Assembly: GCA_963792965.1 (NCBI GenBank)
Contig: CAWBYW010000004.1
Span: forward strand, 32,001 to 96,000
Origin: an uncultured delta proteobacterium
Lineage (GTDB): Bacteria; Desulfobacterota; Zymogenia; Zymogenales; Zymogenaceae
Reading direction: 5' to 3'
Length of the DNA: 64,000 nt
The notes under the pieces are model-generated. The model worked only from the letters and a program-made list of their open reading frames with translations. It ran no database searches and was not told the DNA's origin. This document shows positions 1 to 64,000 of this stretch, piece by piece (position 1 is the first letter of the stretch; each line of letters begins with the position of its first letter). Position numbers and translations under genes: made by a program.

Positions 1-2555
1 GCGAGAGTCGATCCAGGGGATCCAGGCCTACCCCGACGTAAAGAACCTTCCGAAGGCGGCTGATCTTGCCGTTATCTGCACACCCGCCAAGACCGTTCCC
101 GGTATCATCGGCCAGTGCGGCGAGATGGGGATCATGGGGATCGTCATCATATCGGCGGGTTTCCGGGAGATCGGACAGGAGGGGAAGGCGCTGGAAGAGG
201 CGGTGATCGCCGAGGCGAAAAAATTCACGGGGATGCGGATACTGGGCCCCAACTGCCTCGGCATCATCGTTCCCTCCATCAACCTGAACGCAAGCTTTGC
301 GACGGCCGGCCCCAAGGGCGGCGGCGTCGCCGTTATCTCCCAGTCCGGGGCGCTGTGTACCTCGCTTCTGGACTGGGCGCTCGAGGAGGGGATCGGCTTT
401 TCCTACTTCGTCTCGATCGGCAATATGGCCGACATCGAATTCGGCGACCTGATCGATTACTTCGGCGGCGACCCCAAGACAACCTCCATAATCCTCTATA
501 TGGAATCGGTCAACTACGTCCGGGAGTTCATGTCGGCGGCACGGGCCTTTTCCAAGACACGGCCGATCGTCGCCTTCAAGTCCGGAAGATTTGCCGAGTC
601 TGCCAAGGCCGCCAGCTCCCATACCGGAGCTATGGCCGGTGAGGACGACGTCTTTGACGCCGCCTTCCAGCGCGCCGGGATCGAGCGGGTCACCCAGATC
701 GACGACATCTTCGACTGCGCCGAGCTCCTGGGCCGGGTAAAACCTCCGTCCGGCCCGCGCCTTGCCATCGTCACCAACGCCGGCGGCCCGGGTGTCATGG
801 CGACCGACAGTTTGATCTCCCATCACGGGGCGCTGGCGGCACTCGGCGATGCGACGATCACCGCTCTCGATGGGTTCCTCCCTCCCTTCTGGTCGCACGG
901 TAACCCGGTTGACGTGTTGGGCGACGCGCCACCGCAGAGGATGGCGAGGGCGGCCGAAATCGCCATGGGCGACCCGGGAGTGGATGCGGCCCTCATAATC
1001 CTGACTCCCCAGGCAATGACCGATCCTTCCGGCACCTCGGTCGAAATCGGGGGGCTGGTCAGGAAGATCGATAAGCCGATCATCGCCGCGTGGATGGGGG
1101 GCCTTAAGGTGCGGGAGGGGATCGGGATCCTCAACCAGTTCGGCGTCCCCACCTACACGACGCCCGAGCAGGCCGTCAGCGCTTTCATGCACCTGGTCTC
1201 CTACAAGAGGAACCTCGAGATACTCTACGAGACGCCGCGAAACGTCCCGGTGCATTTCCCGATCGACCGCAAAGAGATCAGAGAGCGGATGCAGCACCTC
1301 TTTTCGGCCGGCGCTCGGATACTGTCCGAGATCGAGTCAAAAGAGCTGATAGCCGCCTACGGTATTCCGGTCACCGAGACCGTGGTCGCCGCTACCGCAG
1401 AGGAGGCGGCCGGCGCGGCGGGACAGGTCGGCTATCCCGTCGTCCTCAAGATCTTCTCACCCGACATCACCCACAAGACCGACGTCGGCGGCGTGGTGCT
1501 GGGCCTTCACACCGAGCAGGAGGTCAGGGACGGGTTCGGCTGCGATCGTCGTCCTCGGTAAAGGAGAAATTACCGCAGGCCGGATCGACGGCGTGACGGT
1601 GCAGCCGATGGTCGCGCCGGCGAATTCCGTCGAGATCATCCTCGGCGCCAAGCGCGACCTCACCTTCGGGTCGGTCATCATGGTGGGGATGGGGGGCATC
1701 ACGGCGGAGCTCTACCGGGACCGAGCGCTGGGCCTTCCCCCGCTCAACGAGAGGCTCGCCCGCCGGATGCTGGAGTCGCTGGCATCCTATCCGCTCCTCG
1801 TGGGGTACCGGGGGAGGCCGAAGGTGGACGTCGATCGGCTCATCGAGATCCTCATCCGTTTTTCGTATCTCATCGCCGATTACCCCGAGATCAAAGAGCT
1901 CGACATGAACCCGCTGCTCGTCTCGCCGGACGGTATGGTGGGGCTCGACGCCCGGGTCGTCGTCGACGATGCAGGAGCAGTCAAGGAGCGCCGATCCTTA
2001 CTATCACCTGGCCATCCGGCCGTATCCCGAGGAATACGAGCGCGCCATCACGCTGAACGATGGCACGAAGGCGCTCATGCGCCCGATTAAGCCCGAGGAC
2101 GAGCCGCTCTGGATGGAGCTACTCAATTCCTTTTCGGAAGAGACCATCCGCTTCCGGTTCTTTCACCCGATCCGCGAGATCACCCACGAGATGGCCACCC
2201 GTTACTGCTATATCGACTACGACCGGGAGATCGGTGTCGTCATCGAGATCGATGAGGGTCAAAGGAAGCGGCTCATCGGCGTGGGAAGGCTGATCCTCTA
2301 TATGGACAAGCAGGTAGGTGAATTTGCCGTGGCCGTTACCGACGCGTGGCAGAGGAAGGGGGCGGGCTCGCAGATGATCGATTTCTGCATCGAGCAATCA
2401 GGCTGCGGGGGGTAAAGCGGATCAGCACGGTGATGCTGCCGGACAACAAGGTCATCATTACAATGTTCGAGCGTCGCGGCTTCGCGATGACGAGGGAGGA
2501 GGATCTCGTGAGAGGGGAGCTGGTGTTCAAAGACGCGCAGACGACCGCCCCGTAG
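1..2555 (+). CDS. Acetate/acyl-CoA ligase (ADP-forming) family protein fused to a C-terminal GNAT acetyltransferase (Pat/YfiQ-like); 5' truncated, about 3 frameshifts
   Basis: ORFs 125-1561, 1593-2090, 1969-2415 and 2346-2555 join into one protein. Motifs: GPNCLG, SQSGA, SHTGAMAG, TNAGGPG, NPVDVLGDA, HKTDVGGV (ATP-grasp), ELDMNPL, then HLAIRPYP...RPIKPEDE...DYDRE...WQRKGAG (GNAT). The frame is open from base 2. Confidence 0.9.
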
Positions 2556-2630
2556 GTCATTACGGGTCATGAGACCGTTACTGATAGAGACGTCGGCCGT
2601 ATTCGAGTTCAATTCCTGGTGAGGTGGGCA

Positions 2631-3430
2631 ATGAAAGAGATATTTACCCAGTGGAAGTATACCAAGATGATCGTCCTGACGGCGCTCACCGCCGCGGTCT
2701 ACGCCGCGGTGATGTTTCCCTTCAAGATCGCCACGATTGTCCCGGGCTTCACGGAGATCCGCCCGGGTGTCGCCGTTCCTATTATCTTCGGCCTCTTTTT
2801 CGGGCCCGCCGGCGCATGGGGCGCGGCGATGGGAAACGTCATCGGTGATATCTTCGGCGGGATGTTTTCCATCATCTCCCCGTTCGGGTTCGTGGGGAAC
2901 TTCTTCCTTGGTTTCCTCGGCTATAAGCTCAGGGAGAAATGGGGGTGGCTCTCGGTCGGGGAGGGGATGGGCATCAAATCGCTGAAGGGGTACCTCCAGT
3001 TCTTCCTGATCGTCCTGATGTCGGCGTGCCGCCTGTGCAACGATCATCGCGTGGGGTATGGATTTTTTCAAGATCCTCCCGTTTGCCGTCTTCGCGATGA
3101 TCCTCTTGATCAATAACGTCGTCATGCCCGCCGTCATAGGGCCGTTCCTCTTCTGGCTGTTAAACCCCCGGCTGGAGCGGTGGGACCTCATCTGGACCGA
3201 CATCATGAAAGAGGAGGATCGCTCCAGGTCCCGCCTGCCTCTCCTGGGCGGCGCCCTCATGTGGGTCGGCGCGGTCGGTGGGCTCGTTACCTGTTTTCTC
3301 ATCTCGACCAATATATATCACGTCAGTATCGGAGGGGGACTTCAAGCGGGTCCCGGCTCCGGAAGTGAGGCCATTTTTTCCGCAGGACTTGATATCGCTT
3401 GTCGTGATGATCATCGGTGCAATCCTGTAG
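2631..3430 (+). CDS. ECF transporter S-component (QueT-family-like), frameshifted
   Basis: Hydrophobic protein MKEIFTQWKYTKMIVLTALTAAVYAA...TEIRPG...GPAGAWGAAMGNVIGD, directly upstream of ECF ATPase and EcfT genes. Frame breaks near 3030-3050 and 3390; stop TAG at 3428-3430. Confidence 0.75.
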
Positions 3431-3438
3431 AGCGGGGC

Positions 3439-5132
3439 ATGACGGCTACCATATCTTTTGAGAAGTTCTGTTTCAGATACCGAAAATCCGCTCTTTGGGC
3501 GTTGTCCGATATCGATCTCTCCGTCGAGAAAGGTGAGTTCCTGGGGATAGTCGGCCCGAGCGGGGCGGGAAAGTCGACACTGGCCGCCGCGATCGGCGCC
3601 TTTATCCCGCACCTCGTCAGGGGCCAGACGAAAGGCGGGCTCCTCGTGGACGGCACCGACACGGGAAACTGCTCACCCCGTGACCTTGCCGGGATCGTCG
3701 GCACGGTCTTTCAGGACTTTGAGTCTCAGATATTCTCCTCCCGGGCCGATATCGAGGTCGCCTTCGGGCCGGAAAATCTCGGTCTTCCGCGAAGCGAGAT
3801 CGTCTCCCGCGTCAAGCGCTCCCTTGCCTACGTGTCGCTCACCGAGAAGGCGACCCGGGTTCCCGCCAGCCTCTCGGGCGGCGAAAAACAGCGGCTCGTC
3901 GTCGCCTCGATCCTCTCGATGGATCCACAGCATCCTTGTCTTCGACGAGCCGGTGACGCGACCTGGACCCCGAGGGCCAGCGGGAGGTGCTTTTGCTCCT
4001 CGAGCGTCTCCTTCGTGAACGGAACAGGACCGCGCTCGTCATCGACCACGAAACGGACCACCTGAGCCGGGCCGATCGAATCGCGGTTCTCGACGGGGGG
4101 AAGATCGCAGCGGTCGGGACGCCGGGCGAGATATTTCGAGACGCGGCCCTCATACGGAAATACCGCCTCAAGCCGCAGGCCCACGTCGAGATCCTCGCCG
4201 CCCTCGGGATGAAGAACGCTCCGCTGGGCGTCCCGGAGGCGACGGCGGCGCTGAAGAAGCTCGCCTATACCCTCGACAAAGAGAGGACCCGAGAAATCGC
4301 CGGCGGTGACGCGAAGCGATCGTCCTCTTACGGCGTGCCCCTCATCGAGATGGAGCACGTGTCGTTTGCCTACGGTGAAAACAGGGTCATCTCGGATCTT
4401 TCGCTGGCCGTCCGTGAGCGGGAGTTCGTGGCGCTCGTGGGGCCCAACGGCTCCGGAAAGACCACCCTCGTCAAGCAGATCAACGGTCTGCTTGCCCCCA
4501 TGGGCGGCTCCGTGCTCCTTTCGGGAAAGCCACCAAAGGCGTTCGGAGTCCGGGGGTTGTCGGAGACGGTCGGAATCGTCCACCAAAATCCCGACCGGAT
4601 GATCTTCTCGGAGCGGGTCTTCGAAGAGGTCGCGTTCGGGCTCATTGTGCGCAACGAGAAAAAGGAGAGGATCGCACGGAAAGTCTCCGAGGTCCTCTCG
4701 GTCGTGGGGCTGGCCGACAAGGCGGACGACGACCCCTTCCTCCTCACCAAGGGTGAGCGACAGAGGCTGGCGGTGGCGGCGACGCTTGCCGTGGGTCCGA
4801 AGATCCTGATCTTAGACGAGCCGACCACCGGGCTTGATCACGGGGAGATCGTCGACATGATGAATCTGCTCGCGTCACTCAACGGGCGCGGGCATACCAT
4901 CATCTGCGTCACCCACAACATGGACGTGGTGGCCCACTACTGCTACCGGATGGTCGTGCTTTCAGGGGGCGAGATCATCGCCGATGGAACCGTTCGGGAG
5001 GTTTTCGGGAACGAGCGGGTGCTCAAGCGCGGGGATATCATCGCTCCTCCGGAGGTGCAGATGGGGCGCGCCCTCGGCTTTGTGACGCTTTCATCGTCGG
5101 AATTTATCGCATGTGCGAAAAGAGGCATATGA
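3439..5132 (+). CDS. ECF transporter duplicated ATPase (A-A' fusion), frameshifted near 3930-3990
   Basis: Two Walker A motifs (GPSGAGKST, GPNGSGKTT), signatures LSGGEKQR and LTKGERQR, and a DEPT motif. Confidence 0.9.
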
Positions 5133-5899
5133 AGGCCGTAACAAAAACGTCGGGGAATCTCGACCCGAGGACGAAATTCATCGTCCTGGTGACGAGTTTT
5201 GCCGGACTCCTTCTCGCGTGGGACATCCGGTATATCGTCTCGATCGGGCTCCTCATTGTCCTCTACGGCATCTGGGTGCGCGAGCTGTCGCAGGTCGCAC
5301 GGGTTTGGTGGATCATCGTTGCCATTACGATCTTCACGGTCGTCGTCTGGTCCCTCTATCTGAAGGGTCGGACGCCCCTCTTCTGGCTGGTGACAAAGGA
5401 ATCGCTGCTCTACGGCGTGGCCACGGCGCTGAAGCTCGACCTCATGATCTGCTCAGGCATCCTCTTTTTCGCCGGCGTCAGCCCGGACGAGATGGCGGCG
5501 GGGTTCACGCGGATGGGCATGCCCTACACGGTCGCCTTTTCCTTCTCCTACGCCATGCGGCTTTTTCCCGTCATCCTTGCCGACGCGCGGGAGATCGCCC
5601 GTATCCAGGAGAGCAGGGGGCTTGATCTCAAGAGCGGAGGAATCCTGGCCCGTTTCAGGAAGTATGTCCCGCTCCTCACCCCGATATTCCTGACCACGAT
5701 ACGCAACACCAATCACCTGGCGATGGCGCTGGAGTCACGGGGATTCGGCGTGAAACGAACCGGTGAGGGTTATCTGCTTCTCAGATTTTCGGCACGGGAC
5801 AGGACTGTGCTGGCGGGTTGTGCGCTCCTGCTTGCGCTTCTCATCGTGCTGAGGATCATGGGATACGGCGGTCTTGAGGGGGCGGTCCGGCGCTGGTGA
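5129..5899 (+). CDS. ecfT: ECF transporter T-component (CbiQ/EcfT)
   Basis: LDPRTK N-terminus, QESRG and ESRGF Arg motifs, ATGA overlap with the ATPase gene. Confidence 0.9.
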   Translation: MKAVTKTSGNLDPRTKFIVLVTSFAGLLLAWDIRYIVSIGLLIVLYGIWVRELSQVARVWWIIVAITIFTVVVWSLYLKGRTPLFWLVTKESLLYGVATALKLDLMICSGILFFAGVSPDEMAAGFTRMGMPYTVAFSFSYAMRLFPVILADAREIARIQESRGLDLKSGGILARFRKYVPLLTPIFLTTIRNTNHLAMALESRGFGVKRTGEGYLLLRFSARDRTVLAGCALLLALLIVLRIMGYGGLEGAVRRW

Positions 5900-6040
5900 G
5901 ATGCGGCCCCCCGGGGGACGAGACCTTCCAAGGCTTTCCAGGCTATACGACCGGCCACCGTGCAGCCGTTCAGGAACAAACAGACCCGCGCCGGCACATC
6001 GAAACGATGCCCGTCTTAAAAAATAATCGACCACCAACAC

Positions 6041-8338
6041 TCAGGACGGCTTTCTAAAAAGGCTCTCCACGTCGTCCTTCTTCAGCGCCGCCTCGGTCGT
6101 CGGAAGGAATACCGAGACGGTACATCCCTTGTGCTCATTGTTTTCGACGGTGATTGTGCCGCCGTTTGCCTCGATGAGCCCCCTGGCAATGGTGAGGCCG
6201 ATCCCGATGCCGGAGGGCCTGGTGGTGAAGAGCGGCTCAAAGAGCCGCTTCATGCTCTTGACGGGGATGCCGGAGCCCGTATCGGTTATGGAGATACCGA
6301 CGCCGCTTGCACTTTTTTGCGCCTTAATGGTCAGGTCGCCCCCCTCCGGCATCGACTCAATCGCGTTAGAGACGAGATTGTATATCGCATGCTCGATCTG
6401 AGGTGGATCGACGAAGACGTAGGGGATGTCGTAGGGGATATTGAGGGTCATGTTAACGTTGTCGGGTGGGAGGTTTCTGTCCAGCACCCGCGTGATAAGC
6501 TCCGAGACGACAATCTCTTCGCGCTTGGGGGGGCGTTTGTTCGAATAGAACAAGAGGTTTGCAGCCATTCGCTCCAGCCCCTTGATCTCTTCTATGACCG
6601 CCTTGTGTCGCAGGGCTTCCTGCCGGGGCTCCTTTTCTTTTTGGAAGGCCTTTGTGATGGCCGCCAGCGATCGCTTCATATCAAGGCCGACCCTCCCGGC
6701 GAGCTGCTTCTGGGCGGTGAGCTGCGACTTGGCGATTATCTGAACCTGGGCGTCTTTGAGCTCCTTGCTGAGCTGCCCCACCATCTTCTTGAGGTGTCCG
6801 GAGTGTTTCTTGAGGCTTTCTTCCTCTTTCTTTTGCTCGGTGATGTCGCTCTTGATGTTCACAAAGCCGACGATATCTCCCCGGTCGTCAAAGACCGGCG
6901 ACGACGTTATCTGGAGGTATTTCTTCTGCCTCTCGTCGAAATACGACGTGATGGCCGTCGTCTTCGTACCCTCGGCGATGGGCTGGGGACAGTGGGAACA
7001 GGGGGCCTCCAGATCGTGAAGGATCTCGTAGCAGACCTTTGAGATCAACTCCTTGGGTTGTGCCCCGAGGAGATCGGCAAAAGCCTGATTGACCTTGACC
7101 AGGCGAAATTCCCCATCGATAATAGAAATCGGGTCGACGATGGAGTCAAACGTGGTCCGCCATTCGTTGGAGGCACGCGTCAGCTTATTCTCCCACGTAA
7201 TCTGTTCGGCGATATCCTTGCCGATCGTCACGAAGCCGACGACTTCATTTTTCTCCGAGAAGACCGGGGAGGCCGTGACACGAATGGTGTCGCCGAGGCG
7301 GCTTTCGGAATATTCTATCCGTGAAGGCTTCTTGGCGCTGAGCATCTTTTTCTGCGGACAATCGGGGCAGGGATCGAGCGTACCGTAAAAGAGCTCGTGG
7401 CACGTCTTGCCGACAAGCTCCTTTGGGGCAAGTCCGAACGCATCGGCAAAGGCCTTATTCACCTTGACCAGCTTGAAATGGATATCGTTTATCGCGACGG
7501 TATCGACGATCGAATCGAAGGTGCTGCGCCACTCGTCGGATGCCCGCGTGAGCTTTGCCTCCCATTTCTTGCGCTCGGTGATATCCTGCTTCATCTCGAC
7601 GATTCCCTCGATATCGCCGTCATCGCTGAAGATTGGGTATCCGCTGATGGCCCAGACCCTCCCATCGGTGCTTACGATCTCGGCGCTCTGGGGGAGCTTA
7701 GTATCTCTGACGGTTATAATCGGGCAGTTCTCGCAGGCCTCGGTGTTGTTCATGAGGATATGGTAGCAGTGACGTCCGCGTAACTCCGTTTGGGATGTGC
7801 CGATCGACTCGGTAATGGTGTTGTTCGCCCACATCACGTTCAGGTCACGGTCCAGAAAGAGCACCATCTCCGACATGCTGTTGAGTATCGCCAGCTTCTC
7901 ATCGCTCACCCGTGTGAGCGCTTGCTGGGTTTCCTCTTTTTCCTTAAGGAGCCGGTGACGGTCGAGGGTCCGCTCAATGATGAAGGAGAGGAACTCGATG
8001 TATCTCCCCTCACCATCCTTGATGAGGTAGTCACCGAAGTATCTTTTCAGAAGCCCGGTTGCGGCCTTCTCACTGTCGGGATCGCAGATAATGAGCAGGG
8101 CGGGGGGTTGAGTGGTCGGCGCGAGTCCATCGATGAGCGGAAAACCGCCGTTTCGTGACGCAGACAGATCTATGACAACCAGGTCGTACACCGCCTCCTT
8201 CAGCAGGGCCGCGCCCTCCTTTTCGTTTTGGGCGGTGTCGACGATGAAGCCCTCGTCCGTGAGGGTCTGGCCCATGACCCAGCCGGCGGTGCCGTCACGG
8301 ACTGCCGTGAGTATGCGGATTGACTGCGAATATGTCAT
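6041..8338 (-). CDS. Receiver-3xPAS-HATPase sensor-kinase-like protein; H-box histidine apparently absent
   Basis: N-terminal REC-like domain (LVVIDL), three PAS repeats carrying C(Y/H)...CxxCP, and HATPase N/G1/F/G2 boxes (NLVSNA, DTGSGI, LFEPLFTT, GIGIGL). Confidence 0.85.
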   Translation of the reverse strand: MTYSQSIRILTAVRDGTAGWVMGQTLTDEGFIVDTAQNEKEGAALLKEAVYDLVVIDLSASRNGGFPLIDGLAPTTQPPALLIICDPDSEKAATGLLKRYFGDYLIKDGEGRYIEFLSFIIERTLDRHRLLKEKEETQQALTRVSDEKLAILNSMSEMVLFLDRDLNVMWANNTITESIGTSQTELRGRHCYHILMNNTEACENCPIITVRDTKLPQSAEIVSTDGRVWAISGYPIFSDDGDIEGIVEMKQDITERKKWEAKLTRASDEWRSTFDSIVDTVAINDIHFKLVKVNKAFADAFGLAPKELVGKTCHELFYGTLDPCPDCPQKKMLSAKKPSRIEYSESRLGDTIRVTASPVFSEKNEVVGFVTIGKDIAEQITWENKLTRASNEWRTTFDSIVDPISIIDGEFRLVKVNQAFADLLGAQPKELISKVCYEILHDLEAPCSHCPQPIAEGTKTTAITSYFDERQKKYLQITSSPVFDDRGDIVGFVNIKSDITEQKKEEESLKKHSGHLKKMVGQLSKELKDAQVQIIAKSQLTAQKQLAGRVGLDMKRSLAAITKAFQKEKEPRQEALRHKAVIEEIKGLERMAANLLFYSNKRPPKREEIVVSELITRVLDRNLPPDNVNMTLNIPYDIPYVFVDPPQIEHAIYNLVSNAIESMPEGGDLTIKAQKSASGVGISITDTGSGIPVKSMKRLFEPLFTTRPSGIGIGLTIARGLIEANGGTITVENNEHKGCTVSVFLPTTEAALKKDDVESLFRKPS

Positions 8339-8586
8339 GAGACAAGACTCAACAGGTTATATCGAACGGGATCGGTAACACAAAATGAACCAGTTTCGTT
8401 CTTACCATATCGGGCATAATAAATCAATCGGATTCTACCCTCCGCGTGATTGCTGTCATATTCAATGATAGTAATCTTTATCAGAATATGATAAGAAAAA
8501 CGCCGTTGATTATTATGGGACCATGCTGTATAGTGTCGCGCATGAAGTGAGAAATGCATCTACTGTCTATCTTTAAGGAGGAAATA

Positions 8587-9075
8587 ATGAGTATCGTAAG
8601 CTTTCTCAAGGACGCAGGTGAGGCCGTCCTGAATCAGCAGAATCCGAACGCGGGCGACGTTCAAAAACATTTGCAGGATAATCTTGGAAGCTCCGTGAAA
8701 GATATCGCCGTTGATCTGATCGGCAACATGATCAAGCTCAAGGGGAACGTCGACACCAAGGACCTGCTCGAAAAGGTGATCCTGCTGGCCGGCAACATCA
8801 AGGGAGTGGATAAGGTGGATGCAGGGGGTCTGAGCGTTGCGAGTCCCGCGGGCGGAGGACACCAGCAGCAGATAGGCACAAAGGCGGGCGGCGCCGGTAG
8901 TGCCGACAGCCAGTTCTACACCATCGTCAAGGGCGATACGCTCTCAGGAATCGCCAAGAAGTTCCTCGGAGATGGCAACAAATATAACGAAATATTTGAG
9001 GCAAACCGCGGCGTCATCAAGAACGCGGACCTGATCTACCCCGGCCAGACCATCCGCATACCGGGAAAGAAGTAG
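8587..9075 (+). CDS. BON-LysM protein (Kbp/YgaU family)
   Basis: MSIVSFLKDAGE N-terminus, LAGNIKGVDKV (BON), YTIVKGDTLSGIAK...IYPGQTIRIP (LysM); RBS AAGGAGG upstream. Confidence 0.9.
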   Translation: MSIVSFLKDAGEAVLNQQNPNAGDVQKHLQDNLGSSVKDIAVDLIGNMIKLKGNVDTKDLLEKVILLAGNIKGVDKVDAGGLSVASPAGGGHQQQIGTKAGGAGSADSQFYTIVKGDTLSGIAKKFLGDGNKYNEIFEANRGVIKNADLIYPGQTIRIPGKK

Positions 9076-9280
9076 GGAAACACGACCGGGCCGGTCTATT
9101 CGCTCATCCGAATATTCTATCAGCAAACAACGAAACGGGCGCTGCGATTCGCGGGAAGAAACGGCGGGTCGCCGCGCCCGGTTCCTCGGTGCCGCCGCCG
9201 GCGAGACTTCGTCACCGGCGGTCGCGTAATCCCTCACCCACATCCGCTCAAGAAGTCCTCTGCGGGGTTTCTCGTTCCCG

Positions 9281-10258
9281 TTATTTCCTGATGGAGGGCG
9301 CCGCGTCCGACGCGCGTGGGAGCGATATCCCGTGTCGGGCAAGGAACGTCTTAACCGCATCGAGGGACGGAATACGCTTGCTGCCGCCGAGACTCGTGCA
9401 GGTAAGCGCCGCCGCTCCCGATGCAAAGAGGGCCGTGATTCTTGCGTCCCACCCCTTGAGCAACCCGACGAGGTAGGCCCCGTGAAAGACGTCGCCGGCG
9501 CCCGTGGTGTTGACGACCTTGACCCGAAAGGCCGGGGTGTGGAAAGAGTCGTCTCGGGTCGTCGTAACGGAGCCGTCGGCTCCGAGCGTTTCGACGACGA
9601 CCCGGGGACCCATCGCGAGCACGGCGCGGGTAGCGATCGTGAGGTCCCCGATCCCGGTAAGGGCGCGCGTCCCCCCTTCACCGCAGATGAGGATGTCCGC
9701 TATTCCGACGAGCTTCCTCATGTGCGGCTTGACCGTCCCATCTCTCGGTTTTTCCAGGTCCATCACGACCTCCTTCCCCGCCTCGTGCATCCAGCGCGCG
9801 GCCGTAATCGACGCCTCGGGATAGAAACCATCGAGGTGCAACAGGCGGGCCCGCGTGATATAGTCCCGGTCAAGCTGCTCAACGGTCAGGGGATAGTCCC
9901 GCATGTGGGCGTTTCTCACGAAGACCCGCTCACCGCCGGCCGCGTGTACGTAGACAAAGGCGACCTGGTTTTCTGGTTTCTGGAGGGCGATCGCGCGGCT
10001 GATGTCGACCCCGTAGTCGGTAAGCGACCTCCTCTTGATCCGTCCAATCTCGTCGCCTCCGATCGTTCCGACGAACCCGGCCCTTACCCCGAGCATGGAT
10101 GCGGCGACGAGCGCCGTTCCCACCGGTCCGCCGCCCTGAAGACAGAAATCGTCGACCCATCCGCCGTGCGCCCAGTCGGGCATCTCGGTGAGGGTGACCA
10201 CGACGTCCACGCACCTCAGCCCGATACCGACGACGTCGAGGCGGTCCGCAGCGTTCAT
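9281..10258 (-). CDS. PfkB-family carbohydrate kinase
   Basis: GGGPVGTA motif and NTTGAGDVFHG PfkB signature. Confidence 0.9.
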   Translation of the reverse strand: MNAADRLDVVGIGLRCVDVVVTLTEMPDWAHGGWVDDFCLQGGGPVGTALVAASMLGVRAGFVGTIGGDEIGRIKRRSLTDYGVDISRAIALQKPENQVAFVYVHAAGGERVFVRNAHMRDYPLTVEQLDRDYITRARLLHLDGFYPEASITAARWMHEAGKEVVMDLEKPRDGTVKPHMRKLVGIADILICGEGGTRALTGIGDLTIATRAVLAMGPRVVVETLGADGSVTTTRDDSFHTPAFRVKVVNTTGAGDVFHGAYLVGLLKGWDARITALFASGAAALTCTSLGGSKRIPSLDAVKTFLARHGISLPRASDAAPSIRK

Positions 10259-10264
10259 CGTGTA

Positions 10265-11398
10265 TTACGAAATCTCGCCGGCGATGACGCCGTCGATAAA
10301 AGATAGTCTTTTCATCGGCAAGAGCCCGAGGAAGGACTGCGTCTGCCGGGCATCCCGAAAGCGCTTTTCCTGGCCGTAGTCGGCCATGTAGCCGTTTCCT
10401 CCCAAGAGCTGGATCCCGTCGGTGGTCACGACGCCGGCCGACTCGGTGGAGTAGATCGCCGCGGCGCGGGCGGCCGACTCCCACCCGGACGCGCCGTCTG
10501 AGAAGGCATCGGCCGCAGATTTCGTCGTCAACTCGGCGACGGTTATTCTGAGCGCCATCCGCGCCAGGATCATCCTGACCTCCGACCAGTTGATAATCTC
10601 CCTCCCTCCCTGAAACCGCTGCCGTGTGTAGGAGAGGGCCTCGTCGAACGATCCCTTCATGATCCCGAGGGCCGTGGCCGAAAGCGGTATGGACATCCGG
10701 TCGGCCACGGCTTGGAAGACGGCGACCGCCCGGCCCTCTTTTCCAACCGGCCGGGCGGGGGTATCGTGGAATGTCATGTCCACAGCGGGGCACGAGCGCA
10801 GCCCCATGCTCAGGATCGGCTCGGAGATGTCGATAGATCCGTCGGCCGTATCGACCAGGAAGAAGGAGACGTCGTCCTTGTCCTTGCCGAGGGCGGGGAG
10901 AAGCGCGTGCGGCGCGATACCGCCGAGGACGACGTATTCCGCTTTCCCCGAGAGTCGAAACGTCGCCCCCGTTTTCTTCGCAGCGAGCAACACCGGGGTC
11001 TGGCCCGGGCTCGCGAGTGAGGGGAACGCCGTCAGGGCGTCGGTGTAGCGGCCGTGCGCGGCGGGAGCTTTCTTAAGGAGGTTCTCGGCGCCGGCCTCGA
11101 CGATAATTTGCTGGGCGAGGCTTGATGAGAAGATGATTCCCGAAAGCGACGCGTCGTTCATGGAGATCTCCTCAAGAATCACGGAGAGCGCACGCATATC
11201 CCTCCCCGAGCCCCCCACCCCTTCGGGGAGGCAGATGGTGAAGAACCCCGCCTCGTGGGCCTTCTTCAAGACGTCGGAAAAAAACGGGCCGAAGGGATAG
11301 CGGTCGCGTTGTTCTCGATCCGACCTCAGCTCCTTCTTTGAAAAATCTGCCGCGAGCCTACTCAGCATCGCCAGTTCCGTTTTCGGTGTGTCGGTCAT
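10265..11398 (-). CDS. Acyl-CoA dehydrogenase family protein, possibly a non-catalytic subunit
   Basis: ACAD fold motifs: LSGKAEYV, MGLRS, RFQGG, QLLGGNGYMADYGQEKRFRDAR. Confidence 0.88.
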   Translation of the reverse strand: MTDTPKTELAMLSRLAADFSKKELRSDREQRDRYPFGPFFSDVLKKAHEAGFFTICLPEGVGGSGRDMRALSVILEEISMNDASLSGIIFSSSLAQQIIVEAGAENLLKKAPAAHGRYTDALTAFPSLASPGQTPVLLAAKKTGATFRLSGKAEYVVLGGIAPHALLPALGKDKDDVSFFLVDTADGSIDISEPILSMGLRSCPAVDMTFHDTPARPVGKEGRAVAVFQAVADRMSIPLSATALGIMKGSFDEALSYTRQRFQGGREIINWSEVRMILARMALRITVAELTTKSAADAFSDGASGWESAARAAAIYSTESAGVVTTDGIQLLGGNGYMADYGQEKRFRDARQTQSFLGLLPMKRLSFIDGVIAGEIS

Positions 11399-12931
11399 GG
11401 CTGTTGTCCCCGTTGCTCAAACATAAACGATCTGTCCTGGCCGCGCTCAATGAGGTTCTTGTACAACGCCAGACGGTTAAGCTGGTTTGTCCCCTCATAG
11501 ATCTGAAGCAGCTTTGCGTCCCGGGCGATCTTCTCGGCCCCGACGTCGTGGCGCAGGCCCTTTGCCCCCATTAATTCAAGTGCAAGGCGCGCATTTTGCG
11601 CGGCGGCGTCGGTGGCGGAGAATTTCGCCATCGAGCCCCATCCCGCGGCACGCCGCCGCTCATGCTCGGACTGCAGGCCGAAATTGACCCACCTGAACCA
11701 CCGGGTTGTGATGTCAAGCCCCATGAGCGGCGAGAGGAGATCCAGGATGGGGCGCGGGGTATATTTCATCGCGTAAAAGACGGGCTTCATCTGCAGGAAC
11801 TTGTACATTCCGGCAAGGCCGTTAACGTAGTTCGACTCGACATATGCCAAGCGCGCCAAGAGGACGTTCTTCAACATCTCGGCGAGCATCATCTGGGCCC
11901 ACTCATGCCGGACGAGGAGTTTTCCGTCCACCTCGGTCGTCCGCGCGAAGGCAAGCGCCTTCTCGTAGGCCCCCCGCGCGGCGCCGGCGCCAAACGCCGC
12001 CACCCCCGCCCGCGACGACGAAAGGACATAGTCGAGGAACCGCTCCTGAATTTGCCGTATCGGCAGTTTGAGCCGGGCGGACTGGATACGGTCCAGACAG
12101 ACCTGATCGTCGGGAACGAAGCAGTCCTCGAAGATTAATTCGCTGGCGGGGCACCCCCGCTGGCCCATCTTGTGTTCCTGCCTCCCGAAGGAAAATCCGT
12201 CGGCCCCGGTCTTGACGGCGACCACGACGGCGGATTGGTCCGGACGCAGTTTTGTCCTCATAGGCCGTTACGACATGCCACGTGGAAAGGTGCCCGTTGG
12301 AGATGAATATCTTTCGCCCATTGAGAAGATAGCCGCCGGCTATGCGCTCTGCCCGGCAGGTGACGTGCGCCCGACTCACGAGGTCGATATCCTCAACGTC
12401 GGTCCCCGCGCCCGGCTCGGTGATCGCAAGCGAGATGAGGCACGGCTCTTTTGTTCGCTCTCCCTGTTTTGTGTCTCGCATAAGGCGGTTCATGAGGGCG
12501 CCGTTCCACGAGCCGCAGACGGTGGCGACGCCGAGGTAATGGACGCCGATGAGGTTGGCCATGGCCAGACATTCGGAGGCGATCTCCTCCATGAAGTAGG
12601 AGACGGCGGGGAAGTTCATCCCCTTTCCCCCGAAGACACGCGGCAGGAAGAGCGTGTAAAAACCCCACTCGTTCGCGGTCCGAACGAAGTCCCACGGGAG
12701 ATGGTCGGGCTCTTCCTGCTTTTTCCTGTCAAGCGGGAGGGTGTACGGCTTGACTACCTCGTCTACGAACCTGCGCGCCGTCGTGATGACTTCTTTTGTC
12801 TCGCTGATCATCGCGTGTGGAAGACGCGGCACGGAAAGGAGACTTGCCGCGATGTCGTCAAAGCGCGGCTCCCGGTAGAGGAGCCGGCGGTCCGCTCTCT
12901 TGTAAAACATCCCTGCCTCCCCTGATGGCAT
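11395..12931 (-). CDS. Acyl-CoA dehydrogenase, frameshifted near 12250
   Basis: LAITEPGAGTD and LNGRKIFISNG in ORF 11903-12931; KMGQRGCPASEL and RDAKLLQIYEGTNQ in ORF 11395-12261. Confidence 0.88.
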
Positions 12932-13162
12932 TGAATCCGTGCGACCTATTTTTTCATATTACGACGGTGAATACAACAGATTTTCACGAGTGTCGCTGGG
13001 GGCCGGCTCGGGGGAAACGCATCTCGCGGACATGACCGGTGAGCGAGCCCAACGGGTTTGGCCGGATTGTTCGTCTTCCCGTCCGGAGCACGGGTCCTGT
13101 CTCGGTACCACTTTTTTGCTCTCTCTTGGGCGGTTTTTATGGTATAAAGATATAAATATCTT

Positions 13163-13966
13163 ATGGAGGCACCTGTCGTGACGGTCAAGCGAGGACCTTC
13201 CGATCTCTCGGGCGAGCCGTTTCTCTATCGATTCCTTATTCTGAAGGTAGGGCTGGTGGTGTTCTTTCTCGTGAGCCTCTTCTACAAGACATCGAAGAAA
13301 TATTTCATCCGGCGGGAAAACGAGGAGCGCCTTTTCCGTGAGAGGAAGCCCGTCATCCTTGCGCACTATCACTATTGGGACGTCTTCTACCTGTTCAACT
13401 TTCAGCATCGCCGCCATGCGATCATGTGTGGGGATCGCTGGGGTGGCGACCTTGGCGCCTATCTGCTTGCACGGGTCGGCACCGAAACGGTACGCCGGAC
13501 AACCCGGGATATGGACCCGACCGACCCGGGATTTATCTCCGGAGAGGCGGCACGGGAGGAGCTCTCGTGGCTCCTCAGGGAGGAGGGGTATAACACGGCC
13601 GTTACGGTGGACGGGCCGCGGGGGCCGATTTTCAGAGTCAAACACGGCATTTTGGATCTGGCCTCCGAGACCGGGGCGCCGATCCTGACGATGGGGGTGG
13701 CCATCCACCCACGCGTCACCATTCCCACTTGGGACCGGATGCTCATCCCGGTCCCGTTTTCGACAATCGTCACCATATTCGGCGGGCCGTTCTTCGTGCC
13801 TAAGGGCGCTGACGCGAGGACAAAAGAAAAAATCCGCCTGTCGCTTGAGGAGTATATGATTGCCATGAAGGATCTCTGTGAGGAAGCCTCGCGCGATAAG
13901 AAGAAGATGAGAGAGCTGATCAACGGCGAGATCCCCATTCCGGCCCTTTCGCCGGCGGATGACTGA
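13163..13966 (+). CDS. DUF374 / lysophospholipid acyltransferase-like protein
   Basis: PVILAHYH, VTVDGPRGP, and TWDRMLIPVPFS motifs typical of DUF374. Confidence 0.8.
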   Translation: MEAPVVTVKRGPSDLSGEPFLYRFLILKVGLVVFFLVSLFYKTSKKYFIRRENEERLFRERKPVILAHYHYWDVFYLFNFQHRRHAIMCGDRWGGDLGAYLLARVGTETVRRTTRDMDPTDPGFISGEAAREELSWLLREEGYNTAVTVDGPRGPIFRVKHGILDLASETGAPILTMGVAIHPRVTIPTWDRMLIPVPFSTIVTIFGGPFFVPKGADARTKEKIRLSLEEYMIAMKDLCEEASRDKKKMRELINGEIPIPALSPADD

Positions 13967-14098
13967 GCGGGCCGAGCCTCCTTGGTCGGGGGGGGTGATC
14001 AGGGGATACGCATATCTCCCATAGCGTCAACGACGCGTAAACCTGACGTAATTCTACCCGTTCACGATAATTTGCTGTCCCACTAAGGCGAGAACGCT

Positions 14099-15070
14099 AT
14101 GTCCGGAAAAGACGCATTCGACATTTTTCAGCTGTCGGACACCCACTTCGACGGCGAGAACCCCGAGATGTTCGGCCTGGTCCTTGACTACCTCATCGAT
14201 ATCGCCCCGCGTTACGTTTTGTTCACCGGCGATATCATCAACAGCCCGCGTGACGACATAAAGACGCTGACGAAGATGCTCCATGCCGCCCTCGGGAGGG
14301 TGAAACAAAAGTCCGGGGTAAAGCCCGTCTTGCTGGTGGTGCCGGGTAACCACGACTTCTACTGGAAAGGGACCTACGGGTTCAAGGTCTCGCAGAAGTT
14401 TCACGGCGCTTTCACGGAGCAGGAGCGCTCGTTTCACTTTTCGCCCCAAAACGAGATTACCATCGCCCCCTTTGACTCCAACCAGCTCTACGAGCCGCGG
14501 GGAGGGCCCTGGCGGAGCCTCCTGCAGATCATCCGGTACAAGACGCACGGCCTCATCATCGAGAAGGATCTCGACGAATTTTCCGAGAGGATCCGCCAGC
14601 TCAGGCGGTCCGCCGAGCGCGCGGCCTACGATGGGTCGTTGAAGATCGCCATGGTCCACCACCACCCGATGCCGACGTCATACGCCGTGTTGCCGCCGCT
14701 GGCAGAAGAGGGCTTCATGATGCTGGAGAACGCGGGGGTCTTTATCCGCCGGCTCATCGATGAGGACTTCGATCTGATCGTCCACGGTCACCGCCACTAC
14801 CCGCAGTTTTGCCGCGCCGTCTATCTCGATTCCGAGGGCGAGGAAAGGATGATCTCGGTGTTGGGGTGCGGGTCATCCAGCAAGAGCACCGATATGTGGA
14901 TCCGCATGCTGGGCCACAACTTCAACGTCATCCATGTCAGAGAGGACCGCACGGTCACCGCCGAGCAATATTTCAAGTTCGGAACCGGCGAATTTCTTCC
15001 CGCCAAGAAGATCATCACGATCAAGGGGCCGAAAGCGACACCGAAGGGTGGCCATGGCACACTCGGATGA
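14099..15070 (+). CDS. Calcineurin-like metallophosphoesterase
   Basis: SDTH, TGD, PGNHD, HHHP and HGHRH motifs. Confidence 0.88.
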   Translation: MSGKDAFDIFQLSDTHFDGENPEMFGLVLDYLIDIAPRYVLFTGDIINSPRDDIKTLTKMLHAALGRVKQKSGVKPVLLVVPGNHDFYWKGTYGFKVSQKFHGAFTEQERSFHFSPQNEITIAPFDSNQLYEPRGGPWRSLLQIIRYKTHGLIIEKDLDEFSERIRQLRRSAERAAYDGSLKIAMVHHHPMPTSYAVLPPLAEEGFMMLENAGVFIRRLIDEDFDLIVHGHRHYPQFCRAVYLDSEGEERMISVLGCGSSSKSTDMWIRMLGHNFNVIHVREDRTVTAEQYFKFGTGEFLPAKKIITIKGPKATPKGGHGTLG

Positions 15071-15731
15071 TCCGGCGCGCGCCTTCAGAGCGCGAGCAAC
15101 CAGGACCTTTAACTCGGCTTCGTCCTTCTACGGCCTGTTCGACCACTTCTCGAGAGAGATCCTGACAAGGACCGCAGACGAGCTGTCGCGGGCCGTTCCC
15201 ATGGGGACAGGCACTCTGATCCTTGAGGTCTTCTGCGCGACCGGGCTCTTTTCCCGGATCCTGGCCGGGACGGGGGCTCGAGTCTTTGGCGCAGACCTCT
15301 CGCCCGAAATGGTTCGCCACGCCGAACGGGAAGGGGAGGGTTTTGGGGTCGATTTTCTGGTGGCGGACGCGGCCGACCTCCCGTTTCCCGACGACTCCTT
15401 CGACCTTCTTGTCGCGGCCAGGGGGCTCCACGCCATGCCGGAATCGGTCCGGGACGGCGTAGTCCGGGAGATCTATCGGGTGAGCCGCGGGCATGCCCTC
15501 TTCATCGAGCCGAAGCGGCCGATCTCATTGTCCGCGCGGGCGGTAATGGGCATCCTCGAACGGCTCGAGGGAGGGTACGAAGACTATCGGAAATTCGTCG
15601 AGATGGATTTTGTCCGGTATCTGACGGGACACGGTTTTTCGTGCCGGACCCTGGTGCCCTATGAAGGAGAGCACATTATCCTCTGTGGAAAGGGAGCCGG
15701 CACCCTCCCCTACAGGGCTGCCGCAACGTAA
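15054..15731 (+). CDS. Class I SAM-dependent methyltransferase
   Basis: LEVFCATG, GADLSPEM and DAADLPFPDDSFD motifs; ATG at 15054 overlaps the upstream gene. Confidence 0.85.
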   Translation: MAHSDDPARAFRARATRTFNSASSFYGLFDHFSREILTRTADELSRAVPMGTGTLILEVFCATGLFSRILAGTGARVFGADLSPEMVRHAEREGEGFGVDFLVADAADLPFPDDSFDLLVAARGLHAMPESVRDGVVREIYRVSRGHALFIEPKRPISLSARAVMGILERLEGGYEDYRKFVEMDFVRYLTGHGFSCRTLVPYEGEHIILCGKGAGTLPYRAAAT

Positions 15732-15808
15732 TCGACCCCCGTTTCTTGGATGGAGACCCTCCTTTGGCTTGACAAGAGGCCGCTTCACCGGTTATCATTA
15801 TTGGTGAA

Positions 15809-17035
15809 ATGGACAAAGACCCCCGGAACGACTTCTCCATCAACGCGATGGCTCTCACGATCTTCACCACCAACATCGGGGGCGGCATCATCATCTCCAT
15901 CCTGTCGCTCTACGTCAGGCACCTCAACATCAGCCTGTCGCTCGCGGGGCTCGTTATCTCACTGTTCGCGATCACCCGCGCGATCTCCCAGCCCATCGTC
16001 GGCCAGTTCATAGACAAAATCGATCCCCGTCCCGTCATAACCACCGGGATCATTGTCTTTACCCTCGCCTCGGCGGCGCCGGCCATCCCCAACGCAATCC
16101 TCCTGTTTACCGCCCGGGCTTTCCTCGGCATTGCCTCCGGCATGGTGGTGGTGGCTTGCTATACGATCATCGCGCGCCTTTACGCGGACGCCTACTCGCG
16201 GAGAATGGCAAACGCGCGCTTCATGGTCCTGGAGATGATCGGCTCGATCCTTGGGCCTGTGCTCGGATCGGTGATTTTCTGGCTCTCCGGCTCGTTCTCG
16301 TCTCCCTTCATCATATGCTCGATGTTCGGGCTGATCGCCCTGGCGATCTTTTTGAAGCGATACAAACAGATCGGCGGGAGCACCTCGCACCTCTCACATG
16401 CCGACGAGGACCCGCATAAGGTAAAGTCGGCCTTCGCGCAGGGCGGCTTCCCGGTCCTGATGACCCTTTCCACGCTAAATTTCCTGTTGATGTTCGTCTG
16501 GGGCGGGCTCATCCTCATCATGCCGCTCTACGCCGATTCGGTGGGGATCGCCGGCTACAAGGCCGGCTATCTTTTCGGAGCGCTGTCGTTCGGGATGATC
16601 TTTTCCATCTGGCTGACCCAGCGGGAGTTTCTCGGCAACACGCCCATAGAGCTGCTGATTATCGTGGGGAGCATCTTCTCGCTCATTCCCCTCACGGCGC
16701 TCATCTTTACGAAGAGCTTCGCGGCATGGCTTGGGATTTTCTGCGGCATGGGAATGGGGGTGGGGGTTCTCTTTCCGGTCTTCCCGTCGCTTGCGTCCGA
16801 AGCGATCCTCAACCGGCCCGGCAAGGGGGTGAGCTATCTCGAGATGGGGGGCAACATAGGATTTATACTCGGCCCGATCCTCTCGGGCTTCTTTATCAAG
16901 GGGGGCGACGTGTCGCTCTCGTTTTATTTTGAGATCGCCGTCTCGTACATTACGCTCCCCGGCGCGATCGCCTTGATTGTCTTACGGCGACGGTCCGCGC
17001 TCGGGAAAAGGACGTTAGGGCAGGAGAGTCTTTGA
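15809..17035 (+). CDS. MFS transporter
   Basis: About 12 hydrophobic segments, motif A-like GQFIDKIDPR, ARAFLGIASG, ILGPVLG. Confidence 0.85.
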   Translation: MDKDPRNDFSINAMALTIFTTNIGGGIIISILSLYVRHLNISLSLAGLVISLFAITRAISQPIVGQFIDKIDPRPVITTGIIVFTLASAAPAIPNAILLFTARAFLGIASGMVVVACYTIIARLYADAYSRRMANARFMVLEMIGSILGPVLGSVIFWLSGSFSSPFIICSMFGLIALAIFLKRYKQIGGSTSHLSHADEDPHKVKSAFAQGGFPVLMTLSTLNFLLMFVWGGLILIMPLYADSVGIAGYKAGYLFGALSFGMIFSIWLTQREFLGNTPIELLIIVGSIFSLIPLTALIFTKSFAAWLGIFCGMGMGVGVLFPVFPSLASEAILNRPGKGVSYLEMGGNIGFILGPILSGFFIKGGDVSLSFYFEIAVSYITLPGAIALIVLRRRSALGKRTLGQESL

Positions 17036-17671
17036 TTCGACGAAGGCGACGCCCATCTCCTCCATCGTCGCCAGAGATTGTTCCAGATGCCCCGGTGGAG
17101 AAGCCACCGGTCTGGTGAGGTCGATGATTACCGCCGCCTCAAATCCCATCGAGACGGCGTCCTTTGCGCTGTAAAAGACGCAGTAGTCCAGCGCGAGCCC
17201 CGAAAGGAAAACCCGCCTGACGTTCTTCACCCGCAGGTAGCCGGAGAGGCCCGTCTCGGTGACCATGTCGTTTTCCATCAAGACCGAATAGCTGTCGATG
17301 TTGAGATGGTAGCCTTTTCTCAGGACGAGGGTGGCGCGGTCGGCATCGAACCTTGGGTGGAATTGGGCACCCTTAGTCCCCTGGACGCAATGGTCGGGCC
17401 AGAGGACCGGCCCGAGCCCCGGCGCCTCGTAGAGGTCGTACGGCTTTTTCCCGGGATGGGCGGCCGCAAAGGACCTGTGACCCGCCGGGTGCCAGTCCTG
17501 AGTCGCCACGACCGTCTTAAAAAGAGGGAGGATCCTGTTGATGCCGTCGACGATCTTATCGCCCTCGACGACCGGGAGGTTTCCCCCGGGCATGAAATCG
17601 GGCTGCAGGTCCACGACGATCAGGGCGTCATCAGGTCTTACGCTGATTTCTTTTGTATAGTTCACGTCCAC
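17015..17671 (-). CDS. pncA: Nicotinamidase/pyrazinamidase
   Basis: VVDLQPDFMPGG, TQDWHP, LWPDHCVQGT, LRKG and GLALDYCV motifs; GTG start with AGGAG RBS. Confidence 0.93.
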   Translation of the reverse strand: MDVNYTKEISVRPDDALIVVDLQPDFMPGGNLPVVEGDKIVDGINRILPLFKTVVATQDWHPAGHRSFAAAHPGKKPYDLYEAPGLGPVLWPDHCVQGTKGAQFHPRFDADRATLVLRKGYHLNIDSYSVLMENDMVTETGLSGYLRVKNVRRVFLSGLALDYCVFYSAKDAVSMGFEAAVIIDLTRPVASPPGHLEQSLATMEEMGVAFVESKTLLP

Positions 17672-17795
17672 GCGAGTCGTTCTCCTTTCTCGTGTAACTA
17701 TAATGATATCGTTTTTTGGTGTCAAGCGAAATACCAAGAATCGGCTGAGAAATGGATATTGTAATTGAAATCGACTTTTGGTACAATGGCAGGCA

Positions 17796-18662
17796 ATGAT
17801 CAAGGACGTTATCATAGAGACGGTACGGGGGCGGATCGTGTTTTCCTGTCCCCACTGCCTGGTCGGGGACGTCTTTTCCTCTGACACCGTCAGGGAGATA
17901 ACGGGTACGAACGCCGCCGTAAAGTGCCCGCGCTGCAACTATATGGTGGCGATCAACAAATCGAAGATCGAAGCGGCGGTTACGAAGCTTGTCTCCGGGG
18001 ATCCTTTCCTCAAGAACCCCCTTTCGGGTCAAAATGAAGAACCCCCCCCGGCGACGCACGAGCCCCCGCAAAGCTCGGTGGCCCCGTCTCCCAAACCACC
18101 CATGCCCCCCGCGAGCGAATCACCGGGCCGGGCCGCGCCCGCCCACAGGGCAACGCACGCGCAAAAAGCGGGGCGGTCCTCCGATCCGGCGCTTCATTTC
18201 GAGAAACTGCCGGCCGATTACGTCATGCGACAGGTACACGGGGACAAAGGGACGCCGATGCCGTCGGCGGTGGGGCTCAACGACCTCATCCTCGTGGTGG
18301 AAGAGGACAGTACGTTCAGGGACGATATCTGGATCATCTTTTCCGATATCGCCCGGGTGGAGGGGTACCGTGGGGTGAAAGGAGCGGCCGACTATATCAG
18401 GAAGCGCGCCGACGAAGTCACCATCATGATGATGGACATGCAGCTCGGAGACGGCAGCTGTTTTGAGGTGTTGGACGCCCTTAAGAACGAGGGCCGGTCC
18501 TCACGCATCCCAACGATCGTCGCCTACACCACTCCGGACGAATACGACGTCGTCAAGATGGGGATCGGCAGCTATCCCCAGGTCAAGGCTGTCATCCAGA
18601 AAGAGGAGCTGATCAAAAAAATGATCGAGCTTTCCATCAAGATCGTTAAAAAGGGAGCGTGA
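17796..18662 (+). CDS. Zn-ribbon (CxxC...CxxC) + Pro-rich linker + receiver-like domain protein
   Basis: CPHC...CPRC; PPPATHEPP linker; LVVEED...MMMDMQLGDGSCFEVL (REC-like). Confidence 0.7.
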   Translation: MIKDVIIETVRGRIVFSCPHCLVGDVFSSDTVREITGTNAAVKCPRCNYMVAINKSKIEAAVTKLVSGDPFLKNPLSGQNEEPPPATHEPPQSSVAPSPKPPMPPASESPGRAAPAHRATHAQKAGRSSDPALHFEKLPADYVMRQVHGDKGTPMPSAVGLNDLILVVEEDSTFRDDIWIIFSDIARVEGYRGVKGAADYIRKRADEVTIMMMDMQLGDGSCFEVLDALKNEGRSSRIPTIVAYTTPDEYDVVKMGIGSYPQVKAVIQKEELIKKMIELSIKIVKKGA

Positions 18663-18800
18663 CGGGATCCCCACTTCCCTCCATTCCTCGAGCCACCGTA
18701 AAAAAATAACGCAACGAAAAAAAATCATTCTTTAACCGCGCGTCTTGTGGTATGATTTTTCGGTTTTCTAAGGACGCGCTTTCATTTTCCGATAGTAGAT

Positions 18801-19514
18801 ATGCCCATGGCGCCCGACATCCTCATCAACATCGTCAATTCCGTGATCGTCTTTACCTGCCCCTCCTGCGGAAAAACCGGCGGGTTTGGGCTTGAAGAGA
18901 TCAGGAAAATGGGCAGGGCCGGTGAAAGCGCCGTCTACCCGTGCGGCCACTGCGGCGCCGAGGCCTCCTTCGATTCAGCCACAATCGAGGGGACCGTGCG
19001 TCTCATGAAAAAGGACAACCCGGGATTGAGAGGACCGTTCGGCGTGAAGTTCGAGGAGGCCTCAGAGATCAGGGTCAGACCGGTGGGCAGTCCGGGTGAG
19101 GGAGGGAAGGGGGCAGGTCCGGCGGCCGGCGATCACGGGGTGATCGTCGTTATCGACAGCGACGAGTCCTACCGGAAGGATGTCCAGGTGATCTTCGAGG
19201 GGTTGGCGCGGGTGAAGGCCTACGGCGGGTCGAAGGGGGCGGTAGATTTCATCAAGAAGTGGGCGCAAGAGGCGATCCTGATGATCATCGACGTTTACCT
19301 GGGCGACGGGACGTTCATAGACGTCTTAGGAGGGCTGAAAGAGAGCGAAGAGGCAAGCAAGATCTCGACGATCGTGGTACACCCCACCCGGAAGGACCGA
19401 GCCATCATCGAGCAGATGGTGCTGCCCTACCCACAGGTCAAGCGCATCATCCACAAGGACGAGCTCCTCAAGCGCCTGTCCGAGGTGGCCGAGAAGTTCC
19501 CGAAGAAGGGGTGA
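18801..19514 (+). CDS. Paralogous Zn-ribbon + receiver-like domain protein
   Basis: CPSC...CGHC; VVIDSD...MIIDVYLGDGTFIDVL; collinear with the upstream gene. Confidence 0.7.
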   Translation: MPMAPDILINIVNSVIVFTCPSCGKTGGFGLEEIRKMGRAGESAVYPCGHCGAEASFDSATIEGTVRLMKKDNPGLRGPFGVKFEEASEIRVRPVGSPGEGGKGAGPAAGDHGVIVVIDSDESYRKDVQVIFEGLARVKAYGGSKGAVDFIKKWAQEAILMIIDVYLGDGTFIDVLGGLKESEEASKISTIVVHPTRKDRAIIEQMVLPYPQVKRIIHKDELLKRLSEVAEKFPKKG

Positions 19515-19610
19515 GGGGATGAACACGCGAGATTAGCCTATTGCCGCCGCCGTGACGTGCCAACTCGGTGCCCGCTCCAGACGTGAGATAAGCCGCAACA
19601 GTACCTCTAT

Positions 19611-20199
19611 CTACCTCTTCACCAGGCTGAAATAGCAGGTCTCGTCTCCCCTGGCTATGCACTTGACTTCCTTGGCCTGATACACGTCCTTGCCGAAGGA
19701 CTGATCGGCGATGTACTGGATGAACCCCTCGTAGTGTGTGCACATGGGCCGGTCGAAGGTGCATCCCGCGCAGTGGAGGCAGTCGAAGCAGTCGAATTCG
19801 GCGATCCCGCCCTCATGTCTTCACAATCTTACCCTTCCCCGAGCCGAGGATGAATAGCTCCAGCGCCTTGGAAAACTTTTCCATGGGCTCGGGAGCGCTC
19901 AAACTGGTCCAGCATGCGTCCTTTTCCGCCACGCATTTCATGACGCTGTATCCCGTCCGCCTCCAGATTCCGAGCGCCCCCTTGAACCCGACGAGATCGG
20001 CAATCTCCGTGTAGATCCTGGCCTGCTCGGGGATGGTGATGGAAGGCTCCCAATTGTAGTCGGGGGGATTTTCAAAGACGTCCAGAATTCCGGCCTTTCG
20101 AAAGACGATCTTTGCCCCGTTTTTGCCGAGGATCTCCGTGATCCCGTCCAGCGAGGCCCGTATGGCTATGTTCGTGGTTCTCTTCTGGGTATCGTCCAT
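19611..20199 (-). CDS. V4R-domain protein, frameshifted near 19815
   Basis: ORF 19813-20199 continues in another frame as EFDCFDCLHCAGCTFDRPMCTHYEGF...EVKCIARGDETCYF, the V4R C...ExxCxAxGxxxC pattern; stop at 19611. Confidence 0.8.
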
Positions 20200-20647
20200 T
20201 TCCGTTTCCTCCCCTCGTTTTCACTCATCGTTAATAAACCGGTCGACAACAGACCACGTGAAGTACCCGGGTACAGAGCGTCGGGCCCGACGGTAACGTC
20301 CCGCCGCAAGGAGACTGCTCTTATGATTCATACCAAATTTGGAAAGAAGCGCCATACTATTTTTGTCGGCACATGCGCAGAGCGCGTGCTTTATGGCACA
20401 CATGTTAATGAGGGAGCGTTTGGGCGGGAGTCAGGTGAGAGAGATACTACATGGATTTCCCTTGTGGCAGGGGGTGGCTCGCTTCTGAGGTTGTCCTATT
20501 CCGACGGCAAGGGCGTTCCTCTTGGCTACGATGACGGTGTGATACGTTTTGTCATCCTCTTTTGCCTGAAACCGAATGCAACTGGAAGGCCGTCGGTTTG
20601 TCGAGGGACAGGGATAGGGTGTCGAGCTCGAATCGGTGTGACGCGCG

Positions 20648-21412
20648 CTACATCGTAAATTTTTCGCCGAGGTATTTCTCGCGGGCCTTCGAGTCGGAGG
20701 CGATGCGGCGCGGGGTGCCGTGGATGAGGATGTTGCCTTCGTTGAGGATATAGGCCCGGTCGCAGATGCCGAGCGTCTCGCGGACGTTATGGTCGGTGAT
20801 GACGATGCCGATCCCCCGCTTTTTCAGCGACAGGACGATATTCTGGATATCGTTGACGATGATCGGGTCTATCCCCGAAAAGGGCTCGTCAAGGAGAATG
20901 AAGTGGGGGTCGGTGACCAGGGCCCGCGTGATCTCCACCCGCCGCCGCTCACCACCCGAGAGCGTAGTCGCCTTGTTGTCGGCAAGATGGGATATCTTCA
21001 GGTCCGACAGGAGATGGACCAGCCGCTCTTCACGCTCGCTCTTTGTTATGGGGAGGGTCTCGAGGATCGCCATGATATTTTCGGCCACCGTCATCCTCCG
21101 GAAGATCGACGACTCCTGGGGGAGGTAGGTGATGCCCCTGCGGGCGCGCTCGAACATCGGCAGCTCGCCGATGTTGCTGCCGTCAAGCTGGATTTTCCCG
21201 GCGTCGGGTTTTACGATACCGACGATCATGTAGAAGCTCGTCGTCTTGCCGGCGCCATTGGGCCCGAGCAACCCGACGATCTCACCGGAGTGAACCTCAA
21301 TATTGACGCGGTCCACGACGATCCGGGATTTGAATGATTTCGTCAGCCCCTCGACGATGAGGAGATGCCCATTCTTTTTCTGGACTTCACCGCTCTCTCT
21401 ATTTATTGACAT
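20648..21412 (-). CDS. lptB: LPS export ABC transporter ATPase
   Basis: GLLGPNGAGKTTSFY, YLPQESSIF, LSGGERRRVEI, ITDHNVRETL, YLGEKF. Confidence 0.96.
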   Translation of the reverse strand: MSINRESGEVQKKNGHLLIVEGLTKSFKSRIVVDRVNIEVHSGEIVGLLGPNGAGKTTSFYMIVGIVKPDAGKIQLDGSNIGELPMFERARRGITYLPQESSIFRRMTVAENIMAILETLPITKSEREERLVHLLSDLKISHLADNKATTLSGGERRRVEITRALVTDPHFILLDEPFSGIDPIIVNDIQNIVLSLKKRGIGIVITDHNVRETLGICDRAYILNEGNILIHGTPRRIASDSKAREKYLGEKFTM

Positions 21413-21590
21413 TTGATCAACCAATCTGCGTGTGGAAGTAGACTGTATCGCGCCTCGTTGTCCCTATCAAAATGGAGCGCCCGCGGGCGGCGCCCCAAAG
21501 GTCTGAAATATGTTCCTGCCTCGGCCGACCTTACGAGCCCGGCCCCCGGGGCCGCATACCGGTCCCGGCTCCTCGGAGGATATGTGTGCG

Positions 21591-22622
21591 CTAAAACTCT
21601 TGCTGCGGGTAGATCGTCACGTGCGCACGGTCCGTGGTGCTGCCCATCGCGACGCTCTTTCTTTCGTTGATGTAGTAGAGGATTTTATCAGCCTTGACCA
21701 TGTCGTCTCCCCGCCAGAGAACGGGGTTATTGCTCAAGGTCAAAATCTTCTTGGCGTAGTCAAGGACCATCGTTCCCGCCGATCCCTTCATGTCCTTCTG
21801 GACGAGGTGCACCCCTCCGTCGGCTTGAATTGTCTTGACCTTTCCCACGTCCCCCGAGAGGTAGACGGTGATGGAAGAGGCGGTCAGCGTAGCGTCTTTA
21901 TAGGTTGCGATGGCCCCATCGGTGTAGCGGAAAAAGCTCTCTTTTCGATTGCCCAGAAAGCCCCCCGAGGTTATGGTAAGGGGGCTGTCGAGGCTCGTCA
22001 TATTCGTGAAGCCGCCCTCATCGGCCTGCGGTTCCTTGGGGGCGCTTGGGGCCTTATTTTCGCCGACGATATGCGTCTTCACGTCCGACTTGATAGAGAG
22101 CTCCTCCTTTTCGAGGTTGAAGACGAGCCCCTTACCCTCGAAACTGGCGGCGGGTCCCGTTACGGTGATCGGGTCGTCGGTGGAGATTTCGGACGCGTCG
22201 GCGCTGTAGCTCAGGTTGTCGGTTTTCATCGTATAGTCGCCCGCGGCGGTAATGGTGACGTTCTTGGAGATCGTGATGTTCTTCGTGTCGGTATTGAGGA
22301 GGCCGTAGTCGCCGGCGACGACGATCTTATATTGATCTTTGTAGAAAAAGGTAACACGGATGTCCTTGAATTCGGTCTTGGCCTCGTCCTTGAAGAACTT
22401 GGCCTCTCCCGACTCTATCTCGTAAAGGGTTTTCCCTCCCGTCGATTCGGTATATTTGAGTTTCTCGGCCTCGATGCTCGGGGGGCCGCCCGCGGCGGCG
22501 GTCATCTCCTTTTGTTCTTTTTCGGCCTCGTTGAGCTTCCGGGAGCTGAAAAAGAGGGCGACGACGATCCCGATGGTGATCAGGACGACGACAGCGCCCA
22601 GGATAAATCGTAATCGTTTCAT
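21591..22622 (-). CDS. LptC-LptA fusion protein
   Basis: N-terminal TM anchor plus LptC-like jellyroll (MKTDNLSY, STDDPITV, FEGKGL), a Pro/Glu linker, then an LptA/OstA-like domain (LTASSITVY, IQADGGVHL, LSNNPVLWRGDDMVKADKILY). Lies between kdsC and lptB. Confidence 0.82.
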   Translation of the reverse strand: MKRLRFILGAVVVLITIGIVVALFFSSRKLNEAEKEQKEMTAAAGGPPSIEAEKLKYTESTGGKTLYEIESGEAKFFKDEAKTEFKDIRVTFFYKDQYKIVVAGDYGLLNTDTKNITISKNVTITAAGDYTMKTDNLSYSADASEISTDDPITVTGPAASFEGKGLVFNLEKEELSIKSDVKTHIVGENKAPSAPKEPQADEGGFTNMTSLDSPLTITSGGFLGNRKESFFRYTDGAIATYKDATLTASSITVYLSGDVGKVKTIQADGGVHLVQKDMKGSAGTMVLDYAKKILTLSNNPVLWRGDDMVKADKILYYINERKSVAMGSTTDRAHVTIYPQQEF

Positions 22623-22692
22623 GACAACACCAAAAAATACCAAAAAATGGATGATTTTTTCTTATAACATAAGCGGAGAGGAAAGTAAAGCC

Positions 22693-23226
22693 TTATTTAT
22701 ACCGCCGCGTTGCCTCCTCCCACACACCCTTGGCCTTCAGGATGAATTCGCACAGCTCCCGCACCGCGCCGTGTCCCCCCGTAAAATCGCTGATGATATG
22801 GACGCGCTCGGCCACCTCACGCACCGCGTCGGACGGCGCCACCGAGAGCCCCACCAGCTTCATGGCGGGGATGTCCACCAGGTCATCGCCCATGAAAGCG
22901 GCCTCATCCGCACGAACCCCGATCTCCTTGAGGAGAAGGTCGGTGACCTCCGACTTATTGAGCGCGCCCTGCCGGATGTGCTTAATGCCGAGCTCGTTGC
23001 CCCGATGCTCGACCACCCGGGAGGTCCTCCCGGTGACGATGGCGCACTCTACCCCTGCCCTGGCGAGCATCTTGATCCCGTGGCCGTCCCTAACGTTGAA
23101 GGATTTGCTCTCCATACCGTTGTCGTCGATGATGATGCTGCCGTCGGTCATGACGCCGTCCACATCAAATATCACGAGTTTTATCTTCTTTGCCCTTTCG
23201 GTGGCATTTTCGGATTGAATCTTCAT
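22693..23226 (-). CDS. kdsC: KDO-8-phosphate phosphatase
   Basis: FDVDGVMTDG, FNVRDGHGI, MGDDLVD, GGHGAVRE. Confidence 0.95.
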   Translation of the reverse strand: MKIQSENATERAKKIKLVIFDVDGVMTDGSIIIDDNGMESKSFNVRDGHGIKMLARAGVECAIVTGRTSRVVEHRGNELGIKHIRQGALNKSEVTDLLLKEIGVRADEAAFMGDDLVDIPAMKLVGLSVAPSDAVREVAERVHIISDFTGGHGAVRELCEFILKAKGVWEEATRRYK

Positions 23227-23289
23227 GGGTGTATCCTTTGCGGCTTTGCCTTAATCATGTTCACGGTACCGATTTAGTCTCAGACCGGC

Positions 23290-24834
23290 CTACGGGTCTT
23301 CTGTCGTGGACGATCTCGCCGAGATGTCGCCGAAGGCGTCTTTGCCGCACAGAAGCCTTCCGGCGTACGGGAAGACCTCCGCTGCCATTCTCGACATCTC
23401 GGCCGCGAGGTTCCTGATGTCCCACTGGGCGCTCGCGTCCATCCTGAGGCGGGCGACATGATAGAGCTCGCGGAGATTGAGGGAGATGAGCACCCTCCTT
23501 TTGTGAGCGTTCGTGAGGATATAGGGGGCGATCGTGGGATTTTGTTTGCGGATTGCCCCGTAGAGCGCCTCGGCCTTATTTACGGCCCCCGTGAGGATGT
23601 CGGTCGCCCCGGCATCGCTGATGGAGGGGGGCACCTCGATGCCGAGGGATGGGTCGTAGTCCTGGGCGATAATGGACGCTATCCGGTGCCGTTTGAGCTG
23701 GGCGAAGTTTGAAGCCGAAACGACCGCCGCAAACGTGAGGGAGATCAGCTCAAACTCCCTGAGCACCCGGTCATATGACCGCATGTGGATGAACGTGGTC
23801 GCGATGAGCCGCTCTTTATCCTGTTCGGTCATCTCCCGCGCGGCCTTTTGGCACAGGCCGAAGCCGCGGCCGGTATGGGAAAAGAGGAGCGCGGCCACGA
23901 GCCTCTCGTCGCCGTCTTTGGTATAATCGACGAGGGTCAGCCGGGGGGTCTCAGCCGGATCCGTGGCCGGTAGACCTAAGGGGACGGCCCGCGTGATCGC
24001 GGGCCGCGTTTCGAGGTCGTAGGGGGTGGGCTCCGTGTATTTGATGACCGAAGGCGCGACGGGGGAAACGGCCCCGTAGATCAGCCGGGAGAGCTGTCGC
24101 ACCTCGGAAAGCGGGCTGGCCGAGAGCCTTCTGATCGTCATCTCGAGGACCCTGCTGTTTGCCGTCATACCCATCTGGGAGAGCGTGGCAAGCGGCACGG
24201 CGTACCGGGCGTCCTCCTTGGCAAGGCCCTCGACGACGGTCTTTCCTTTTTTATCGGCCGCAAGCTCAGGGTACTTGTGCTGCATATAGGGCAAGAGCCT
24301 GTCGTTCAATGCGCGGTAGGCCTGGTTCATGAACGCGACCGCCTCGGAAAACCTTCCGACCAGCCCCATCTTTTTGATCTCTTCCGGCACATAGAAGTCG
24401 TCGGTTAGCGTGATGTACCGCTGGGATTTTTCGGTGTAGGACGCGAGCCTCGCGTGCTGCAGCTGTTCGACGGCAAGCCGTGATATGCCCATGATATCGA
24501 GGTTGAAGACCGCGTGTTCCGCCACCGACGAGTGCCCCATCCCGAAGATGATGGCCTCGTTTGATCGACGCGCCTTGGCGACCTCGCGCGCTGCCTCGCG
24601 CCTGATCTCGTCGACGGGGCGTCCGTCACGGCTGATGCGGGCGTAGCCTGCCGACACGGTTTCAGGGGTGAGGTCTTCGGAGGCATGAAAATCGTCGAGG
24701 AAACGAATCGCGTCCTCGGGAGTGGAGGATCCTTGTAATTCGAGGAGCGTCTTTATAGCTGCCGCCTCTTCTTTATACGCGGTGAGCCGCTCCGCGTCAA
24801 CGTTCATGCCCGCCAGAATAACCTTCATGTCCAT
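23290..24834 (-). CDS. thyX: FAD-dependent thymidylate synthase with two ThyX domains
   Basis: GHSSVAEH, SYTEKSQRY and EDARY in domain 1; QLKRHR, NLRELYH and AQWDIR in domain 2. Confidence 0.88.
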   Translation of the reverse strand: MDMKVILAGMNVDAERLTAYKEEAAAIKTLLELQGSSTPEDAIRFLDDFHASEDLTPETVSAGYARISRDGRPVDEIRREAAREVAKARRSNEAIIFGMGHSSVAEHAVFNLDIMGISRLAVEQLQHARLASYTEKSQRYITLTDDFYVPEEIKKMGLVGRFSEAVAFMNQAYRALNDRLLPYMQHKYPELAADKKGKTVVEGLAKEDARYAVPLATLSQMGMTANSRVLEMTIRRLSASPLSEVRQLSRLIYGAVSPVAPSVIKYTEPTPYDLETRPAITRAVPLGLPATDPAETPRLTLVDYTKDGDERLVAALLFSHTGRGFGLCQKAAREMTEQDKERLIATTFIHMRSYDRVLREFELISLTFAAVVSASNFAQLKRHRIASIIAQDYDPSLGIEVPPSISDAGATDILTGAVNKAEALYGAIRKQNPTIAPYILTNAHKRRVLISLNLRELYHVARLRMDASAQWDIRNLAAEMSRMAAEVFPYAGRLLCGKDAFGDISARSSTTEDP

Positions 24835-24850
24835 GACTCCCGAGTGCGGA

Positions 24851-25669
24851 TTACGTCCTCATTTTTCCTGTCAGCATCACGATCAAGAACATCCCGATGA
24901 TCGGCAGCGACCCGAGCAGTGCCGCGGCGGAGAAGACCGACCAGTTGGTCGAGAAATCGCCTTCAAGGAAGGTCCTCAGCCCGAGGGCAAGGGTATAGAG
25001 CTTCTCGTCGGTGAGGACGACGGCCGCCAACAGAAAATCCGAATAGGCGGCGATAAAGGTGAAGGCAAAGGCGACCGCGAGCATCGGGGCCGACCCGGGC
25101 AGCACGACGTGGAGATAAACGGAAAACGGCCCCGCGCCGTCGAGGGTCGCCGCCTCCTCGAGCGACCGGGAGGTCGTATCGTAGAATCCCTTGAGCATCC
25201 ATGTGGCGAAGGGAACGGCCCCGCCGAGGTAGACGAGTATGAGCGCGCCGTGGGTATCGAGTATCTTGAGGAACTGGAGGATCTTGTAGATCGCCACGAG
25301 CGACATCACGCCCGGAAAGAGCTGGACGACCAACAGACCCGTCGTTATCCCTTCCTTTCCGAAGAAGCGGTGGCGCGACAGCGCGTACGAGCAGAGCGAC
25401 GTGATCAGCACCGCCAGAAAAGCCGTCGGCGTGGCGACGAGGACCGAATTGGTGATCCAGAGCAGGAAATCGGTATCATAAAAGAGGGTGCGGTAGTTGT
25501 CGAGGGTAAACGATTGTGGCAAAAGATTTCCCGCGTAGAGCTCCCCGCCCGCCGAAAAGGAGACCGAGACGATAAAAAGGATCGGGACAGCGGCGGCCAG
25601 GCAGAGGACCGCGATGAAGAGGAGGGCACTCCCCTTCCGCACCGCGCGCCCCAAACCGATCCACTTCAT
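24851..25669 (-). CDS. Maltose/oligosaccharide ABC permease (MalG-like)
   Basis: EAA loop LEEAATLDGA; WMLKGFYD. Confidence 0.9.
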   Translation of the reverse strand: MKWIGLGRAVRKGSALLFIAVLCLAAAVPILFIVSVSFSAGGELYAGNLLPQSFTLDNYRTLFYDTDFLLWITNSVLVATPTAFLAVLITSLCSYALSRHRFFGKEGITTGLLVVQLFPGVMSLVAIYKILQFLKILDTHGALILVYLGGAVPFATWMLKGFYDTTSRSLEEAATLDGAGPFSVYLHVVLPGSAPMLAVAFAFTFIAAYSDFLLAAVVLTDEKLYTLALGLRTFLEGDFSTNWSVFSAAALLGSLPIIGMFLIVMLTGKMRT

Positions 25670-26574
25670 CAGAAGGTCTCCTGTTTTCGCGCCCCGAAAA
25701 ACCGTACGTTAAAAACGGTAATAATGCCGATGATAACGAAGATCACCACGGCGTACGCGGCCGCAAGGCCGTATCGCCGACCGGTAAGTGTCAGCTTGAA
25801 GATATACGAGATGAGGATGTCAGTGGCCCCGGCGCCCCCGATCGCCCCGGGATAGGTCGGCCCGCCCGCGGTCAATAGGTAGATCGCCGTGAAATTGGTG
25901 AAGGCGGCCGAGGTCCCGAGAACCAGAACGGGGATCATCCTCCGGGTGACGAGGGGGACGGTCAGGAAGAGAAAGGTCGACGCGGGTCCCGATCCGTCGA
26001 GACGGGCCGCCTCGAAGATGCCTTTCGGAAGGGTCTGGATGATGGAGGATGCGGTCACCGTCATAAAGGGGATGCCGAGCCACACGCTGACCAGGAGGAC
26101 CGAGATCCGCGCCACGTGTGGATCGGTGAGCCAGGGGATAGGACCTGCGCCGATGAGAGAAAGCAGGCCGTTCGCCGCCCCGAAGTGGTAGTTCAACAGC
26201 CCCTTCCAGATCAGTATCGTTATGAAGGCCGGCACCACCCAGGGGATGATCAGGATCGGCCTTGCCGCGGCTGCCAGCGGCCGGGGTATTTGCGTCAGGA
26301 CCTGGGCGGCGGCAACTCCGATCACGAAAGGGAGCAGCATGCACGCCAGCGCATAGGCGACGTTCCACAGTGCGATCCTGGCAAAATCAGAGACGGGGCT
26401 CGTGAAGAGGATACTATAGTTATAAAGCCCGACGAATTGATAATCCCGGTAGTGAAAGAGGCTCATGTCGGTCATGGAGAGATAGATGTTATAGATGATC
26501 GGCAAGAGCGACAACAGGATAACCAGGAAGAGAACCGGGAAAAGCGCCGTGGTGATAAAGAGCCTGCCCTTCAT
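25669..26574 (-). CDS. Maltose/oligosaccharide ABC permease (MalF-like)
   Basis: FVGLYNY, IIPWVVP, EAARLDG, TDILISYIFKL. Confidence 0.9.
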   Translation of the reverse strand: MKGRLFITTALFPVLFLVILLSLLPIIYNIYLSMTDMSLFHYRDYQFVGLYNYSILFTSPVSDFARIALWNVAYALACMLLPFVIGVAAAQVLTQIPRPLAAAARPILIIPWVVPAFITILIWKGLLNYHFGAANGLLSLIGAGPIPWLTDPHVARISVLLVSVWLGIPFMTVTASSIIQTLPKGIFEAARLDGSGPASTFLFLTVPLVTRRMIPVLVLGTSAAFTNFTAIYLLTAGGPTYPGAIGGAGATDILISYIFKLTLTGRRYGLAAAYAVVIFVIIGIITVFNVRFFGARKQETF

Positions 26575-27815
26575 CGCCTCATCTCCTCGATGTAGATGGT
26601 GAGCCGCCGCTGCATGTCGCAGAGGGCCTGTTTCGGCGTCGTGCCGCCGGCAATCGAGAGTGTCGCGGCGTCGCTTGTCGCATCCCAGATGAGATCGCCC
26701 TCCGGGTCGTTGGGGAAGGGAAAGGAGTCGGCGGCAATCGAGACGGCCGTGGAGAGTACCGGGTTCTTGACGAAATCGTCTTTGCGGTAGACGGTGGGGT
26801 CGGCCATGGTCCGTATCCCTCCCGAGAGCTCGTAGAAGCGCCGGAGGCTGTCGGGAGAGAGGAGAAAGGCTAAGAATTTTTCGGCGTCTCGTTTATTATT
26901 CGAGTAGGCCGAGATGGATAGTCCCATGAGCGTCGCCAGCGGCCGCCCCCGGGCGCCGTCGGCAAAGGGCGGAAGGGGGTAGTAGCCGACGGGGATGCCG
27001 AGTCGCTCCCAATAGGGGATGAGCTGGGTGCCGTAGATCGTCATGGCGACCCGGCCCTTCGAAAAGAGATCGGAGATGATCGGGTAAGTAATCCCCACGG
27101 GGATGAGCCGGTCCTTCCTGACGAGATCAGTCAGAAACGTCAGCGCCCGTATGCCGCCCTCCGTGCAGAACCCGAGGTGTGTGGTGTCGGTCCCCGACGG
27201 GCCCTTGTCCTTGAATATATAGGCCCCGTCGGCGTCATAGAACGGAAAGGTGAAATAGAAGTTCGTGGGGTCCGTGAGGAACCCGTAGGTATCGGGAGTC
27301 CCGTCGCCGTCCATGTCTTTGGTCAGCTTCCGCGCCCGGGCAAACAGCTCTTCCCAGTTCTTCGGAGGAGCTACGGTCAGGTTCTTATTGACGACCAAGC
27401 CGTACGATTCCACCGTCAGGGGCACGCCCATGAGCGCCCCCCGGTAGCGAAAGGCCTCGACGAGGGGACGGGGATACGCGGAGAGCCGCGGCGAAAATGA
27501 GTCCATGGGCTCAAGGAGCCCCATCAGGGTGAGGACGCCGGTCGAGGTATGCGCAATGCTCACGACGTCCGGACCCTTCCCGGCCGGAGCGGCCAGCTCG
27601 AGCTTCGTAGTGATCTCAAAGAGGCCGATCTCGGTGATCTTGACGGCCACGCCGGTCTTTTCCTCAAAGCGTTTTGCCGCGTCCGACAGCGCCCGTATCT
27701 CGTCCTTATCCATGGCCGCCCATACGGTAACGACGCTGCGCGTCCCATTTGGAGAGGGAGCGCAAGAGATGCAGCAGAGGCCGGCCAGGGCAATGATAAA
27801 AAGGTAGTACTTCAT
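26571..27815 (-). CDS. Maltose/cyclodextrin-type sugar-binding lipoprotein
   Basis: Signal peptide with Cys; APAGKGPDV; GVPLTVES. Confidence 0.88.
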   Translation of the reverse strand: MKYYLFIIALAGLCCISCAPSPNGTRSVVTVWAAMDKDEIRALSDAAKRFEEKTGVAVKITEIGLFEITTKLELAAPAGKGPDVVSIAHTSTGVLTLMGLLEPMDSFSPRLSAYPRPLVEAFRYRGALMGVPLTVESYGLVVNKNLTVAPPKNWEELFARARKLTKDMDGDGTPDTYGFLTDPTNFYFTFPFYDADGAYIFKDKGPSGTDTTHLGFCTEGGIRALTFLTDLVRKDRLIPVGITYPIISDLFSKGRVAMTIYGTQLIPYWERLGIPVGYYPLPPFADGARGRPLATLMGLSISAYSNNKRDAEKFLAFLLSPDSLRRFYELSGGIRTMADPTVYRKDDFVKNPVLSTAVSIAADSFPFPNDPEGDLIWDATSDAATLSIAGGTTPKQALCDMQRRLTIYIEEMRR

Positions 27816-27975
27816 CGTTCGTAGGCAGTTTCAGTCGATTACTCTCTTCTTTAGTCTAAGCCAGGGGTGTTGTACGGTCAAGAATATTCTTATGCGCGAG
27901 CCGATATGATAACCCCCCGTAGAGCGCGGGGGTGTCATCGTCGACTTCTCGTGCCGTCCGAGGGGGGCCTGTCTG

Positions 27976-28359
27976 CTATGGGGGGCCGGCCTTTTTACCG
28001 ACCCATATCCTGAGGGTAGTCGTTACCGCGACGATGCCGAGCAGTAACAGGAGAAAGATGAGAAGATAACGGGAAGCCGCCTCGATCTGGCCTGCGACCT
28101 TTAACGTGAGCGCGGGCGGATTGTTGATGAGGTCCGCATAGCGGTAGTCACAACTGTAGAACTTCGCCGATATTCCTCCGATCAGGGCCGTGAGGATGAA
28201 CGCTATCTTTATGGTCCGGGACAGAAATGCACCCATACGGGGCGGGGCGAGTTTTGTCGCAATCGCATTGAGGTCACGCAGGACCACGAGCGACAACACG
28301 ACCCCGAGAAGGGCGCAGATCCCGAGCCCGAAACAATAGACGACGAGCACCGTCTGCAT
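27976..28359 (-). CDS. Small 3-TM membrane protein of unknown function
   Basis: Three hydrophobic segments; translationally coupled to the upstream paralog. Confidence 0.7.
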   Translation of the reverse strand: MQTVLVVYCFGLGICALLGVVLSLVVLRDLNAIATKLAPPRMGAFLSRTIKIAFILTALIGGISAKFYSCDYRYADLINNPPALTLKVAGQIEAASRYLLIFLLLLLGIVAVTTTLRIWVGKKAGPP

Positions 28360-28706
28360 TACCGCTCCCTTTTCCGCACCGTATAGGCCAGCAGGAGGAC
28401 CGAGAGGACGACGAGCAGCGTCCAGAGGAGACGAAATCCCATCCCCTCCACCTGATTCATCAGGCTCCAGAAGAGAACGAGCCGATCGGTCTTCGCCTCT
28501 GCGGGGTAGGTGCCGGCCATAGCCCCCGAGATCGAGGAAAGCATGATGACGGTGTAGATGATCCGGGACCAGAACCTTTTCACGCCGGCGTCCGGAAACA
28601 GCGCCGTCAGAAAGGCGGAGAGGCCGGACCTGAGCAATAGGGCGACGATGATGCCGAGCAGTACGGCCGCGCCCGTTCCCAAGAGGTAAAACTGGAGTAG
28701 TTCCAT
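28359..28706 (-). CDS. Small 3-TM membrane protein of unknown function
   Basis: Three hydrophobic segments; similar layout to 27976-28359. Confidence 0.7.
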   Translation of the reverse strand: MELLQFYLLGTGAAVLLGIIVALLLRSGLSAFLTALFPDAGVKRFWSRIIYTVIMLSSISGAMAGTYPAEAKTDRLVLFWSLMNQVEGMGFRLLWTLLVVLSVLLLAYTVRKRER

Positions 28707-28709
28707 GGG

Positions 28710-28916
28710 CTAATCCTTAAGATCGTTAAATATTTTTTTGCTCTCGGAAAAGGAGATACCGAGGGCCGTAAGGATCTTACGCTTGGTCTCCATCCGACAG
28801 CTCTTCCCCTTCTCGATACGATCGACGGTCAGCACGCTGACGCCGGCCTTGCGCGCCAATTCGGACTTTGAAAGAAGCATCTGTTCCCTGATCGCGGTCA
28901 AGGTATTCTTGGACAT
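28710..28916 (-). CDS. XRE/Cro-like HTH regulator
   Basis: LSKSELARKAGVSVLTVDRIEKG HTH; GGAGG-independent start at ATG 28916 chosen from the protein N-terminus. Confidence 0.85.
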   Translation of the reverse strand: MSKNTLTAIREQMLLSKSELARKAGVSVLTVDRIEKGKSCRMETKRKILTALGISFSESKKIFNDLKD

Positions 28917-29227
28917 GGGAGGTCTCAACTACTGATAGAAATGGCAATCATCCGTAATCCGGCTCTCAACGATGTGAGGAGGCTGAGTGTCCGGCGTACT
29001 TTCGTTCCGTATAGAGGGGATATCACGACTCCGTATTATCGCCAGAGATGGTTTGTTTATATAAGTAATGCATAGATTTATTTTATTTTGTTATAAAAGT
29101 CAAGAAAATTTATAAAAGAGAGATATTTAATTCATCTTTTCCGGACCTCGTCCCGAATCATGAGCGTCTGGAGATGTCTTAGTGTATCATGACGTGAGAT
29201 GAAAAACGAGGGCCCCGCGATTTTTCC

Positions 29228-29288
29228 TTGACTTTCCTGCACCCGTTGGATAGAGTAGTACTGTTACTATTAGAGTAGTAACAGTACT
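29228..29288 (+). promoter_or_regulatory. Sigma70-like promoter of the ord operon with an overlapping 13-bp inverted-repeat operator
   Basis: TTGACT (29228) -17 bp- TAGAGT (29251); AGTACTGTTACTA-N6-TAGTAACAGTACT at 29257-29288. Confidence 0.75.
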
Positions 29289-29345
29289 CAGAGACAAACG
29301 GCCGGGCTAACCGATAGTCGGCGTGATACATACGGGAGGGCAATT

Positions 29346-30392
29346 ATGAGCGATCCAATCAAAGTCGTCGTGTGGGGGACGGGCCAGATGGGGAGCGGCA
29401 TCATCAAGCTGGTGCGGCAGAAGAAGGGCATGGTGCTTTCGGGGGTAATCTCGGCCCGGAAGGAGCGGGACGGGATGGACGTGGGGACGGTGATCGGCGA
29501 AGAAAAACCGATCGGCCTCTCGATATCCACCGACGCCGCGGGCGTCCTGCGGAGGGTCAAGCCCGATATCGTCCTTCAGGCGACCTGTTCCCGGGTCGTA
29601 GACGCTTTTCCTGAGATCGAGACGATACTCTCGGCGGGGGCCAATGTCATCTCCATCGCCGAGGAGATGAGTTTTCCCCGTGTGAGCAGTCCCGACCTTG
29701 CCGACAAGATCGAGAAGCTCGCGAAGAAAAACCGGGTCTCGGCGCTCGGGACGGGCATCAACCCCGGCTTTGTCCTGGACCTCTTAGTTATCGCGCTGAC
29801 GGGCGTCTGTTTTCGGGTCGATTCCATCACCGCCCGGCGGGTCAACGACCTCTCCCCGTACGGGCCGTCGGTCCTCAAGACCCAGGGAGTGGGGATCAGT
29901 CCCGAGGAGTTCAAGAAAGGAGTGAAGGACGGCTCGGTGGTGGGGCACTTCGGCTTCCCCGAGTCGATCGGCATGATCGCAAAGGCGCTCGGCTGGGACA
30001 TCGAGAAAATCGAGCAAACGCGTGAACCCATCGTCAGCACCGTGGAGCGCAAAACCCCGTTCGTCACGATCAAACCGGGCTTCACCGCGGGCTGTAAGCA
30101 CACGGGCATCGGTTACATGAATAACAAGCCCGTCATCACCCTCATTCATCCCCAGCAGGTGCACCCGCACCTGGCAAACGTGACCACCGGCGACTATATC
30201 GAGATCTCGGGCAGCCCGAAGATTGCTTTTTCCGGCTCCCCGGAGATACCCGGCGGGATCGGGACGGAGGCCTTGGCCGTCAACATGATTCCCCAGGTCA
30301 TCAACGCCGTCCCGGGCCTCTATACCATGGCGGAGCTTCCGGTGCCGGCGGCGATCATGGGGGACGTAAGAAAACTCATCGGGGGGAAGTGA
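29346..30392 (+). CDS. ord: 2,4-diaminopentanoate dehydrogenase
   Basis: WGTGQMGSG Rossmann motif, SIAEEM, GTGINPGFVLD, RVNDLSPYG, GHFGFPES; adjacent to ortAB. Confidence 0.93.
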   Translation: MSDPIKVVVWGTGQMGSGIIKLVRQKKGMVLSGVISARKERDGMDVGTVIGEEKPIGLSISTDAAGVLRRVKPDIVLQATCSRVVDAFPEIETILSAGANVISIAEEMSFPRVSSPDLADKIEKLAKKNRVSALGTGINPGFVLDLLVIALTGVCFRVDSITARRVNDLSPYGPSVLKTQGVGISPEEFKKGVKDGSVVGHFGFPESIGMIAKALGWDIEKIEQTREPIVSTVERKTPFVTIKPGFTAGCKHTGIGYMNNKPVITLIHPQQVHPHLANVTTGDYIEISGSPKIAFSGSPEIPGGIGTEALAVNMIPQVINAVPGLYTMAELPVPAAIMGDVRKLIGGK

Positions 30393-30393
30393 C

Positions 30394-30714
30394 ATGGCCG
30401 GCATCGTGAAAAAAGGAAGCTGGGTTGAGATCTACCGGGTGATCCTCCCGCCGGGGGAGCGGGCTCCCCAGGTCCCGGATGACACAAAGAAAGTCCCGCT
30501 TGAGATGAAGGTCAAGGGATTCTTAGATGCGGACGCGCGGATCGGCGACGAGGTCCAGGTGATCACGGCCGCCGGCAGGGCCGTTGGTGGAAAGCTTTCG
30601 GTGGTCAATCCCGCGTACACCCACGGCTTTGGGGAGCCGATCCAGGAGCTTATCTCGATCGGCCGGGAGGCAAAGGAAATCCTGGCGGTCGCCCGCGCAG
30701 GGAAGACGAGGTAG
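30394..30714 (+). CDS. ortA: 2-amino-4-ketopentanoate thiolase alpha subunit
   Basis: KKGSWVEI, ERAPQVPDDTKKVPLEMKVKGFL, NPAYTHGFG. Confidence 0.93.
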   Translation: MAGIVKKGSWVEIYRVILPPGERAPQVPDDTKKVPLEMKVKGFLDADARIGDEVQVITAAGRAVGGKLSVVNPAYTHGFGEPIQELISIGREAKEILAVARAGKTR

Positions 30715-30719
30715 CGATA

Positions 30720-32126
30720 ATGGGAAAAATGGGATACGCCGAGGTGATGGCCAAAAAGGCCGAGGTGATGAAGAAATCCGTCGGCATCGACTACGACCTC
30801 TTTCGGACCGGCCCCCTCTCGTTTGACTACGAGGCGATGATGACCAAGACCGGCTACACGATCCAGGAGGCGGCCAGGATTCAGGAGGAGACGGCGGTGG
30901 GACATACCCCGCTGGTCGAGCTCAAGAACCTCACGGAGCTTGCCCGCGCGGCCGCACCAGTGGGAAAGGGGGCCCGGATCTTCGTCAAGGACGAGGCGCA
31001 GAACCCCTCGGGCTCGTTCAAGGACCGGCGCGCCTCCATCTCGGTCTACGAGGCGGCCAAGAAAGGGTACCCGGGGGTTTCGGCCGCCACGTCGGGCAAT
31101 TACGGGGCCGCCGTCGCCTCACAGGCGGCAAAGCGGAGCCTTGGATGCATCATCGTCCAGGAAGCCTTCGACTCGCGGGGCGTGGCCCAGCCGGAGATCG
31201 CGGAGAAGACGCGAGCCTGCGAGGCCTACGGCGCCGAGGTGATCAGGCTGAGCGTGGGCCCGGAGCTTTTCTACGTCTTTCTCACGATCCTCATGGAGAC
31301 CGGCTTTTTCAACGCCTCCCTCTATACGCCCTTCTCCGTCCTCGGCATCGAGACGCTCGGCCTCGAGATCGCGCGCGAGGTCAAGGAGCGGGAGGGGAGA
31401 CACCCCGACGTGGTGATCGCGACGCACGCGGGCGGCGGAAACGTCACCGGCACGGGGCGCGGGCTCCTCAAGGCCGGCGCCGACACGACGCAGCTAATCG
31501 CCGCCAGCGTCGACCTGTCGGGGCTGCACATGGCATCCGACACGGACTTCAACAGAAAATCGTTTACGACGGGCCACACCGGGTTCGGCATCCCGTTTGC
31601 CACGTGGCCCGACCGCGCGGACGTCCCCCGAAACGCCGCGCGGCCGCTCAGGTATATGGATAGATTCGTGACCGTCACCCAGGGGGAGGTCTTCTACATC
31701 ACCCAGTGCCTGGCGGAGCTGGAGGGGATGGAGCGCGGGCCGGCGGGCAACACCTCGCTGACGGCGGCGTTTGCCATAGCGAGGGAGCTGCCGAAGGATA
31801 AGATCATCGTGGTGCAGGAGACCGAGTATACCGGCGCGGGAAAGCACCCGCTTGCCCAGCTCAACCTCGCCAAGGCGATGGGGGTAAAGGTGCGGCGGGG
31901 AGACCCGCGAGAAAATATTCCCGGAAAGTCGATTGTTATCCCCGGGGAGCCCTCACAGATCTCCGTTGTCGACGTTGAGCTGGACCGGTTGCGCAGGTCG
32001 TATCTGAAAAACGCCAAAGAGGGGCTTGCCGGCGGGGAAAAGGCCAGTGACGTGGATATCGCATTTCTTGCCGCGGACACGAGGACGACCCCGGATTACG
32101 TGCGGGAGGTCCTCGGGACCCGATAG
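30720..32126 (+). CDS. ortB: 2-amino-4-ketopentanoate thiolase beta subunit (PLP)
   Basis: KDEAQNPSGSFKDRRA, ATSGNYG, ERGPAGN, QETEYTGAGKH. Confidence 0.94.
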   Translation: MGKMGYAEVMAKKAEVMKKSVGIDYDLFRTGPLSFDYEAMMTKTGYTIQEAARIQEETAVGHTPLVELKNLTELARAAAPVGKGARIFVKDEAQNPSGSFKDRRASISVYEAAKKGYPGVSAATSGNYGAAVASQAAKRSLGCIIVQEAFDSRGVAQPEIAEKTRACEAYGAEVIRLSVGPELFYVFLTILMETGFFNASLYTPFSVLGIETLGLEIAREVKEREGRHPDVVIATHAGGGNVTGTGRGLLKAGADTTQLIAASVDLSGLHMASDTDFNRKSFTTGHTGFGIPFATWPDRADVPRNAARPLRYMDRFVTVTQGEVFYITQCLAELEGMERGPAGNTSLTAAFAIARELPKDKIIVVQETEYTGAGKHPLAQLNLAKAMGVKVRRGDPRENIPGKSIVIPGEPSQISVVDVELDRLRRSYLKNAKEGLAGGEKASDVDIAFLAADTRTTPDYVREVLGTR

Positions 32127-32228
32127 GTGGACGGCGCGGACTGACGCGGAGAACCTGTCAGTGGGCCGCGGGACACGAAGGGACTGATAACGTCCTTTTC
32201 TGACTAATAAATTAGCAGGATTTGCGCC

Positions 32229-32570
32229 ATGGAGAGACCCGATACGTATCAGGAAAGGCGGCGGCACCTGAAGAAGCTCTCCGACGACGAGCTGAAGAGC
32301 TATTTCTGGGAGCTGGTCAACAAGATCATCGAGCCCATCAAGAACGAGGCCGAGACCCATACCTCGCCCTCCATCGAGCGCTCGGTGCTGTTGCGGATGG
32401 GCTTTTCGAGCATCGAGTCCAAGGCGCTCGTCGCGATGATGACCGAGCGCGGGTTATTGGGTCACGGGGCGGGAAACCTCATCCTGAGGGTCGCGCGTAA
32501 ACATAACCTCGACGTCAGGAGCGCGGGGCTTGCCCTGATCAACTCAACCCATTGGGACGACGTGAAATGA
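32229..32570 (+). CDS. oraS: D-ornithine 4,5-aminomutase alpha subunit
   Basis: HTSPSIERSVLLRMGFSSIE, GLLGHGAG. Confidence 0.94.
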   Translation: MERPDTYQERRRHLKKLSDDELKSYFWELVNKIIEPIKNEAETHTSPSIERSVLLRMGFSSIESKALVAMMTERGLLGHGAGNLILRVARKHNLDVRSAGLALINSTHWDDVK

Positions 32571-34756
32571 AGCCGCTTGACCCGAACAAGAAGCTCGATC
32601 TGGACGAAATCCTCAAGGACCTCGAACACTACCGGCCGAGGCGCACGGGATGGACGTGGAGGGAACCGGTCAAAGATCAGAAGATCGGCCCCTTCACCTA
32701 TAAAGACACCACGAGGCCGCTTGCGCACTCCGTCCCGCTTCCCTCCGCGCACTATTTCGGCAACATCGACCCCCAGTGTGATTTTGTCATCACCACCGAG
32801 ATCGCCTCGGGCCGCTTCGAGGACGATATCCGGCGGATGCGGATGGCCGCCTGGCACGGCGCCGATCATATCATGGTGATCCGCACCACCGGCCAGTCGC
32901 ACTTCGACGGGCTCATCGAGGGAACTCCGGAGGGGGTGGGCGGCGTGCCCATCACCCGAAAGCAGGTTCGGGCAAGCAGGAAGGCGCTGGACGCCGTCGA
33001 GGACGAGGTGGGACGGCCCATCAACTTTCACTCGTACGTGAGCGGCGTGGCGGGTCCCGAGATCGCGGTCCTCTTCGCCGAGGAGGGGGTCAATGGGGCG
33101 CACCAAGACCCGCAGTATAACGTGCTCTACCGCAACATCAACATGCACCGCTCGTTTGTGGACGCCGCCTGCGCGAAGAAGATCATGGCCGACGCCCGCA
33201 TCCTGCAGATCGACGGCGCCCACAACGCCAACGCCACTGCGCGTGAGGCGTGGAAGGTCATGCCGGAGCTGTTGGTCCAGCACGGGATAAACTGCGCCTT
33301 TTCAGAAGCGGTCGGGATGAAAAGGGAGCTGATCGCGCTTTCCACGGTGCCCCCCACCGCGCCGCCTGCGCCCAAGCTTGCCATCGACCTCCCATATGCC
33401 GTGGCGCTCAGGGATTTCTTCGAGGGCTTCAAGATGCGCGCCCAGCAGAACACGCGATATATGGAGGCCGACATGGCCGAGGCGACCATCACCCACGTGC
33501 TGGATACCCTCATCTCCCGCCTCACCTCGGCCGACATCCAGAGCACCATCACGCCCGACGAGGGACGCAACGTCCCCTGGCACTACAATAACATCCTCGG
33601 CGTTAACACCGCCCGCCAGACACTCATGGGGGTCGACGGACTTTCGGACCTGGTCGAGCTCAAGAAGGACGGCGTCCTTTCGGAGAAGGTCCGAGAGATC
33701 AAGGAGCGCGCGATACTGTTTCTCGAGGAGATCATCGAGATGGGCGGCTATTTTGCCGCGGTCCAGCAGGGCTCCTTCGTGGACTCCGGGCAGTTCCCCG
33801 AGCGGCGGGGCGACGGCATCTCCCGCGACCCCGCAGGTGGTGTGGCGGCGGGCACGATCGTCCGGCGCGAGGCCGACTATATGGCCCCGGTCTGCAGCCA
33901 CTTCGGGTACAATAAGCTTCCCCCCGGTAACACAAAGCCGTGCGACCCGATCGACGGCTGTACCCTCTGCCGGCCGGAGAAGATCGTCTACATCGACGAG
34001 CTGGACCGGGAGGATAACGTCGCGCGCCGCCTGACGGCGCCGAGGAGAGAAGCGGAGGAGGGCCTCATCCGTCCGGAGGTGGAGTGGGCCGGCGACGGCA
34101 TCGTCGTCGTGACGATATTTGTCCCGGAATCGCTCGAGGTGGCGGAGGCGGCGGCACTGGCAATGGCGGGAAAGATGGGAATCAGTGGGCCCGAGGTCAT
34201 CTCGCGGCGAATGATCCACCCGGCGGAGGGGAGCCTCTTTGAGGTCAAGGGAAGGCTGCAATACGCCGTAAGACGGGACGAGCTGGTCATCCCCAAGCGG
34301 GAGGAGCTTTTGTCCGAGGAGGAGATCACGGCGTTTGTCCGCGCGGGAAAGGTCTCGCTGGTGGCGGCCACGGTCGGCGAGGACGAGCACTCGGTGGGGA
34401 TGCGCGAGATCATCGACATCAAGCACGGCGGTGTCGAGAAATACGGTTTTATCTGCCACTACCTCGGCACCTCCGTCCCGATCGGCAAGGTGCTGGACGC
34501 GGCCCAGGAGACGGGATCGGCGATCGTCTTGATCTCCACGATCATCTCGCACAACGACATCCACCGCGCCAACATGAAGCGGCTCAGCGACCTGGCCGTG
34601 GAGCGGGGGATCAGGGACAAGCTGATCCTGATCGCCGGAGGCACCCAGGTCACCAACGACACGGCCCTTTCGTGTGGGCTTGACGCCGGATTCGGCAGGG
34701 GGACGAAGGGGCATCACGTCGCGAGCTTTATCGTGAAGAAGCTGCGAAAGAAATAG
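32567..34756 (+). CDS. oraE: D-ornithine 4,5-aminomutase beta subunit (AdoCbl + PLP)
   Basis: TTEIASGRFEDDIRRMRMAAWHGADH; B12 motif EDEHSVG; PLP lysine in IDIKHGG. Confidence 0.96.
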   Translation: MKPLDPNKKLDLDEILKDLEHYRPRRTGWTWREPVKDQKIGPFTYKDTTRPLAHSVPLPSAHYFGNIDPQCDFVITTEIASGRFEDDIRRMRMAAWHGADHIMVIRTTGQSHFDGLIEGTPEGVGGVPITRKQVRASRKALDAVEDEVGRPINFHSYVSGVAGPEIAVLFAEEGVNGAHQDPQYNVLYRNINMHRSFVDAACAKKIMADARILQIDGAHNANATAREAWKVMPELLVQHGINCAFSEAVGMKRELIALSTVPPTAPPAPKLAIDLPYAVALRDFFEGFKMRAQQNTRYMEADMAEATITHVLDTLISRLTSADIQSTITPDEGRNVPWHYNNILGVNTARQTLMGVDGLSDLVELKKDGVLSEKVREIKERAILFLEEIIEMGGYFAAVQQGSFVDSGQFPERRGDGISRDPAGGVAAGTIVRREADYMAPVCSHFGYNKLPPGNTKPCDPIDGCTLCRPEKIVYIDELDREDNVARRLTAPRREAEEGLIRPEVEWAGDGIVVVTIFVPESLEVAEAAALAMAGKMGISGPEVISRRMIHPAEGSLFEVKGRLQYAVRRDELVIPKREELLSEEEITAFVRAGKVSLVAATVGEDEHSVGMREIIDIKHGGVEKYGFICHYLGTSVPIGKVLDAAQETGSAIVLISTIISHNDIHRANMKRLSDLAVERGIRDKLILIAGGTQVTNDTALSCGLDAGFGRGTKGHHVASFIVKKLRKK

Positions 34757-34815
34757 GCGGGGAGGACTCCCTTCACCTTTTCAGGGGGGCAATGGACGGC
34801 ACGTTGAGGGATACC

Positions 34816-35535
34816 ATGTCTGATCTCATCGCCGTTACGCTGGATACCGATTGGGCCCATGACGAAGTCATCGCGTATACGATGGATATACTCAACGAGC
34901 ACGGTGTCCGCGCGACCTATTTTGCCACGAACGAATCACCGGTGCTGAAAAAGGTCGACGGGAGCCGGTTCGAGATCGGGATACACCCTGATTTCAATGG
35001 CACACTGGACCACGAGTCGAAAATAAAGGAGCTGCTCTCAATCTACCCCGACGCCAAGGGGGTGAGATCCCATACGCTTTTCCATTCGTGGAGCATCATG
35101 GATCTCTTCAAGAAGTATGGCTTTGTGTACGACTCAAATATCATCATGCCCTATTTTCCCGGGTTGAGGCCCATCGTCTGGTTCAATAACGTCGTGAGGA
35201 TTCCGTACTTCTGGGAGGACGAGGTCCATCTACTCTTCGGGAAGCAGTGCGAGCCGCGCACGCTGATGATGGGTGAGGCCGGCCTCAAGATATACAATTT
35301 TCATCCGATACATATATTCCTCAACACCGAAGACCTCGGGAGAATTGAAGCGGCACGGGGTTCATTTCAACGCCCGGACAAGCTTGAAAAACATAGAAAC
35401 ACGCGGACGAGGGGCTGTAAAGATATTTTCCTCGACGTTTTGGGCCGCGTGAGGGCCGATCAGGGCAAGACATATCGGATGATCGATATCGCCTCCGATT
35501 TTCGCGCTTCGGCGGCCGAATCCCCCTCGGATTGA
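34816..35535 (+). CDS. Polysaccharide-deacetylase-fold protein (WbmS-like)
   Basis: TLDTDWA, ATYFAT, EIGIHPDF, GVRSH, PYFWED, NFHPIHIFLN. Confidence 0.75.
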   Translation: MSDLIAVTLDTDWAHDEVIAYTMDILNEHGVRATYFATNESPVLKKVDGSRFEIGIHPDFNGTLDHESKIKELLSIYPDAKGVRSHTLFHSWSIMDLFKKYGFVYDSNIIMPYFPGLRPIVWFNNVVRIPYFWEDEVHLLFGKQCEPRTLMMGEAGLKIYNFHPIHIFLNTEDLGRIEAARGSFQRPDKLEKHRNTRTRGCKDIFLDVLGRVRADQGKTYRMIDIASDFRASAAESPSD

Positions 35536-35589
35536 CAGCCGCGGCAATGCTGACAGAGACGATGCCGCACTAAGGAAAGAGCTCGTCAG

Positions 35590-36946
35590 GTGAAAAGCCC
35601 CGATATCCTTGTCGCCGAGATCGGCAGCACCATAACGAAGCTCTCGGCCTTCGGGGGCATCGACGGCATAAAACCGTCGTTCCTCGGCCAGGGGGTCGCG
35701 CTGACGACCGTCGCCGAGGGGGACGTTACCGTCGGGCTCGTGCGCGCCGGCGATGATTTGAGATCGCGGTGTGGGGTCGACACGGGGAGAGTGGACGCCG
35801 AAGGGGCGGGACGAGAGGTCCTGCTATTGGCCGTCTCCTCGGCGGCGGGGGGACTGCGCATGACCGTGCACGGCCTTACCCGGGATATGACCCTGAGAGC
35901 GGCGCGGGAGGCGTCCCTCGGTGCGGGGGCGGTCGTCGTTTTTTCGACGGCGGGAGAAATTACCGCGGGCGACATCAATGAGGTCAGGCGTCTCTCCCCG
36001 AACCTGATGCTCCTTTCGGGGGGCGTAGACTATGGTGAGCGAGAGATCGTCGTGAAGAACGCCCGGGCGCTGGCCGGCGTCGGCGCTGGCGTCCCGGTCA
36101 TATACGCGGGCAATGTCGGCGCCAGGGGTGAGAGTCTCGGCGATACTGAGGGATGCGGGGGTCGAGCTCTTCGTCACCGAGAACGTCTATCCCGATATCG
36201 ACGAGCTCAACGTCGTGCCGGTACGCCGGATTATCCAGGAGGTCTTCGCCAAGCACATCATCACCGCGCCGGGTATGGACAAGGTAAAGGAAATGGCCGG
36301 CGGCTCCGTGATGCCGACGCCGGGGGCGGTATTGAAGGCCGCGGAGCTCCTCTTTGATGAGATCGGGGACGTTGCTGTGGTGGACGTGGGGGGGGCGACT
36401 ACCGACGTCCACTCGGTTACGGAGGGATCGGAGCAGCTCAGGGCAATGGCCGTCTCTCCCGAGCCCCTCTCCAAGAGGACGGTCGAGGGCGACCTGGGCG
36501 TATTCATCAACGCGCGGCAGATCGTCGAGGAATCGGGGGGAGGCATCGGAGCACTCGACGGCGTCGTGGCGCTGCCCAGAACCGACGCCGAAAGGGAAAA
36601 AACCGCGATCCTCACCAGGTGGGCGGTCGATCTCTCGCTCTGGCGGCACGCCGGCTCCATCAAGGTCTCTTACGGCACCTACGGGAGGAGCGAGATCGTG
36701 GAGGGGAGGGACCTGACGATGGTGAAGTATCTCATTGGAACGGGCGGGGCCCTCACGAGGATTGCCGGCGGAGCCGCGATCCTTCAGGGGATCCGCCGCG
36801 ATCCCCACAAGAGAAAGCTCCTTCCGCCGGCCGAGGCGCGCGTGCTCATCGACTCGGACTACATCATGGCCGCGGCGGGAATCCTCGGGGAGCACCGGAG
36901 ACAGGCCGCAACGGCCCTGCTGCTCAATAGCTTAGGGTTAGGATAA
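35590..36946 (+). CDS. GlmL/MutL-like reactivating factor for the B12 aminomutase, frameshifted near 36125
   Basis: VAEIGSTIT, SSAAGGLRM, LSGGVDYG, PTPGAV, DVGGATTDVHSV, KRTVEGDLG. Confidence 0.9.
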
Positions 36947-36949
36947 ACG

Positions 36950-38965
36950 ATGTCGGGACCGTACGTTACTATAGATCTGGCGAAAATCGAAGAGAACGCC
37001 CGTGTCATCACGGGGCTGTGTATGCGGCACGGCATCGAGGTCACGGGGGTCACGAAGGTGACGTGCGGGATACCCCACGTCGCCCGGGCGATGCTGGCGG
37101 GCGGGGTCACGGGGATCGGGGAGTCCCGCATGGAAAACATCCGCCGCCTCAAGGTCAACGGGATCAACGCCCCGATCATGCTGCTCAGGATACCGCCGCT
37201 TTCGGCCGTGGATGAGATCGTGACCGCGGTGGATGTCAGCCTCAACTCCGAGCTTTCGGTCATCAGGGCGCTTTCCGAGGCGGCGGCGCGGCGGGGGCTC
37301 GTGCACGATATCATCCTCATGGTGGACCTCGGCGACTTGAGAGAGGGGATCTGGCCCGACGACCTGATCGGGCTCGTCGAAAAGGCCGTGAAGCTTTCCG
37401 GGGTACGGATCGTGGGGCTGGGGGCCAACCTCTCCTGTTACGGTGGGATTATCCCGAGTTGCGGCAACATGGAGGCGCTGGTGCACTACGCTGAGGAGTT
37501 AGAGCGCCGCTTCGGGCTCTCGTTGAAGTACATCTCCGCCGGCAATTCGAGCTCGCTACTGCTCGTCGAGGCCGGCGGGATGCCCGAACGGGTGAACCAC
37601 CTTCGGATCGGCGAGGGAATCCTCCTCGGGAGAGAGACGGTCGAGCGGCGCCCGTGGCCCGGTACGTCCCAGGACGCCTTTGTGCTGCGCGCGGAGGTCA
37701 TCGAGCTCAAGGAAAAGCCGTCGGTTCCCATCGGGGAGCGGGGGCAGGACGCCTTCGGGGGCGTGCCGGATTTCGGCGAGGGGCACGGGGCGGAGCGGCT
37801 GGAGGGCGCACGGCGAGAGATGGTACGGGCGATCCTCAACGTCGGGCGTGAGGACGTCATCGTGGAGGGAATGACCCCCCTGGACACGCGCCTTACTATT
37901 CTCGGCGCATCGAGCGACCACCTCATCGTCGATGTAACGAAGGCGGTGGGCGATGTGACCCTCGGCGGTGAGCTCGGCTTTCTCATGAACTACGGCGCGC
38001 TCCTTGCCGCCATGACCTCGTCGTATGTGGAAAAGAGGCCCATTCTCAAGGATGAGGACAAGATGAATAGCCGCCCTATCGCGATCATCGGCGTGCCGAG
38101 CTGGATCGGCGCGCTCGAGCCGGGTACGGATGCCGCGCCCCGTGCGCTCCGGGACGCGGGGTTGGTCACCAAACTTGCCGCCCTCGGGCTCTCAGTCGAG
38201 GACAGGATGAATGTATCGGTAAGCGACACGATCCGCGGGGACGACTTCGGGGAAAATGCCGCCGAGGTCGCCCGTATCGCCCTTGGGACGGCGGACGTCG
38301 TCCAACAGGCGATAAAAGACGACTGCATCCCGCTTGTCCTCGGAGGAGATCACAGCACAAGCCTCGGTGTCCTGGTGGGGCTTTTCCGGAGCCTGTCTCC
38401 GTTCGGCCTGATCTGGTTTGACGCCCACGGCGATTTTGTCGTTCCCGATGAGAAGGATGAGAAGAGGATCAGCCGCATGGTGTTGGCCTTGTCCCTCGGC
38501 CACGGCGACGCGAGGCTCAACAGGCTGGGCGGGAGTTCGCCCTTGGTCTCTCCGGAAAACGTCGTCATCGTGGGACTGAGGGACGTGGGGCAAGATGAGG
38601 CAAAGCGCCTGTCCGAATCCGGCGTTACGATCTTCACGATGGAGGACATTGACGCCCTCGGCATGAAGGAAGTTGTCTATCGTGGGCTACGCGCGGCGGG
38701 GACGGGAACAAAGGGGATACACGTGAGCCTCGATATCGACGTCGTGGATACCCAGGCGGCGCCGGGTGTACGGTTGCCGGTAGCGGGGGGGATCACCTAC
38801 CGGGAGACGCATCTGGCCATGGAGCTCCTCTCGCAGTCCGGTTTGATCCGTTCGATGGATCTGGTCGGGGTGGATATGGAGGCCGATCCGGAGGGGAGGA
38901 CCGCCCAAGTCGCCCTTGAGTTTATCCTCTCGGCGTTCGGGAAGAAGATCCTTGGAAGGCTATGA
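36950..38965 (+). CDS. orr: Ornithine racemase (Orr) fused to a C-terminal arginase/ureohydrolase-fold domain
   Basis: aa 1-365: GVTKV (PLP Lys), DLGDLREG, NLSCYGG, NHLRIGE, GASSDH. From aa 372: IIGVP, GGDHS, DAHGD, SLDID, GGITYRE. Confidence 0.88.
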   Translation: MSGPYVTIDLAKIEENARVITGLCMRHGIEVTGVTKVTCGIPHVARAMLAGGVTGIGESRMENIRRLKVNGINAPIMLLRIPPLSAVDEIVTAVDVSLNSELSVIRALSEAAARRGLVHDIILMVDLGDLREGIWPDDLIGLVEKAVKLSGVRIVGLGANLSCYGGIIPSCGNMEALVHYAEELERRFGLSLKYISAGNSSSLLLVEAGGMPERVNHLRIGEGILLGRETVERRPWPGTSQDAFVLRAEVIELKEKPSVPIGERGQDAFGGVPDFGEGHGAERLEGARREMVRAILNVGREDVIVEGMTPLDTRLTILGASSDHLIVDVTKAVGDVTLGGELGFLMNYGALLAAMTSSYVEKRPILKDEDKMNSRPIAIIGVPSWIGALEPGTDAAPRALRDAGLVTKLAALGLSVEDRMNVSVSDTIRGDDFGENAAEVARIALGTADVVQQAIKDDCIPLVLGGDHSTSLGVLVGLFRSLSPFGLIWFDAHGDFVVPDEKDEKRISRMVLALSLGHGDARLNRLGGSSPLVSPENVVIVGLRDVGQDEAKRLSESGVTIFTMEDIDALGMKEVVYRGLRAAGTGTKGIHVSLDIDVVDTQAAPGVRLPVAGGITYRETHLAMELLSQSGLIRSMDLVGVDMEADPEGRTAQVALEFILSAFGKKILGRL

Positions 38966-39807
38966 GACAACCGATTGACGAGACCATCGTATCTCTCGAG
39001 GATCTGGGGTTGACTCAGTACGAGGCGAAGGTGTATCTTGCGTTGTTGGCCGACCACCCCGCCACCGCCTACACGATTTCGCGCCGCTCGGGGGTACCGC
39101 ACTCGCGGGTTTATGAGGTCGCCCGGAGGCTGATGGCCAAGGGGTTTGTGGTTCGCTCGGAGACGAACCCGGATCGCTTCTCGCCGCTCTCCCCGCGCGA
39201 GCTGGTCGAGCGGCTGGCCGGGGAGCACGAGCGGGTGATAGCGGAACTGAAACAGCGGCTGGAAACGATCCCCTTCCGTTCGGATTTCGACCCGGTATGG
39301 AACATAAACGAACGGACCGACGCCATAAAGAAGGCCGTAGAAATCATCGGGGGCGCGCGGCACAAGATCTATATCGGCGTATGGGACGAGGAGCTGGGCG
39401 AGCTTATCGAAGACCTGAGGACAGCGCACGGACGCGGGGTACAGATCGTCTTCCTCATATACGGACGGACGACGGTGGATTTCGGCCGGGCTTTCTACCA
39501 CAACACCGGCCATATCGAGGACGTGGTGTACCTCGGCAGGAGCATCGATATCGTCGCGGATTCCGAGGCGGCGGTCAGCGGGAGGCTCGGGGCGGAGGTG
39601 AAAAACGGCGCGGGCAAGAACGGCGACCGGACCGAATACCTCCCCTGTCAAGTCATCTGGACGAAGAACCGCGGGCTCATCAACGTCATAGAGGGCTACA
39701 TTATTCACGATTTTTATCTCGCCGAGATATTCGGCGTCTTTCAAAAGGAGATCGAAGAGGTATTCGGGGCCAACATGACGGCGTTGCGGAAAAAATATCG
39801 GGGATAA
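38962..39807 (+). CDS. TrmB-family transcriptional regulator
   Basis: LGLTQYEAKVYLALL...SRRSGVPHSRVYEV winged HTH plus an effector-binding domain. Confidence 0.9.
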   Translation: MRQPIDETIVSLEDLGLTQYEAKVYLALLADHPATAYTISRRSGVPHSRVYEVARRLMAKGFVVRSETNPDRFSPLSPRELVERLAGEHERVIAELKQRLETIPFRSDFDPVWNINERTDAIKKAVEIIGGARHKIYIGVWDEELGELIEDLRTAHGRGVQIVFLIYGRTTVDFGRAFYHNTGHIEDVVYLGRSIDIVADSEAAVSGRLGAEVKNGAGKNGDRTEYLPCQVIWTKNRGLINVIEGYIIHDFYLAEIFGVFQKEIEEVFGANMTALRKKYRG

Positions 39808-39824
39808 TAAAAGAGGAGTCGAGA

Positions 39825-40988
39825 ATGGAAAAAACGAAAGATCACCTGACCTTTATGGAGGCAGCGTCCACCGTTGCGGGATACGGGATCGGCGCGGGGA
39901 TCATGGCCGTGCCGTACCTTGCCGTTCGGTCGGGCGTGTTGCCGCTGGTCGGCATTATGGTGGTGGCCTATCTGATCAGCATCCTGTTTCACCTGATGAT
40001 CGTCGACATGGTGATGCGCGACGGGGGCAAGACGCAGCTCATGGAGGTGTTGGCAAAATACCTCTTTACGGGATGGGGCGGAAAACTATTCACCTGGTTA
40101 TTCTTTATCCTGATCGTCTTTGCCTTTTTCGGAACCCTCATTACCTACATCGTGGGAGGAGGGGAGGCGCTCAACGGCACGTTTGACGTGCCGCTCGTGC
40201 TGGGCTTCTTTATTACCTATCTTTTGGCCGCGGTGGTCGTCTTCTTCGGCCTGAAAGCGGTCGGCGTCGTGGAAAAATTTTCAGTCATCGGTATCGCCGT
40301 CGTCGTTTCCGCCCTTCTGATCCTTTCCCTGTTCAGACCCTTCCACCTGACGATGCTCGTCAAAGGTGCGGGGGTCAAGGAGGCGCTGGCGCTGTACGGG
40401 ATGATCATGTTTTCCTTTTATTCGATGTTTTCCGTGCCACAGGCCGTCAAGGGACTCGCGTGGAAGCCGAGGCTTGCCCCCTGGGCCGTGGTGACCGGTA
40501 TCGGGATCACCTTCTTCACGGTGCTCCTCATCACGCTCGCCGCGATGGGGGTCTCCAAGGAAGTAACGAAGATCGCCATCCAGGGCTGGTCGGACGCCAT
40601 CGGACCATTGGCGGCATACTTCGGGACGATATTCGTGCTGTTGGCGTTCCTCACGAGCTTCTGGTCCATCTCCCTGGCGCTGGCCGACGTCCTCCACGAG
40701 CGTTTGCGGTGGAACGATAAGCTCTGCTGGCTCTTGGCGACGCTCCCGTGCCTGCTGGTATCTTTTTTCAAGCTGCAGAATTTTCTCGAATATCTCAGGC
40801 TCACCGGAGGGGTGATCGGGATACTCCTGGTCGTCATAATGGTCCCGGCGTATATCTCCGTCAAGAAGAAGGGTGAGGTCAAGAAGCCGGCCTGGAGCCT
40901 CGGCTATTTTGGCGGCGGTGTTTTCTTGTGGATCGTCGTCATCGGCTTTCTGCTCATGGCGGTGGGCTCCGCGGTCCCGATCAAATAA
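39825..40988 (+). CDS. Amino-acid permease (Trp/Tyr permease-like, APC superfamily)
   Basis: AGYGIGAGIMAVPY TM1 motif, AFLTSFWS, about 11 TM segments; RBS GAGGAG. Confidence 0.82.
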   Translation: MEKTKDHLTFMEAASTVAGYGIGAGIMAVPYLAVRSGVLPLVGIMVVAYLISILFHLMIVDMVMRDGGKTQLMEVLAKYLFTGWGGKLFTWLFFILIVFAFFGTLITYIVGGGEALNGTFDVPLVLGFFITYLLAAVVVFFGLKAVGVVEKFSVIGIAVVVSALLILSLFRPFHLTMLVKGAGVKEALALYGMIMFSFYSMFSVPQAVKGLAWKPRLAPWAVVTGIGITFFTVLLITLAAMGVSKEVTKIAIQGWSDAIGPLAAYFGTIFVLLAFLTSFWSISLALADVLHERLRWNDKLCWLLATLPCLLVSFFKLQNFLEYLRLTGGVIGILLVVIMVPAYISVKKKGEVKKPAWSLGYFGGGVFLWIVVIGFLLMAVGSAVPIK

Positions 40989-41134
40989 GCCCGTCTCCCG
41001 ATGGGAGGCGCGCGCGGTGATAAAAGTCTTGTGGCCGCGCGGCCAAGCGCGGTAGTTTATGAGCATGGTGCAGGGATGAATTTCGCGTGCACAGGCGGTC
41101 CTATTTTCAGAACGAACGACGTGAAAGGAGCGGT

Positions 41135-42451
41135 ATGAAAAAGAAAATTATCATACTCGGTGCGGCGGGAAGGGATTTCCATAACTTCAACGTCCGGTTC
41201 CGCGACAACGAATCGTATGAGGTCGTGGCGTTTACCGCAACGCAGATCCCCAATATCGAAGGACGGGTCTACCCGACGGAGCTGGCGGGAAAGCTCTATC
41301 CCAGGGGAATCCCCATCCGTCCCGAGGACGAGATGGAGCGGCTGATCGAGAAGTCAGAGATTGACGCCGCGATCTTCTCCTACAGCGACGTCCCGCACAC
41401 CTACGTGATGCACATCGCCTCGCGGGTGATTGCCGCCGGCGCCGATTTCACACTCCTGTCGGCAAAGAGCACCATGCTCAAGTCGACGAAACCGGTCATC
41501 TCGGTGACCGCCGTACGCACAGGGAGCGGCAAGAGCCAGACCACGCGAAAAGTGTGCGAGACGCTCAGGGAGATGGGAAAGCGGGTCGTGGCGGTCCGGC
41601 ACCCGATGCCCTACGGCGACCTGAAGAAGCAGATCGTCCAGCGATTTGCCGAATACAAGGACTTTGACATCCACGACATCACCATAGAGGAGCGCGAGGA
41701 GTACGAGCCGCTTGTCGAGATGGGGATCGTCGTATATGCGGGCGTCGACTATGAGAAGATACTCAGGGCGGCGGAAAAGGAGGCCGACGTGGTGGTATGG
41801 GACGGCGGCAACAACGACACGTCGTTTTTCGCATCGGACCTCTCGGTGGTGGTATTTGACCCGCACCGCGCGGGTCACGAGCTTACCTATCACCCGGGAG
41901 AGGTGAACCTGCGGCTGGCGGATGTGGCGGTGATCAATAAGGTGGACACGGCGGAAAAACAGAACATCGAGATCGTCAGGGCCAACATAGAAAGAATCAA
42001 CCCGAAGGCGCGGATCGTGTCGGCGAATTCGCCCGTGAGCATCGCCGACCCGAATGCGGTAAAGGGAAAGCGCGTGCTTGTCGTGGAAGACGGCCCGACG
42101 CTCACCCACGGCGAGATGAAATTCGGGGCGGGGGTCATCGCGGCCCGGAAATTCGGAGCATCAGAGCTCATGGATCCGAAGCCGCATGCGGTCGGCTCCA
42201 TCAAACAGGCCTTCGTAAAGTATCCCCACATCGAGAACCTCCTTCCCGCCATCGGATACGGAGAACAACAGATGAAGGATCTGGCCGCGACCATCAACGC
42301 CACCGACTGCGACGTCGTCATGCTGGCTACGCCCATAGACCTCACCAAGGTCATCACCATCAAGAGGCCGACGGTGCGCGTGCGCTACGGCTACGGGGAC
42401 GCGGGCTCGCCGACGCTCGGGCAAATCGTGAAAGAGCGATTCGGGAAGTAG
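41135..42451 (+). CDS. arcE: Arginine synthetase ArcE-like protein (cyclic 2,3-diphosphoglycerate synthetase-like P-loop family)
   Basis: GAAGRDFHNFN, FTATQIP, AVRTGSGKSQT, RHPMPYG, EEREEYE, WDGGNND, EDGPTLTHG; next to carbamate kinase. Confidence 0.82.
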   Translation: MKKKIIILGAAGRDFHNFNVRFRDNESYEVVAFTATQIPNIEGRVYPTELAGKLYPRGIPIRPEDEMERLIEKSEIDAAIFSYSDVPHTYVMHIASRVIAAGADFTLLSAKSTMLKSTKPVISVTAVRTGSGKSQTTRKVCETLREMGKRVVAVRHPMPYGDLKKQIVQRFAEYKDFDIHDITIEEREEYEPLVEMGIVVYAGVDYEKILRAAEKEADVVVWDGGNNDTSFFASDLSVVVFDPHRAGHELTYHPGEVNLRLADVAVINKVDTAEKQNIEIVRANIERINPKARIVSANSPVSIADPNAVKGKRVLVVEDGPTLTHGEMKFGAGVIAARKFGASELMDPKPHAVGSIKQAFVKYPHIENLLPAIGYGEQQMKDLAATINATDCDVVMLATPIDLTKVITIKRPTVRVRYGYGDAGSPTLGQIVKERFGK

Positions 42452-42587
42452 GGATTGTCACAGACGAGGGCGCGTGTGTGCGGCCGGGGGCGGCGAGAAC
42501 GTAGACCATAGGGACCGGGGGCGGTGGATTCACTCCCCCGGCAGGTTTTTCCCCGAGCTCTCATTGGATATGCAGGGGGAGGACGGT

Positions 42588-43550
42588 ATGAGCAGGAAAA
42601 AACGTGCCGGGACGGCGGTGGTGGCGCTGGGCGGAAACGCCATCGTCAAGGAGAAGGAAGCGGGGACCATCGCCCAGCAGTTCCGGAACACCCGGACGTC
42701 GCTGGTAGGGGTAATGGGCCTCGTTAGGGAGGGCTGGGAGCTGCTCATCACGCACGGCAACGGCCCCCAGGTGGGAAACCGCCTGATCCTCAACGAGCTT
42801 GCCCACGAGATGGTGCCGGACCTGCCGCTCGGGGTGCTCTGCGGCGACACCGAGGGGGCGATGGGCTACATGATCCAGCAGTCGATGTTCAATAAGCTCA
42901 TTTTCCACTCGATACAGAAACCGGTCGTGACGGTCATCACCCAGACGGTCGTCGATTCCGAGGACCTGTCGATGAGACACCCCACAAAGCCGGTCGGCCC
43001 GTTCTTTTTGCGCGAGGAGGCCGAGCGCCTTACGCAGGAAAAGGGGCTGCTTTTCATGGAAGACGCAGGGAGGGGCTTCAGACAGGTGGTGCCGTCGCCC
43101 TATCCGCTTAAGATCGTCGAGATCGACGTGATCCGGCGGCTCCTGGCATCCGGGGTCATCGTGGTGGCCATCGGCGGCGGGGGGATCCCCGTGGTTCTCC
43201 AGCCCGATCGGACGCTCGAGGGGATAGACTGCATCATCGACAAGGACCTCGCCTCGAGCCTTGCCGCGCGCGAGCTCGGGGCGTCCCTCTTTGTCATGGT
43301 AACCGGCGTAGACCGAGTGGCGCTCAACTACCGAAAACCAAACCAGGTGGACCTTGACAGGATGTCGGTGGACGAGGCCCGGCGCTATCAGGACGAAGGC
43401 CACTTCTTCGCGGGGAGCATGGGGCCCAAGATCAGGGCGGCCCTCGAATACTTAGAGGCGATACCGAAGGGCCGGGTCCTCATCACGTCCCCCGAGCGGC
43501 TCAAAGACGCCGTGGCGGGCGATGGGGGGACGACGATCTACCGGGAGTGA
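42588..43550 (+). CDS. arcC: Carbamate kinase
   Basis: ALGGNA, THGNGPQVG, PTKPVGPF, GGGGIPV, IDKD, GSMGPK. Confidence 0.96.
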   Translation: MSRKKRAGTAVVALGGNAIVKEKEAGTIAQQFRNTRTSLVGVMGLVREGWELLITHGNGPQVGNRLILNELAHEMVPDLPLGVLCGDTEGAMGYMIQQSMFNKLIFHSIQKPVVTVITQTVVDSEDLSMRHPTKPVGPFFLREEAERLTQEKGLLFMEDAGRGFRQVVPSPYPLKIVEIDVIRRLLASGVIVVAIGGGGIPVVLQPDRTLEGIDCIIDKDLASSLAARELGASLFVMVTGVDRVALNYRKPNQVDLDRMSVDEARRYQDEGHFFAGSMGPKIRAALEYLEAIPKGRVLITSPERLKDAVAGDGGTTIYRE

Positions 43551-43959
43551 CTCTCGCCGCTTTCTTTTCTTAGTTTCTTCTTCTTGCACGAAAGGGCGCC
43601 GCGGCTCACGGATCGGACGGCAACAGCGCCTCTCCGATCAAAGACCTGGCTCGCGCCACCACCGTGTCCGTCGCGCCGGATAACGAATAACGTCTCTCCC
43701 GAAGGGACAAACAGGTCAACGCCCTGTTCCCATCCCTCCAAGCTTTCCGCCCAAAGACAGGGATTTCTCATTAGGCCGTTGCATTCTGTTTCGCTTTGAT
43801 ATACTATTTAGCCCATCTCCAACGCCCTCCTCGTGCAGAGAATAATGACTTCACGCAACCGGCGCCTCTCACGGGGGGAGACTTCCCGCAAAATTGCCGA
43901 AGAGGTGAACCTTTTTTATCTCTCCCACCGACAAGCTTCCATAAGGAGGAAAGACGAAG

Positions 43960-45453
43960 ATGGCCATCAAGACGAAAGAGCAGTACATCCAGAGCATCAG
44001 GTCGCTCGCACGCAACGCCTTTATCCTCGGCAGCCGCGTGGATAATATCGTCGATCACCCCATGAACCGAGCGGCCGTCAATTCGATAGCCGAGAGCTTC
44101 GATATGGCCGCGGATCCGAAGACGAGGCCCGTTGCGGGGGCGGTCTCTACCCTCACCAATGAGCCGATAAATCGCTACAATGCGCTCAATTTCTCCGTTG
44201 ACGACCTGGTCAAGCGCGGCGAGATGGAGCGAATGATCGGCTACCGGACGGCCCAGGGATGTCCCCGGGCGACCGGGCTTGACGCCATCAACGCCGTCTA
44301 CAGCGTCGCGTACGATGCGGACCAGAAACATCGGACGGACTACCTTGGGCGTTTCAAGAAATGGCTCACCGCCGTCCATGACAACGACCTTGCCGTCAGC
44401 GGGGCGATGACCGATGTCAAGGGTGACCGATCAAAGCGCCCCGCCGCCCAGGACGATCCGGACATGTACCTGCACGTCATTAAGAGGACCAAGGACGGGG
44501 TCGTCGTGCGCGGGGCCAAGGCTCACCAGACCGGCGCCGTCAACTGCCACGAGCACCTGGTCATGCCGACGCGGGGCATGAGAGAGGACGAAAAAGACTA
44601 TGCGATCGCCTTCGCGGTCCCCGTCGACGCGTCCGGACTCTACCATATCTACGGCCGCCAGCCGTCCGACACCAGGAAGCTCGAGGAGGGCGCCTCCATG
44701 GACCTGGGGATGGGGAGGTTCGGTGGGTGCGAAACCCTCATGGTATTCGATGACGTCTTTATCCCGACGGAACGAATCTTCCTCTCGGGCGAGGTAGAGT
44801 TCACGTGGCCGCTCGTCAACAGGTTCGCAATCGGGCACCGCTCTTCCTACGGAGTCGCGGGGGCGGGCGTGGGTGACGTGGCAATCGGCGCAGCGGTGGC
44901 CATCGCCCAGGCAAACGGCGTCATCCACGACAAAATCATCTGGGACAAGATCGCGGACCTGATTATCATGAGCGAGACGCTCTACGGCCTGGGCCTTTCG
45001 TCCATGCTCAAGGGGAGGCCGACCCCCTCGGGGATCTATTTCGCGGACTATGTCCTGGGCGGCGTGGCCAAGTACCAGGCGACGATCATCCCCTTCCAGA
45101 TGTGCCGGATCGCACAGGATATCTGTGGAGGGCTGGTGGCAACGATGCCAAGCGAGTCGGACTTGAAGAACGAAGAGGTCGGCCCCTTCATCGAAAAATA
45201 CCTGAGGGGAGTCTCCGCCATCCCCACCGAGCACAGGATGAGGCTGGTCAGGCTGATCGAATGTATGAGCCTGGGGACCTTCTCCGCCGATCTCCTCACG
45301 ATGGGGCTCCACGGCGCCGGATCGCCTTATCCCCAGAAGATGATGGTCCTTGCGGACTACAAGGACAAGATCCCCAAGCTGGTGGCGCTTGCGATGTATC
45401 ACGCGGGGATCACCGATGAGTTTACGTATTCCGAAACCGAGGGAGGAAAATAG
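43960..45453 (+). CDS. 4-hydroxybutyryl-CoA dehydratase (AbfD)/HpaB-family flavoprotein, divergent
   Basis: GAMTDVKGDRS, DPDMYLH, RGAKAHQTG, YGRQPSDTR, FDDVFIP, HGAGSP. Confidence 0.85.
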   Translation: MAIKTKEQYIQSIRSLARNAFILGSRVDNIVDHPMNRAAVNSIAESFDMAADPKTRPVAGAVSTLTNEPINRYNALNFSVDDLVKRGEMERMIGYRTAQGCPRATGLDAINAVYSVAYDADQKHRTDYLGRFKKWLTAVHDNDLAVSGAMTDVKGDRSKRPAAQDDPDMYLHVIKRTKDGVVVRGAKAHQTGAVNCHEHLVMPTRGMREDEKDYAIAFAVPVDASGLYHIYGRQPSDTRKLEEGASMDLGMGRFGGCETLMVFDDVFIPTERIFLSGEVEFTWPLVNRFAIGHRSSYGVAGAGVGDVAIGAAVAIAQANGVIHDKIIWDKIADLIIMSETLYGLGLSSMLKGRPTPSGIYFADYVLGGVAKYQATIIPFQMCRIAQDICGGLVATMPSESDLKNEEVGPFIEKYLRGVSAIPTEHRMRLVRLIECMSLGTFSADLLTMGLHGAGSPYPQKMMVLADYKDKIPKLVALAMYHAGITDEFTYSETEGGK

Positions 45454-47244
45454 TGAAGGAAAACCTCGCCGCTCTCTTTTTCGATCAAGTCACAAAGAAG
45501 AGAGACAAGACGGCCCTCATGAGAAAAGAGGGGGGGCGCTTTGTCGGGATTTCGTGGAGCGACTACGGCCGTGCCGTCAGAAGAGCCGCCGGCGCGCTCA
45601 AACGAATGGGCGTTCAGAGGGGCGATCGGGTGGCGATCTTCAGCTACAACTCCGCCGAATGGGCCACGATGGACCTCGCCGCCCTTTCGTGCGGCGCTAT
45701 CGTCGTGCCCATATACTTCAAGAGCAGCCCGTCTCAGGTCGCCTATATCCTGAAGGATTCGGGGGCAAAGGTGATCTACGTCGGGGACGCCGCCCAGCTG
45801 GGCGCCGTGCTGCCTCAGGCAAAGGGGCTGCCGGTGCTGTCGGCGGTCATCGCTCCCGACGGGATCGTCGATGGACAGAAGGCGGGGAAGGTGAGGGTCG
45901 TTCCGTTCTCGGAAACCCAGACCGAAGAAGATGAGCGGGTCTTCGAAAAAGACCTGGCGCCGCATCTAAACGATATCGAGGCCGGGGATGTCGCCACGAT
46001 CGTCTATACCTCCGGGACAACGGGCGAGCCCAAGGGCGTGATGCTGACCCATAAGAACCTGATCGCCAACGTCCGCGCGGACATGGCCGTGGTAGAGCTC
46101 ACCGACGCCGATCTGGGCCTCTCGTTCCTCCCGACGAGCCACGTCCTGGACCGGGTGGTCGTCCACTACATGAGCGTCATCGCGGGGGGGACGATCGCGT
46201 ACGCCCAGAGCCTGGAGACGGTGCTGGCCGATGTCGCCGGCACGCATCCGACGGCGATGTGCGGGGTGCCGCGCATGTTCGAGAAGATCTATAACGCCAT
46301 TACCGACCGCGCCGAGGCGGGTCCCCCGACGGCCCGGCGTTTGTTTTTCTGGGCAGAAGACGTGGGGAGAGAGTTCGTATTGATGAGAAAGGAGAAGAAA
46401 GAGACCCGGGTTGGTGTTGAGGCTCAAATATCTGATCGCCGATCTTCTCGTCTTCTCGAAGGTCAGGAAGTTTTTCGGCGGCAGGATGCGGCTCTTCGCC
46501 TCGGGCGGCGCCCACCTCAGGGAAGACATCGACCTCTTCTTCCGCGCGGTCAAAATCCCCATCATGCACGGTTACGGGCTGACGGAGGCGACCTGCACCG
46601 TCACGCTCAACACGAAGGAGGATTTCATGCCCGAGACCCTCGGCAGGCCCCTGCCGGGCGTGGAGGTGAAGATCGCCCCGGACGGCGAGATCCTCCTCCG
46701 GGGAGACATCGTAATGAAGGGCTACTTCAACAGGCCCGAGGAGACCCGGGAGGCCCTCAGGGAGGGCTGGCTCCATACCGGGGACGTCGGACACCTCACC
46801 GGGGACGGGTATCTGGTCATGACCGACCGCAAGAAGGACATCCTCTCGACCTCGGGCGGGAAAAATATCTCCCCGCAGAAGATCGAGACGCTGCTGCTGC
46901 TGTCGCGGTTTATCGAGCAGGCGGTCATCATCGCGGACGGGAGGAGGTTCGTATCGGCGCTCATCGTCCCGAATTTCGCCGAGCTGTCGGTCTTCTGCAC
47001 AGGACGCGGCCTGAAAGTTGCCGGAAAGCGGGAGACCTGCCGGATGGGCGAGATCGAGACGCTCTTCGGCGAGATCATCGACGAAGTCAACAAGGACCTG
47101 GAGGGGTACGAGAGGATCAGGAAATTCGCCCTTTTGCCCGACGAGTTCACCGTCGATTCCGGCGACCTCACCTCCACGCTCAAGGTGAAACGGCGCGTCA
47201 TCAACGAGAAATACAGGGATATCATCGAGGGACTCTATCGGTAG
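45453..47244 (+). CDS. Long-chain fatty acid-CoA ligase, frameshifted near 46410
   Basis: YTSGTTGEPKG, GYGLTE, GWLHTGD, DRKKD, STLKVKR. Confidence 0.92.
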
Positions 47245-47428
47245 TAGAGAGAGGGGGGAGGGGGCGTGTCTGTCCCCCGTATCCGGGGGAACGGCAAAGG
47301 GCCGCCGTCACCACGTCCGGCTCAACCGACCCTTCTCTTGAGTCAGGGGTTGGGGATAATAGTAAAAAGAGAGAAAAGGGGGTCACGTATCCGTTTATCT
47401 CTTATTGCCGTTACTCTCGATCAGCGAT

Positions 47429-47482
47429 CTTACCGTGGCAATACCATTTCGCGCGGCACTTGCGCCGTTGCCGGATCTACCT
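47429..47482 (+). repeat. Repeat family A, copy 1 (about 54 bp)
   Basis: CTTACCGTGGCAATACCATTTCGCGCGGCACTTGCGCCGTTGCCGGATCTACCT; similar to 49112-49166. Confidence 0.7.
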
Positions 47483-48964
47483 GCCGCCCTCGTCTTTCGG
47501 ACAGTAACGCGGTCCCGGAGAAAATCGAAGCGCATACGCGTGGGCGCTCCCGCCTATCTTCGGCAATGATACGGTGACTCTATCACCCCGCTCCCCCTTC
47601 CAGGGAAGATCCTCGTGCCCGCCCAAGAGCGAGATCCGTGTTCCCGGATCAGCCTGAACCGAATTAATGGTAACGTCTTTTGCCGGTGTCTGGTCAAAGA
47701 CTATGGCAAAGACGTCATCCCCCTTTCTTGTGAATCGTACGAGCGAGCCCGCCACGGTAGTGCTTCGATCCGTATGCCAGGGTGACGTTCCGTATATCGC
47801 TTCGCCGTTTACGGATAGCCACTCCCCCACACCCAGAAGACGCTCCCTTTGCGGCCCGGGTATGGAGCCATCTGGTAGGGGACCGACATTCAACAGCAGG
47901 TTCCCGTTCTTGCTGACGACTTCAACGAGCAGCTCGACCAAAGAAGAGACCGACAGATAGTCCCGCTCGTCCTCCATTTGATTGTACCCGAACGAATTGC
48001 CCATGCCCCGGTTCGATTCCCATTTTTCATCGAGGATCGTATCGAGCATAACGTATTCCCTGGTAATAAAATCATGATGAAACCCCGGCGGGTCTTCGGT
48101 CCTTCCCTTTTTGATCTGATTGAGCGCATACAGGTTGGCCAGATGTCGCGCCGGTGTATAGCGAATTATCCACTGCAACGGCTTTGAATACTGCACCCAG
48201 CGGTCATTGACGACACCATCAGGCACCGCATCGTAGTAATAGGTAAAAAGCGTCCGAAGATGCCGCCCCGGTGGATATGCGATGTCACCCCACAATACAT
48301 CAGGTCGGTAACGGTCGATCAGTTCCTTCCAGTGCGAAAATTGATAACGGATATACTTTCTGCTGATCGGGCCTCCTTCGGTATAGAGCCCGGCAATATC
48401 GGTCATCGGCTTTGTGGTGAATGACTGATCGAGGGCGCTTGAATAGTAAAGCCCCATGCGCATCCCCCGCTTCCTGACGGAGTCGGTCAGCTCGCCCACG
48501 TGGTCTCTTTGGGCGTGATAGGCCGGTATGCGGTAGTTGGGGGTTTTGCTTGGCCACATGAGAAATCCATCCATGTGTTTCGTCACGAATACCGCATACC
48601 TGGCGCCGGCGCGATGAAACAGCTCGGCCCAGTCATCAGGGTTCCAGGAACGGCTCTCCTTGATAAAACGAGGTGCAAAATCGAAGTAGGAAAAGCCCTT
48701 TCCATACGTCGCTTCATGGTGACGCTGCACCGGACTCCCCGGTATCCTCATGGAATTGATGTACCACTCGGCATAGGGTATATGCGTGAAAAACGCTCTT
48801 TGTCCCTCGTTTACGAGGATTTCATTCATGTTGCCTTTGCCGGTCGGCGCGTACGCCGGGATAGAATAGAGCCCCCAGTGAATGAAGATGCCGAATTTTG
48901 CGTCATTGTACCATGTGGGGGCCGTATGGGCCTTCACACGATCACTATCCGGTATCTGCTTCAT
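47477..48964 (-). CDS. Alpha-L-fucosidase (GH29)
   Basis: WYNDAKFGIFIHWGLYS, YAEWY, VTKHMDGF, LWGD, VVNDRW, GNLLLNVGP. Confidence 0.94.
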   Translation of the reverse strand: MKQIPDSDRVKAHTAPTWYNDAKFGIFIHWGLYSIPAYAPTGKGNMNEILVNEGQRAFFTHIPYAEWYINSMRIPGSPVQRHHEATYGKGFSYFDFAPRFIKESRSWNPDDWAELFHRAGARYAVFVTKHMDGFLMWPSKTPNYRIPAYHAQRDHVGELTDSVRKRGMRMGLYYSSALDQSFTTKPMTDIAGLYTEGGPISRKYIRYQFSHWKELIDRYRPDVLWGDIAYPPGRHLRTLFTYYYDAVPDGVVNDRWVQYSKPLQWIIRYTPARHLANLYALNQIKKGRTEDPPGFHHDFITREYVMLDTILDEKWESNRGMGNSFGYNQMEDERDYLSVSSLVELLVEVVSKNGNLLLNVGPLPDGSIPGPQRERLLGVGEWLSVNGEAIYGTSPWHTDRSTTVAGSLVRFTRKGDDVFAIVFDQTPAKDVTINSVQADPGTRISLLGGHEDLPWKGERGDRVTVSLPKIGGSAHAYALRFSPGPRYCPKDEGGR

Positions 48965-48986
48965 GGCTAACCTCCACCGTGGACTA

Positions 48987-49037
48987 TAGGTCAAGAGGGA
49001 TCATAGATCAAGAGGGGTCACAGGTCAAGAGGGGTCA
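48987..49037 (+). repeat. Three tandem 17-bp repeats
   Basis: TAGGTCAAGAGGGATCA / TAGATCAAGAGGGGTCA / CAGGTCAAGAGGGGTCA. Confidence 0.9.
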
Positions 49038-49111
49038 CGTTTTTTCTTGTCACTTCGGCGGCAGGAATATACATTCCTTTACCCCATGAGCCTTTACCCT
49101 CGTTGGGCAAC

Positions 49112-49166
49112 CTTACGGTGACAATATCGTTTTCGAGCGGCGCACGTGCCGTTACCGAATCGACCT
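49112..49166 (+). repeat. Repeat family A, copy 2
   Basis: CTTACGGTGACAATATCGTTTTCGAGCGGCGCACGTGCCGTTACCGAATCGACCT. Confidence 0.7.
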
Positions 49167-49214
49167 CGCGCTCCTTTATATCGCTCTCTCCCCCCATTAA
49201 CCTTCATTTTCTTC

Positions 49215-49262
49215 TTGACAAGGCGTCCGTCGGGAGGTATCTTATTAGTTAGTTAAACTAAA
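49215..49262 (+). promoter_or_regulatory. marR promoter with putative MarR box
   Basis: TTGACA (49215) -17 bp- TATCTT (49238); GTTAGT-TAA-ACTAAA at 49248-49262. Confidence 0.7.
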
Positions 49263-49276
49263 TATATGGGCGCAGC

Positions 49277-49708
49277 ATGGAGTTCATCCATCTCCTCATA
49301 CGCATAAACGAGATCTTCCACGGCTACATAACCCGGTACAAGGAAGAGTTCATCGGAAAGAGCGACTATTCCGACGTGACGGTAAACCAGCTGATCTATC
49401 TTGAGGCGATCTTCCAGCTCGGGGATCCCACGGTGAGCCGGCTTGCCGACCATCTCAGGATATCGAAGGCCTCGGCAAGCATCGGCGTGGGAAAGCTCAT
49501 CAGGAGCGGGCTCGTGGAAAAGACTCAGTCGGCAGACGACTCCCGTGTTCACCACGTGAGTCTGTCGGGGGAGGGGAGAAAGCTCATCCAGGCCGAGGTC
49601 AAGGCGCTGGCGGCCTTCGCCGACCGGATACAGGGGTCGCTTTCCGACGACGAGATCAAACAGCTCGTCCACATATTCCAGAAGGTCGTCTCGGACAAGA
49701 GAGACTGA
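49277..49708 (+). CDS. MarR-family regulator
   Basis: TVSRLADHLRISKASAS...DDSRVHHVSLSGEG winged HTH. Confidence 0.9.
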   Translation: MEFIHLLIRINEIFHGYITRYKEEFIGKSDYSDVTVNQLIYLEAIFQLGDPTVSRLADHLRISKASASIGVGKLIRSGLVEKTQSADDSRVHHVSLSGEGRKLIQAEVKALAAFADRIQGSLSDDEIKQLVHIFQKVVSDKRD

Positions 49709-49725
49709 TTTTTTTTAAGCTATAA

Positions 49726-49740
49726 GTTAGTTAGACTAAC
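49726..49740 (+). promoter_or_regulatory. Second putative MarR box
   Basis: Perfect GTTAGT-N3-ACTAAC immediately upstream of the next gene's RBS. Confidence 0.7.
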
Positions 49741-49756
49741 AAAACAGGAGGCTATC

Positions 49757-50186
49757 ATGGACAGGAGAATTCTCTGGCTGCGCATCAGCTACTGGTGGGG
49801 GGCGATCCTCGACGGGCTCTGGGTCATCCCGATGTATTTTCCGCGACTGGGACTGGCGATCTACGGCATCACAGGCCTTACCATCGACGGCGGGCCTCAG
49901 GTTCGCGCTGGCCATCGGCGCGGCCTTGATGCTCGGCTGGACCTTTCTGCTTCTCTGGGCGGACAGAAAACCGGTGGAGCGGCGGGGGGTAATCCTGCTG
50001 ACGGTTTTCCCCGTCTGCGTGGGGCTGGATCTTGCCAATATCTATCTGTTCGTCTACGGCTACGTCACCGTGAGGAGCATGATCCCGTCCTTTATCCTGT
50101 CGTTTCTGACGCTCGCTCTCTTTATCTTCAGCTACGTGAATTCGAGGGGGCTTGGTAAAGCCGGCCCATTGACGGGCAGGCAATAG
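49757..50186 (+). CDS. Small membrane protein, frameshifted near 49900
   Basis: LRISYWWGAILDG... joins LMLGWTFLLLWADRKPVERRGVILLT; RBS AGGAGG. Confidence 0.72.
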
Positions 50187-50205
50187 GGCAGGGGATGGGT
50201 CCGAT

Positions 50206-50240
50206 GTCACCCCACAAGATGGAACCATGTGTGGGGTGAC
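50206..50240. terminator. Hairpin between convergent genes
   Basis: GTCACCCCACA...TGTGGGGTGAC, 11-bp stem. Confidence 0.55.
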
Positions 50241-50244
50241 GCTC

Positions 50245-51338
50245 TCAGCTCTTTCCCGCGTTCTTGGCCGCGACGTGGAAGCGGATGCTGAGGATATCCC
50301 CGTCCTCGACGATGTAGTCCTTCCCCTTCAGGTAGTACTTCCCGGCGTCCTTGACCCTCGCCTCGTCCTTGAGGGCGATGAGGTCGTCGTATTTCATGAC
50401 TTCGGCCCGGATGAAGCCCCGCTCGAGGTCCGAGTGGATGACGCCGGCAGCCTGTGGGGCCGATGCGCCGGTGCTTACCATCCACTGGCGCACCTCGTCG
50501 GTCCCCACGGTGAAAAACGACATGAGGTCAAGCGCCGCAAGGCAGCGCCGGGTCAGCGCGTCGACGGCGGGCTCCGCAATTCCGAGGGCCGCGAGGTACT
50601 CCCCCCGCTCGGCGTCGTCCTCCAGGCGCGCGATCTCGGCCTCGAGCTTTGCCGAGACGATCATGGTATCGATCCCGAGCGGCAGGTAGCGCTCCGTGAT
50701 GCCTCGATGTCCTTATTCTTGATGTCGCCCTCCGACACGTTGACGGCCAGGATCATCTCTTTCATCGTGATGAAGGGATAGCCGGCGAGGAGCTTCGTCT
50801 CCTCCTTGTCGAGCGTGAGGAGGCGGAGCGGCTGCTCGCCTTCCAGCTGCGACTTCAGCTTCAAAAGGACCTCGCGCTCCGCCGCGGCGGCCTTGTCGTT
50901 GGTCCTCTTGATGTTGTGCTCGATCCTCTCCAGCCGCTTTTCCACGAACAACAGGTCGTTGATGATGAGCTCGGCGTTGACCATGTCGATGTCGCGCGTG
51001 GGGTCGACCGAGCCCTCCACGTGGTAGACCGCGTCGTCGGCAAAGGCCCGAACGACGTGGCAGAGCGCGTCGGCATCACTGATGTCGGCAAAGACCTGGC
51101 CCTTTGCCATCGTCTCTTTCTCGAGCTTCGGAAGCACCTCGATGTCTATCCGCGCGCGGGTGGCCTTTTCGGGGTGGTAGAGGGAAACCAGCACGTCGAA
51201 GCGCGGGTCCTTTATCTCGGCAAGGCCCTTGATGGGCTTATTCTGCGCCAGCTCCTTCTCGGAGGGCGCGTGGTGGGTCAACAGCTCGAAGAGGGTCTTC
51301 TTGCCCGACTGGGGAAGCCCGATGATACCTACTTTCAT
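50245..51338 (-). CDS. ychF: YchF-like ATPase (DUF933/TGS C-terminus), frameshifted near 50685
   Basis: GIIGLPQSGKKT, DALCHVVRAF, FFTVGTDEVRQW, AGVIHSDLERGFIRAEV, GKDYIVEDGD. Confidence 0.9.
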
Positions 51339-51684
51339 GGCGGCGGTGTCTCTCCATTCAAAAAAAAGTCTCGGCGCCCGATTGCGCGCAGAGGGTTATA
51401 TGATTGGTCGGCCTCGTGAGCAGACTGCCGACTTCCGATTTTGGTAGGCCCGAATGGGGACTCCGGGGAAGGTCGCTCCCCCTGACAAAATCGAGACGCG
51501 GAGGGTTGTTTATTATCGCTACTATGATATCAAGGAGAGAGTGAGGACATGCACAAGGAGAGAATGCGGGCAGGGGGCGCGGCGCCCCTTGACAGGCGAC
51601 GATACGGTTACCATTATAATAGAGAGGGATGAGATATTCACGGCACCGGCCGGTGTCCGGCCGGGGCAGGAAAGGAGGAGAGCC

Positions 51685-52149
51685 ATGAAAGATAAAAAGA
51701 TAGAGCAGGTTTACGAGATCTTCATCCGCACCACGCCGGAGACGCTCTGGCGGGCGCTGATCGAGGCCAAGTTCACGGAAAAATATTTCTTCGGCACGTC
51801 GGTAAAGACGACCGCCAAAAAGGGGGATCCCATCTCCTACACGATGGAGGATGGCAGACTCGCCGTGGACGGCGTGGTGTTAGAGGCGGTGCCGCCGAAG
51901 AGGCTCGTGCAGACATGGGTCGGGCATTACGATAAAAAGCTCGAAAAAGAGACATCCATCGTACGTTGGGAGATCGAGAAGCGGGATGACGTCTGCAAGC
52001 TGACCGTCACCCACGACCTGACGGACGCCCCGGTACTGGCGGGGCACGTCGGCATGGAGGGCTGGAGCGTGGTGCTCTCCGGCCTGAAGACGCTCTTGGA
52101 GACGGGCGAGCCGCTGGTCATCAAGATGGCCCATGAGAACGCGGCATAG
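51685..52149 (+). CDS. SRPBCC/AHSA1-like ligand-binding protein
   Basis: YEIFIRTTPETLWRAL, PPKRLVQTW, GWSVVLSGLKTLLETG; RBS AGGAGG. Confidence 0.88.
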   Translation: MKDKKIEQVYEIFIRTTPETLWRALIEAKFTEKYFFGTSVKTTAKKGDPISYTMEDGRLAVDGVVLEAVPPKRLVQTWVGHYDKKLEKETSIVRWEIEKRDDVCKLTVTHDLTDAPVLAGHVGMEGWSVVLSGLKTLLETGEPLVIKMAHENAA

Positions 52150-52178
52150 GCTGGCGCGGCGCGGGGCCTGAAATTATC

Positions 52179-52259
52179 GGGGGTCGGATCTGCGCCCGAC
52201 GTTGATTCCTTCCCGGCGGAAGGAGCCTATCAACAAGTCCGGGCGCACCTTTGACCCCC
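52179..52259. repeat. 81-bp imperfect palindrome with GGGGGTC...GACCCCC ends (REP/MITE-like)
   Basis: Nested pairs GGGGGTC/GACCCCC, TGCGCCCG/CGGGCGCA, GTTGAT/ATCAAC, TCCTTCC/GGAAGGA. Confidence 0.75.
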
Positions 52260-52277
52260 TTCTTACTTTACGGGTCG

Positions 52278-52910
52278 TCAGCTCGCGGTCGCGGTGTTGT
52301 CGCGTGCGGCCTCGTCCTGCAGCCGCGCGGCCTCGCCTGTCAGCCGCGCCAGGTGGTCCCGGACGTCGCGGGGCCAGCGCGTCGATCAGGTCCTTCAGGC
52401 GGACGTAGTCCCCGGCGTAGAGCGCGCGGGAGGCCTCCTGGAACCCGGGGAGGTTTCCCCCCATGACCCACATGAACTTCCCCGCGGCGTCCCTGGCCAT
52501 CGCGCGCCCGCTCTTTGGGGCCGCCGAGCTTCCGGGCCTCGTCGACCAGCCGCCGTATCGCGGCCGACGCCCCGCCGGATTGCGCGCCGAGCCACTCCCA
52601 GTGGCGCGGCAGAAGCGAGACCTCCTTGCAGACCACGCCCAGGCTGGGGCGGCCCGGCCCGCTCTTCGGCCGGGGGACGGGCTTGTCCTCGGCAAAGAGG
52701 GGGTGGGAGGCGAGCCGAGCCAGGGCCTCTTCCGGCGTGCCCCGGAGGTCGAAATCGACCTGCCGATCCTGTCCGGTCCTCGAAGATAAGGATCGGCGCG
52801 GGCTCTCCGCTGTCGATTTGCTCCATCGTTTTTCGTATCGTCGTGTCAACGTCCCCCGAGGCGATAAGCCGCTCCCCGGCGAACGCCGTAAATGTCCGTT
52901 CGGTCTCCAT
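52278..52910 (-). CDS. DUF2239 family protein, about 3 frameshifts
   Basis: TAFAGERLIASG, IFEDRTG+RQVDFDLRG, GRPSLGVVCKEVSLLPRHWEWL, GNLPGFQEASRALYA, WPRDVRDH. Confidence 0.85.
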
Positions 52911-52984
52911 CGGTAACTCCTCTCGTGTAGATCACGTTGTCATTCAAATCCAGCGGCGTCTCCGCGCCGCATGCCAATGGAGTA

Positions 52985-53026
52985 ATTATACCAGGGTAAA
53001 ATAGGTTTGTCAATACTACCCGGGTA
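52985..53026 (-). promoter_or_regulatory. Consensus sigma70 promoter with two TACC(C/A)GGGTA palindromes
   Basis: Minus strand TTGACA (53013-53008) -17 bp- TATAAT (52990-52985); boxes at 52989-52998 and 53017-53026. Confidence 0.8.
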
Positions 53027-53129
53027 AAAATAAGGGGAAAGGGAAGAATATTTCCGCAAAAGACCTCACGTGTGCAATGAATAGGAATGCGGTGTAGGCA
53101 GGCGCGGTGTGGTTTCTAAATGCGGCAGG

Positions 53130-53201
53130 GTCAAATCTACGCGTGGTGCTGGTCACTCCCTGACGGAAGAACCGTATTAATAAGGCCAGCGTAGGTTTGA
53201 T
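53130..53201. repeat. Repeat family B, copy 1 (72-bp hairpin-forming)
   Basis: GTCAAATCTACGC...GCGTAGGTTTGAT; 52/72 identical to 53669-53740 without gaps. Confidence 0.8.
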
Positions 53202-53643
53202 CCCGAGACCCAAGGCGTTTTCTAACTAACTTGAAATCTGGCTCGTGGCCGTCTTTAGGTTTTCCGTACCCAATCGCCATGAAAATTATGTATGCCGACC
53301 ACGCCAAGCTTACGGAAACAAAAATACACCAGAAACACACGTAGCAGCTATACGATATAAGTCTAATCCACAACTCACCGATGCACCAAAATATGAAAAG
53401 ATACGGATACCACTGCAAGAGACCTTTGCGAATCTTTCCCTTAGGGCCTTCCTGATATCTCAGTTGCCTAAAGCTTGCCGCGAAATAGACCGTTGATCCC
53501 GAAAGAATAAGCCCGAATAAACTTAGCCATATATCTGGATGTGAGTTTACGTATGTGAAGAATACGCCAATGGCAGTGAGGAATATCGTGGTAGTTGTCC
53601 ACAGAAGGGTATCGTAGTGTCTTGCCCAATCTTCTTTTGTCAT
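53137..53643 (-). CDS. AT-rich small multi-TM orphan protein
   Basis: MTKEDWARHYDTLLW followed by about 4 hydrophobic segments; the ORF ends inside repeat B1. Confidence 0.65.
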   Translation of the reverse strand: MTKEDWARHYDTLLWTTTTIFLTAIGVFFTYVNSHPDIWLSLFGLILSGSTVYFAASFRQLRYQEGPKGKIRKGLLQWYPYLFIFWCIGELWIRLISYSCYVCFWCIFVSVSLAWSAYIIFMAIGYGKPKDGHEPDFKLVRKRLGSRDQTYAGLINTVLPSGSDQHHA

Positions 53644-53668
53644 TCTATACCGATTTGATAGTCCCAAA

Positions 53669-53740
53669 GTTAAATCTACGCGTGACGTTAGCCCCCTCCG
53701 GGCGAAAGAAATGTATTAGTAAGTCGAGCCTAGGTTTGGC
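53669..53740. repeat. Repeat family B, copy 2
   Basis: GTTAAATCTACGC...GCCTAGGTTTGGC. Confidence 0.8.
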
Positions 53741-53763
53741 CACTTAACCTTACAGCTTATAGG

Positions 53764-54054
53764 TTAGCCCTTAACAGCCTGTAGGGCAATCATAAAGGTC
53801 CCAAATCCCGTTAAAAGTAATATTGGAACCATGGAATAGCTATCCGGCGATTTTCCTGATCCTAGGACTCCAATAAAACCAGAAATCGCTGCACCTAAGA
53901 ACACCACCAAGCACACCGATATATTTTGTCCAGCGTTTTGCCGGCAGGCAGAATTTGTTAACATGATCAACATGAAGTTCTGAGACTTGCTCGAGCCCAT
54001 GTCTCTTTGAAAGCTTATACGATTCAAAATGAAAGGTCCGATATTTATCTTCAA
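53764..54054 (-). CDS. Hypothetical 2-TM protein or fragment
   Basis: Two C-terminal hydrophobic segments; stops 23 bp before repeat B2; start codon uncertain. Confidence 0.4.
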   Translation of the reverse strand: MKINIGPFILNRISFQRDMGSSKSQNFMLIMLTNSACRQNAGQNISVCLVVFLGAAISGFIGVLGSGKSPDSYSMVPILLLTGFGTFMIALQAVKG

Positions 54055-54696
54055 ATACCTCTTTAAGGCTCTAAATGCCTTTGGGCTAAAGCAGGGTGTT
54101 TTATATTCTTGAGTTGGCCGTCAACCGATTCGAAGTTTCTTTTAGAACCACTTCATTTATCTTGTTTGTCATTTCCATCTCCTTCTTTCGTTAACCCCGC
54201 ATCAGTATTCACTACGTTCTGTATACCATTATCTTGTCTTGGTCTGCGTGGATTTATCGGGCTGGAATCCAGAGCTTGTAAAAATGCGGAGCTTATATCT
54301 TCGCTTAATAAATATATAGTAGACTTTCTCCTGCTAAATAAGTGCCTTACCCTAATCCCCACATATTTGACTAAATTTGAGTATTTTTTAACATGTTTAA
54401 CTGTTATAAATCTGTGCATGCTCTTTCCTTAGAAAAAAGGTTACCATACTATTTATGAATTACCATTTGTATCGTTGCCAATTATCTTATATTCTGTATC
54501 ATATATTAATTATAAAAACAAACAAAAAGCATTTTCGAAAGGTGGAATTTCATACCTTAAGAAGCTGACTATATGCTCGAAATCCGGAGGAGTTAAAATC
54601 CACGCTTGGTGTTAATCGCTTCTTGACGAAAGAAATATACTAAATAAAGTCAAGCGTGGAATCTAACCAGTCAAAAAAGGAGATGTAAGGAAATGG

Positions 54697-56197
54697 CTAA
54701 AAGAGCGGCCGTTGCACGATCGAAGAGGTCCTGGTTATGCCGCTTAAACAGTCTTCTACTGGCCTAATTGTACTCCTTCCCTCCTCTTCCGACAAAACCG
54801 ATGCAACCCAACAACAGCAGAGACCTTCCCAAAGGGTATCGCTACTTATTACGAGCTTTTGGCAACAAGACGAATCCATCCCTTATGGTCACTATAGGTG
54901 GTAGCTCGCTTACACGAATCAGCTACTTCCGTGTGCGTTCTACCAATGCGCTCGGCGACGCCCGACCATTCTTTTTTCTCAAGGCCAGAAAAGACAACTC
55001 TTTCTGGAGCGTCGTCTCCCGGCAACACATTGCAGCCAATCGTGGGTTCTTGGTCCCCGTCTAAGAAAACACAAGAAGGGCGCGGGAAACGATTTTCGTT
55101 AACCATCTGTCCTAAAGAGCATCCTACTTGTGCCGAACCGTACGGTATGAATTTACATCGTAGCACTGAATCTCTGCCATACTTATAGAGTATTTCTTTT
55201 AGAAGTGTTGCTGCTATAGGGTCTTCAACATAGACATCACATTCTGGATGTTTTTCTTCATCCATCATTGTCATCGCAAACTCAGGGCTTACTTCCCGGA
55301 CTATCGTCTTTGATCTATAGTTAACCGTCGAATCATTGATTATGTATAGTCTGCCATTTAACGGTAATTCTTCAAGTATATATGGCAAATGGGTAGTGAG
55401 AATAATTTGTAGGTCGAGCTGCGACATTTTTCCGCCAAATCCCTTATCAGTCGTCTTTGCGCTCTGGGGTGCAAGGAAGATTCCGATTTCATCAATCAAA
55501 ATAAGGCTGTACTTTTCTGGTTCCACCTGTAAGAGCTCCGCAACGGTTATTTCTCCCGCGCCTTGATGGAATCCGGAATAATGTCTTTCCTCCTGTTGTC
55601 CGAGGACAGGAACTCTTCTGTGTGCATCGAGATTAGTTTAAAGCCATATGTGCGGATTCATATTTCCTACCAACTATGTTCGATAATCTGTCCAAAACGG
55701 TCTTTTCAAAATTATTGGTTTCAGTTTCCTTCAATAACGGGTTCGCGAGCCTGCGATAGCCGGTTCTCGCGGAAACCGGCTGAATTCGACTCAAAGTCAA
55801 TGTACTCAACATGCCTTTCCGGTCGCTCCGGATTTCCCCGCCATCGGTCAGTTGGTTGCCCTTGATCGTCCTAATATCCGAATTCTTACCCTGCCAGTAC
55901 GAAAATTTTATGTTAATGTTTTGCAGAGTATCCCACGGAGTATCCGGAAAATAGTCCGAGGCGAATCGATTCACCCCCGGCGACTTATACACAGACGCAG
56001 CGCACTGGAGAATGGTACTTTTCCGGAACCGTTCTCTCCAATAAGGGCGACTATAGGGAATTGAAACTCAATTTTTTCGCCGCACCAGCCCCTAAGCCCG
56101 TCGATCTCAATCCATTCGAGGAATTGCGGCCAACCATTACCACCACCTCGAGTACTCCATTTGTTACTAGTTTTCTTACTTCACTGCTTAACGCCAT
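54697..56197 (-). pseudogene. ABC-type ATPase + TOPRIM-like domain gene (OLD/PARIS-like architecture), multiple frameshifts
   Basis: Reconstructed across frames: MALSSEVRKL...LEWIEIDGLRGW...ALIGENGSGKSTIL (Walker A)...FHQGAGE...LILIDEI (Walker B)...IILTTH...VYVED...VFLDGD (TOPRIM E and DxD). Confidence 0.75.
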
Positions 56198-56600
56198 CTC
56201 AGACCTCACTGATGAGCCGGGGCATACCGGATCCAATAGGGTGTTAAAGACACTGCGAAGTGTGTTTAATACTTACAATAATGGTGCTATCATAGCATAA
56301 TACCGGTTCAAAGTCAAGTATAAAGCCACAGCTAAAATTGCGTTCGTACAAGTACGGTGCCCTCTTATGAGTAGGGGAGGGATTAATGCGCCAGGTTTGC
56401 TTACAATAAGGATGGATAAGAGTAAGATCAACCCGTAAAGCTACCCGTGTCTACACTTCCGGGTCGGTTTTCGACACCACCTGCCGGTAGTCGATGAACT
56501 CCACGGGCGCCAGGCACTCGGGGTAGAGCACGCCGGCGAACTTCTTGACCTCGGGCGATTCGGGGTGGATTCGATGGGCGCGGACCGGCGGGGGCGGGAG

Positions 56601-57215
56601 CTATCTCTTCTCTTTCTTCCTCGCCTTTTCCTCCCTGATCGCGTTGACGCGCATCACGAAGACCGGGTGCCATTTGACGACGTAGCCGCTTATCTCCCGC
56701 GACCCCACGATCAGTATCTCTTCTTCCATCAGGCTCTCGATGGCCTCGCTGACCATCTGGGGCGTCGTGTCGGAGTGGACGCCGCGCATCCCCTTGACGG
56801 CCGTGTGCGAGACGAGCACCTCCTGGCCGAGGTTTTCAAACGAGCGGACGTGGGTGGTCAAGAGGTAGTCGATGACCCGGTCCTGCAGGGTCGTCCCGCC
56901 GGAGACGTAGGCCTCCCGGATGAGAGAGGAGGCGTCGCCCTCCTTCTTGTCTTTGCGGGCCTTGAGCGCGCCGCGCCCGAGGTCGTGCTTGATGAAGCCG
57001 TCCACCTCCACGCGAGACTCGAAGACCTCGTAGCCGCCGGGGTGCGCGACGATGAAGAGGGGGGCCTGCTTGAACTCTTTCCTGACGATGGTGTAGGCTT
57101 TCTTCGCGGATTTTTCGCCCGAGGCGGGGGCGGCGTCGGCCTCGACGAGGACAGAGTCGTTTGTCTGCATGCGCCCGAGCGCTTCGAGCAACGCTTCCAG
57201 GGGGATACGATCCAT
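56601..57215 (-). CDS. Hypothetical protein (204 aa)
   Basis: Host-like codon usage; GGAGG RBS upstream; no recognised motif. Confidence 0.7.
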   Translation of the reverse strand: MDRIPLEALLEALGRMQTNDSVLVEADAAPASGEKSAKKAYTIVRKEFKQAPLFIVAHPGGYEVFESRVEVDGFIKHDLGRGALKARKDKKEGDASSLIREAYVSGGTTLQDRVIDYLLTTHVRSFENLGQEVLVSHTAVKGMRGVHSDTTPQMVSEAIESLMEEEILIVGSREISGYVVKWHPVFVMRVNAIREEKARKKEKR

Positions 57216-57368
57216 GGCTTGTGCCTCCGCGTGCGCGTGTTTCGTGGTATTTTACACGAAACGGGGGCGAATACAACCTATTTCATCTCCGCCCGTCACC
57301 GGGCCCCGTGGGGCCGGGAGCCAACGGCGGCCGGGCATACGCCGGGCGGTCGTTATCAGTGCCCCTTC

Positions 57369-57438
57369 TTCTTTTCCCTTGCCTTTTGTTCCGCCGATCC
57401 GCTACACTGCTTCGGAGATGATACCCATGAGGAATAGA
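57369..57438 (+). repeat. Repeat family C, copy 1 (promoter-like module)
   Basis: TTGCCT-N18-TACACT; 48/53 identical to 58331-58383, with similarity extending through ATG...GAATAGA. Confidence 0.8.
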
Positions 57439-57518
57439 GCCAAGGGGTCACGTCTCCGTCTAATAACTCGTCACGTGTCAACACTCTTAGTGCCGGGGAC
57501 AGCTAAAGGGGAGGATAT

Positions 57519-57758
57519 ATGGGAAAAAACAAAATACACTTTGATTGGAGCATTGGCTTTTGGTCAGGAGTAGCTGTTATAAGCCTAATCAACATTACCT
57601 TATGTCTTTTCCATAAAAACCGGTTGGCTTTTGATTTCTACATATTAGGAGTTTCAATTATCGTACTCATTGTATTTGCGATAATCTTAGTTAGAAGAAA
57701 GAGAAAGGAAGGGGGGATGGACAAGAAGCCCAACAAAGACAACACTCTTATTGACTAA
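57519..57758 (+). CDS. Small 2-TM AT-rich protein
   Basis: GGAGG RBS, two hydrophobic helices, basic tail. Confidence 0.65.
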   Translation: MGKNKIHFDWSIGFWSGVAVISLINITLCLFHKNRLAFDFYILGVSIIVLIVFAIILVRRKRKEGGMDKKPNKDNTLID

Positions 57759-57835
57759 CTCGAACTGTGGTAAAGTTCTCGGGGGTAGGTCATAATTAGA
57801 TATTAGATACCATAATCCAAATCGAGGAGGAACTT

Positions 57836-58255
57836 ATGGGAAATCTATTGACCTCAATTATAGTTTTTTCCGGTATCTCTGTCGCCGCATTTCTTCTTTC
57901 CGGCCTTTTTCTATGGATAGGCACAACGCTATTTGGAGTTAAAAAGGAAATCCTCAAGAGAGCGCCTGTTGCTATGCTCGTCTCAAGTTTCTTTGTTTGG
58001 GGCGTGGCGCTGTTCTTTTTCGTTTTCGACAAAGCCCTGGGAACCGGCTTCGGCACCCTTCTCTTCTTCTGGATAGTCGCCATCGCAATTACTTTTCCAT
58101 TTCATAAGATCGCCCTTAGACTTATGTGGAACGAATCTATCGCTGTTTCGTTTTCCATGACCTTATCACATGTGATATTTATGATCCTCCTTGTCGGATA
58201 TTTTACGTTTGGCACAGTCAGTGTGACCTGCCACCCGGAAGCAAGTCCATGCTAA
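57836..58255 (+). CDS. Small 4-TM membrane protein
   Basis: GAGGAGG RBS; four hydrophobic segments. Confidence 0.7.
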   Translation: MGNLLTSIIVFSGISVAAFLLSGLFLWIGTTLFGVKKEILKRAPVAMLVSSFFVWGVALFFFVFDKALGTGFGTLLFFWIVAIAITFPFHKIALRLMWNESIAVSFSMTLSHVIFMILLVGYFTFGTVSVTCHPEASPC

Positions 58256-58330
58256 GCGTTTGGGTTTGAGGAAGAATAGACACTCAGAAGAGAGCGAGTC
58301 TTCGTCAAACTTCTATTACCTTAAGCCGCT

Positions 58331-58400
58331 TTCTTTTCCCTTGCCTTTTGTTCCCCGTATCCGCTACACTGCCTCCGAGATGAAACTCAAGACGAATAGA
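58331..58400 (+). repeat. Repeat family C, copy 2
   Basis: TTGCCT (58341)-N18-TACACT (58365). Confidence 0.8.
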
Positions 58401-58818
58401 AGCGGCAAAAAGAAGGCTATTCCGTCGACCTACTGCGCGGGGCGTGTCGGGATTGTCCTTGCCGTTTACGGCGTCGTCTATGCCGTTACTTCCACATGCC
58501 GGCCTGGACGAGCCGTTCGGGGTCGCCGCCTTAGGGATGGTCCTTGCCGTCGGCGGCTATTACACGCTCCTTGCGTTGTGGGCTATCATCAGGCCATTCA
58601 AAACGTTCAACGTGCTGCTCCTGGCAATCTCGGCGGCCCTCACCGTCTATTTTTCGATCAGGTCGGTCATCATCCCCGTAATCCACCGGGCGCCGGAAAC
58701 GCCGTTTTTTGCCGCATTGTTTTCGGCGCTCATCCATTCACCCGCGGCGATATTCCTGGTCGTGACGATTGCCCTTGCCGCCGCGCTGGTAAAACCCGCC
58801 AAGCCGACCAAGCCGTGA
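58380..58818 (+). CDS. Small membrane protein, probable frameshift near 58440-58500
   Basis: ATG at 58380 directly after the C module; hydrophobic ORF 58444-58818. Confidence 0.5.
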
Positions 58819-58835
58819 CTCACGATATATCGGAA

Positions 58836-58904
58836 TTAAGGCAAGATCTCCTTTTTGGTAACGGAGAGGTATCTCGTCTCATGGCAGAACAGCAGCTTTC
58901 CGAT
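58836..58904. repeat. Repeat family D, copy 1 (69 bp)
   Basis: 58/69 identical to 59812-59880. Confidence 0.85.
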
Positions 58905-58940
58905 AAGGGGATTAGGGTCTTATCTCCCCTTTTGACGTTC

Positions 58941-58977
58941 AAAAAAGAAGGCCTGAAGGGCCCCGGTCTTTCAGGCC
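58941..58977 (-). terminator. Intrinsic terminator downstream of the cysteine hydrolase gene
   Basis: GGCCTGAAAG...CTTCAGGCC stem followed by TTCTTTTTT on the minus strand. Confidence 0.7.
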
Positions 58978-58988
58978 CTCCGGCTCGA

Positions 58989-59699
58989 TCAAGCTTCCGG
59001 CAATACCTCGAAGGTCTTGACGACGTTTTCCGTGCTAATGGAAATGCCCCACCCCGCGAATTTATCTATAACGGCCTGATAGCTTTCCTGGTAGTAGGTC
59101 GTGGTGGCGTCGGAGACCACGTTGGCGAAGTATCCTAAATCCAAAGCCACCCGGACGGTCGTATCGATGCATTCATCTGTCACGAACCCGGCGATATAGA
59201 GGACCTTAATTCCCATGTGATCCAGAACGCGGTCGAGAATGGTGCCCGTAAAGGCCCCGCTGACCGTCTTGGTAAGCACGATCTCCCCCGGGTTCGGCTT
59301 ACATTCGTCCAGAAAGCGGGACGCCTCGTTTCCCGGCGGAAGGATCCACTGTACAAGCTTATGGGCGAGACCGGCGTCACGGCCGTCCCCCGAGAGGGCC
59401 TCTATCTTGACGTGAATCGGGGGGATTCCATTTGCCCTGGCGGCGGCTAATAGCTTTTCGCAGGCGCCGAGGGCGGCATAAAAGCGGTGCCGGTAATCCG
59501 CGAGCGCCTCGTTCACCTCTCCCTCGGCCAGCCCTTTCGCTATGGCTTTCTTGGCTAGATGTTCGGGCGTTGCCAGACCCTGGATGTCGATCAGCAACAG
59601 GGCGGTGTTTTTCTTTGTCGGTGCGGGAAGGTACTGCAGGCCTTTTTCCGTAATTGTGTACGATGCGGCCATCACATCGGCCATGGTGACTTTACCCAT
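58989..59699 (-). CDS. Isochorismatase-family cysteine hydrolase
   Basis: LLLIDIQ (Asp), LTKTVSGAF (Lys), GFVTDECIDTT (Cys); RBS AAGGAGGAGG. Confidence 0.9.
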   Translation of the reverse strand: MGKVTMADVMAASYTITEKGLQYLPAPTKKNTALLLIDIQGLATPEHLAKKAIAKGLAEGEVNEALADYRHRFYAALGACEKLLAAARANGIPPIHVKIEALSGDGRDAGLAHKLVQWILPPGNEASRFLDECKPNPGEIVLTKTVSGAFTGTILDRVLDHMGIKVLYIAGFVTDECIDTTVRVALDLGYFANVVSDATTTYYQESYQAVIDKFAGWGISISTENVVKTFEVLPEA

Positions 59700-59811
59700 T
59701 GTCCTCCTCCTTGGATATACAGAATTAAGGTGATACCATACCTTTAATTATGATCTTGAAACGTAGAAATGACAATTACAATTACGTATGGTGTCCCCTT
59801 AGTTCCCGCCG

Positions 59812-59880
59812 TTAAGGAAGAATCTCCTTTTTGGTAACGTAGAGGTATCTCGTCTCATAGTAGAGTAGCAACCCTCCGAT
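59812..59880. repeat. Repeat family D, copy 2
   Basis: TTAAGGAAGAATCTCCTTTTTGGTAACGTAGAGGTATCTCGTCTCAT...TCCGAT. Confidence 0.85.
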
Positions 59881-59939
59881 GGCCGAAATCATGCCGTCCT
59901 GCTTATCTTCGCGGCCCCCTAAGAGACGGAGCATATCTA

Positions 59940-60599
59940 CTAATCGAGAAGTCCCACAACAAGTCTGCAATGGTCGTTGCCTTTTTGTGCCTGGCAATAT
60001 TCTTCTTTTCCCTTTATCGATGATATCAGTTTTTCGTCGGCGCCCTTATGCTTCAGTATGAGACGAAGAAGGGAAACGAGCCAACCTGCCTGATAGTCAC
60101 AGAAGGTCTGTCTAAAATCTATCTTCAGCGCCGAATTTCTCTCGGCGGCCGATTCCATGATCCTCACGACCGTTGTGGAACAGGGATGGTTCTTTAAAAG
60201 ACATACTATCCTCGGGTTCTCGGTACTGAGGTCTATTTCGGGATGCAGATAGACCCCCCAGCCGGTCGCGAGACCTATCGTCCCGTAGTAATGAATGAGG
60301 CTCTCGTCCCACTTCGCGTAGCCGGCCTCGACCGATTCCATGGCGAATCTCTCCGCGGCATAGTACCCGCCTCTGTACATAAGATTCTTTATGCCGTTCT
60401 GGCCCATCATTTCAAAAATCGCCAGCGTCATTGGGGCGAACATAAGATCGCGGGTCGTAAAGATCACATTGAGGCCCATAGCCTTTAACGTCGCCACGTC
60501 GGCGCCGTCTCTCTCGTGTTTTAGATCCTTTAACACGGTGGTGAGGAGACCGGCGGCGGTCTCAATAATGTTATTGTCAATCAATAGCTTATCGCTCAT
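59940..60599 (-). CDS. V4R-domain protein
   Basis: LMYRGGY, TGWG, FCDYQAGW, EEYCQAQKGNDHCRL. Confidence 0.78.
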   Translation of the reverse strand: MSDKLLIDNNIIETAAGLLTTVLKDLKHERDGADVATLKAMGLNVIFTTRDLMFAPMTLAIFEMMGQNGIKNLMYRGGYYAAERFAMESVEAGYAKWDESLIHYYGTIGLATGWGVYLHPEIDLSTENPRIVCLLKNHPCSTTVVRIMESAAERNSALKIDFRQTFCDYQAGWLVSLLRLILKHKGADEKLISSIKGKEEYCQAQKGNDHCRLVVGLLD

Positions 60600-60894
60600 C
60601 GGCTGCTCCAAAAATAGGTGATGGGTTAGAATTGAATATTATAATGGATAGTATATTCTGATAGACACCGAGTCAAGACAATAAATTAGTAAAAGTGAAA
60701 GATTTAGGTTACTAATTGCACTATTCTCTGATAATCTTATAGGAATGAATATATAAGAGTGTAGCAAAGGACGATGCTATAATTACCGCCGGAGGGACAG
60801 CGGGTGCAGGCCCGGAGCCGTCAAGGGCACCGGGGAGGGGGCCTTTATCCTTTATAAGGGAAAAGGGGGCACGGCTCCCTTTCACTTCTCCAAC

Positions 60895-61224
60895 TCATAC
60901 CGAAACCAGTATCACCCCCAGCGTGATCACGCCGATGCCGACGGTTTTGAGGAGTGTCATGCTCTCCTTGAATATGAGGATCGAGACGAGGGTCACCAGT
61001 ATGATGCTCCCGGCGGAGAAGATCGGGTACGCGATGTTCAGGCTGATGCCTTTCAGGGACCTCGTATAGAACACGGCGTTTAACGCGCCGAGGAGGAGCC
61101 CGACCCCGATCAGAGCCAGGCTGAGCATCCTCTGCTCGCTGTGCACGCTCGAGTATTTATAGAAGACGTTCGAGCCGCCGTTAAGCAGCACGGCGAAGAT
61201 CAGAAGCGCGACATACTGGTTCAT
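60895..61224 (-). CDS. SMR/DMT-family small transporter
   Basis: 4 TM segments, LNIAYP, IFKE motifs; Asn at the usual TM1 Glu position. Confidence 0.82.
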   Translation of the reverse strand: MNQYVALLIFAVLLNGGSNVFYKYSSVHSEQRMLSLALIGVGLLLGALNAVFYTRSLKGISLNIAYPIFSAGSIILVTLVSILIFKESMTLLKTVGIGVITLGVILVSV

Positions 61225-61303
61225 GTTTCGTTATCCTTTCTTGCTTTGTCCAATCAATCAAAACGGACGAGATCGTAAACGGGGCTCGCCCCGCCTTTGA
61301 GCC

Positions 61304-61766
61304 TCACTCTTCAGGGTCGGTTCCCTTCTTGATATCCCGGTGAATCTTTTCCAGCGACGTTTTTCACGTTCTTATTCAGATCCTGGAACATCTCATACCG
61401 ATGCTCCAAATCCCTCAGCACTTTGTCGTACGATTTCAGCCTCGATTTTAAGAAGTCTATGTCCTTTCCGAGCTGCTCCTCATAGAAGAGCGAAGTGCCC
61501 GAAATCGGTGCTGCTTTTCAACGATTTCCAGAGATACGTATCGATCTTCGCTCCCAGAGATGGGGGAATCCGTAAAACTCGATCGCTTCCCGCACGATCA
61601 CGGAAGTACTCACTTGTCTCTTTTTCGATTCCCCTTCAATATATTCTATGAGCTCATGGGGGAGCCGTACCCCGATCTGCTTTTCGGACTTCGCTCTCCG
61701 GTTCTGTGCTGCGTCCGTGCCGTCCCGGCTCGGTGCGTCTCCATTCTGAAGGTCTTTAGTCGCCAT
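61304..61766 (-). CDS. Ribbon-helix-helix (CopG-like) protein with a coiled-coil tail, frameshifted
   Basis: KQIGVRLPHELIEYIEGESKKRQVSTSVIVREAI; continuation in other frames (FYEEQLGKDIDFLKSRLKSYDKVLRDLE) to TGA at 61304. Confidence 0.65.
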
Positions 61767-61800
61767 TTTTTATCACCTGGCTGAATACCATTATCATCAA

Positions 61801-61843
61801 TATTGCTAATCAATATACTAAGATATGATTAGCGATATGTCAA
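61801..61843 (-). promoter_or_regulatory. Promoter of the RHH gene with a 12-bp inverted repeat
   Basis: Minus strand TTGACA (61843-61838) -17 bp- TAGTAT (61820-61815); TATTGCTAATCA-N13-TGATTAGCGATA. Confidence 0.7.
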
Positions 61844-62008
61844 GATAAATCTCTATTTTCCACTTCCTCGGGCGCCGGGAAGACCTCTGGATGGCGCGGT
61901 TCGGGGGTAGGTGAGGGCCGCATTATTCTATTGACAGGTATATATTGTGAGTTACCATATATATTATGCATTGACTCTCGTTAAACCAGGAAGATGGAGG
62001 AGATGAAA

Positions 62009-62194
62009 ATGTCAGTGACAACAATAGTAGTGGTCCTGTTTATAGTTGGTGTCGTACTGTGGCTGGTCAATACATATATCCCCATGGACCGCAAGATCAA
62101 GACGATCCTGAACATCGTCGTGGTTATTCTGGTGGTGCTCTGGCTGCTGCGCGCTTTGGGCGTGGTCTCTACGATTGGGGGTGTTCGTCTCTGA
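62009..62194 (+). CDS. Thivi_2564-family small membrane protein
   Basis: IVGVVLWLVNTYIPMDRKIKTILNIVVVI. Confidence 0.85.
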   Translation: MSVTTIVVVLFIVGVVLWLVNTYIPMDRKIKTILNIVVVILVVLWLLRALGVVSTIGGVRL

Positions 62195-62349
62195 CCATGA
62201 TACGATAACCGCTTTTCGCCTTCCCCTCTTGGGGGGAGGTGAAAGCGGAGGAAAGGCTCGCGCTCCCGCCACGCTCAACCCTCGTTCTTTTCCCCTTGCC
62301 ATTCACGTCTGAATTCGCTACACTTTCCGCAATAGGGCGGACGCCGGGC

Positions 62350-62622
62350 CGCCCGGACGTCAGGCCTCATCTCGTTGGTCACGGTGGGACGGGGCGAGCG
62401 CCGTGCCCGGCCGATAGAGAGCGGGGCCAGGGCCCAGGATGCCGCGGCGGTGATCCACGCCGACCTCGCCCGGAGGTTCATCCGGGCGGAGGGCGTGTCG
62501 TACCACGATTTCGTCTCCGACGGGGGCTTTGCCGAGTGCAAGAAGCGGGGGATCTTTCGGCTCGGGGGAAGGGCTGCGTCGTCAAGGACGGCGACATCCT
62601 CTCGATCAAGGCGGGCTTTTGA
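62350..62622 (+). pseudogene. Diverged YchF C-terminal (TGS/DUF933) fragment
   Basis: GLISLVTVG...AQDAAAVIHADLARRFIRAE...then GKGCVVKDGDILSIK in a shifted frame; no N-terminal G-domain. Confidence 0.8.
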
Positions 62623-63229
62623 GGTTGTTCCGGCCCTCTCTATATGCAGGGTAGTTCTTGAAGAAAATCCTGCGGACATCTTCCGGAACCCGGTTTGCCG
62701 GGCACGAGAGGTTAAAACAGCGACTGCATTGCGTCCGCAACACGACCCATCCCCATGAGAACGCCGCCCAGCTGGTAATGAGCAGTAAAAGCCACTGTCT
62801 TGCGATGACGAAAAACGGGACGTAATAAAGGAAGAGAACGATGATACAACCGACCCAGATGATTCTCTCCACGTGGCTCATCGGTTCTACCGACCGCTTC
62901 GGAATCTTTGGGAGTCCCCAGTTGGCGTGGCATCGGAGGAAGGGGCCGTCCTCGGCGTAATGGGGACAGTGCCGACAAAGCAGCACTTCCTCGACATACA
63001 AAAAGAAAACGGCTGCAAGCATGAGCCACGCGCCCAGGCCGATCCAGAACCTGCCGATGATCATCCCCGCCATAAAGGGGATCAGCCACCCCATGAAAGG
63101 AATCGCGAAGTCAAGGAGATCCAATCGAGTGTGGACGCACAGGAGCTTGCCCTCGATCTCACACCCGTCGCACTCGATCCTGACGCATGCCTTGGCGGTC
63201 TCTTTTTTGCCTCTTTTCATGTCCGGCAT
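62606..63229 (-). CDS. Cys-rich 4-TM membrane protein of unknown function
   Basis: Cx4CxxCx7C, CRHCPHY...CH and CSRCFNLSCP clusters flanking two TM hairpins. Confidence 0.75.
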   Translation of the reverse strand: MPDMKRGKKETAKACVRIECDGCEIEGKLLCVHTRLDLLDFAIPFMGWLIPFMAGMIIGRFWIGLGAWLMLAAVFFLYVEEVLLCRHCPHYAEDGPFLRCHANWGLPKIPKRSVEPMSHVERIIWVGCIIVLFLYYVPFFVIARQWLLLLITSWAAFSWGWVVLRTQCSRCFNLSCPANRVPEDVRRIFFKNYPAYREGRNNLKSPP

Positions 63230-63524
63230 AGGAATTATCCTGCTTGTTTCCGACGACGAGCACCGCACTTTCTGAGAAAGCCAAAGGGGAGGGTACGGGA
63301 TTACACATTAAGGGTAATCCATTAGAGGGCACTGCGTCAAGGGGAAAAAACGCCGGCCGAAAGAAGTCTTTTTCTCACGACGGTTGTTGGTCCGACCGGG
63401 GGTTCTCGTCCTTGTTTCGTGCGACCGATCTTTGACTTATCGCCTGCCTTCCTGCCTCCCTCTTTTCTCCTTGCCTTTCGTGCCCCGATTCGCTACACTT
63501 TCCGGGATATTCGTGAGGACGGGG

Positions 63525-63977
63525 ATGAAGCGACTCTTATTCATACTGGGCCTTTCGTCTGTGCTGATGGGCGCACAGCTCCCGGACATGGGCGCCGTCT
63601 TTTACTGGCGGGCGCAGTCCTATGACAGCGACATCGGCGATTCGGGTACGCGGCAGGCGATCGTCGAATATACGTCATACCTCCTGGTATACCCGCACGA
63701 CGATTTTGTGTTGAGGATGCGGTCGATGGATTACGAGATGATCGGGGAGTACCGGCTGGCAACCCACGACGCGGAAACGGCGCTGATCTACAAAGGCGAC
63801 CCGATCTATTACTATTACATGGTGGGCGAATCGACGGGGAGCATCGCGTACCTGCGCAAGGCATGGAGCATGGCCTGCTCCCGGCACGACCGGGAGTTCA
63901 TGGAGCTTGTGGGAAGGCTGCTCTTGCTCTGCGAGCCGAGGTACCCCTACACGGCAAAGGACGTGGTTTTCCCCTGA
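63525..63977 (+). CDS. Putative secreted TPR-like protein
   Basis: Signal-peptide-like N-terminus; AIVEYTSYLLVYP...A..Y..A helical repeat pattern; preceded by a family C promoter module (63471-63499). Confidence 0.6.
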   Translation: MKRLLFILGLSSVLMGAQLPDMGAVFYWRAQSYDSDIGDSGTRQAIVEYTSYLLVYPHDDFVLRMRSMDYEMIGEYRLATHDAETALIYKGDPIYYYYMVGESTGSIAYLRKAWSMACSRHDREFMELVGRLLLLCEPRYPYTAKDVVFP

Positions 63978-64000
63978 GCGCGCGGAGGGCCGGCCGCATC

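Follow-up and report, generated by a model that had tools for sequence, protein, structure and literature searches.

We analysed a 64,000-nt window from an uncultured delta proteobacterium (GCA_963792965.1 CAWBYW010000004.1:32001-96000), and all coordinates below refer to this window. Gene identities were taken from profile scans (Pfam, NCBIfam/TIGR) with curated equivalog cut-offs. Gene calls and family scans place 12 genes between 29346 and 43550, every one on the plus strand, in the order ord-ortA-ortB-oraS-oraE-deacetylase-GlmL-like-orr::arginase-like-trmB-permease-arcE-arcC. The co-directional genes and the order given in a preliminary description of this DNA are therefore found again, but its gene list needs correcting: the reading frame of the GlmL-like gene is broken in two, and the entry orr/ureohydrolase is one fused gene. 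The same description let the cluster start at 29228, where a promoter-like hexamer pair is present, but the first gene, ord, begins at 29346. The features are:

29228..29256, plus strand: promoter-like site TTGACT-17-TAGAGT, 5' of ord (consensus match only)
29257..29288, no strand: perfect inverted repeat, 13-nt arms, 6-nt spacer; candidate operator
29346..30392, plus strand: ord, 2,4-diaminopentanoate dehydrogenase (NF040740, 488 bits, cut-off 400)
30394..30714, plus strand: ortA, 2-amino-4-oxopentanoate thiolase subunit (NF040739, 132.6 bits, cut-off 70)
30720..32126, plus strand: ortB, thiolase PLP subunit (NF040741, 796.5 bits, cut-off 550)
32229..32570, plus strand: oraS, D-ornithine 4,5-aminomutase small subunit (PF16552, 153 bits)
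32552..34756, plus strand: oraE, aminomutase B12-binding large subunit (NF040743, 1308.7 bits, cut-off 800)
34792..35535, plus strand: WbmS-family polysaccharide deacetylase (PF22537, 180 bits; PDB 3hft, 128 bits; Atlas)
35590..36946, plus strand: GlmL-like Or-4 protein (NF040744, two frames)
36950..38050, plus strand: Orr (ornithine racemase) domain (NF040742, 405.6 bits, below cut-off 480)
38060..38965, plus strand: arginase-like domain (1cev, 218.8 bits; TIGR01229, 189.5 bits, below cut-off 227.6)
38962..39807, plus strand: TrmB-family transcriptional regulator (PF01978, 83.1 bits)
39825..40988, plus strand: permease, distant Trp/Tyr (HAAAP) relative (PF03222, 43.7 bits; TIGR00837, 38.8 bits)
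41135..42451, plus strand: arcE-type arginine synthetase (63-64% identity to Thermococcales members)
42588..43550, plus strand: arcC, carbamate kinase (NF009007, 341.9 bits, cut-off 266)
43542..43564, plus strand: terminator-like hairpin with T-rich tail at the arcC end (consensus match only)

For oraS the NCBIfam profile scan gave no match; oraE likely starts at the ATG at 32567. The GlmL-like gene is divided over frames 35590-36132 and 36134-36946 (NF040744: 205.3 bits over profile positions 2-168 in one frame, 332.6 bits over 171-447 in the next) by one extra base (+1 frameshift) near 36133, placed via the intact L166 orthologue; L166, L168, L167, L003, L009 and L188 all have it uninterrupted in one frame. 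Since argH and carB of this genome are also split, the frameshift is probably an assembly error. The Or-4 product itself is presumed to be an accessory or reactivating protein of the aminomutase. Homologues of the WbmS-type deacetylase were absent from the 14 family and phylum regions examined and from L166-L168, and the gene is probably an insertion peculiar to the present genome that stands outside the pathway. At the far end, arcC most likely starts at the ATG at 42588 rather than the GTG at 42474; its TIGR00746 score (339.6 bits) is slightly below the cut-off of 358.25. For every cluster gene tested, dN/dS was 0.10-0.21.

The promoter-like and terminator-like sites are weak alone, because neither class is enriched over shuffles (8 promoter-like sites found against 4.4 +/- 2.2; 15 hairpins against 12.2 +/- 2.8). 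Just past the promoter-like site lies a 20-nt palindrome core, GTTACTATTAGAGTAGTAAC, at 29263-29282, which upstream of ord is identical in all four genus g4 genomes and has one mismatch in g3. It was absent from both g2 genomes (up to 4 mismatches allowed), whose clusters are without trmB; the palindrome is kept wherever the cluster includes trmB. Judged from this pattern, it is possibly an operator for the TrmB-like regulator, whose C-terminal PF11495 match is partial (positions 2-65 of 233, 31.8 bits). The permease, directly upstream of arcE in 10/10 host-family genomes, is presumed to be an arginine or arginine/product transporter.

The gene at 36950-38965 (ORF 36947-38965) is a single open frame of 671 aa that unites orr and the ureohydrolase. 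Its N-terminal half is probably Orr, judging by gene position and by 43-57% identity to orr of L169, L170, L171, L176, L186 and L188 and to orr from two ora clusters, L003 and L009, although NF040742 scores below cut-off. Aligned to 1cev, the C-terminal half keeps GGDHS, DAHGD and SLDIDVVD, which we take to be the binuclear-metal ligand motifs of arginase. The SGN(I/V)HGM loop, presumably the catalytic His and alpha-carboxylate-binding substrate loop of arginase, is replaced and reads EKRISRM. It is likewise replaced in 9/9 aligned fused domains of the family, so that the catalytic-His position is no longer His, and kept in all three stand-alone arginases of the same alignment (8/8 in a wider alignment). 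Because of this replacement and the TIGR01229 score below cut-off we call the C-terminal half arginase-like, not arginase. The earlier reading gave no weight to this Orr-fused domain, a possible second route to ornithine.

The 438-aa ArcE-like protein aligns without gaps to named Pyrococcus and Thermococcus family members at 594-609 bits and 63-64% identity (P. furiosus: 606 bits, 64% over 437 aa, 0 gaps; T. chitonophagus, Thermococcus sp., P. abyssi and P. kukulkanii: 63-64%); the one enzyme with demonstrated ArcE activity is that of T. kodakarensis (TK2200), and the members compared here are other Thermococcales proteins. The alignments support placing 41135-42451 in the ArcE family, with the predicted reaction arginine + ADP + Pi to citrulline + ATP + NH3. 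According to PMC11032458, arcE homologues occur throughout Thermococcales and are widespread in bacteria. The P-loop GSGKS is among the invariant or near-invariant alignment columns (G130, G132, K133, S134). An AlphaFold model (pLDDT 93.4) has cDPGS 8oru and LpxK 4ehy as top folds, the latter at rank 3 (E 5e-9, TM 0.65 on target); PMC11032458 also superposes LpxK 4ehy on TK2200p, as a resemblance of the P-loop NTPase core.

Absences in the host are read within a genome that is 88.85% complete. It contains a single OTC (C18; 383.8 bits, cut-off 280.85), inside argD-argF-argG-argH on another contig. The preliminary description had noted that OTC lies outside the window and asked for it in the genome; both points are borne out, the sole copy being in the arginine-biosynthesis operon. 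A TIGR01078 match (arcA) was also sought and none was found in this 88.85% complete genome, where the only PF02274-superfamily protein is a DDAH-like protein of 265 aa. The claim of an LPS-bearing, non-clostridial host agrees with the presence of lpxC and with the nearest named relatives (delta proteobacterium / Thermodesulfobacteriota). Hence the reading as an arginine-fermentation module without arcA gains support from the ArcE family match, the genomic OTC and the arcA search. As for the word "complete", the module is incomplete in the window, and its only OTC would be borrowed from a biosynthetic operon.

All ten host-family genomes have ArcE, OraE and the fusion, and six of them have the whole cluster in linked form. 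Within a 401-genome phylum sample, OraE is found only in the host family (10/10) and one other genome. An OTC within the cluster was seen in none of the ten family genomes, the present one included; OTC was not found in G125 (89% complete) and is frameshift-split in three family genomes. In genus g2 (3 genomes) perm-arcE-arcC and the ora cluster are on different contigs, so coupling of ArcE and ora is not obligatory. Outside the host family, ArcE/OTC/ArcC genes stand beside ora genes in three lineages. In G120, ord-ortAB-oraSE-orr adjoins OTC-arcC and arcE; the order is ord...orr-arcC-OTC-arcE in L009 and ...orr-AMMECR1/radical SAM-OTC-arcE in L003. The survey of arcE/oraSE synteny suggested earlier thus finds linkage both in the family and in other lineages. 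In L188 (a Eubacteriales/Bacillota MAG) orr-arginase is followed by arcA-OTC-arcC, with arcA in the place that ArcE takes elsewhere. Among five other genomes with orr or ora genes beside arginine genes, three have ArcE only, one has arcA only and one has both. G402, which holds L009, combines ArcE with an arcA-like protein gene scoring 437.6 bits, less than the cut-off. Across 80 loci with ArcE homologues of 60-67% identity, arcC is present in 28 (usually right beside arcE) and OTC in 10.

Two alternatives concern the ArcE-ArcC pair itself. Homologues of the 438-aa protein carry the name 'cyclic 2,3-diphosphoglycerate synthase' in many source records and a cDPGS is the top structural match, but we give next to no weight to this identity: the local match to 9sxb is 31.5 bits over 114 residues and the fold match to 8oru has 16% identity and TM 0.47, against the 594-609 bits to Thermococcales proteins, while the neighbours are arcC and OTC and no glycolysis genes. 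Grouping with cDPG synthetases, which the preliminary description had raised against its own ArcE call, is not observed in these sequence and fold comparisons. It is also very improbable that ArcE and ArcC are anabolic, turning citrulline into arginine or supplying pyrimidine synthesis with carbamoyl phosphate. A precedent exists in T. kodakarensis, which, according to PMC11032458 and PMC13260591 (2026), is without CPS and has a reversible ArcE in a pathway giving carbamoyl phosphate. However, the present genome has argG, argH and a carB-type CPS (argH and carB split by frameshifts), so that biosynthesis does not require ArcE and ArcC, and both genes adjoin a catabolic pathway and a permease.

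Two others concern the cluster as a whole. The ora operon and perm-arcE-arcC could be unrelated modules side by side, with neither metabolic nor regulatory coupling, as might be suggested by the unlinked state in 3/10 family genomes (genus g2), by spacers above 130 nt (146 nt between permease and arcE, 136 nt between arcE and arcC, with room for separate promoters) and by a palindrome that occurs once only, at the ord promoter. We regard this as improbable, because at least four separate lineages with differing gene orders (family f1, G120, L003/L009 and L188) have genes of the ArcE or ADI pathway next to ora genes, ornithine is the product of one module and the substrate of the other, and the permease starts 17 nt past trmB, which itself shares its first 4 nt with the end of the fused orr gene. 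A hydrolytic main entry seems rather unlikely, though it deserves more consideration: the fused arginase-like domain would turn arginine into L-ornithine and urea and pass ornithine straight to the racemase, ArcE and ArcC being a side route or serving another purpose. The domain is nearest to true arginases (1cev), it retains the three metal motifs in the present genome and genus g4 and is under purifying selection (dN/dS 0.17-0.18), and a canonical stand-alone arginase follows orr in four Bacillota loci (L171, L176, L186, L188), which makes the pairing of arginase and Orr an established operon design. Against it are the loop replacement in all nine fused domains, a first metal-ligand His changed to Asp in 5/9 and a ligand Asp changed to Gly in 3/9, the loss of all arginase motifs in the fused L169 and L170 domains, and the TIGR01229 score; moreover, no urease for urea use was found in the genome (88.85% complete).

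Overall, the gene content argues that the cluster is probably catabolic, organised as one operon or as two closely linked ones, and leads from arginine to acetyl-CoA, alanine, CO2 and ammonia. Arginine would be imported by the permease and converted by ArcE with ADP and Pi to citrulline, NH3 and ATP. The single OTC of argD-argF-argG-argH would phosphorolyse citrulline to L-ornithine and carbamoyl phosphate, from which ArcC would gain a second ATP. Ornithine would be racemised by the Orr domain, after which OraSE, with the GlmL-like helper, would form 2,4-diaminopentanoate by an amino-group shift; Ord would oxidise this to 2-amino-4-oxopentanoate, and OrtAB with CoA would cleave the latter to acetyl-CoA and alanine. 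A third ATP may be obtained from acetyl-CoA; an ADP-forming acyl-CoA synthetase-type gene is located at 125-2090 of the window. The TrmB-like protein, as repressor or activator, probably acts on the ord promoter via the conserved palindrome.

By joining ArcE and carbamate kinase to B12-dependent ornithine breakdown, the cluster would probably let the cell gain an unusually large amount of ATP from arginine fermentation. Both pathways are known, ArcE having been discovered recently; we found no paper describing a link of ArcE and carbamate kinase to the ornithine pathway.

Compared with a bacterial arginase (Bacillus caldovelox 1cev), the arginase-like domain shares the fold and binuclear-metal motifs, but its catalytic-His/substrate loop is replaced, it is fused to a PLP racemase and it scores below the arginase equivalog cut-off. 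With the oxidative L-ornithine cluster of C. sticklandii and C. difficile (PMC8803604, Fig. 2f, and PMC3091704) the present cluster shares oraS, oraE, ord, ortA, ortB, a GlmL-like gene and a probable orr in similar order, and ord, ortA, ortB and oraE score at equivalog level here; in contrast, the present host is a diderm outside Bacillota, Orr is fused to the arginase-like domain, the cluster continues into arcE and arcC, and a WbmS-type deacetylase is inserted. The arcABC plus ornithine cluster of L188 follows the same logic, with an arginine-to-ornithine module and carbamate kinase right after orr(-arginase), whereas here ArcE stands instead of ArcA and OTC is outside the cluster; according to PMC11032458, ArcE in place of ArcA means one extra ATP per arginine. 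Finally, the features shared with the T. kodakarensis pathway (ArcE TK2200, ArcB TK0871, ArcC TK2158; PMC11032458 and PMC13260591) are an ArcE-family protein next to a carbamate kinase, a genome in which no arcA was found, and an OTC encoded elsewhere. Here, however, the host is bacterial and Thermodesulfobacteriota-like, its genome also has CPS and argG/argH, and arcE-arcC is embedded in a cluster for B12-dependent oxidation of ornithine that also encodes a permease and a TrmB-like protein; the ornithine formed would go to acetyl-CoA instead of proline synthesis.

Family scans bear out the 12 co-directional genes of the preliminary description, which lie in the order stated there on the + strand at 29346-43550. 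The orr/ureohydrolase entry proves to be a fusion, with both halves in a single open frame of 671 aa.

Genes of the cluster in order, with matching family, score and, where one applies, cut-off.
Ord, + strand: NF040740, 488 bits (cut-off 400)
OrtA, + strand: NF040739, 132.6 bits (cut-off 70)
OrtB, + strand: NF040741, 796.5 bits (cut-off 550)
OraS, + strand: PF16552, 153 bits
OraE, + strand: NF040743, 1308.7 bits (cut-off 800)
34792-35535, + strand: WbmS-type polysaccharide deacetylase, PF22537, 180 bits
35590-36946, + strand: GlmL-like Or-4 protein, frame break at about 36133
36950-38965, + strand: the fused 671-aa protein; its Orr half, NF040742, 405.6 bits (against a cut-off of 480)
Same frame, + strand: arginase-family half, PF00491, 192.7 bits; TIGR01229, 189.5 bits (against a cut-off of 227.6)
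TrmB-family regulator, + strand: PF01978, 83.1 bits
Permease, distantly like Trp/Tyr permeases, + strand: PF03222, 43.7 bits
41135-42451, + strand: arcE-like 438-aa protein, without a curated family
Carbamate kinase (arcC), + strand: NF009007, 341.9 bits (cut-off 266)

The trmB gene overlaps the fused orr gene by 4 nt and is separated from the permease gene by 17 nt; longer spacers precede arcE (146 nt) and arcC (136 nt). A promoter-like site (29228-29256) and a terminator-like hairpin (43542-43564) flank the genes, but neither class is enriched over shuffles, so that these sites are only compatible with a single transcription unit. The deacetylase gene between oraE and the glmL-like gene is specific to this genome; its closest relatives have about 70-85 nt at that place. 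A role as N-acetylornithine deacetylase that supplies the pathway was rejected, since the protein is of the WbmS type and no relative examined has it in the cluster.

The arcE-like protein has more than 8000 relatives by sequence search (60-67% identity, many phyla), named 'GTPase' or 'cyclic 2,3-diphosphoglycerate synthase' in their sources. It aligns with a P. furiosus protein at 64% identity over 437 residues without a gap (606 bits), and with members from T. chitonophagus, Thermococcus sp., P. abyssi and P. kukulkanii at 63-64%; a Thermoproteota member reaches 42%. These Thermococcales are named Pyrococcus and Thermococcus members of the family, the characterised T. kodakarensis protein TK2200 itself not being among them. 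Michimori et al. identify TK2200 as an arginine synthetase and place arcE homologues throughout the Thermococcales and widely in bacteria, with only weak resemblance to cDPG synthetases (PMC11032458). The only solved relative found by sequence is a cDPG synthetase (31.5 bits over 114 residues). The AlphaFold model (pLDDT 93.4) matches the fold of cDPGS 8oru at 16% identity and next that of LpxK 4ehy, the structure that was superposed on TK2200p (PMC11032458). The gap in score, together with the fold comparison, is what separates the protein from the cDPG synthetases here. Among the matches listed, 80 homologous loci were searched with the proteins of the window (tblastn, E <= 1e-10, coverage >= 50%): arcC is present in at least 28 and ornithine carbamoyltransferase (OTC) in at least 10, both lower bounds because many of the contigs are short.

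The remainder of the pathway was sought in the same assembly (42 contigs, 88.85% complete). One OTC scores above the cut-off (383.8 bits, contig C18:16854-17753), between argD and argG and with argH adjoining, and a carB-type CPS is present as well. Given these genes, ArcE and ArcC are dispensable for biosynthesis in the host. The OTC step linking the two halves of the cluster is available in the genome, but from a biosynthetic operon. As the preliminary description had it, there is no sign of arginine deiminase (arcA was not found in this 88.85% complete genome), and the host carries lpxC, in keeping with the claimed LPS. Likewise, no urease above cut-off was found in the 88.85% complete assembly. 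The only amidinotransferase-superfamily member is a DDAH-like protein of 265 aa on contig C25 (1147-1944 of locus L085), with scores of 197.6 bits for NF045660, below cut-off, and 154.7 bits for PDB 3rhy; it is possibly another source of citrulline, from methylated arginine.

Several genes are split, and the likeliest explanation for the GlmL-like frame break is a sequencing indel. One extra base lies at about 36133, and the flanks match an intact orthologue perfectly in adjacent frames; argH is likewise in two pieces (C18:14246-15590), carB in five (contig C4:119077-122262), and OTC is split in three relatives. A TGA interrupts the lpxC frame. Indel errors seem to be numerous in this assembly, and split genes are therefore not to be read as pseudogenes here.

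The nine arginase-like domains that could be extracted from the host family were aligned with three stand-alone arginases. True arginases give the best alignment to the fused domain (1cev, 218.8 bits), which retains GGDHS, DAHGD and SLDIDVVD, the metal-ligand motifs of arginases; we call the domain 'arginase-like' only. The arginase loop SGNIHGM, which carries the catalytic His and the carboxylate binders, reads EKRISRM, and it is replaced in all nine host-family domains while being kept in the three stand-alone arginases (and in 8/8 of a wider alignment). Five of the nine have Asp for the first His of GGDHS, and three have Gly for a ligand Asp. The domain has a dN/dS of 0.17-0.18, most neighbours one of 0.10-0.16 and GlmL one of 0.17-0.21 (OraE was left out, its values being artefactual, with dN > 2, through inclusion of the oraS overlap). 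Judged by these ratios, the domain is constrained despite the motif changes. Four Bacillota loci have a separate canonical arginase gene after orr. Orr fusions were also seen in two Hyphomicrobiales MAGs (L169, L170), where an arginase-like part of about 225 aa is without any catalytic motif but still ends in the C-terminal FILSAFGK tail; the 10-kb flanks of L170 showed no ora genes.

The promoter-like site is followed directly by a perfect inverted repeat with 13-nt arms (29257-29288; core GTTACTATTAGAGTAGTAAC). The 20-nt palindrome core upstream of ord is identical in all four g4 genomes, has one mismatch in g3 and is absent from both g2 genomes examined, which are also without trmB. This co-occurrence suggests that the TrmB-like protein may bind the palindrome. 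Archaeal TrmB sites have TACT...AGTA half-sites, and such half-sites are present in the core too. An Rfam scan of 27500-44500 gave no match at E <= 0.1, and no cobalamin riboswitch. A 72-aa XRE/HipB-like HTH ORF (28710-28928, - strand; TIGR03070, 33 bits, below cut-off) diverges from ord and could be a second local regulator. Beyond a 410-nt spacer after arcC, 43960-47507 holds a gene of the HpaB / 4-hydroxybutyryl-CoA-dehydratase family, which has four paralogues at other sites of the genome, and an AMP-binding enzyme of 684 aa with no match for its C-terminal half. Further on, GC drops to 0.42 at 54001-56000 (about 0.6 elsewhere) and a Pfam scan of seven ORFs from 52294 to 63977 gave no match; 52000-64000 may be foreign DNA.

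A sample of 401 genomes of the host phylum yielded OraE in 11: our own, the nine others of its family and one of another family. All ten family genomes (five genera) have ArcE, OraE and the fusion, and the whole linked cluster is seen in six of them (genera g1, g3 and g4). In g5 a contig break falls at the junction; in g2 (three genomes) permease, arcE and arcC are on a separate contig and trmB is missing from both loci. The permease is directly upstream of arcE in all ten genomes, and arcC follows arcE in nine, the tenth contig stopping there. None of the ten clusters contains OTC. In the nearest genus OTC seemed absent from 4/4 genomes at E <= 1e-60, but a relaxed search recovered it as frame pieces in three of them; in the family genome G125 this search did not find it either. 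The nearest named loci are from an uncultured delta proteobacterium (L166, L168) and from Thermodesulfobacteriota (L167).

With the ornithine steps as in PMC8803604 (Fig. 2f), ArcE would take the place of arginine deiminase as the first enzyme of a fermentation from arginine through ornithine to acetyl-CoA, for which a yield of up to three ATP per arginine by substrate-level phosphorylation is predicted. The ArcE and ArcC steps would give one ATP each and acetyl-CoA up to one more, the candidate enzyme being an acetate-CoA ligase (ADP-forming)-type gene at 125-2090 (it falls into two ORFs, 125-1561 and 1593-2090); Ord would deliver one NAD(P)H. We consider it possible, though somewhat doubtful as a whole, that the fused domain of this family is no longer an L-arginase (a conserved pseudo-enzyme or re-specialised), that ArcE took over the conversion of arginine to ornithine within a three-ATP fermentation, and that a TrmB-type regulator acts on the palindrome. 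In that reading the domain would sense arginine or ornithine, act as a scaffold for oligomerisation or hydrolyse another guanidino compound.

Loci from other genomes with comparable gene order.
G120 (genome): ord-ortAB-oraSE-orr adjoining OTC-arcC and arcE
L009 (Bacillota MAG): ord...orr-arcC-OTC-arcE
L003 (Symbiobacterium MAG): ...orr-AMMECR1/LigB-radical SAM-OTC-arcE
L188 (Eubacteriales MAG): ...orr-arginase-arcA-OTC-arcC

Since the first three carry arcE and L188 carries arcA beside the orr/ora genes, ArcE occupies ArcA's position in an otherwise equivalent design. Five further genomes with orr or ora genes beside arginine genes hold ArcE only (three), arcA only (one) or both (one). Two stretches of L003 stand out (5802-8116 and 12261-13706): orr and OTC are separated there by a radical-SAM gene and a fusion of AMMECR1 with LigB, and 1.9 kb beyond the first ArcE gene, on its downstream side, comes another paralogue with 61% identity to the protein of the window. 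We found no paper linking arcE with oraSE; the PNAS figures S2, S10 and S11 (arcE neighbourhoods and distribution) may already show some ora-linked loci. Characterisation of ArcE is confined to a single archaeon; the Discussion of PMC11032458 states its bacterial role as unevaluated, and the cluster with its independent look-alikes would give it a concrete job. In C. sticklandii, ADI and the ornithine pathway are combined (PMC3091704); here the 'clostridial' B12 ornithine pathway runs through a whole family of diderm, Thermodesulfobacteriota-like bacteria. What sets the window's cluster apart is this diderm host family, the fusion of Orr with an arginase-like domain, the cluster without OTC and the pair of TrmB and palindrome.

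Follow-up and report, generated by a model that had tools for sequence, protein, structure and literature searches.

An ornithine racemase gene fused to an arginase-fold domain that lacks the arginine-binding residues, in an uncultured member of Candidatus Zymogenaceae

The operon and its ornithine racemase gene

The window, a stretch of 64,000 nucleotides from one contig of an uncultured member of the Zymogenaceae, carries an ord-ortAB-oraSE-or4 operon (Table 1) in which the orr slot is occupied by a fused gene. As the first-pass annotation had read it, this gene is one open reading frame that encodes 671 aa. The fused gene holds the same slot in L002 (of the sister type), L004, L008, and L013. 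In the window, the or-4 model NF040744 is divided between the ORF at 35590-36357 (model positions 2-168) and that at 36113-36946 (171-447); or-4 is intact in L002, L004, and L008. Downstream, the permease ORF as listed begins at 39297, and its Pfam match starts only at residue 186. The candidate arginine synthetase carries the name 'putative GTPase' in its atlas clusters and has a weak match to cyclic 2,3-DPG synthetase (9.3e-7). By its description, as a putative GTPase near arcC, it fits TK2200, which the available part of one report describes as a hypothetical protein or putative GTPase close to arcC (PMC11032458).

Table 1. Features of the operon, the fused gene, and the genes downstream (positions in the window)
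Feature	Position	Strand	Basis or remark
ord	29346-30392	+	NCBIfam equivalog, 488 bits, above cut-off
ortA	30394-30714	+	NCBIfam equivalog, 132.6 bits, above cut-off
ortB	30720-32126	+	NCBIfam equivalog, 796.5 bits, above cut-off
Small ORF at the oraS position	32229-32570	+	No family match
oraE	32552-34756	+	NCBIfam equivalog, 1308.7 bits, above cut-off
WbmS-like (PF22537) gene between oraE and or-4	34792..35535	+	Pfam 5.7e-53; no NCBIfam match
GlmL-like Or-4 gene, split into two frames near 36130	35590..36946	+	NF040744
Fused orr::arginase-fold gene (P0001)	36950..38965	+	671 aa, ATG start
Predicted ornithine-racemase domain (Fold III PLP), residues 1-363	36950..38038	+	NF040742, 405.6 bits
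PLP Lys36 codon	37055-37057	+	
Predicted catalytic Cys163 codon	37436-37438	+	
Linker, residues 364-376, with in-frame ATG 38063	38039..38077	+	
Predicted arginase-fold domain, residues 377-671	38078..38962	+	1CEV match, 8.8e-64
Metal-ligand codons, H468 (38351-38353), D491, H493, D495, D595, D597 (38738-38740)	38351-38740	+	
TrmB-family regulator, start overlapping the fused-gene stop	38962..39807	+	Pfam TrmB, 1.2e-23
Amino-acid permease (Trp_Tyr_perm family)	39852..40988	+	Pfam 2.7e-11
Candidate arginine synthetase, ArcE-like P-loop protein	41087..42451	+	Weak cobW/MeaB matches
Carbamate kinase (arcC)	42474..43550	+	PRK12352, 341.4 bits (cut-off 266)

On its residues and its place in the operon, the N-terminal domain is identified as the ornithine racemase of the operon, in agreement with the first-pass annotation. 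Pfam Ala_racemase_N (PF01168) covers residues 8-224 (6.6e-27), and the NCBIfam Orr model is matched over its full length (model 2-350/351, residues 4-363). The NF040742 score is under the curated cut-off of 480; unfused Orr proteins also score below it (L150 398.4, L151 393, and L036 420 bits), therefore the cut-off appears to be tuned to a narrower group. Every hallmark residue of Orr is present, and these are kept across the 160 fused sequences: K36 in 158, the other two having gaps, and R131, R219, N160, and C163, the last within the motif NLSCYGG, in 159 each. For OrnR, the available part of the published study assigns roles to the PLP Lys, the catalytic Cys164, Arg129, Arg220, and Asn161; Cys164 of the STM enzyme replaces the Tyr of alanine racemase and is shared by each of the 945 sequences in the published network (PMC13397332). 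In that available text, the words arginase and fusion have no occurrences. The domain would convert L- to D-ornithine through a Lys36/Cys163 acid-base pair, and would thereby supply the B12-dependent D-ornithine 4,5-aminomutase encoded upstream, in a putative pathway of oxidative ornithine fermentation.

Integrity and spread of the fusion

At the junction of the two domains, the first-pass annotation had pointed to an in-frame ATG (38063-38065), a GAGGA (38054-38058), and an out-of-frame TGA (38053-38055), all of which are present, and had warned that a single indel error could have created the fusion. This caution was reasonable, since the assembly has several frameshifted genes (or-4, an ADP-forming acetyl-CoA synthetase, an acyl-CoA dehydrogenase, and an agmatinase-like gene). 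An ATG preceded by GAGGA would also suit a separate second gene, and elsewhere orr and arginase genes do occur as unfused pairs in which stop and start overlap. Nevertheless, it is extremely unlikely that two genes were merged by the assembly. Both domains are present in 120 out of 120 homologues among the matches listed; in all nine of the genomes from the same family the gene lies in one frame without internal stops, in seven of them as a single continuous match; and an independent peat contig spans the junction (37925-38169) with no gaps. Likewise, the Met at the junction is not conserved: it occurs in 8 of 12 sequences of the window clade, in 0 of 14 of the sister clade, and in 11 of all 120. 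The two-domain architecture, which it had been proposed to seek in related genomes, is thus found in more than 100 homologues as well as throughout the same-family genomes, and it is distributed over several phyla. The fusion is genuine and widespread, and is not an indel artefact. A search of public sequencing runs returned four runs, each with only 5-7 % of the sampled words, and no matching contig covered the or-4 frame break near 36130. No paper on the fusion of an ornithine racemase with an arginase-fold domain was found in the literature.

By the ends of the NCBIfam matches, the two domains are about 13 residues apart. The linker is the least conserved stretch of the protein (38-62 % identity inside the window clade), and its residues 368-373 have an AF2 pLDDT below 50. 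The AF2 model of the full protein has a pTM of 0.57, so the mutual arrangement of the two domains is undefined in it.

The comparisons below use the 120 listed homologues, a set of 160 fused sequences, an inner clade of 159 fused sequences, and 39 fused ORFs from named genomes. L036 (Aminipila), taken as a fused candidate, proved to have two agmatinase-like genes and a separate orr, and was left out of the fused counts.

Residues kept and lost in the arginase-fold domain

The C-terminal domain is predicted to have a true arginase fold. In addition to the residue-by-residue alignment with Bacillus caldovelox arginase 1CEV (Table 1), Pfam Arginase matches residues 377-662 (1.2e-56), the NCBIfam arginase model is matched over its full length (model 2-299/300, residues 379-667), and Foldseek against Bacillus arginases gives TM-scores of 0.94-0.97 (target-normalised), an rmsd of 1.3-1.8 Å, and 39-40 % identity. 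In the 1CEV alignment all six metal ligands are kept, and the motifs GGDHS (465), DAHGD (491), and SLDID (593), reported from the first reading of the sequence, are confirmed. So are the three substitutions reported with them, SGNIHGM to EKRISRM, GVGTP to GVRLP, and VEVNP to VGVDM. Two further losses were found, those of the Asn in DVNT (now DFVV) and the Asp in RSLDEGE (now RDVGQDE).

The substrate and catalytic positions of arginase now read V497, E504, R506, S508, G547, L609, and G640; the equivalents of Asn130, Ser137, Asn139, His141, Asp183, Thr246, and Glu277 are all replaced. In the rat enzyme, we take Asn130, Ser137, Asn139, and Asp183 (here V497, E504, R506, and G547) to bind the alpha-amino and carboxylate groups of arginine, His141 (S508) to be the catalytic His, and Glu277 (G640) to bind the guanidinium group. 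The replaced residues show little or no variation in 113 standalone arginases, the His and Glu being conserved in 100 % and the four presumed amino-acid binders in 94-100 %. These 113 are the canonical sequences (..NHDEGTE) of a column-mapping control with 120 standalone arginase matches, in which two others read ..NHDESLE and five are fragments of fused genes.

Judged from these positions, the domain most likely no longer cleaves arginine. It is quite unlikely that it is still an arginase, passing arginine by way of L-ornithine to D-ornithine within one protein. The six ligands, the fold, and the identity to the Bacillus enzymes would suit such a role, as would the canonical site of some basal fused relatives and the lack of a second arginase in the genome searched (88.85 % complete). 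However, no urease above cut-off was found in this genome to use the urea, the TIGR01229 score of the domain (189.5 bits) is below the cut-off of 227.6, and the replaced residues are those that standalone arginases keep. The channelling of arginine to D-ornithine that the first-pass annotation had offered fits only P0099 and P0101, basal fused relatives with a canonical arginase site, and not the window protein. The locus of P0101 was not found among the metagenome contigs.

Similar losses extend through the family. In the inner fused clade (support FastTree 0.999 or 1.0; UFBoot 96), the equivalents of N497, G505, N506, H508, G509, D547, G608, T609, E640, and N642, ten residues that are invariant in the 113 standalone arginases, occur in at most 19 % of the 159 domains. 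All six ligands are found in only 13 of the 120 fused proteins among the matches listed, at least one being lost in the other 107. Of the 39 fused ORFs read from named genomes, not one shows the complete set; 38 have lost at least one ligand, and the remaining one, L001, is truncated and reads HDHD--. In the sister clade, from the same family, His468 is replaced by Asp in 14 of 14 sequences and Asp595 by Gly in 4 of 14, other fused branches have lost two to five ligands, and L008 has lost every ligand with the same operon slot retained and ADI and OTC adjacent.

In the window clade (11 sequences, in which the named relatives are Candidatus Zymogenaceae), the ligands are invariant at six positions out of six, the former pocket positions at two out of ten, and the whole domain at 159 out of 295. 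Pocket residues vary even between sequences with an identity of 70 % or more: 504 (E/N/D), 506 (R/K/I), 508 (S/C/E), and 609 (L/Q/E/I/D/N). By its residues, the window clade is the least-decayed branch of the fused family.

The C-terminal domain is under purifying selection of about the same strength as the racemase: in pairs with dS of 0.12-0.64, omega is 0.09-0.17 for the C-terminal and 0.12-0.15 for the N-terminal domain. For pairs that include the window protein, dS is close to saturation (0.9-1.4), and their values are no more than compatible with this range. Across the family, conservation is concentrated in the C-terminal half of the domain, where R618 (98 %), E619 (99 %), and G664-K665 (99 %/96 %) are conserved in the 159 inner-clade domains. 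R618-E619 corresponds to human Arg255/Glu256, a putative interface pair, E619 being aligned to Glu256, which presumably has a part in the oligomeric structure of arginase. At seven positions (W385, P391, N436, R509, T620, G640, and F658), 24-25 of 25 window and sister sequences agree on a residue that is not that of the arginase consensus; four of these, W385, P391, R509, and G640, are at the rim of the former active site. Within the domain, the prediction is least confident in the remodelled loop 501-510 (pLDDT 74). Two of these features call for caution over a non-catalytic reading: invariant ligands with a racemase-like constraint would also be expected of an active metalloenzyme, and conserved non-consensus rim residues could mean that the site was remodelled, not abandoned.

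From the alignments, the domain is best described as the descendant of a true arginase. Unfused orr-arginase pairs may be the starting point of the series, but this link is tentative. Six orr-adjacent standalone arginases are sister to the fused clade in FastTree (0.891), and the only other hint is a shared Ser-[Ile/Leu/Val] at columns 608-609. IQ-TREE with 40 taxa did not recover this placement (UFBoot 14 for the joint clade, with a long branch), and no conclusion is drawn from it. At the other end of the series, the standalone Orr proteins L006 and L009 branch within the fused sequences and have no remnant of the domain downstream; some lineages can therefore do without it, and a structural role is not universal.

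Possible roles and comparison with known systems

On balance, the protein is likely, though far from certainly, a racemase with a non-catalytic and probably metal-binding arginase-fold accessory domain that serves oligomerisation or stability. The domain still has the arginase fold, all six ligands, and the residues that would hold subunits together, and every residue for binding or activating arginine is lost. It could act as an oligomerisation module of the arginase type, probably stabilised by metals, that joins the obligate dimers of the racemase in a higher-order complex. The first-pass annotation had also considered a catalytically dead sensor domain. The dead part of this is the reading that the evidence favours, since the whole inner clade is without the substrate and catalytic residues, and most of it has also lost metal ligands with the operon slot retained. 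Sensing of a ligand at the old site, possibly through metals, with allosteric tuning of the racemase, is rather improbable. The constraint, the retained ligands, and the conserved rim residues fit it equally, and the sigmoid kinetics of OrnR in one direction, described in the available part of that study (PMC13397332), make regulation plausible; on the other hand, the residues for the amino-acid moiety of arginine are lost and variable, and most family members are without a metal site.

A further possibility, though a doubtful one, is that the domain in the window clade is an active binuclear metallohydrolase that yields ornithine from a new substrate other than arginine, such as a different amidine, a ureido compound, or an acyl compound, which would make the protein bifunctional. 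This would account for ligands invariant in 11 out of 11 members, for the low omega, for the conserved but different residues at the pocket rim, and for a fold predicted at high confidence, and the loss of the guanidinium-pairing Glu would suit a neutral substrate. Against it are the variation at 504, 506, 508, and 609 between close relatives, the confidence minimum at the remodelled loop, and the loss of ligands in the sister clade and other branches while the operon position is kept in the four loci examined, L002, L004, L008, and L013. Citrulline, suggested as a substrate because OTC was thought to be missing, is disfavoured, since the genome does encode OTC, at another place (C18; 383.8 bits, cut-off 280.85), and carbamate kinase adjoins the candidate ArcE. 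Together these argue for phosphorolysis; were citrulline simply hydrolysed, the carbamate kinase would be without carbamoyl phosphate. Similarly tentative is the idea that the window-clade domain has been repurposed, with a selected binuclear centre and a rebuilt rim, to hydrolyse an ornithine precursor that has no guanidino group, or to serve as a metal-dependent switch of the racemase. If so, the family would form a natural gradation from canonical-site fusions through this metal-keeping intermediate to domains without any ligand and to secondary loss, and the birth of a pseudoenzyme would become directly testable.

On the preferred accessory-domain reading, the cell would take up L-ornithine or make it from arginine by way of the candidate ArcE, OTC, and carbamate kinase, and the C-terminal domain would not be its source. 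No arcA was found in the genome. The organism appears to take arginine to ornithine by these ATP-yielding steps, and the silencing of an arginase that would waste their energy would make sense. Public records label fused proteins as 'arginase', 'arginase family protein', or 'alanine racemase', and metabolic reconstructions would therefore wrongly assign an arginase route to these organisms; the protein is better annotated as the operon's ornithine racemase. One family spans a canonical site, the loss of substrate residues only (in the window), the independent loss of ligands in several branches, and the dropping of the domain. Such a graded series is rare, and is suited to asking why a dead enzyme domain is kept.

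Compared with the arginases of B. caldovelox and B. subtilis (1CEV/2CEV, 6DKT), the window domain has the same predicted fold, all six metal ligands, and the putative Arg-Glu interface residues, but all of its substrate-binding and catalytic residues are replaced and it is fused to a racemase. With Orr/OrnR of the catabolic clade (Acetoanaerobium sticklandii, C. difficile) and of Salmonella (STM2358), the protein shares the Fold III PLP domain and the active-site residues, and with the catabolic clade the position in the ord-ortAB-oraSE operon; it differs in its extra 295-residue C-terminal arginase-fold domain. An arginase-like protein of Trypanosoma brucei, reportedly described by Hai et al. 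in 2015 as without a manganese cluster, likewise has an arginase fold whose evolution led away from catalysis, but is eukaryotic and standalone and has lost the ligands.

A published parallel in architecture is the ornithine decarboxylase of Fusobacterium nucleatum, in which, according to the available part of the report, a C-terminal arginase/agmatinase-like domain was judged inactive and the catalytic domain alone was as active as the fusion (PMC8503589). Both are ornithine-using PLP enzymes with a C-terminal arginase-fold domain. As far as that text goes, the partner there is an AAT-fold decarboxylase and not a Fold III racemase, two metal-ligand Asp are lost, whereas the window protein keeps all six ligands, and the fusion is confined to Fusobacteriaceae, whereas the racemase fusion occurs in several phyla. 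MetCb, the metal-free pseudo-subunit of the metformin hydrolase MetCaCb, is described in the available part of its report as a protein-binding, stabilising partner within a hexamer (PMC11271267), and as 8ryi_C it is a weak sequence match to the window domain (2.5e-8). As given there, MetCb forms a subunit of its own beside an active ureohydrolase and has lost five of the six ligands, whereas the window domain shares one chain with an unrelated enzyme and has its ligands intact. With metal-free pseudo-ureohydrolases, the window protein thus shares the loss of substrate and catalytic residues in a fold under selection, but not the loss of ligands. By analogy, the racemase fusion would stand beside the published dead arginase-fold partners, Fusobacterium ODC and MetCb, and the window copy, as far as its sequence indicates, is distinctive solely in keeping the six metal-binding residues.

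Reality of the fusion

The gene is a single ORF in which both NCBIfam models are covered nearly from end to end, and it therefore encodes two complete domains separated by a joint of about 13 residues. The first-pass annotation had warned that one indel error could have created the fusion from two genes, and the junction signals it named are all present: an in-frame ATG at 38063, a preceding GAGGA, and an out-of-frame TGA. Because the assembly is indel-prone, this was worth testing. Four genes are split between frames (or-4, an agmatinase-like gene, and those for an ADP-forming acetyl-CoA synthetase and an acyl-CoA dehydrogenase), which points either to indel errors of assembly or to genuine pseudogenes. 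The close relatives L001 and G009 also have the fused gene in a broken copy.

Features of the fused protein and of the genes discussed (positions of the window unless stated)
Feature	Location	Basis or remark
Fused ORF	36950..38965 (+)	671 aa
Alanine-racemase N-terminal domain	residues 8-224	Pfam, 6.6e-27
Arginase-family domain	residues 377-662	Pfam, 1.2e-56
Ornithine racemase model match	residues 4-363 (model 2-350 of 351)	NCBIfam NF040742, 405.6 bits, cut-off 480
Arginase model match	residues 379-667 (model 2-299 of 300)	NCBIfam, 189.5 bits, cut-off 227.6
Candidate ArcE	41087-42451	P-loop protein, 454 aa, without a named family, immediately before carbamate kinase; description match
Carbamate kinase	42474-43550	
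HpaB-like flavin monooxygenase family gene and 684-aa AMP-binding enzyme	43960-47507	same strand, after carbamate kinase
WbmS-like gene	34792-35535	PF22537, 'polysaccharide deacetylase'
or-4 (GlmL-like)	35590-36946	split over two frames near 36130
ADP-forming acetyl-CoA synthetase	125-2090	two-frame split
Acyl-CoA dehydrogenase	11395-12931	two-frame split
Agmatinase-like gene	source genome G000, contig C6, 49022-49785	two-frame split
Two tandem agmatinase-like genes, then separate orr	locus L036 (Aminipila MAG), 9689-12637	

A search of 5.8 billion proteins returned 711 matches at E <= 0.001 among 8000 scored candidates, and all 120 of the homologues listed (46-80 % identity, 576-753 aa) contain both Pfam domains. 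In species-representative genomes 80 loci were kept, and at 39 of them, from Thermodesulfobacteriota, Spirochaetota, many cultured Mesorhizobium, Aminobacter, Labrys, and Shinella, as well as Actinocorallia and Sumerlaeaceae, the match extends into the arginase part. A fortieth locus, L036, proved to have separate genes and was dropped; it is a further linkage of ureohydrolase and ornithine racemase, in a different gene order.

The two-domain architecture that the first-pass annotation proposed to seek in related genomes is present in the window's own family; close relatives carry the names Candidatus Zymogenaceae and Ca. Zymogenus saltonus. In this family the gene is stop-free in nine out of nine genomes, in seven as one continuous match to residues 1-670, and it is absent from all 21 genomes sampled in other families of the phylum. 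A peat-metagenome contig of 250 bases, covering 37925-38169, has 21 substitutions and zero gaps. The junction methionine is not conserved, being present in 8 of 12 sequences of the window clade, none of 14 in its sister clade, and 11 of 120 overall. Together these observations refute an indel origin: the fusion is real, and an assembly artefact, despite the four split genes, is exceedingly improbable.

The racemase domain and its metabolic setting

Ahead of the fusion come ord, ortA, ortB, a small ORF in the oraS position, oraE, and or-4. Apart from the small ORF, which has no family match in Pfam or NCBIfam, each of these corresponds to an NCBIfam equivalog, four of them above cut-off and or-4 in pieces of 205.3 and 332.6 bits (cut-off 600). 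The fused gene occupies the same operon place at L002, L004, L008, and L013. Between oraE and or-4 there is a WbmS-like gene, in place of which L004 has an unrelated 371-aa ORF and L002 has nothing.

A 2025 study showed ornithine racemase (OrnR) to use Lys36 and Cys164, the cysteine being present in all 945 sequences of its network, with Arg129, Arg220, and Asn161 at the cofactor (PMC13397332). The corresponding K36, C163, R131, R219, and N160 are present in 158-159 of 160 aligned fused sequences. The only ornithine-racemase feature that the window protein lacks is a score above the curated NF040742 cut-off, under which unfused racemase genes elsewhere likewise fall (393, 398, and 420 bits). 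Judged from sequence, the N-domain is an ornithine racemase. Two fused genes with fully degenerate arginase domains, in Mesorhizobium sp. AaZ16 (L038) and Actinocorallia longicatena (L022), are outside any ornithine-fermentation operon. The former has GalE, a PseB-like dehydratase, a sugar transferase, and ALA synthase as neighbours, and in the latter the only neighbour with a family match is an MFS efflux transporter; the racemase may have another role there.

A missing ornithine transcarbamylase (OTC) had been the premise for suggesting citrulline as substrate of the C-domain. This premise fails, as the source genome (3.36 Mb, 42 contigs, 88.85 % complete) encodes an OTC above cut-off on contig C18, within an argD-argF-argG cluster. 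In the same 88.85 % complete genome neither arcA nor a urease above cut-off was found, nor any arginase-family gene besides the fused C-domain and the broken agmatinase-like gene. The arginine synthetase ArcE is published as a protein annotated as hypothetical or as 'putative GTPase' that is often encoded near arcC and works with OTC and carbamate kinase to give two ATP per arginine (PMC11032458). The P-loop protein fits this description, as published for TK2200, and is a candidate ArcE. Were this route in use, an active arginase would squander ATP, and hydrolysis of citrulline would deprive carbamate kinase of its substrate. At L008, the fused gene has none of the metal ligands left and adjoins arginine deiminase and OTC genes.

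Loss of the arginase site

Arginase residues were mapped onto the window protein by aligning it with the arginase of Bacillus caldovelox (1CEV, E 8.8e-64), using the residue roles and rat/human numbering of arginase (His101, Asp124, His126, Asp128, Asp232, Asp234, Asn130, Ser137, Asn139, His141, Asp183, Thr246, and Glu277). Every metal-ligand and substrate-loop motif listed in the first-pass annotation was confirmed, and the alignment shows two further losses, in DVNT (Asn) and in SLDEGE (Asp). The fold is kept: the AlphaFold2 model (mean pLDDT 85.3, pTM 0.57, linker 368-373 below 50) matches Bacillus arginases with TM 0.94-0.97, normalised to target, and rmsd 1.3-1.8 Å.

All six binuclear-metal ligands (H468, D491, H493, D495, D595, and D597) are present in only 13 of 120 aligned fused proteins, namely the window's own clade (P0001-P0011, at least 75 % identity), P0099, and P0101. 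Fourteen others read DDHD[D/G]D at these positions, and in the remainder two to five ligands are gone (PSHSDD, PSYGDS, HDTSCA, and others). None of the 39 fused ORFs from named genomes shows the full set; Mesorhizobium reads RDIAST, Oceanispirochaeta NSSSSD, and the truncated L001 HDHD--. As a control, 120 standalone relatives of the C-domain were examined: 113 are canonical, two near-canonical, and five are pieces of fused genes, from contigs 1.0-2.5 kb long, one starting with the racemase C-terminus. Among true standalone relatives, the nearest are ordinary arginases with no more than 49 % identity.

The equivalents of Asn130, Gly138, Asn139, His141, Gly142, Asp183, Gly245, Thr246, Glu277, and Asn279 are invariant in the 113 standalone arginases, and each is present in at most 19 % of the 159 fused domains of an inner clade, which favours the dead domain that was among the first-pass suggestions. 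The C-domain has an arginase fold but is most probably no longer an arginase. A true arginase is very unlikely, given these lost substrate and catalytic residues and a score below the family cut-off.

Across the 11 members of the window clade, invariant positions number 240 of 363 in the N-domain and 159 of 295 in the C-domain, including 6/6 ligands and only 2/10 former pocket positions (E550 and G640); the others vary freely, position 609 being L, Q, E, I, D, or N. Nei-Gojobori dN/dS (custom script; same-family genomes, unsaturated dS 0.12-0.64) gave 0.12-0.15 in the racemase domain against 0.09-0.17 in the arginase-fold domain. Selection therefore preserves the domain, and the metal site is preserved with it, but not the old substrate pocket. 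Seven positions, W385, P391, N436, R509, T620, G640, and F658, are conserved in 24-25 of 25 sequences of the window and sister clades and differ from the arginase consensus. These are the main point in favour of a site remodelled rather than abandoned. A hydrolase for a new substrate is possible but doubtful; a ligand sensor is less likely still. The inner clade conserves the C-terminal half (at least 85 % of 159) at GLR544, E550, T563, D566, D568, G571, GG614, R618-E619, H621, M624-E625, S661, G664-K665, and I667, all common to real arginases. E619 corresponds to human Glu256 by a six-residue offset in the 1CEV alignment, and one study, to judge by its title, deals with what Glu256 contributes to oligomeric structure in human arginase.

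Descent, proposed role, and known analogues

In a FastTree phylogeny of 277 C-domains all fused domains form one clade (0.989), with P0083, P0101, and P0099 basal and retaining canonical residues, and the inner clade of 159 (0.999) without them. IQ-TREE with 40 taxa gave UFBoot values of 96 for the inner clade, 98 with the P0099/P0101 group, 92 for all fused domains, and 100 for the window clade with its DDHDDD sister. Because two standalone arginases, P0167 and P0185, group with P0099, the fusion need not have been a single event. In the FastTree phylogeny, ligand loss is independent in several inner-clade branches. The most plausible view of the C-domain is that of a pseudo-arginase partway through its decay.

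The racemase-domain tree is largely congruent, with 153 of 156 inner-clade N-domains in one clade (0.777). Three standalone racemases (L006, L009, and L048) are nested within it. No C-domain remnant was found within 2.5 kb downstream of the first two, indicating secondary loss of the arginase-fold domain; L048 runs to its contig end.

P0101 matches into both domains at 14 metagenome loci (of 80 kept), eight fused and six separate. At the six unfused loci (L117, L118, L120, L150, L151, and L159; GC 24-27 %, measured in L117, L150, and L151) the orr stop overlaps the start of an arginase gene of 284-287 aa with a fully canonical site. These arginases are sister to the fused clade in FastTree (0.891) but not in IQ-TREE (UFBoot 14). 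The two loci scanned for neighbours, L150 and L151, have SpoVB-like flippase and MurT-like genes and no fermentation operon, and the pairs may serve the cell envelope, not fermentation, by taking arginine to D-ornithine.

For the fused protein, it is proposed that the racemase domain does the chemistry and the arginase-fold domain is accessory, its retained ligands holding a putative metal pair that would stabilise the fold. The manganese cluster is linked to thermostability in the title of PDB entry 3RLA. Fold III enzymes are obligate dimers (PMC13397332), and arginases are trimers or hexamers that keep their activity as monomers (PMC11271267); a chain with both should therefore form a larger assembly. 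An accessory, assembly-building domain, possibly with a stabilising metal pair, is on balance probable. In practice, the protein should be annotated as an ornithine racemase, not as an arginase.

A literature search outside subscription journals found no published description of such a fusion. Dead arginase-fold proteins are already known as a kind; the title of one study reportedly describes a Trypanosoma brucei arginase-like protein with no manganese cluster. Described examples include MetCb, the metal-free partner of metformin hydrolase (PMC11271267), and the Fusobacterium nucleatum ornithine decarboxylase, in which a C-terminal arginase/agmatinase-like domain is missing two ligand Asp; without this domain, the decarboxylase is reported to be as active as the fusion (PMC8503589). 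The window fusion differs from these in its partner, a Fold III racemase, and in its spread over several phyla, and the window clade differs in retaining all six ligands.
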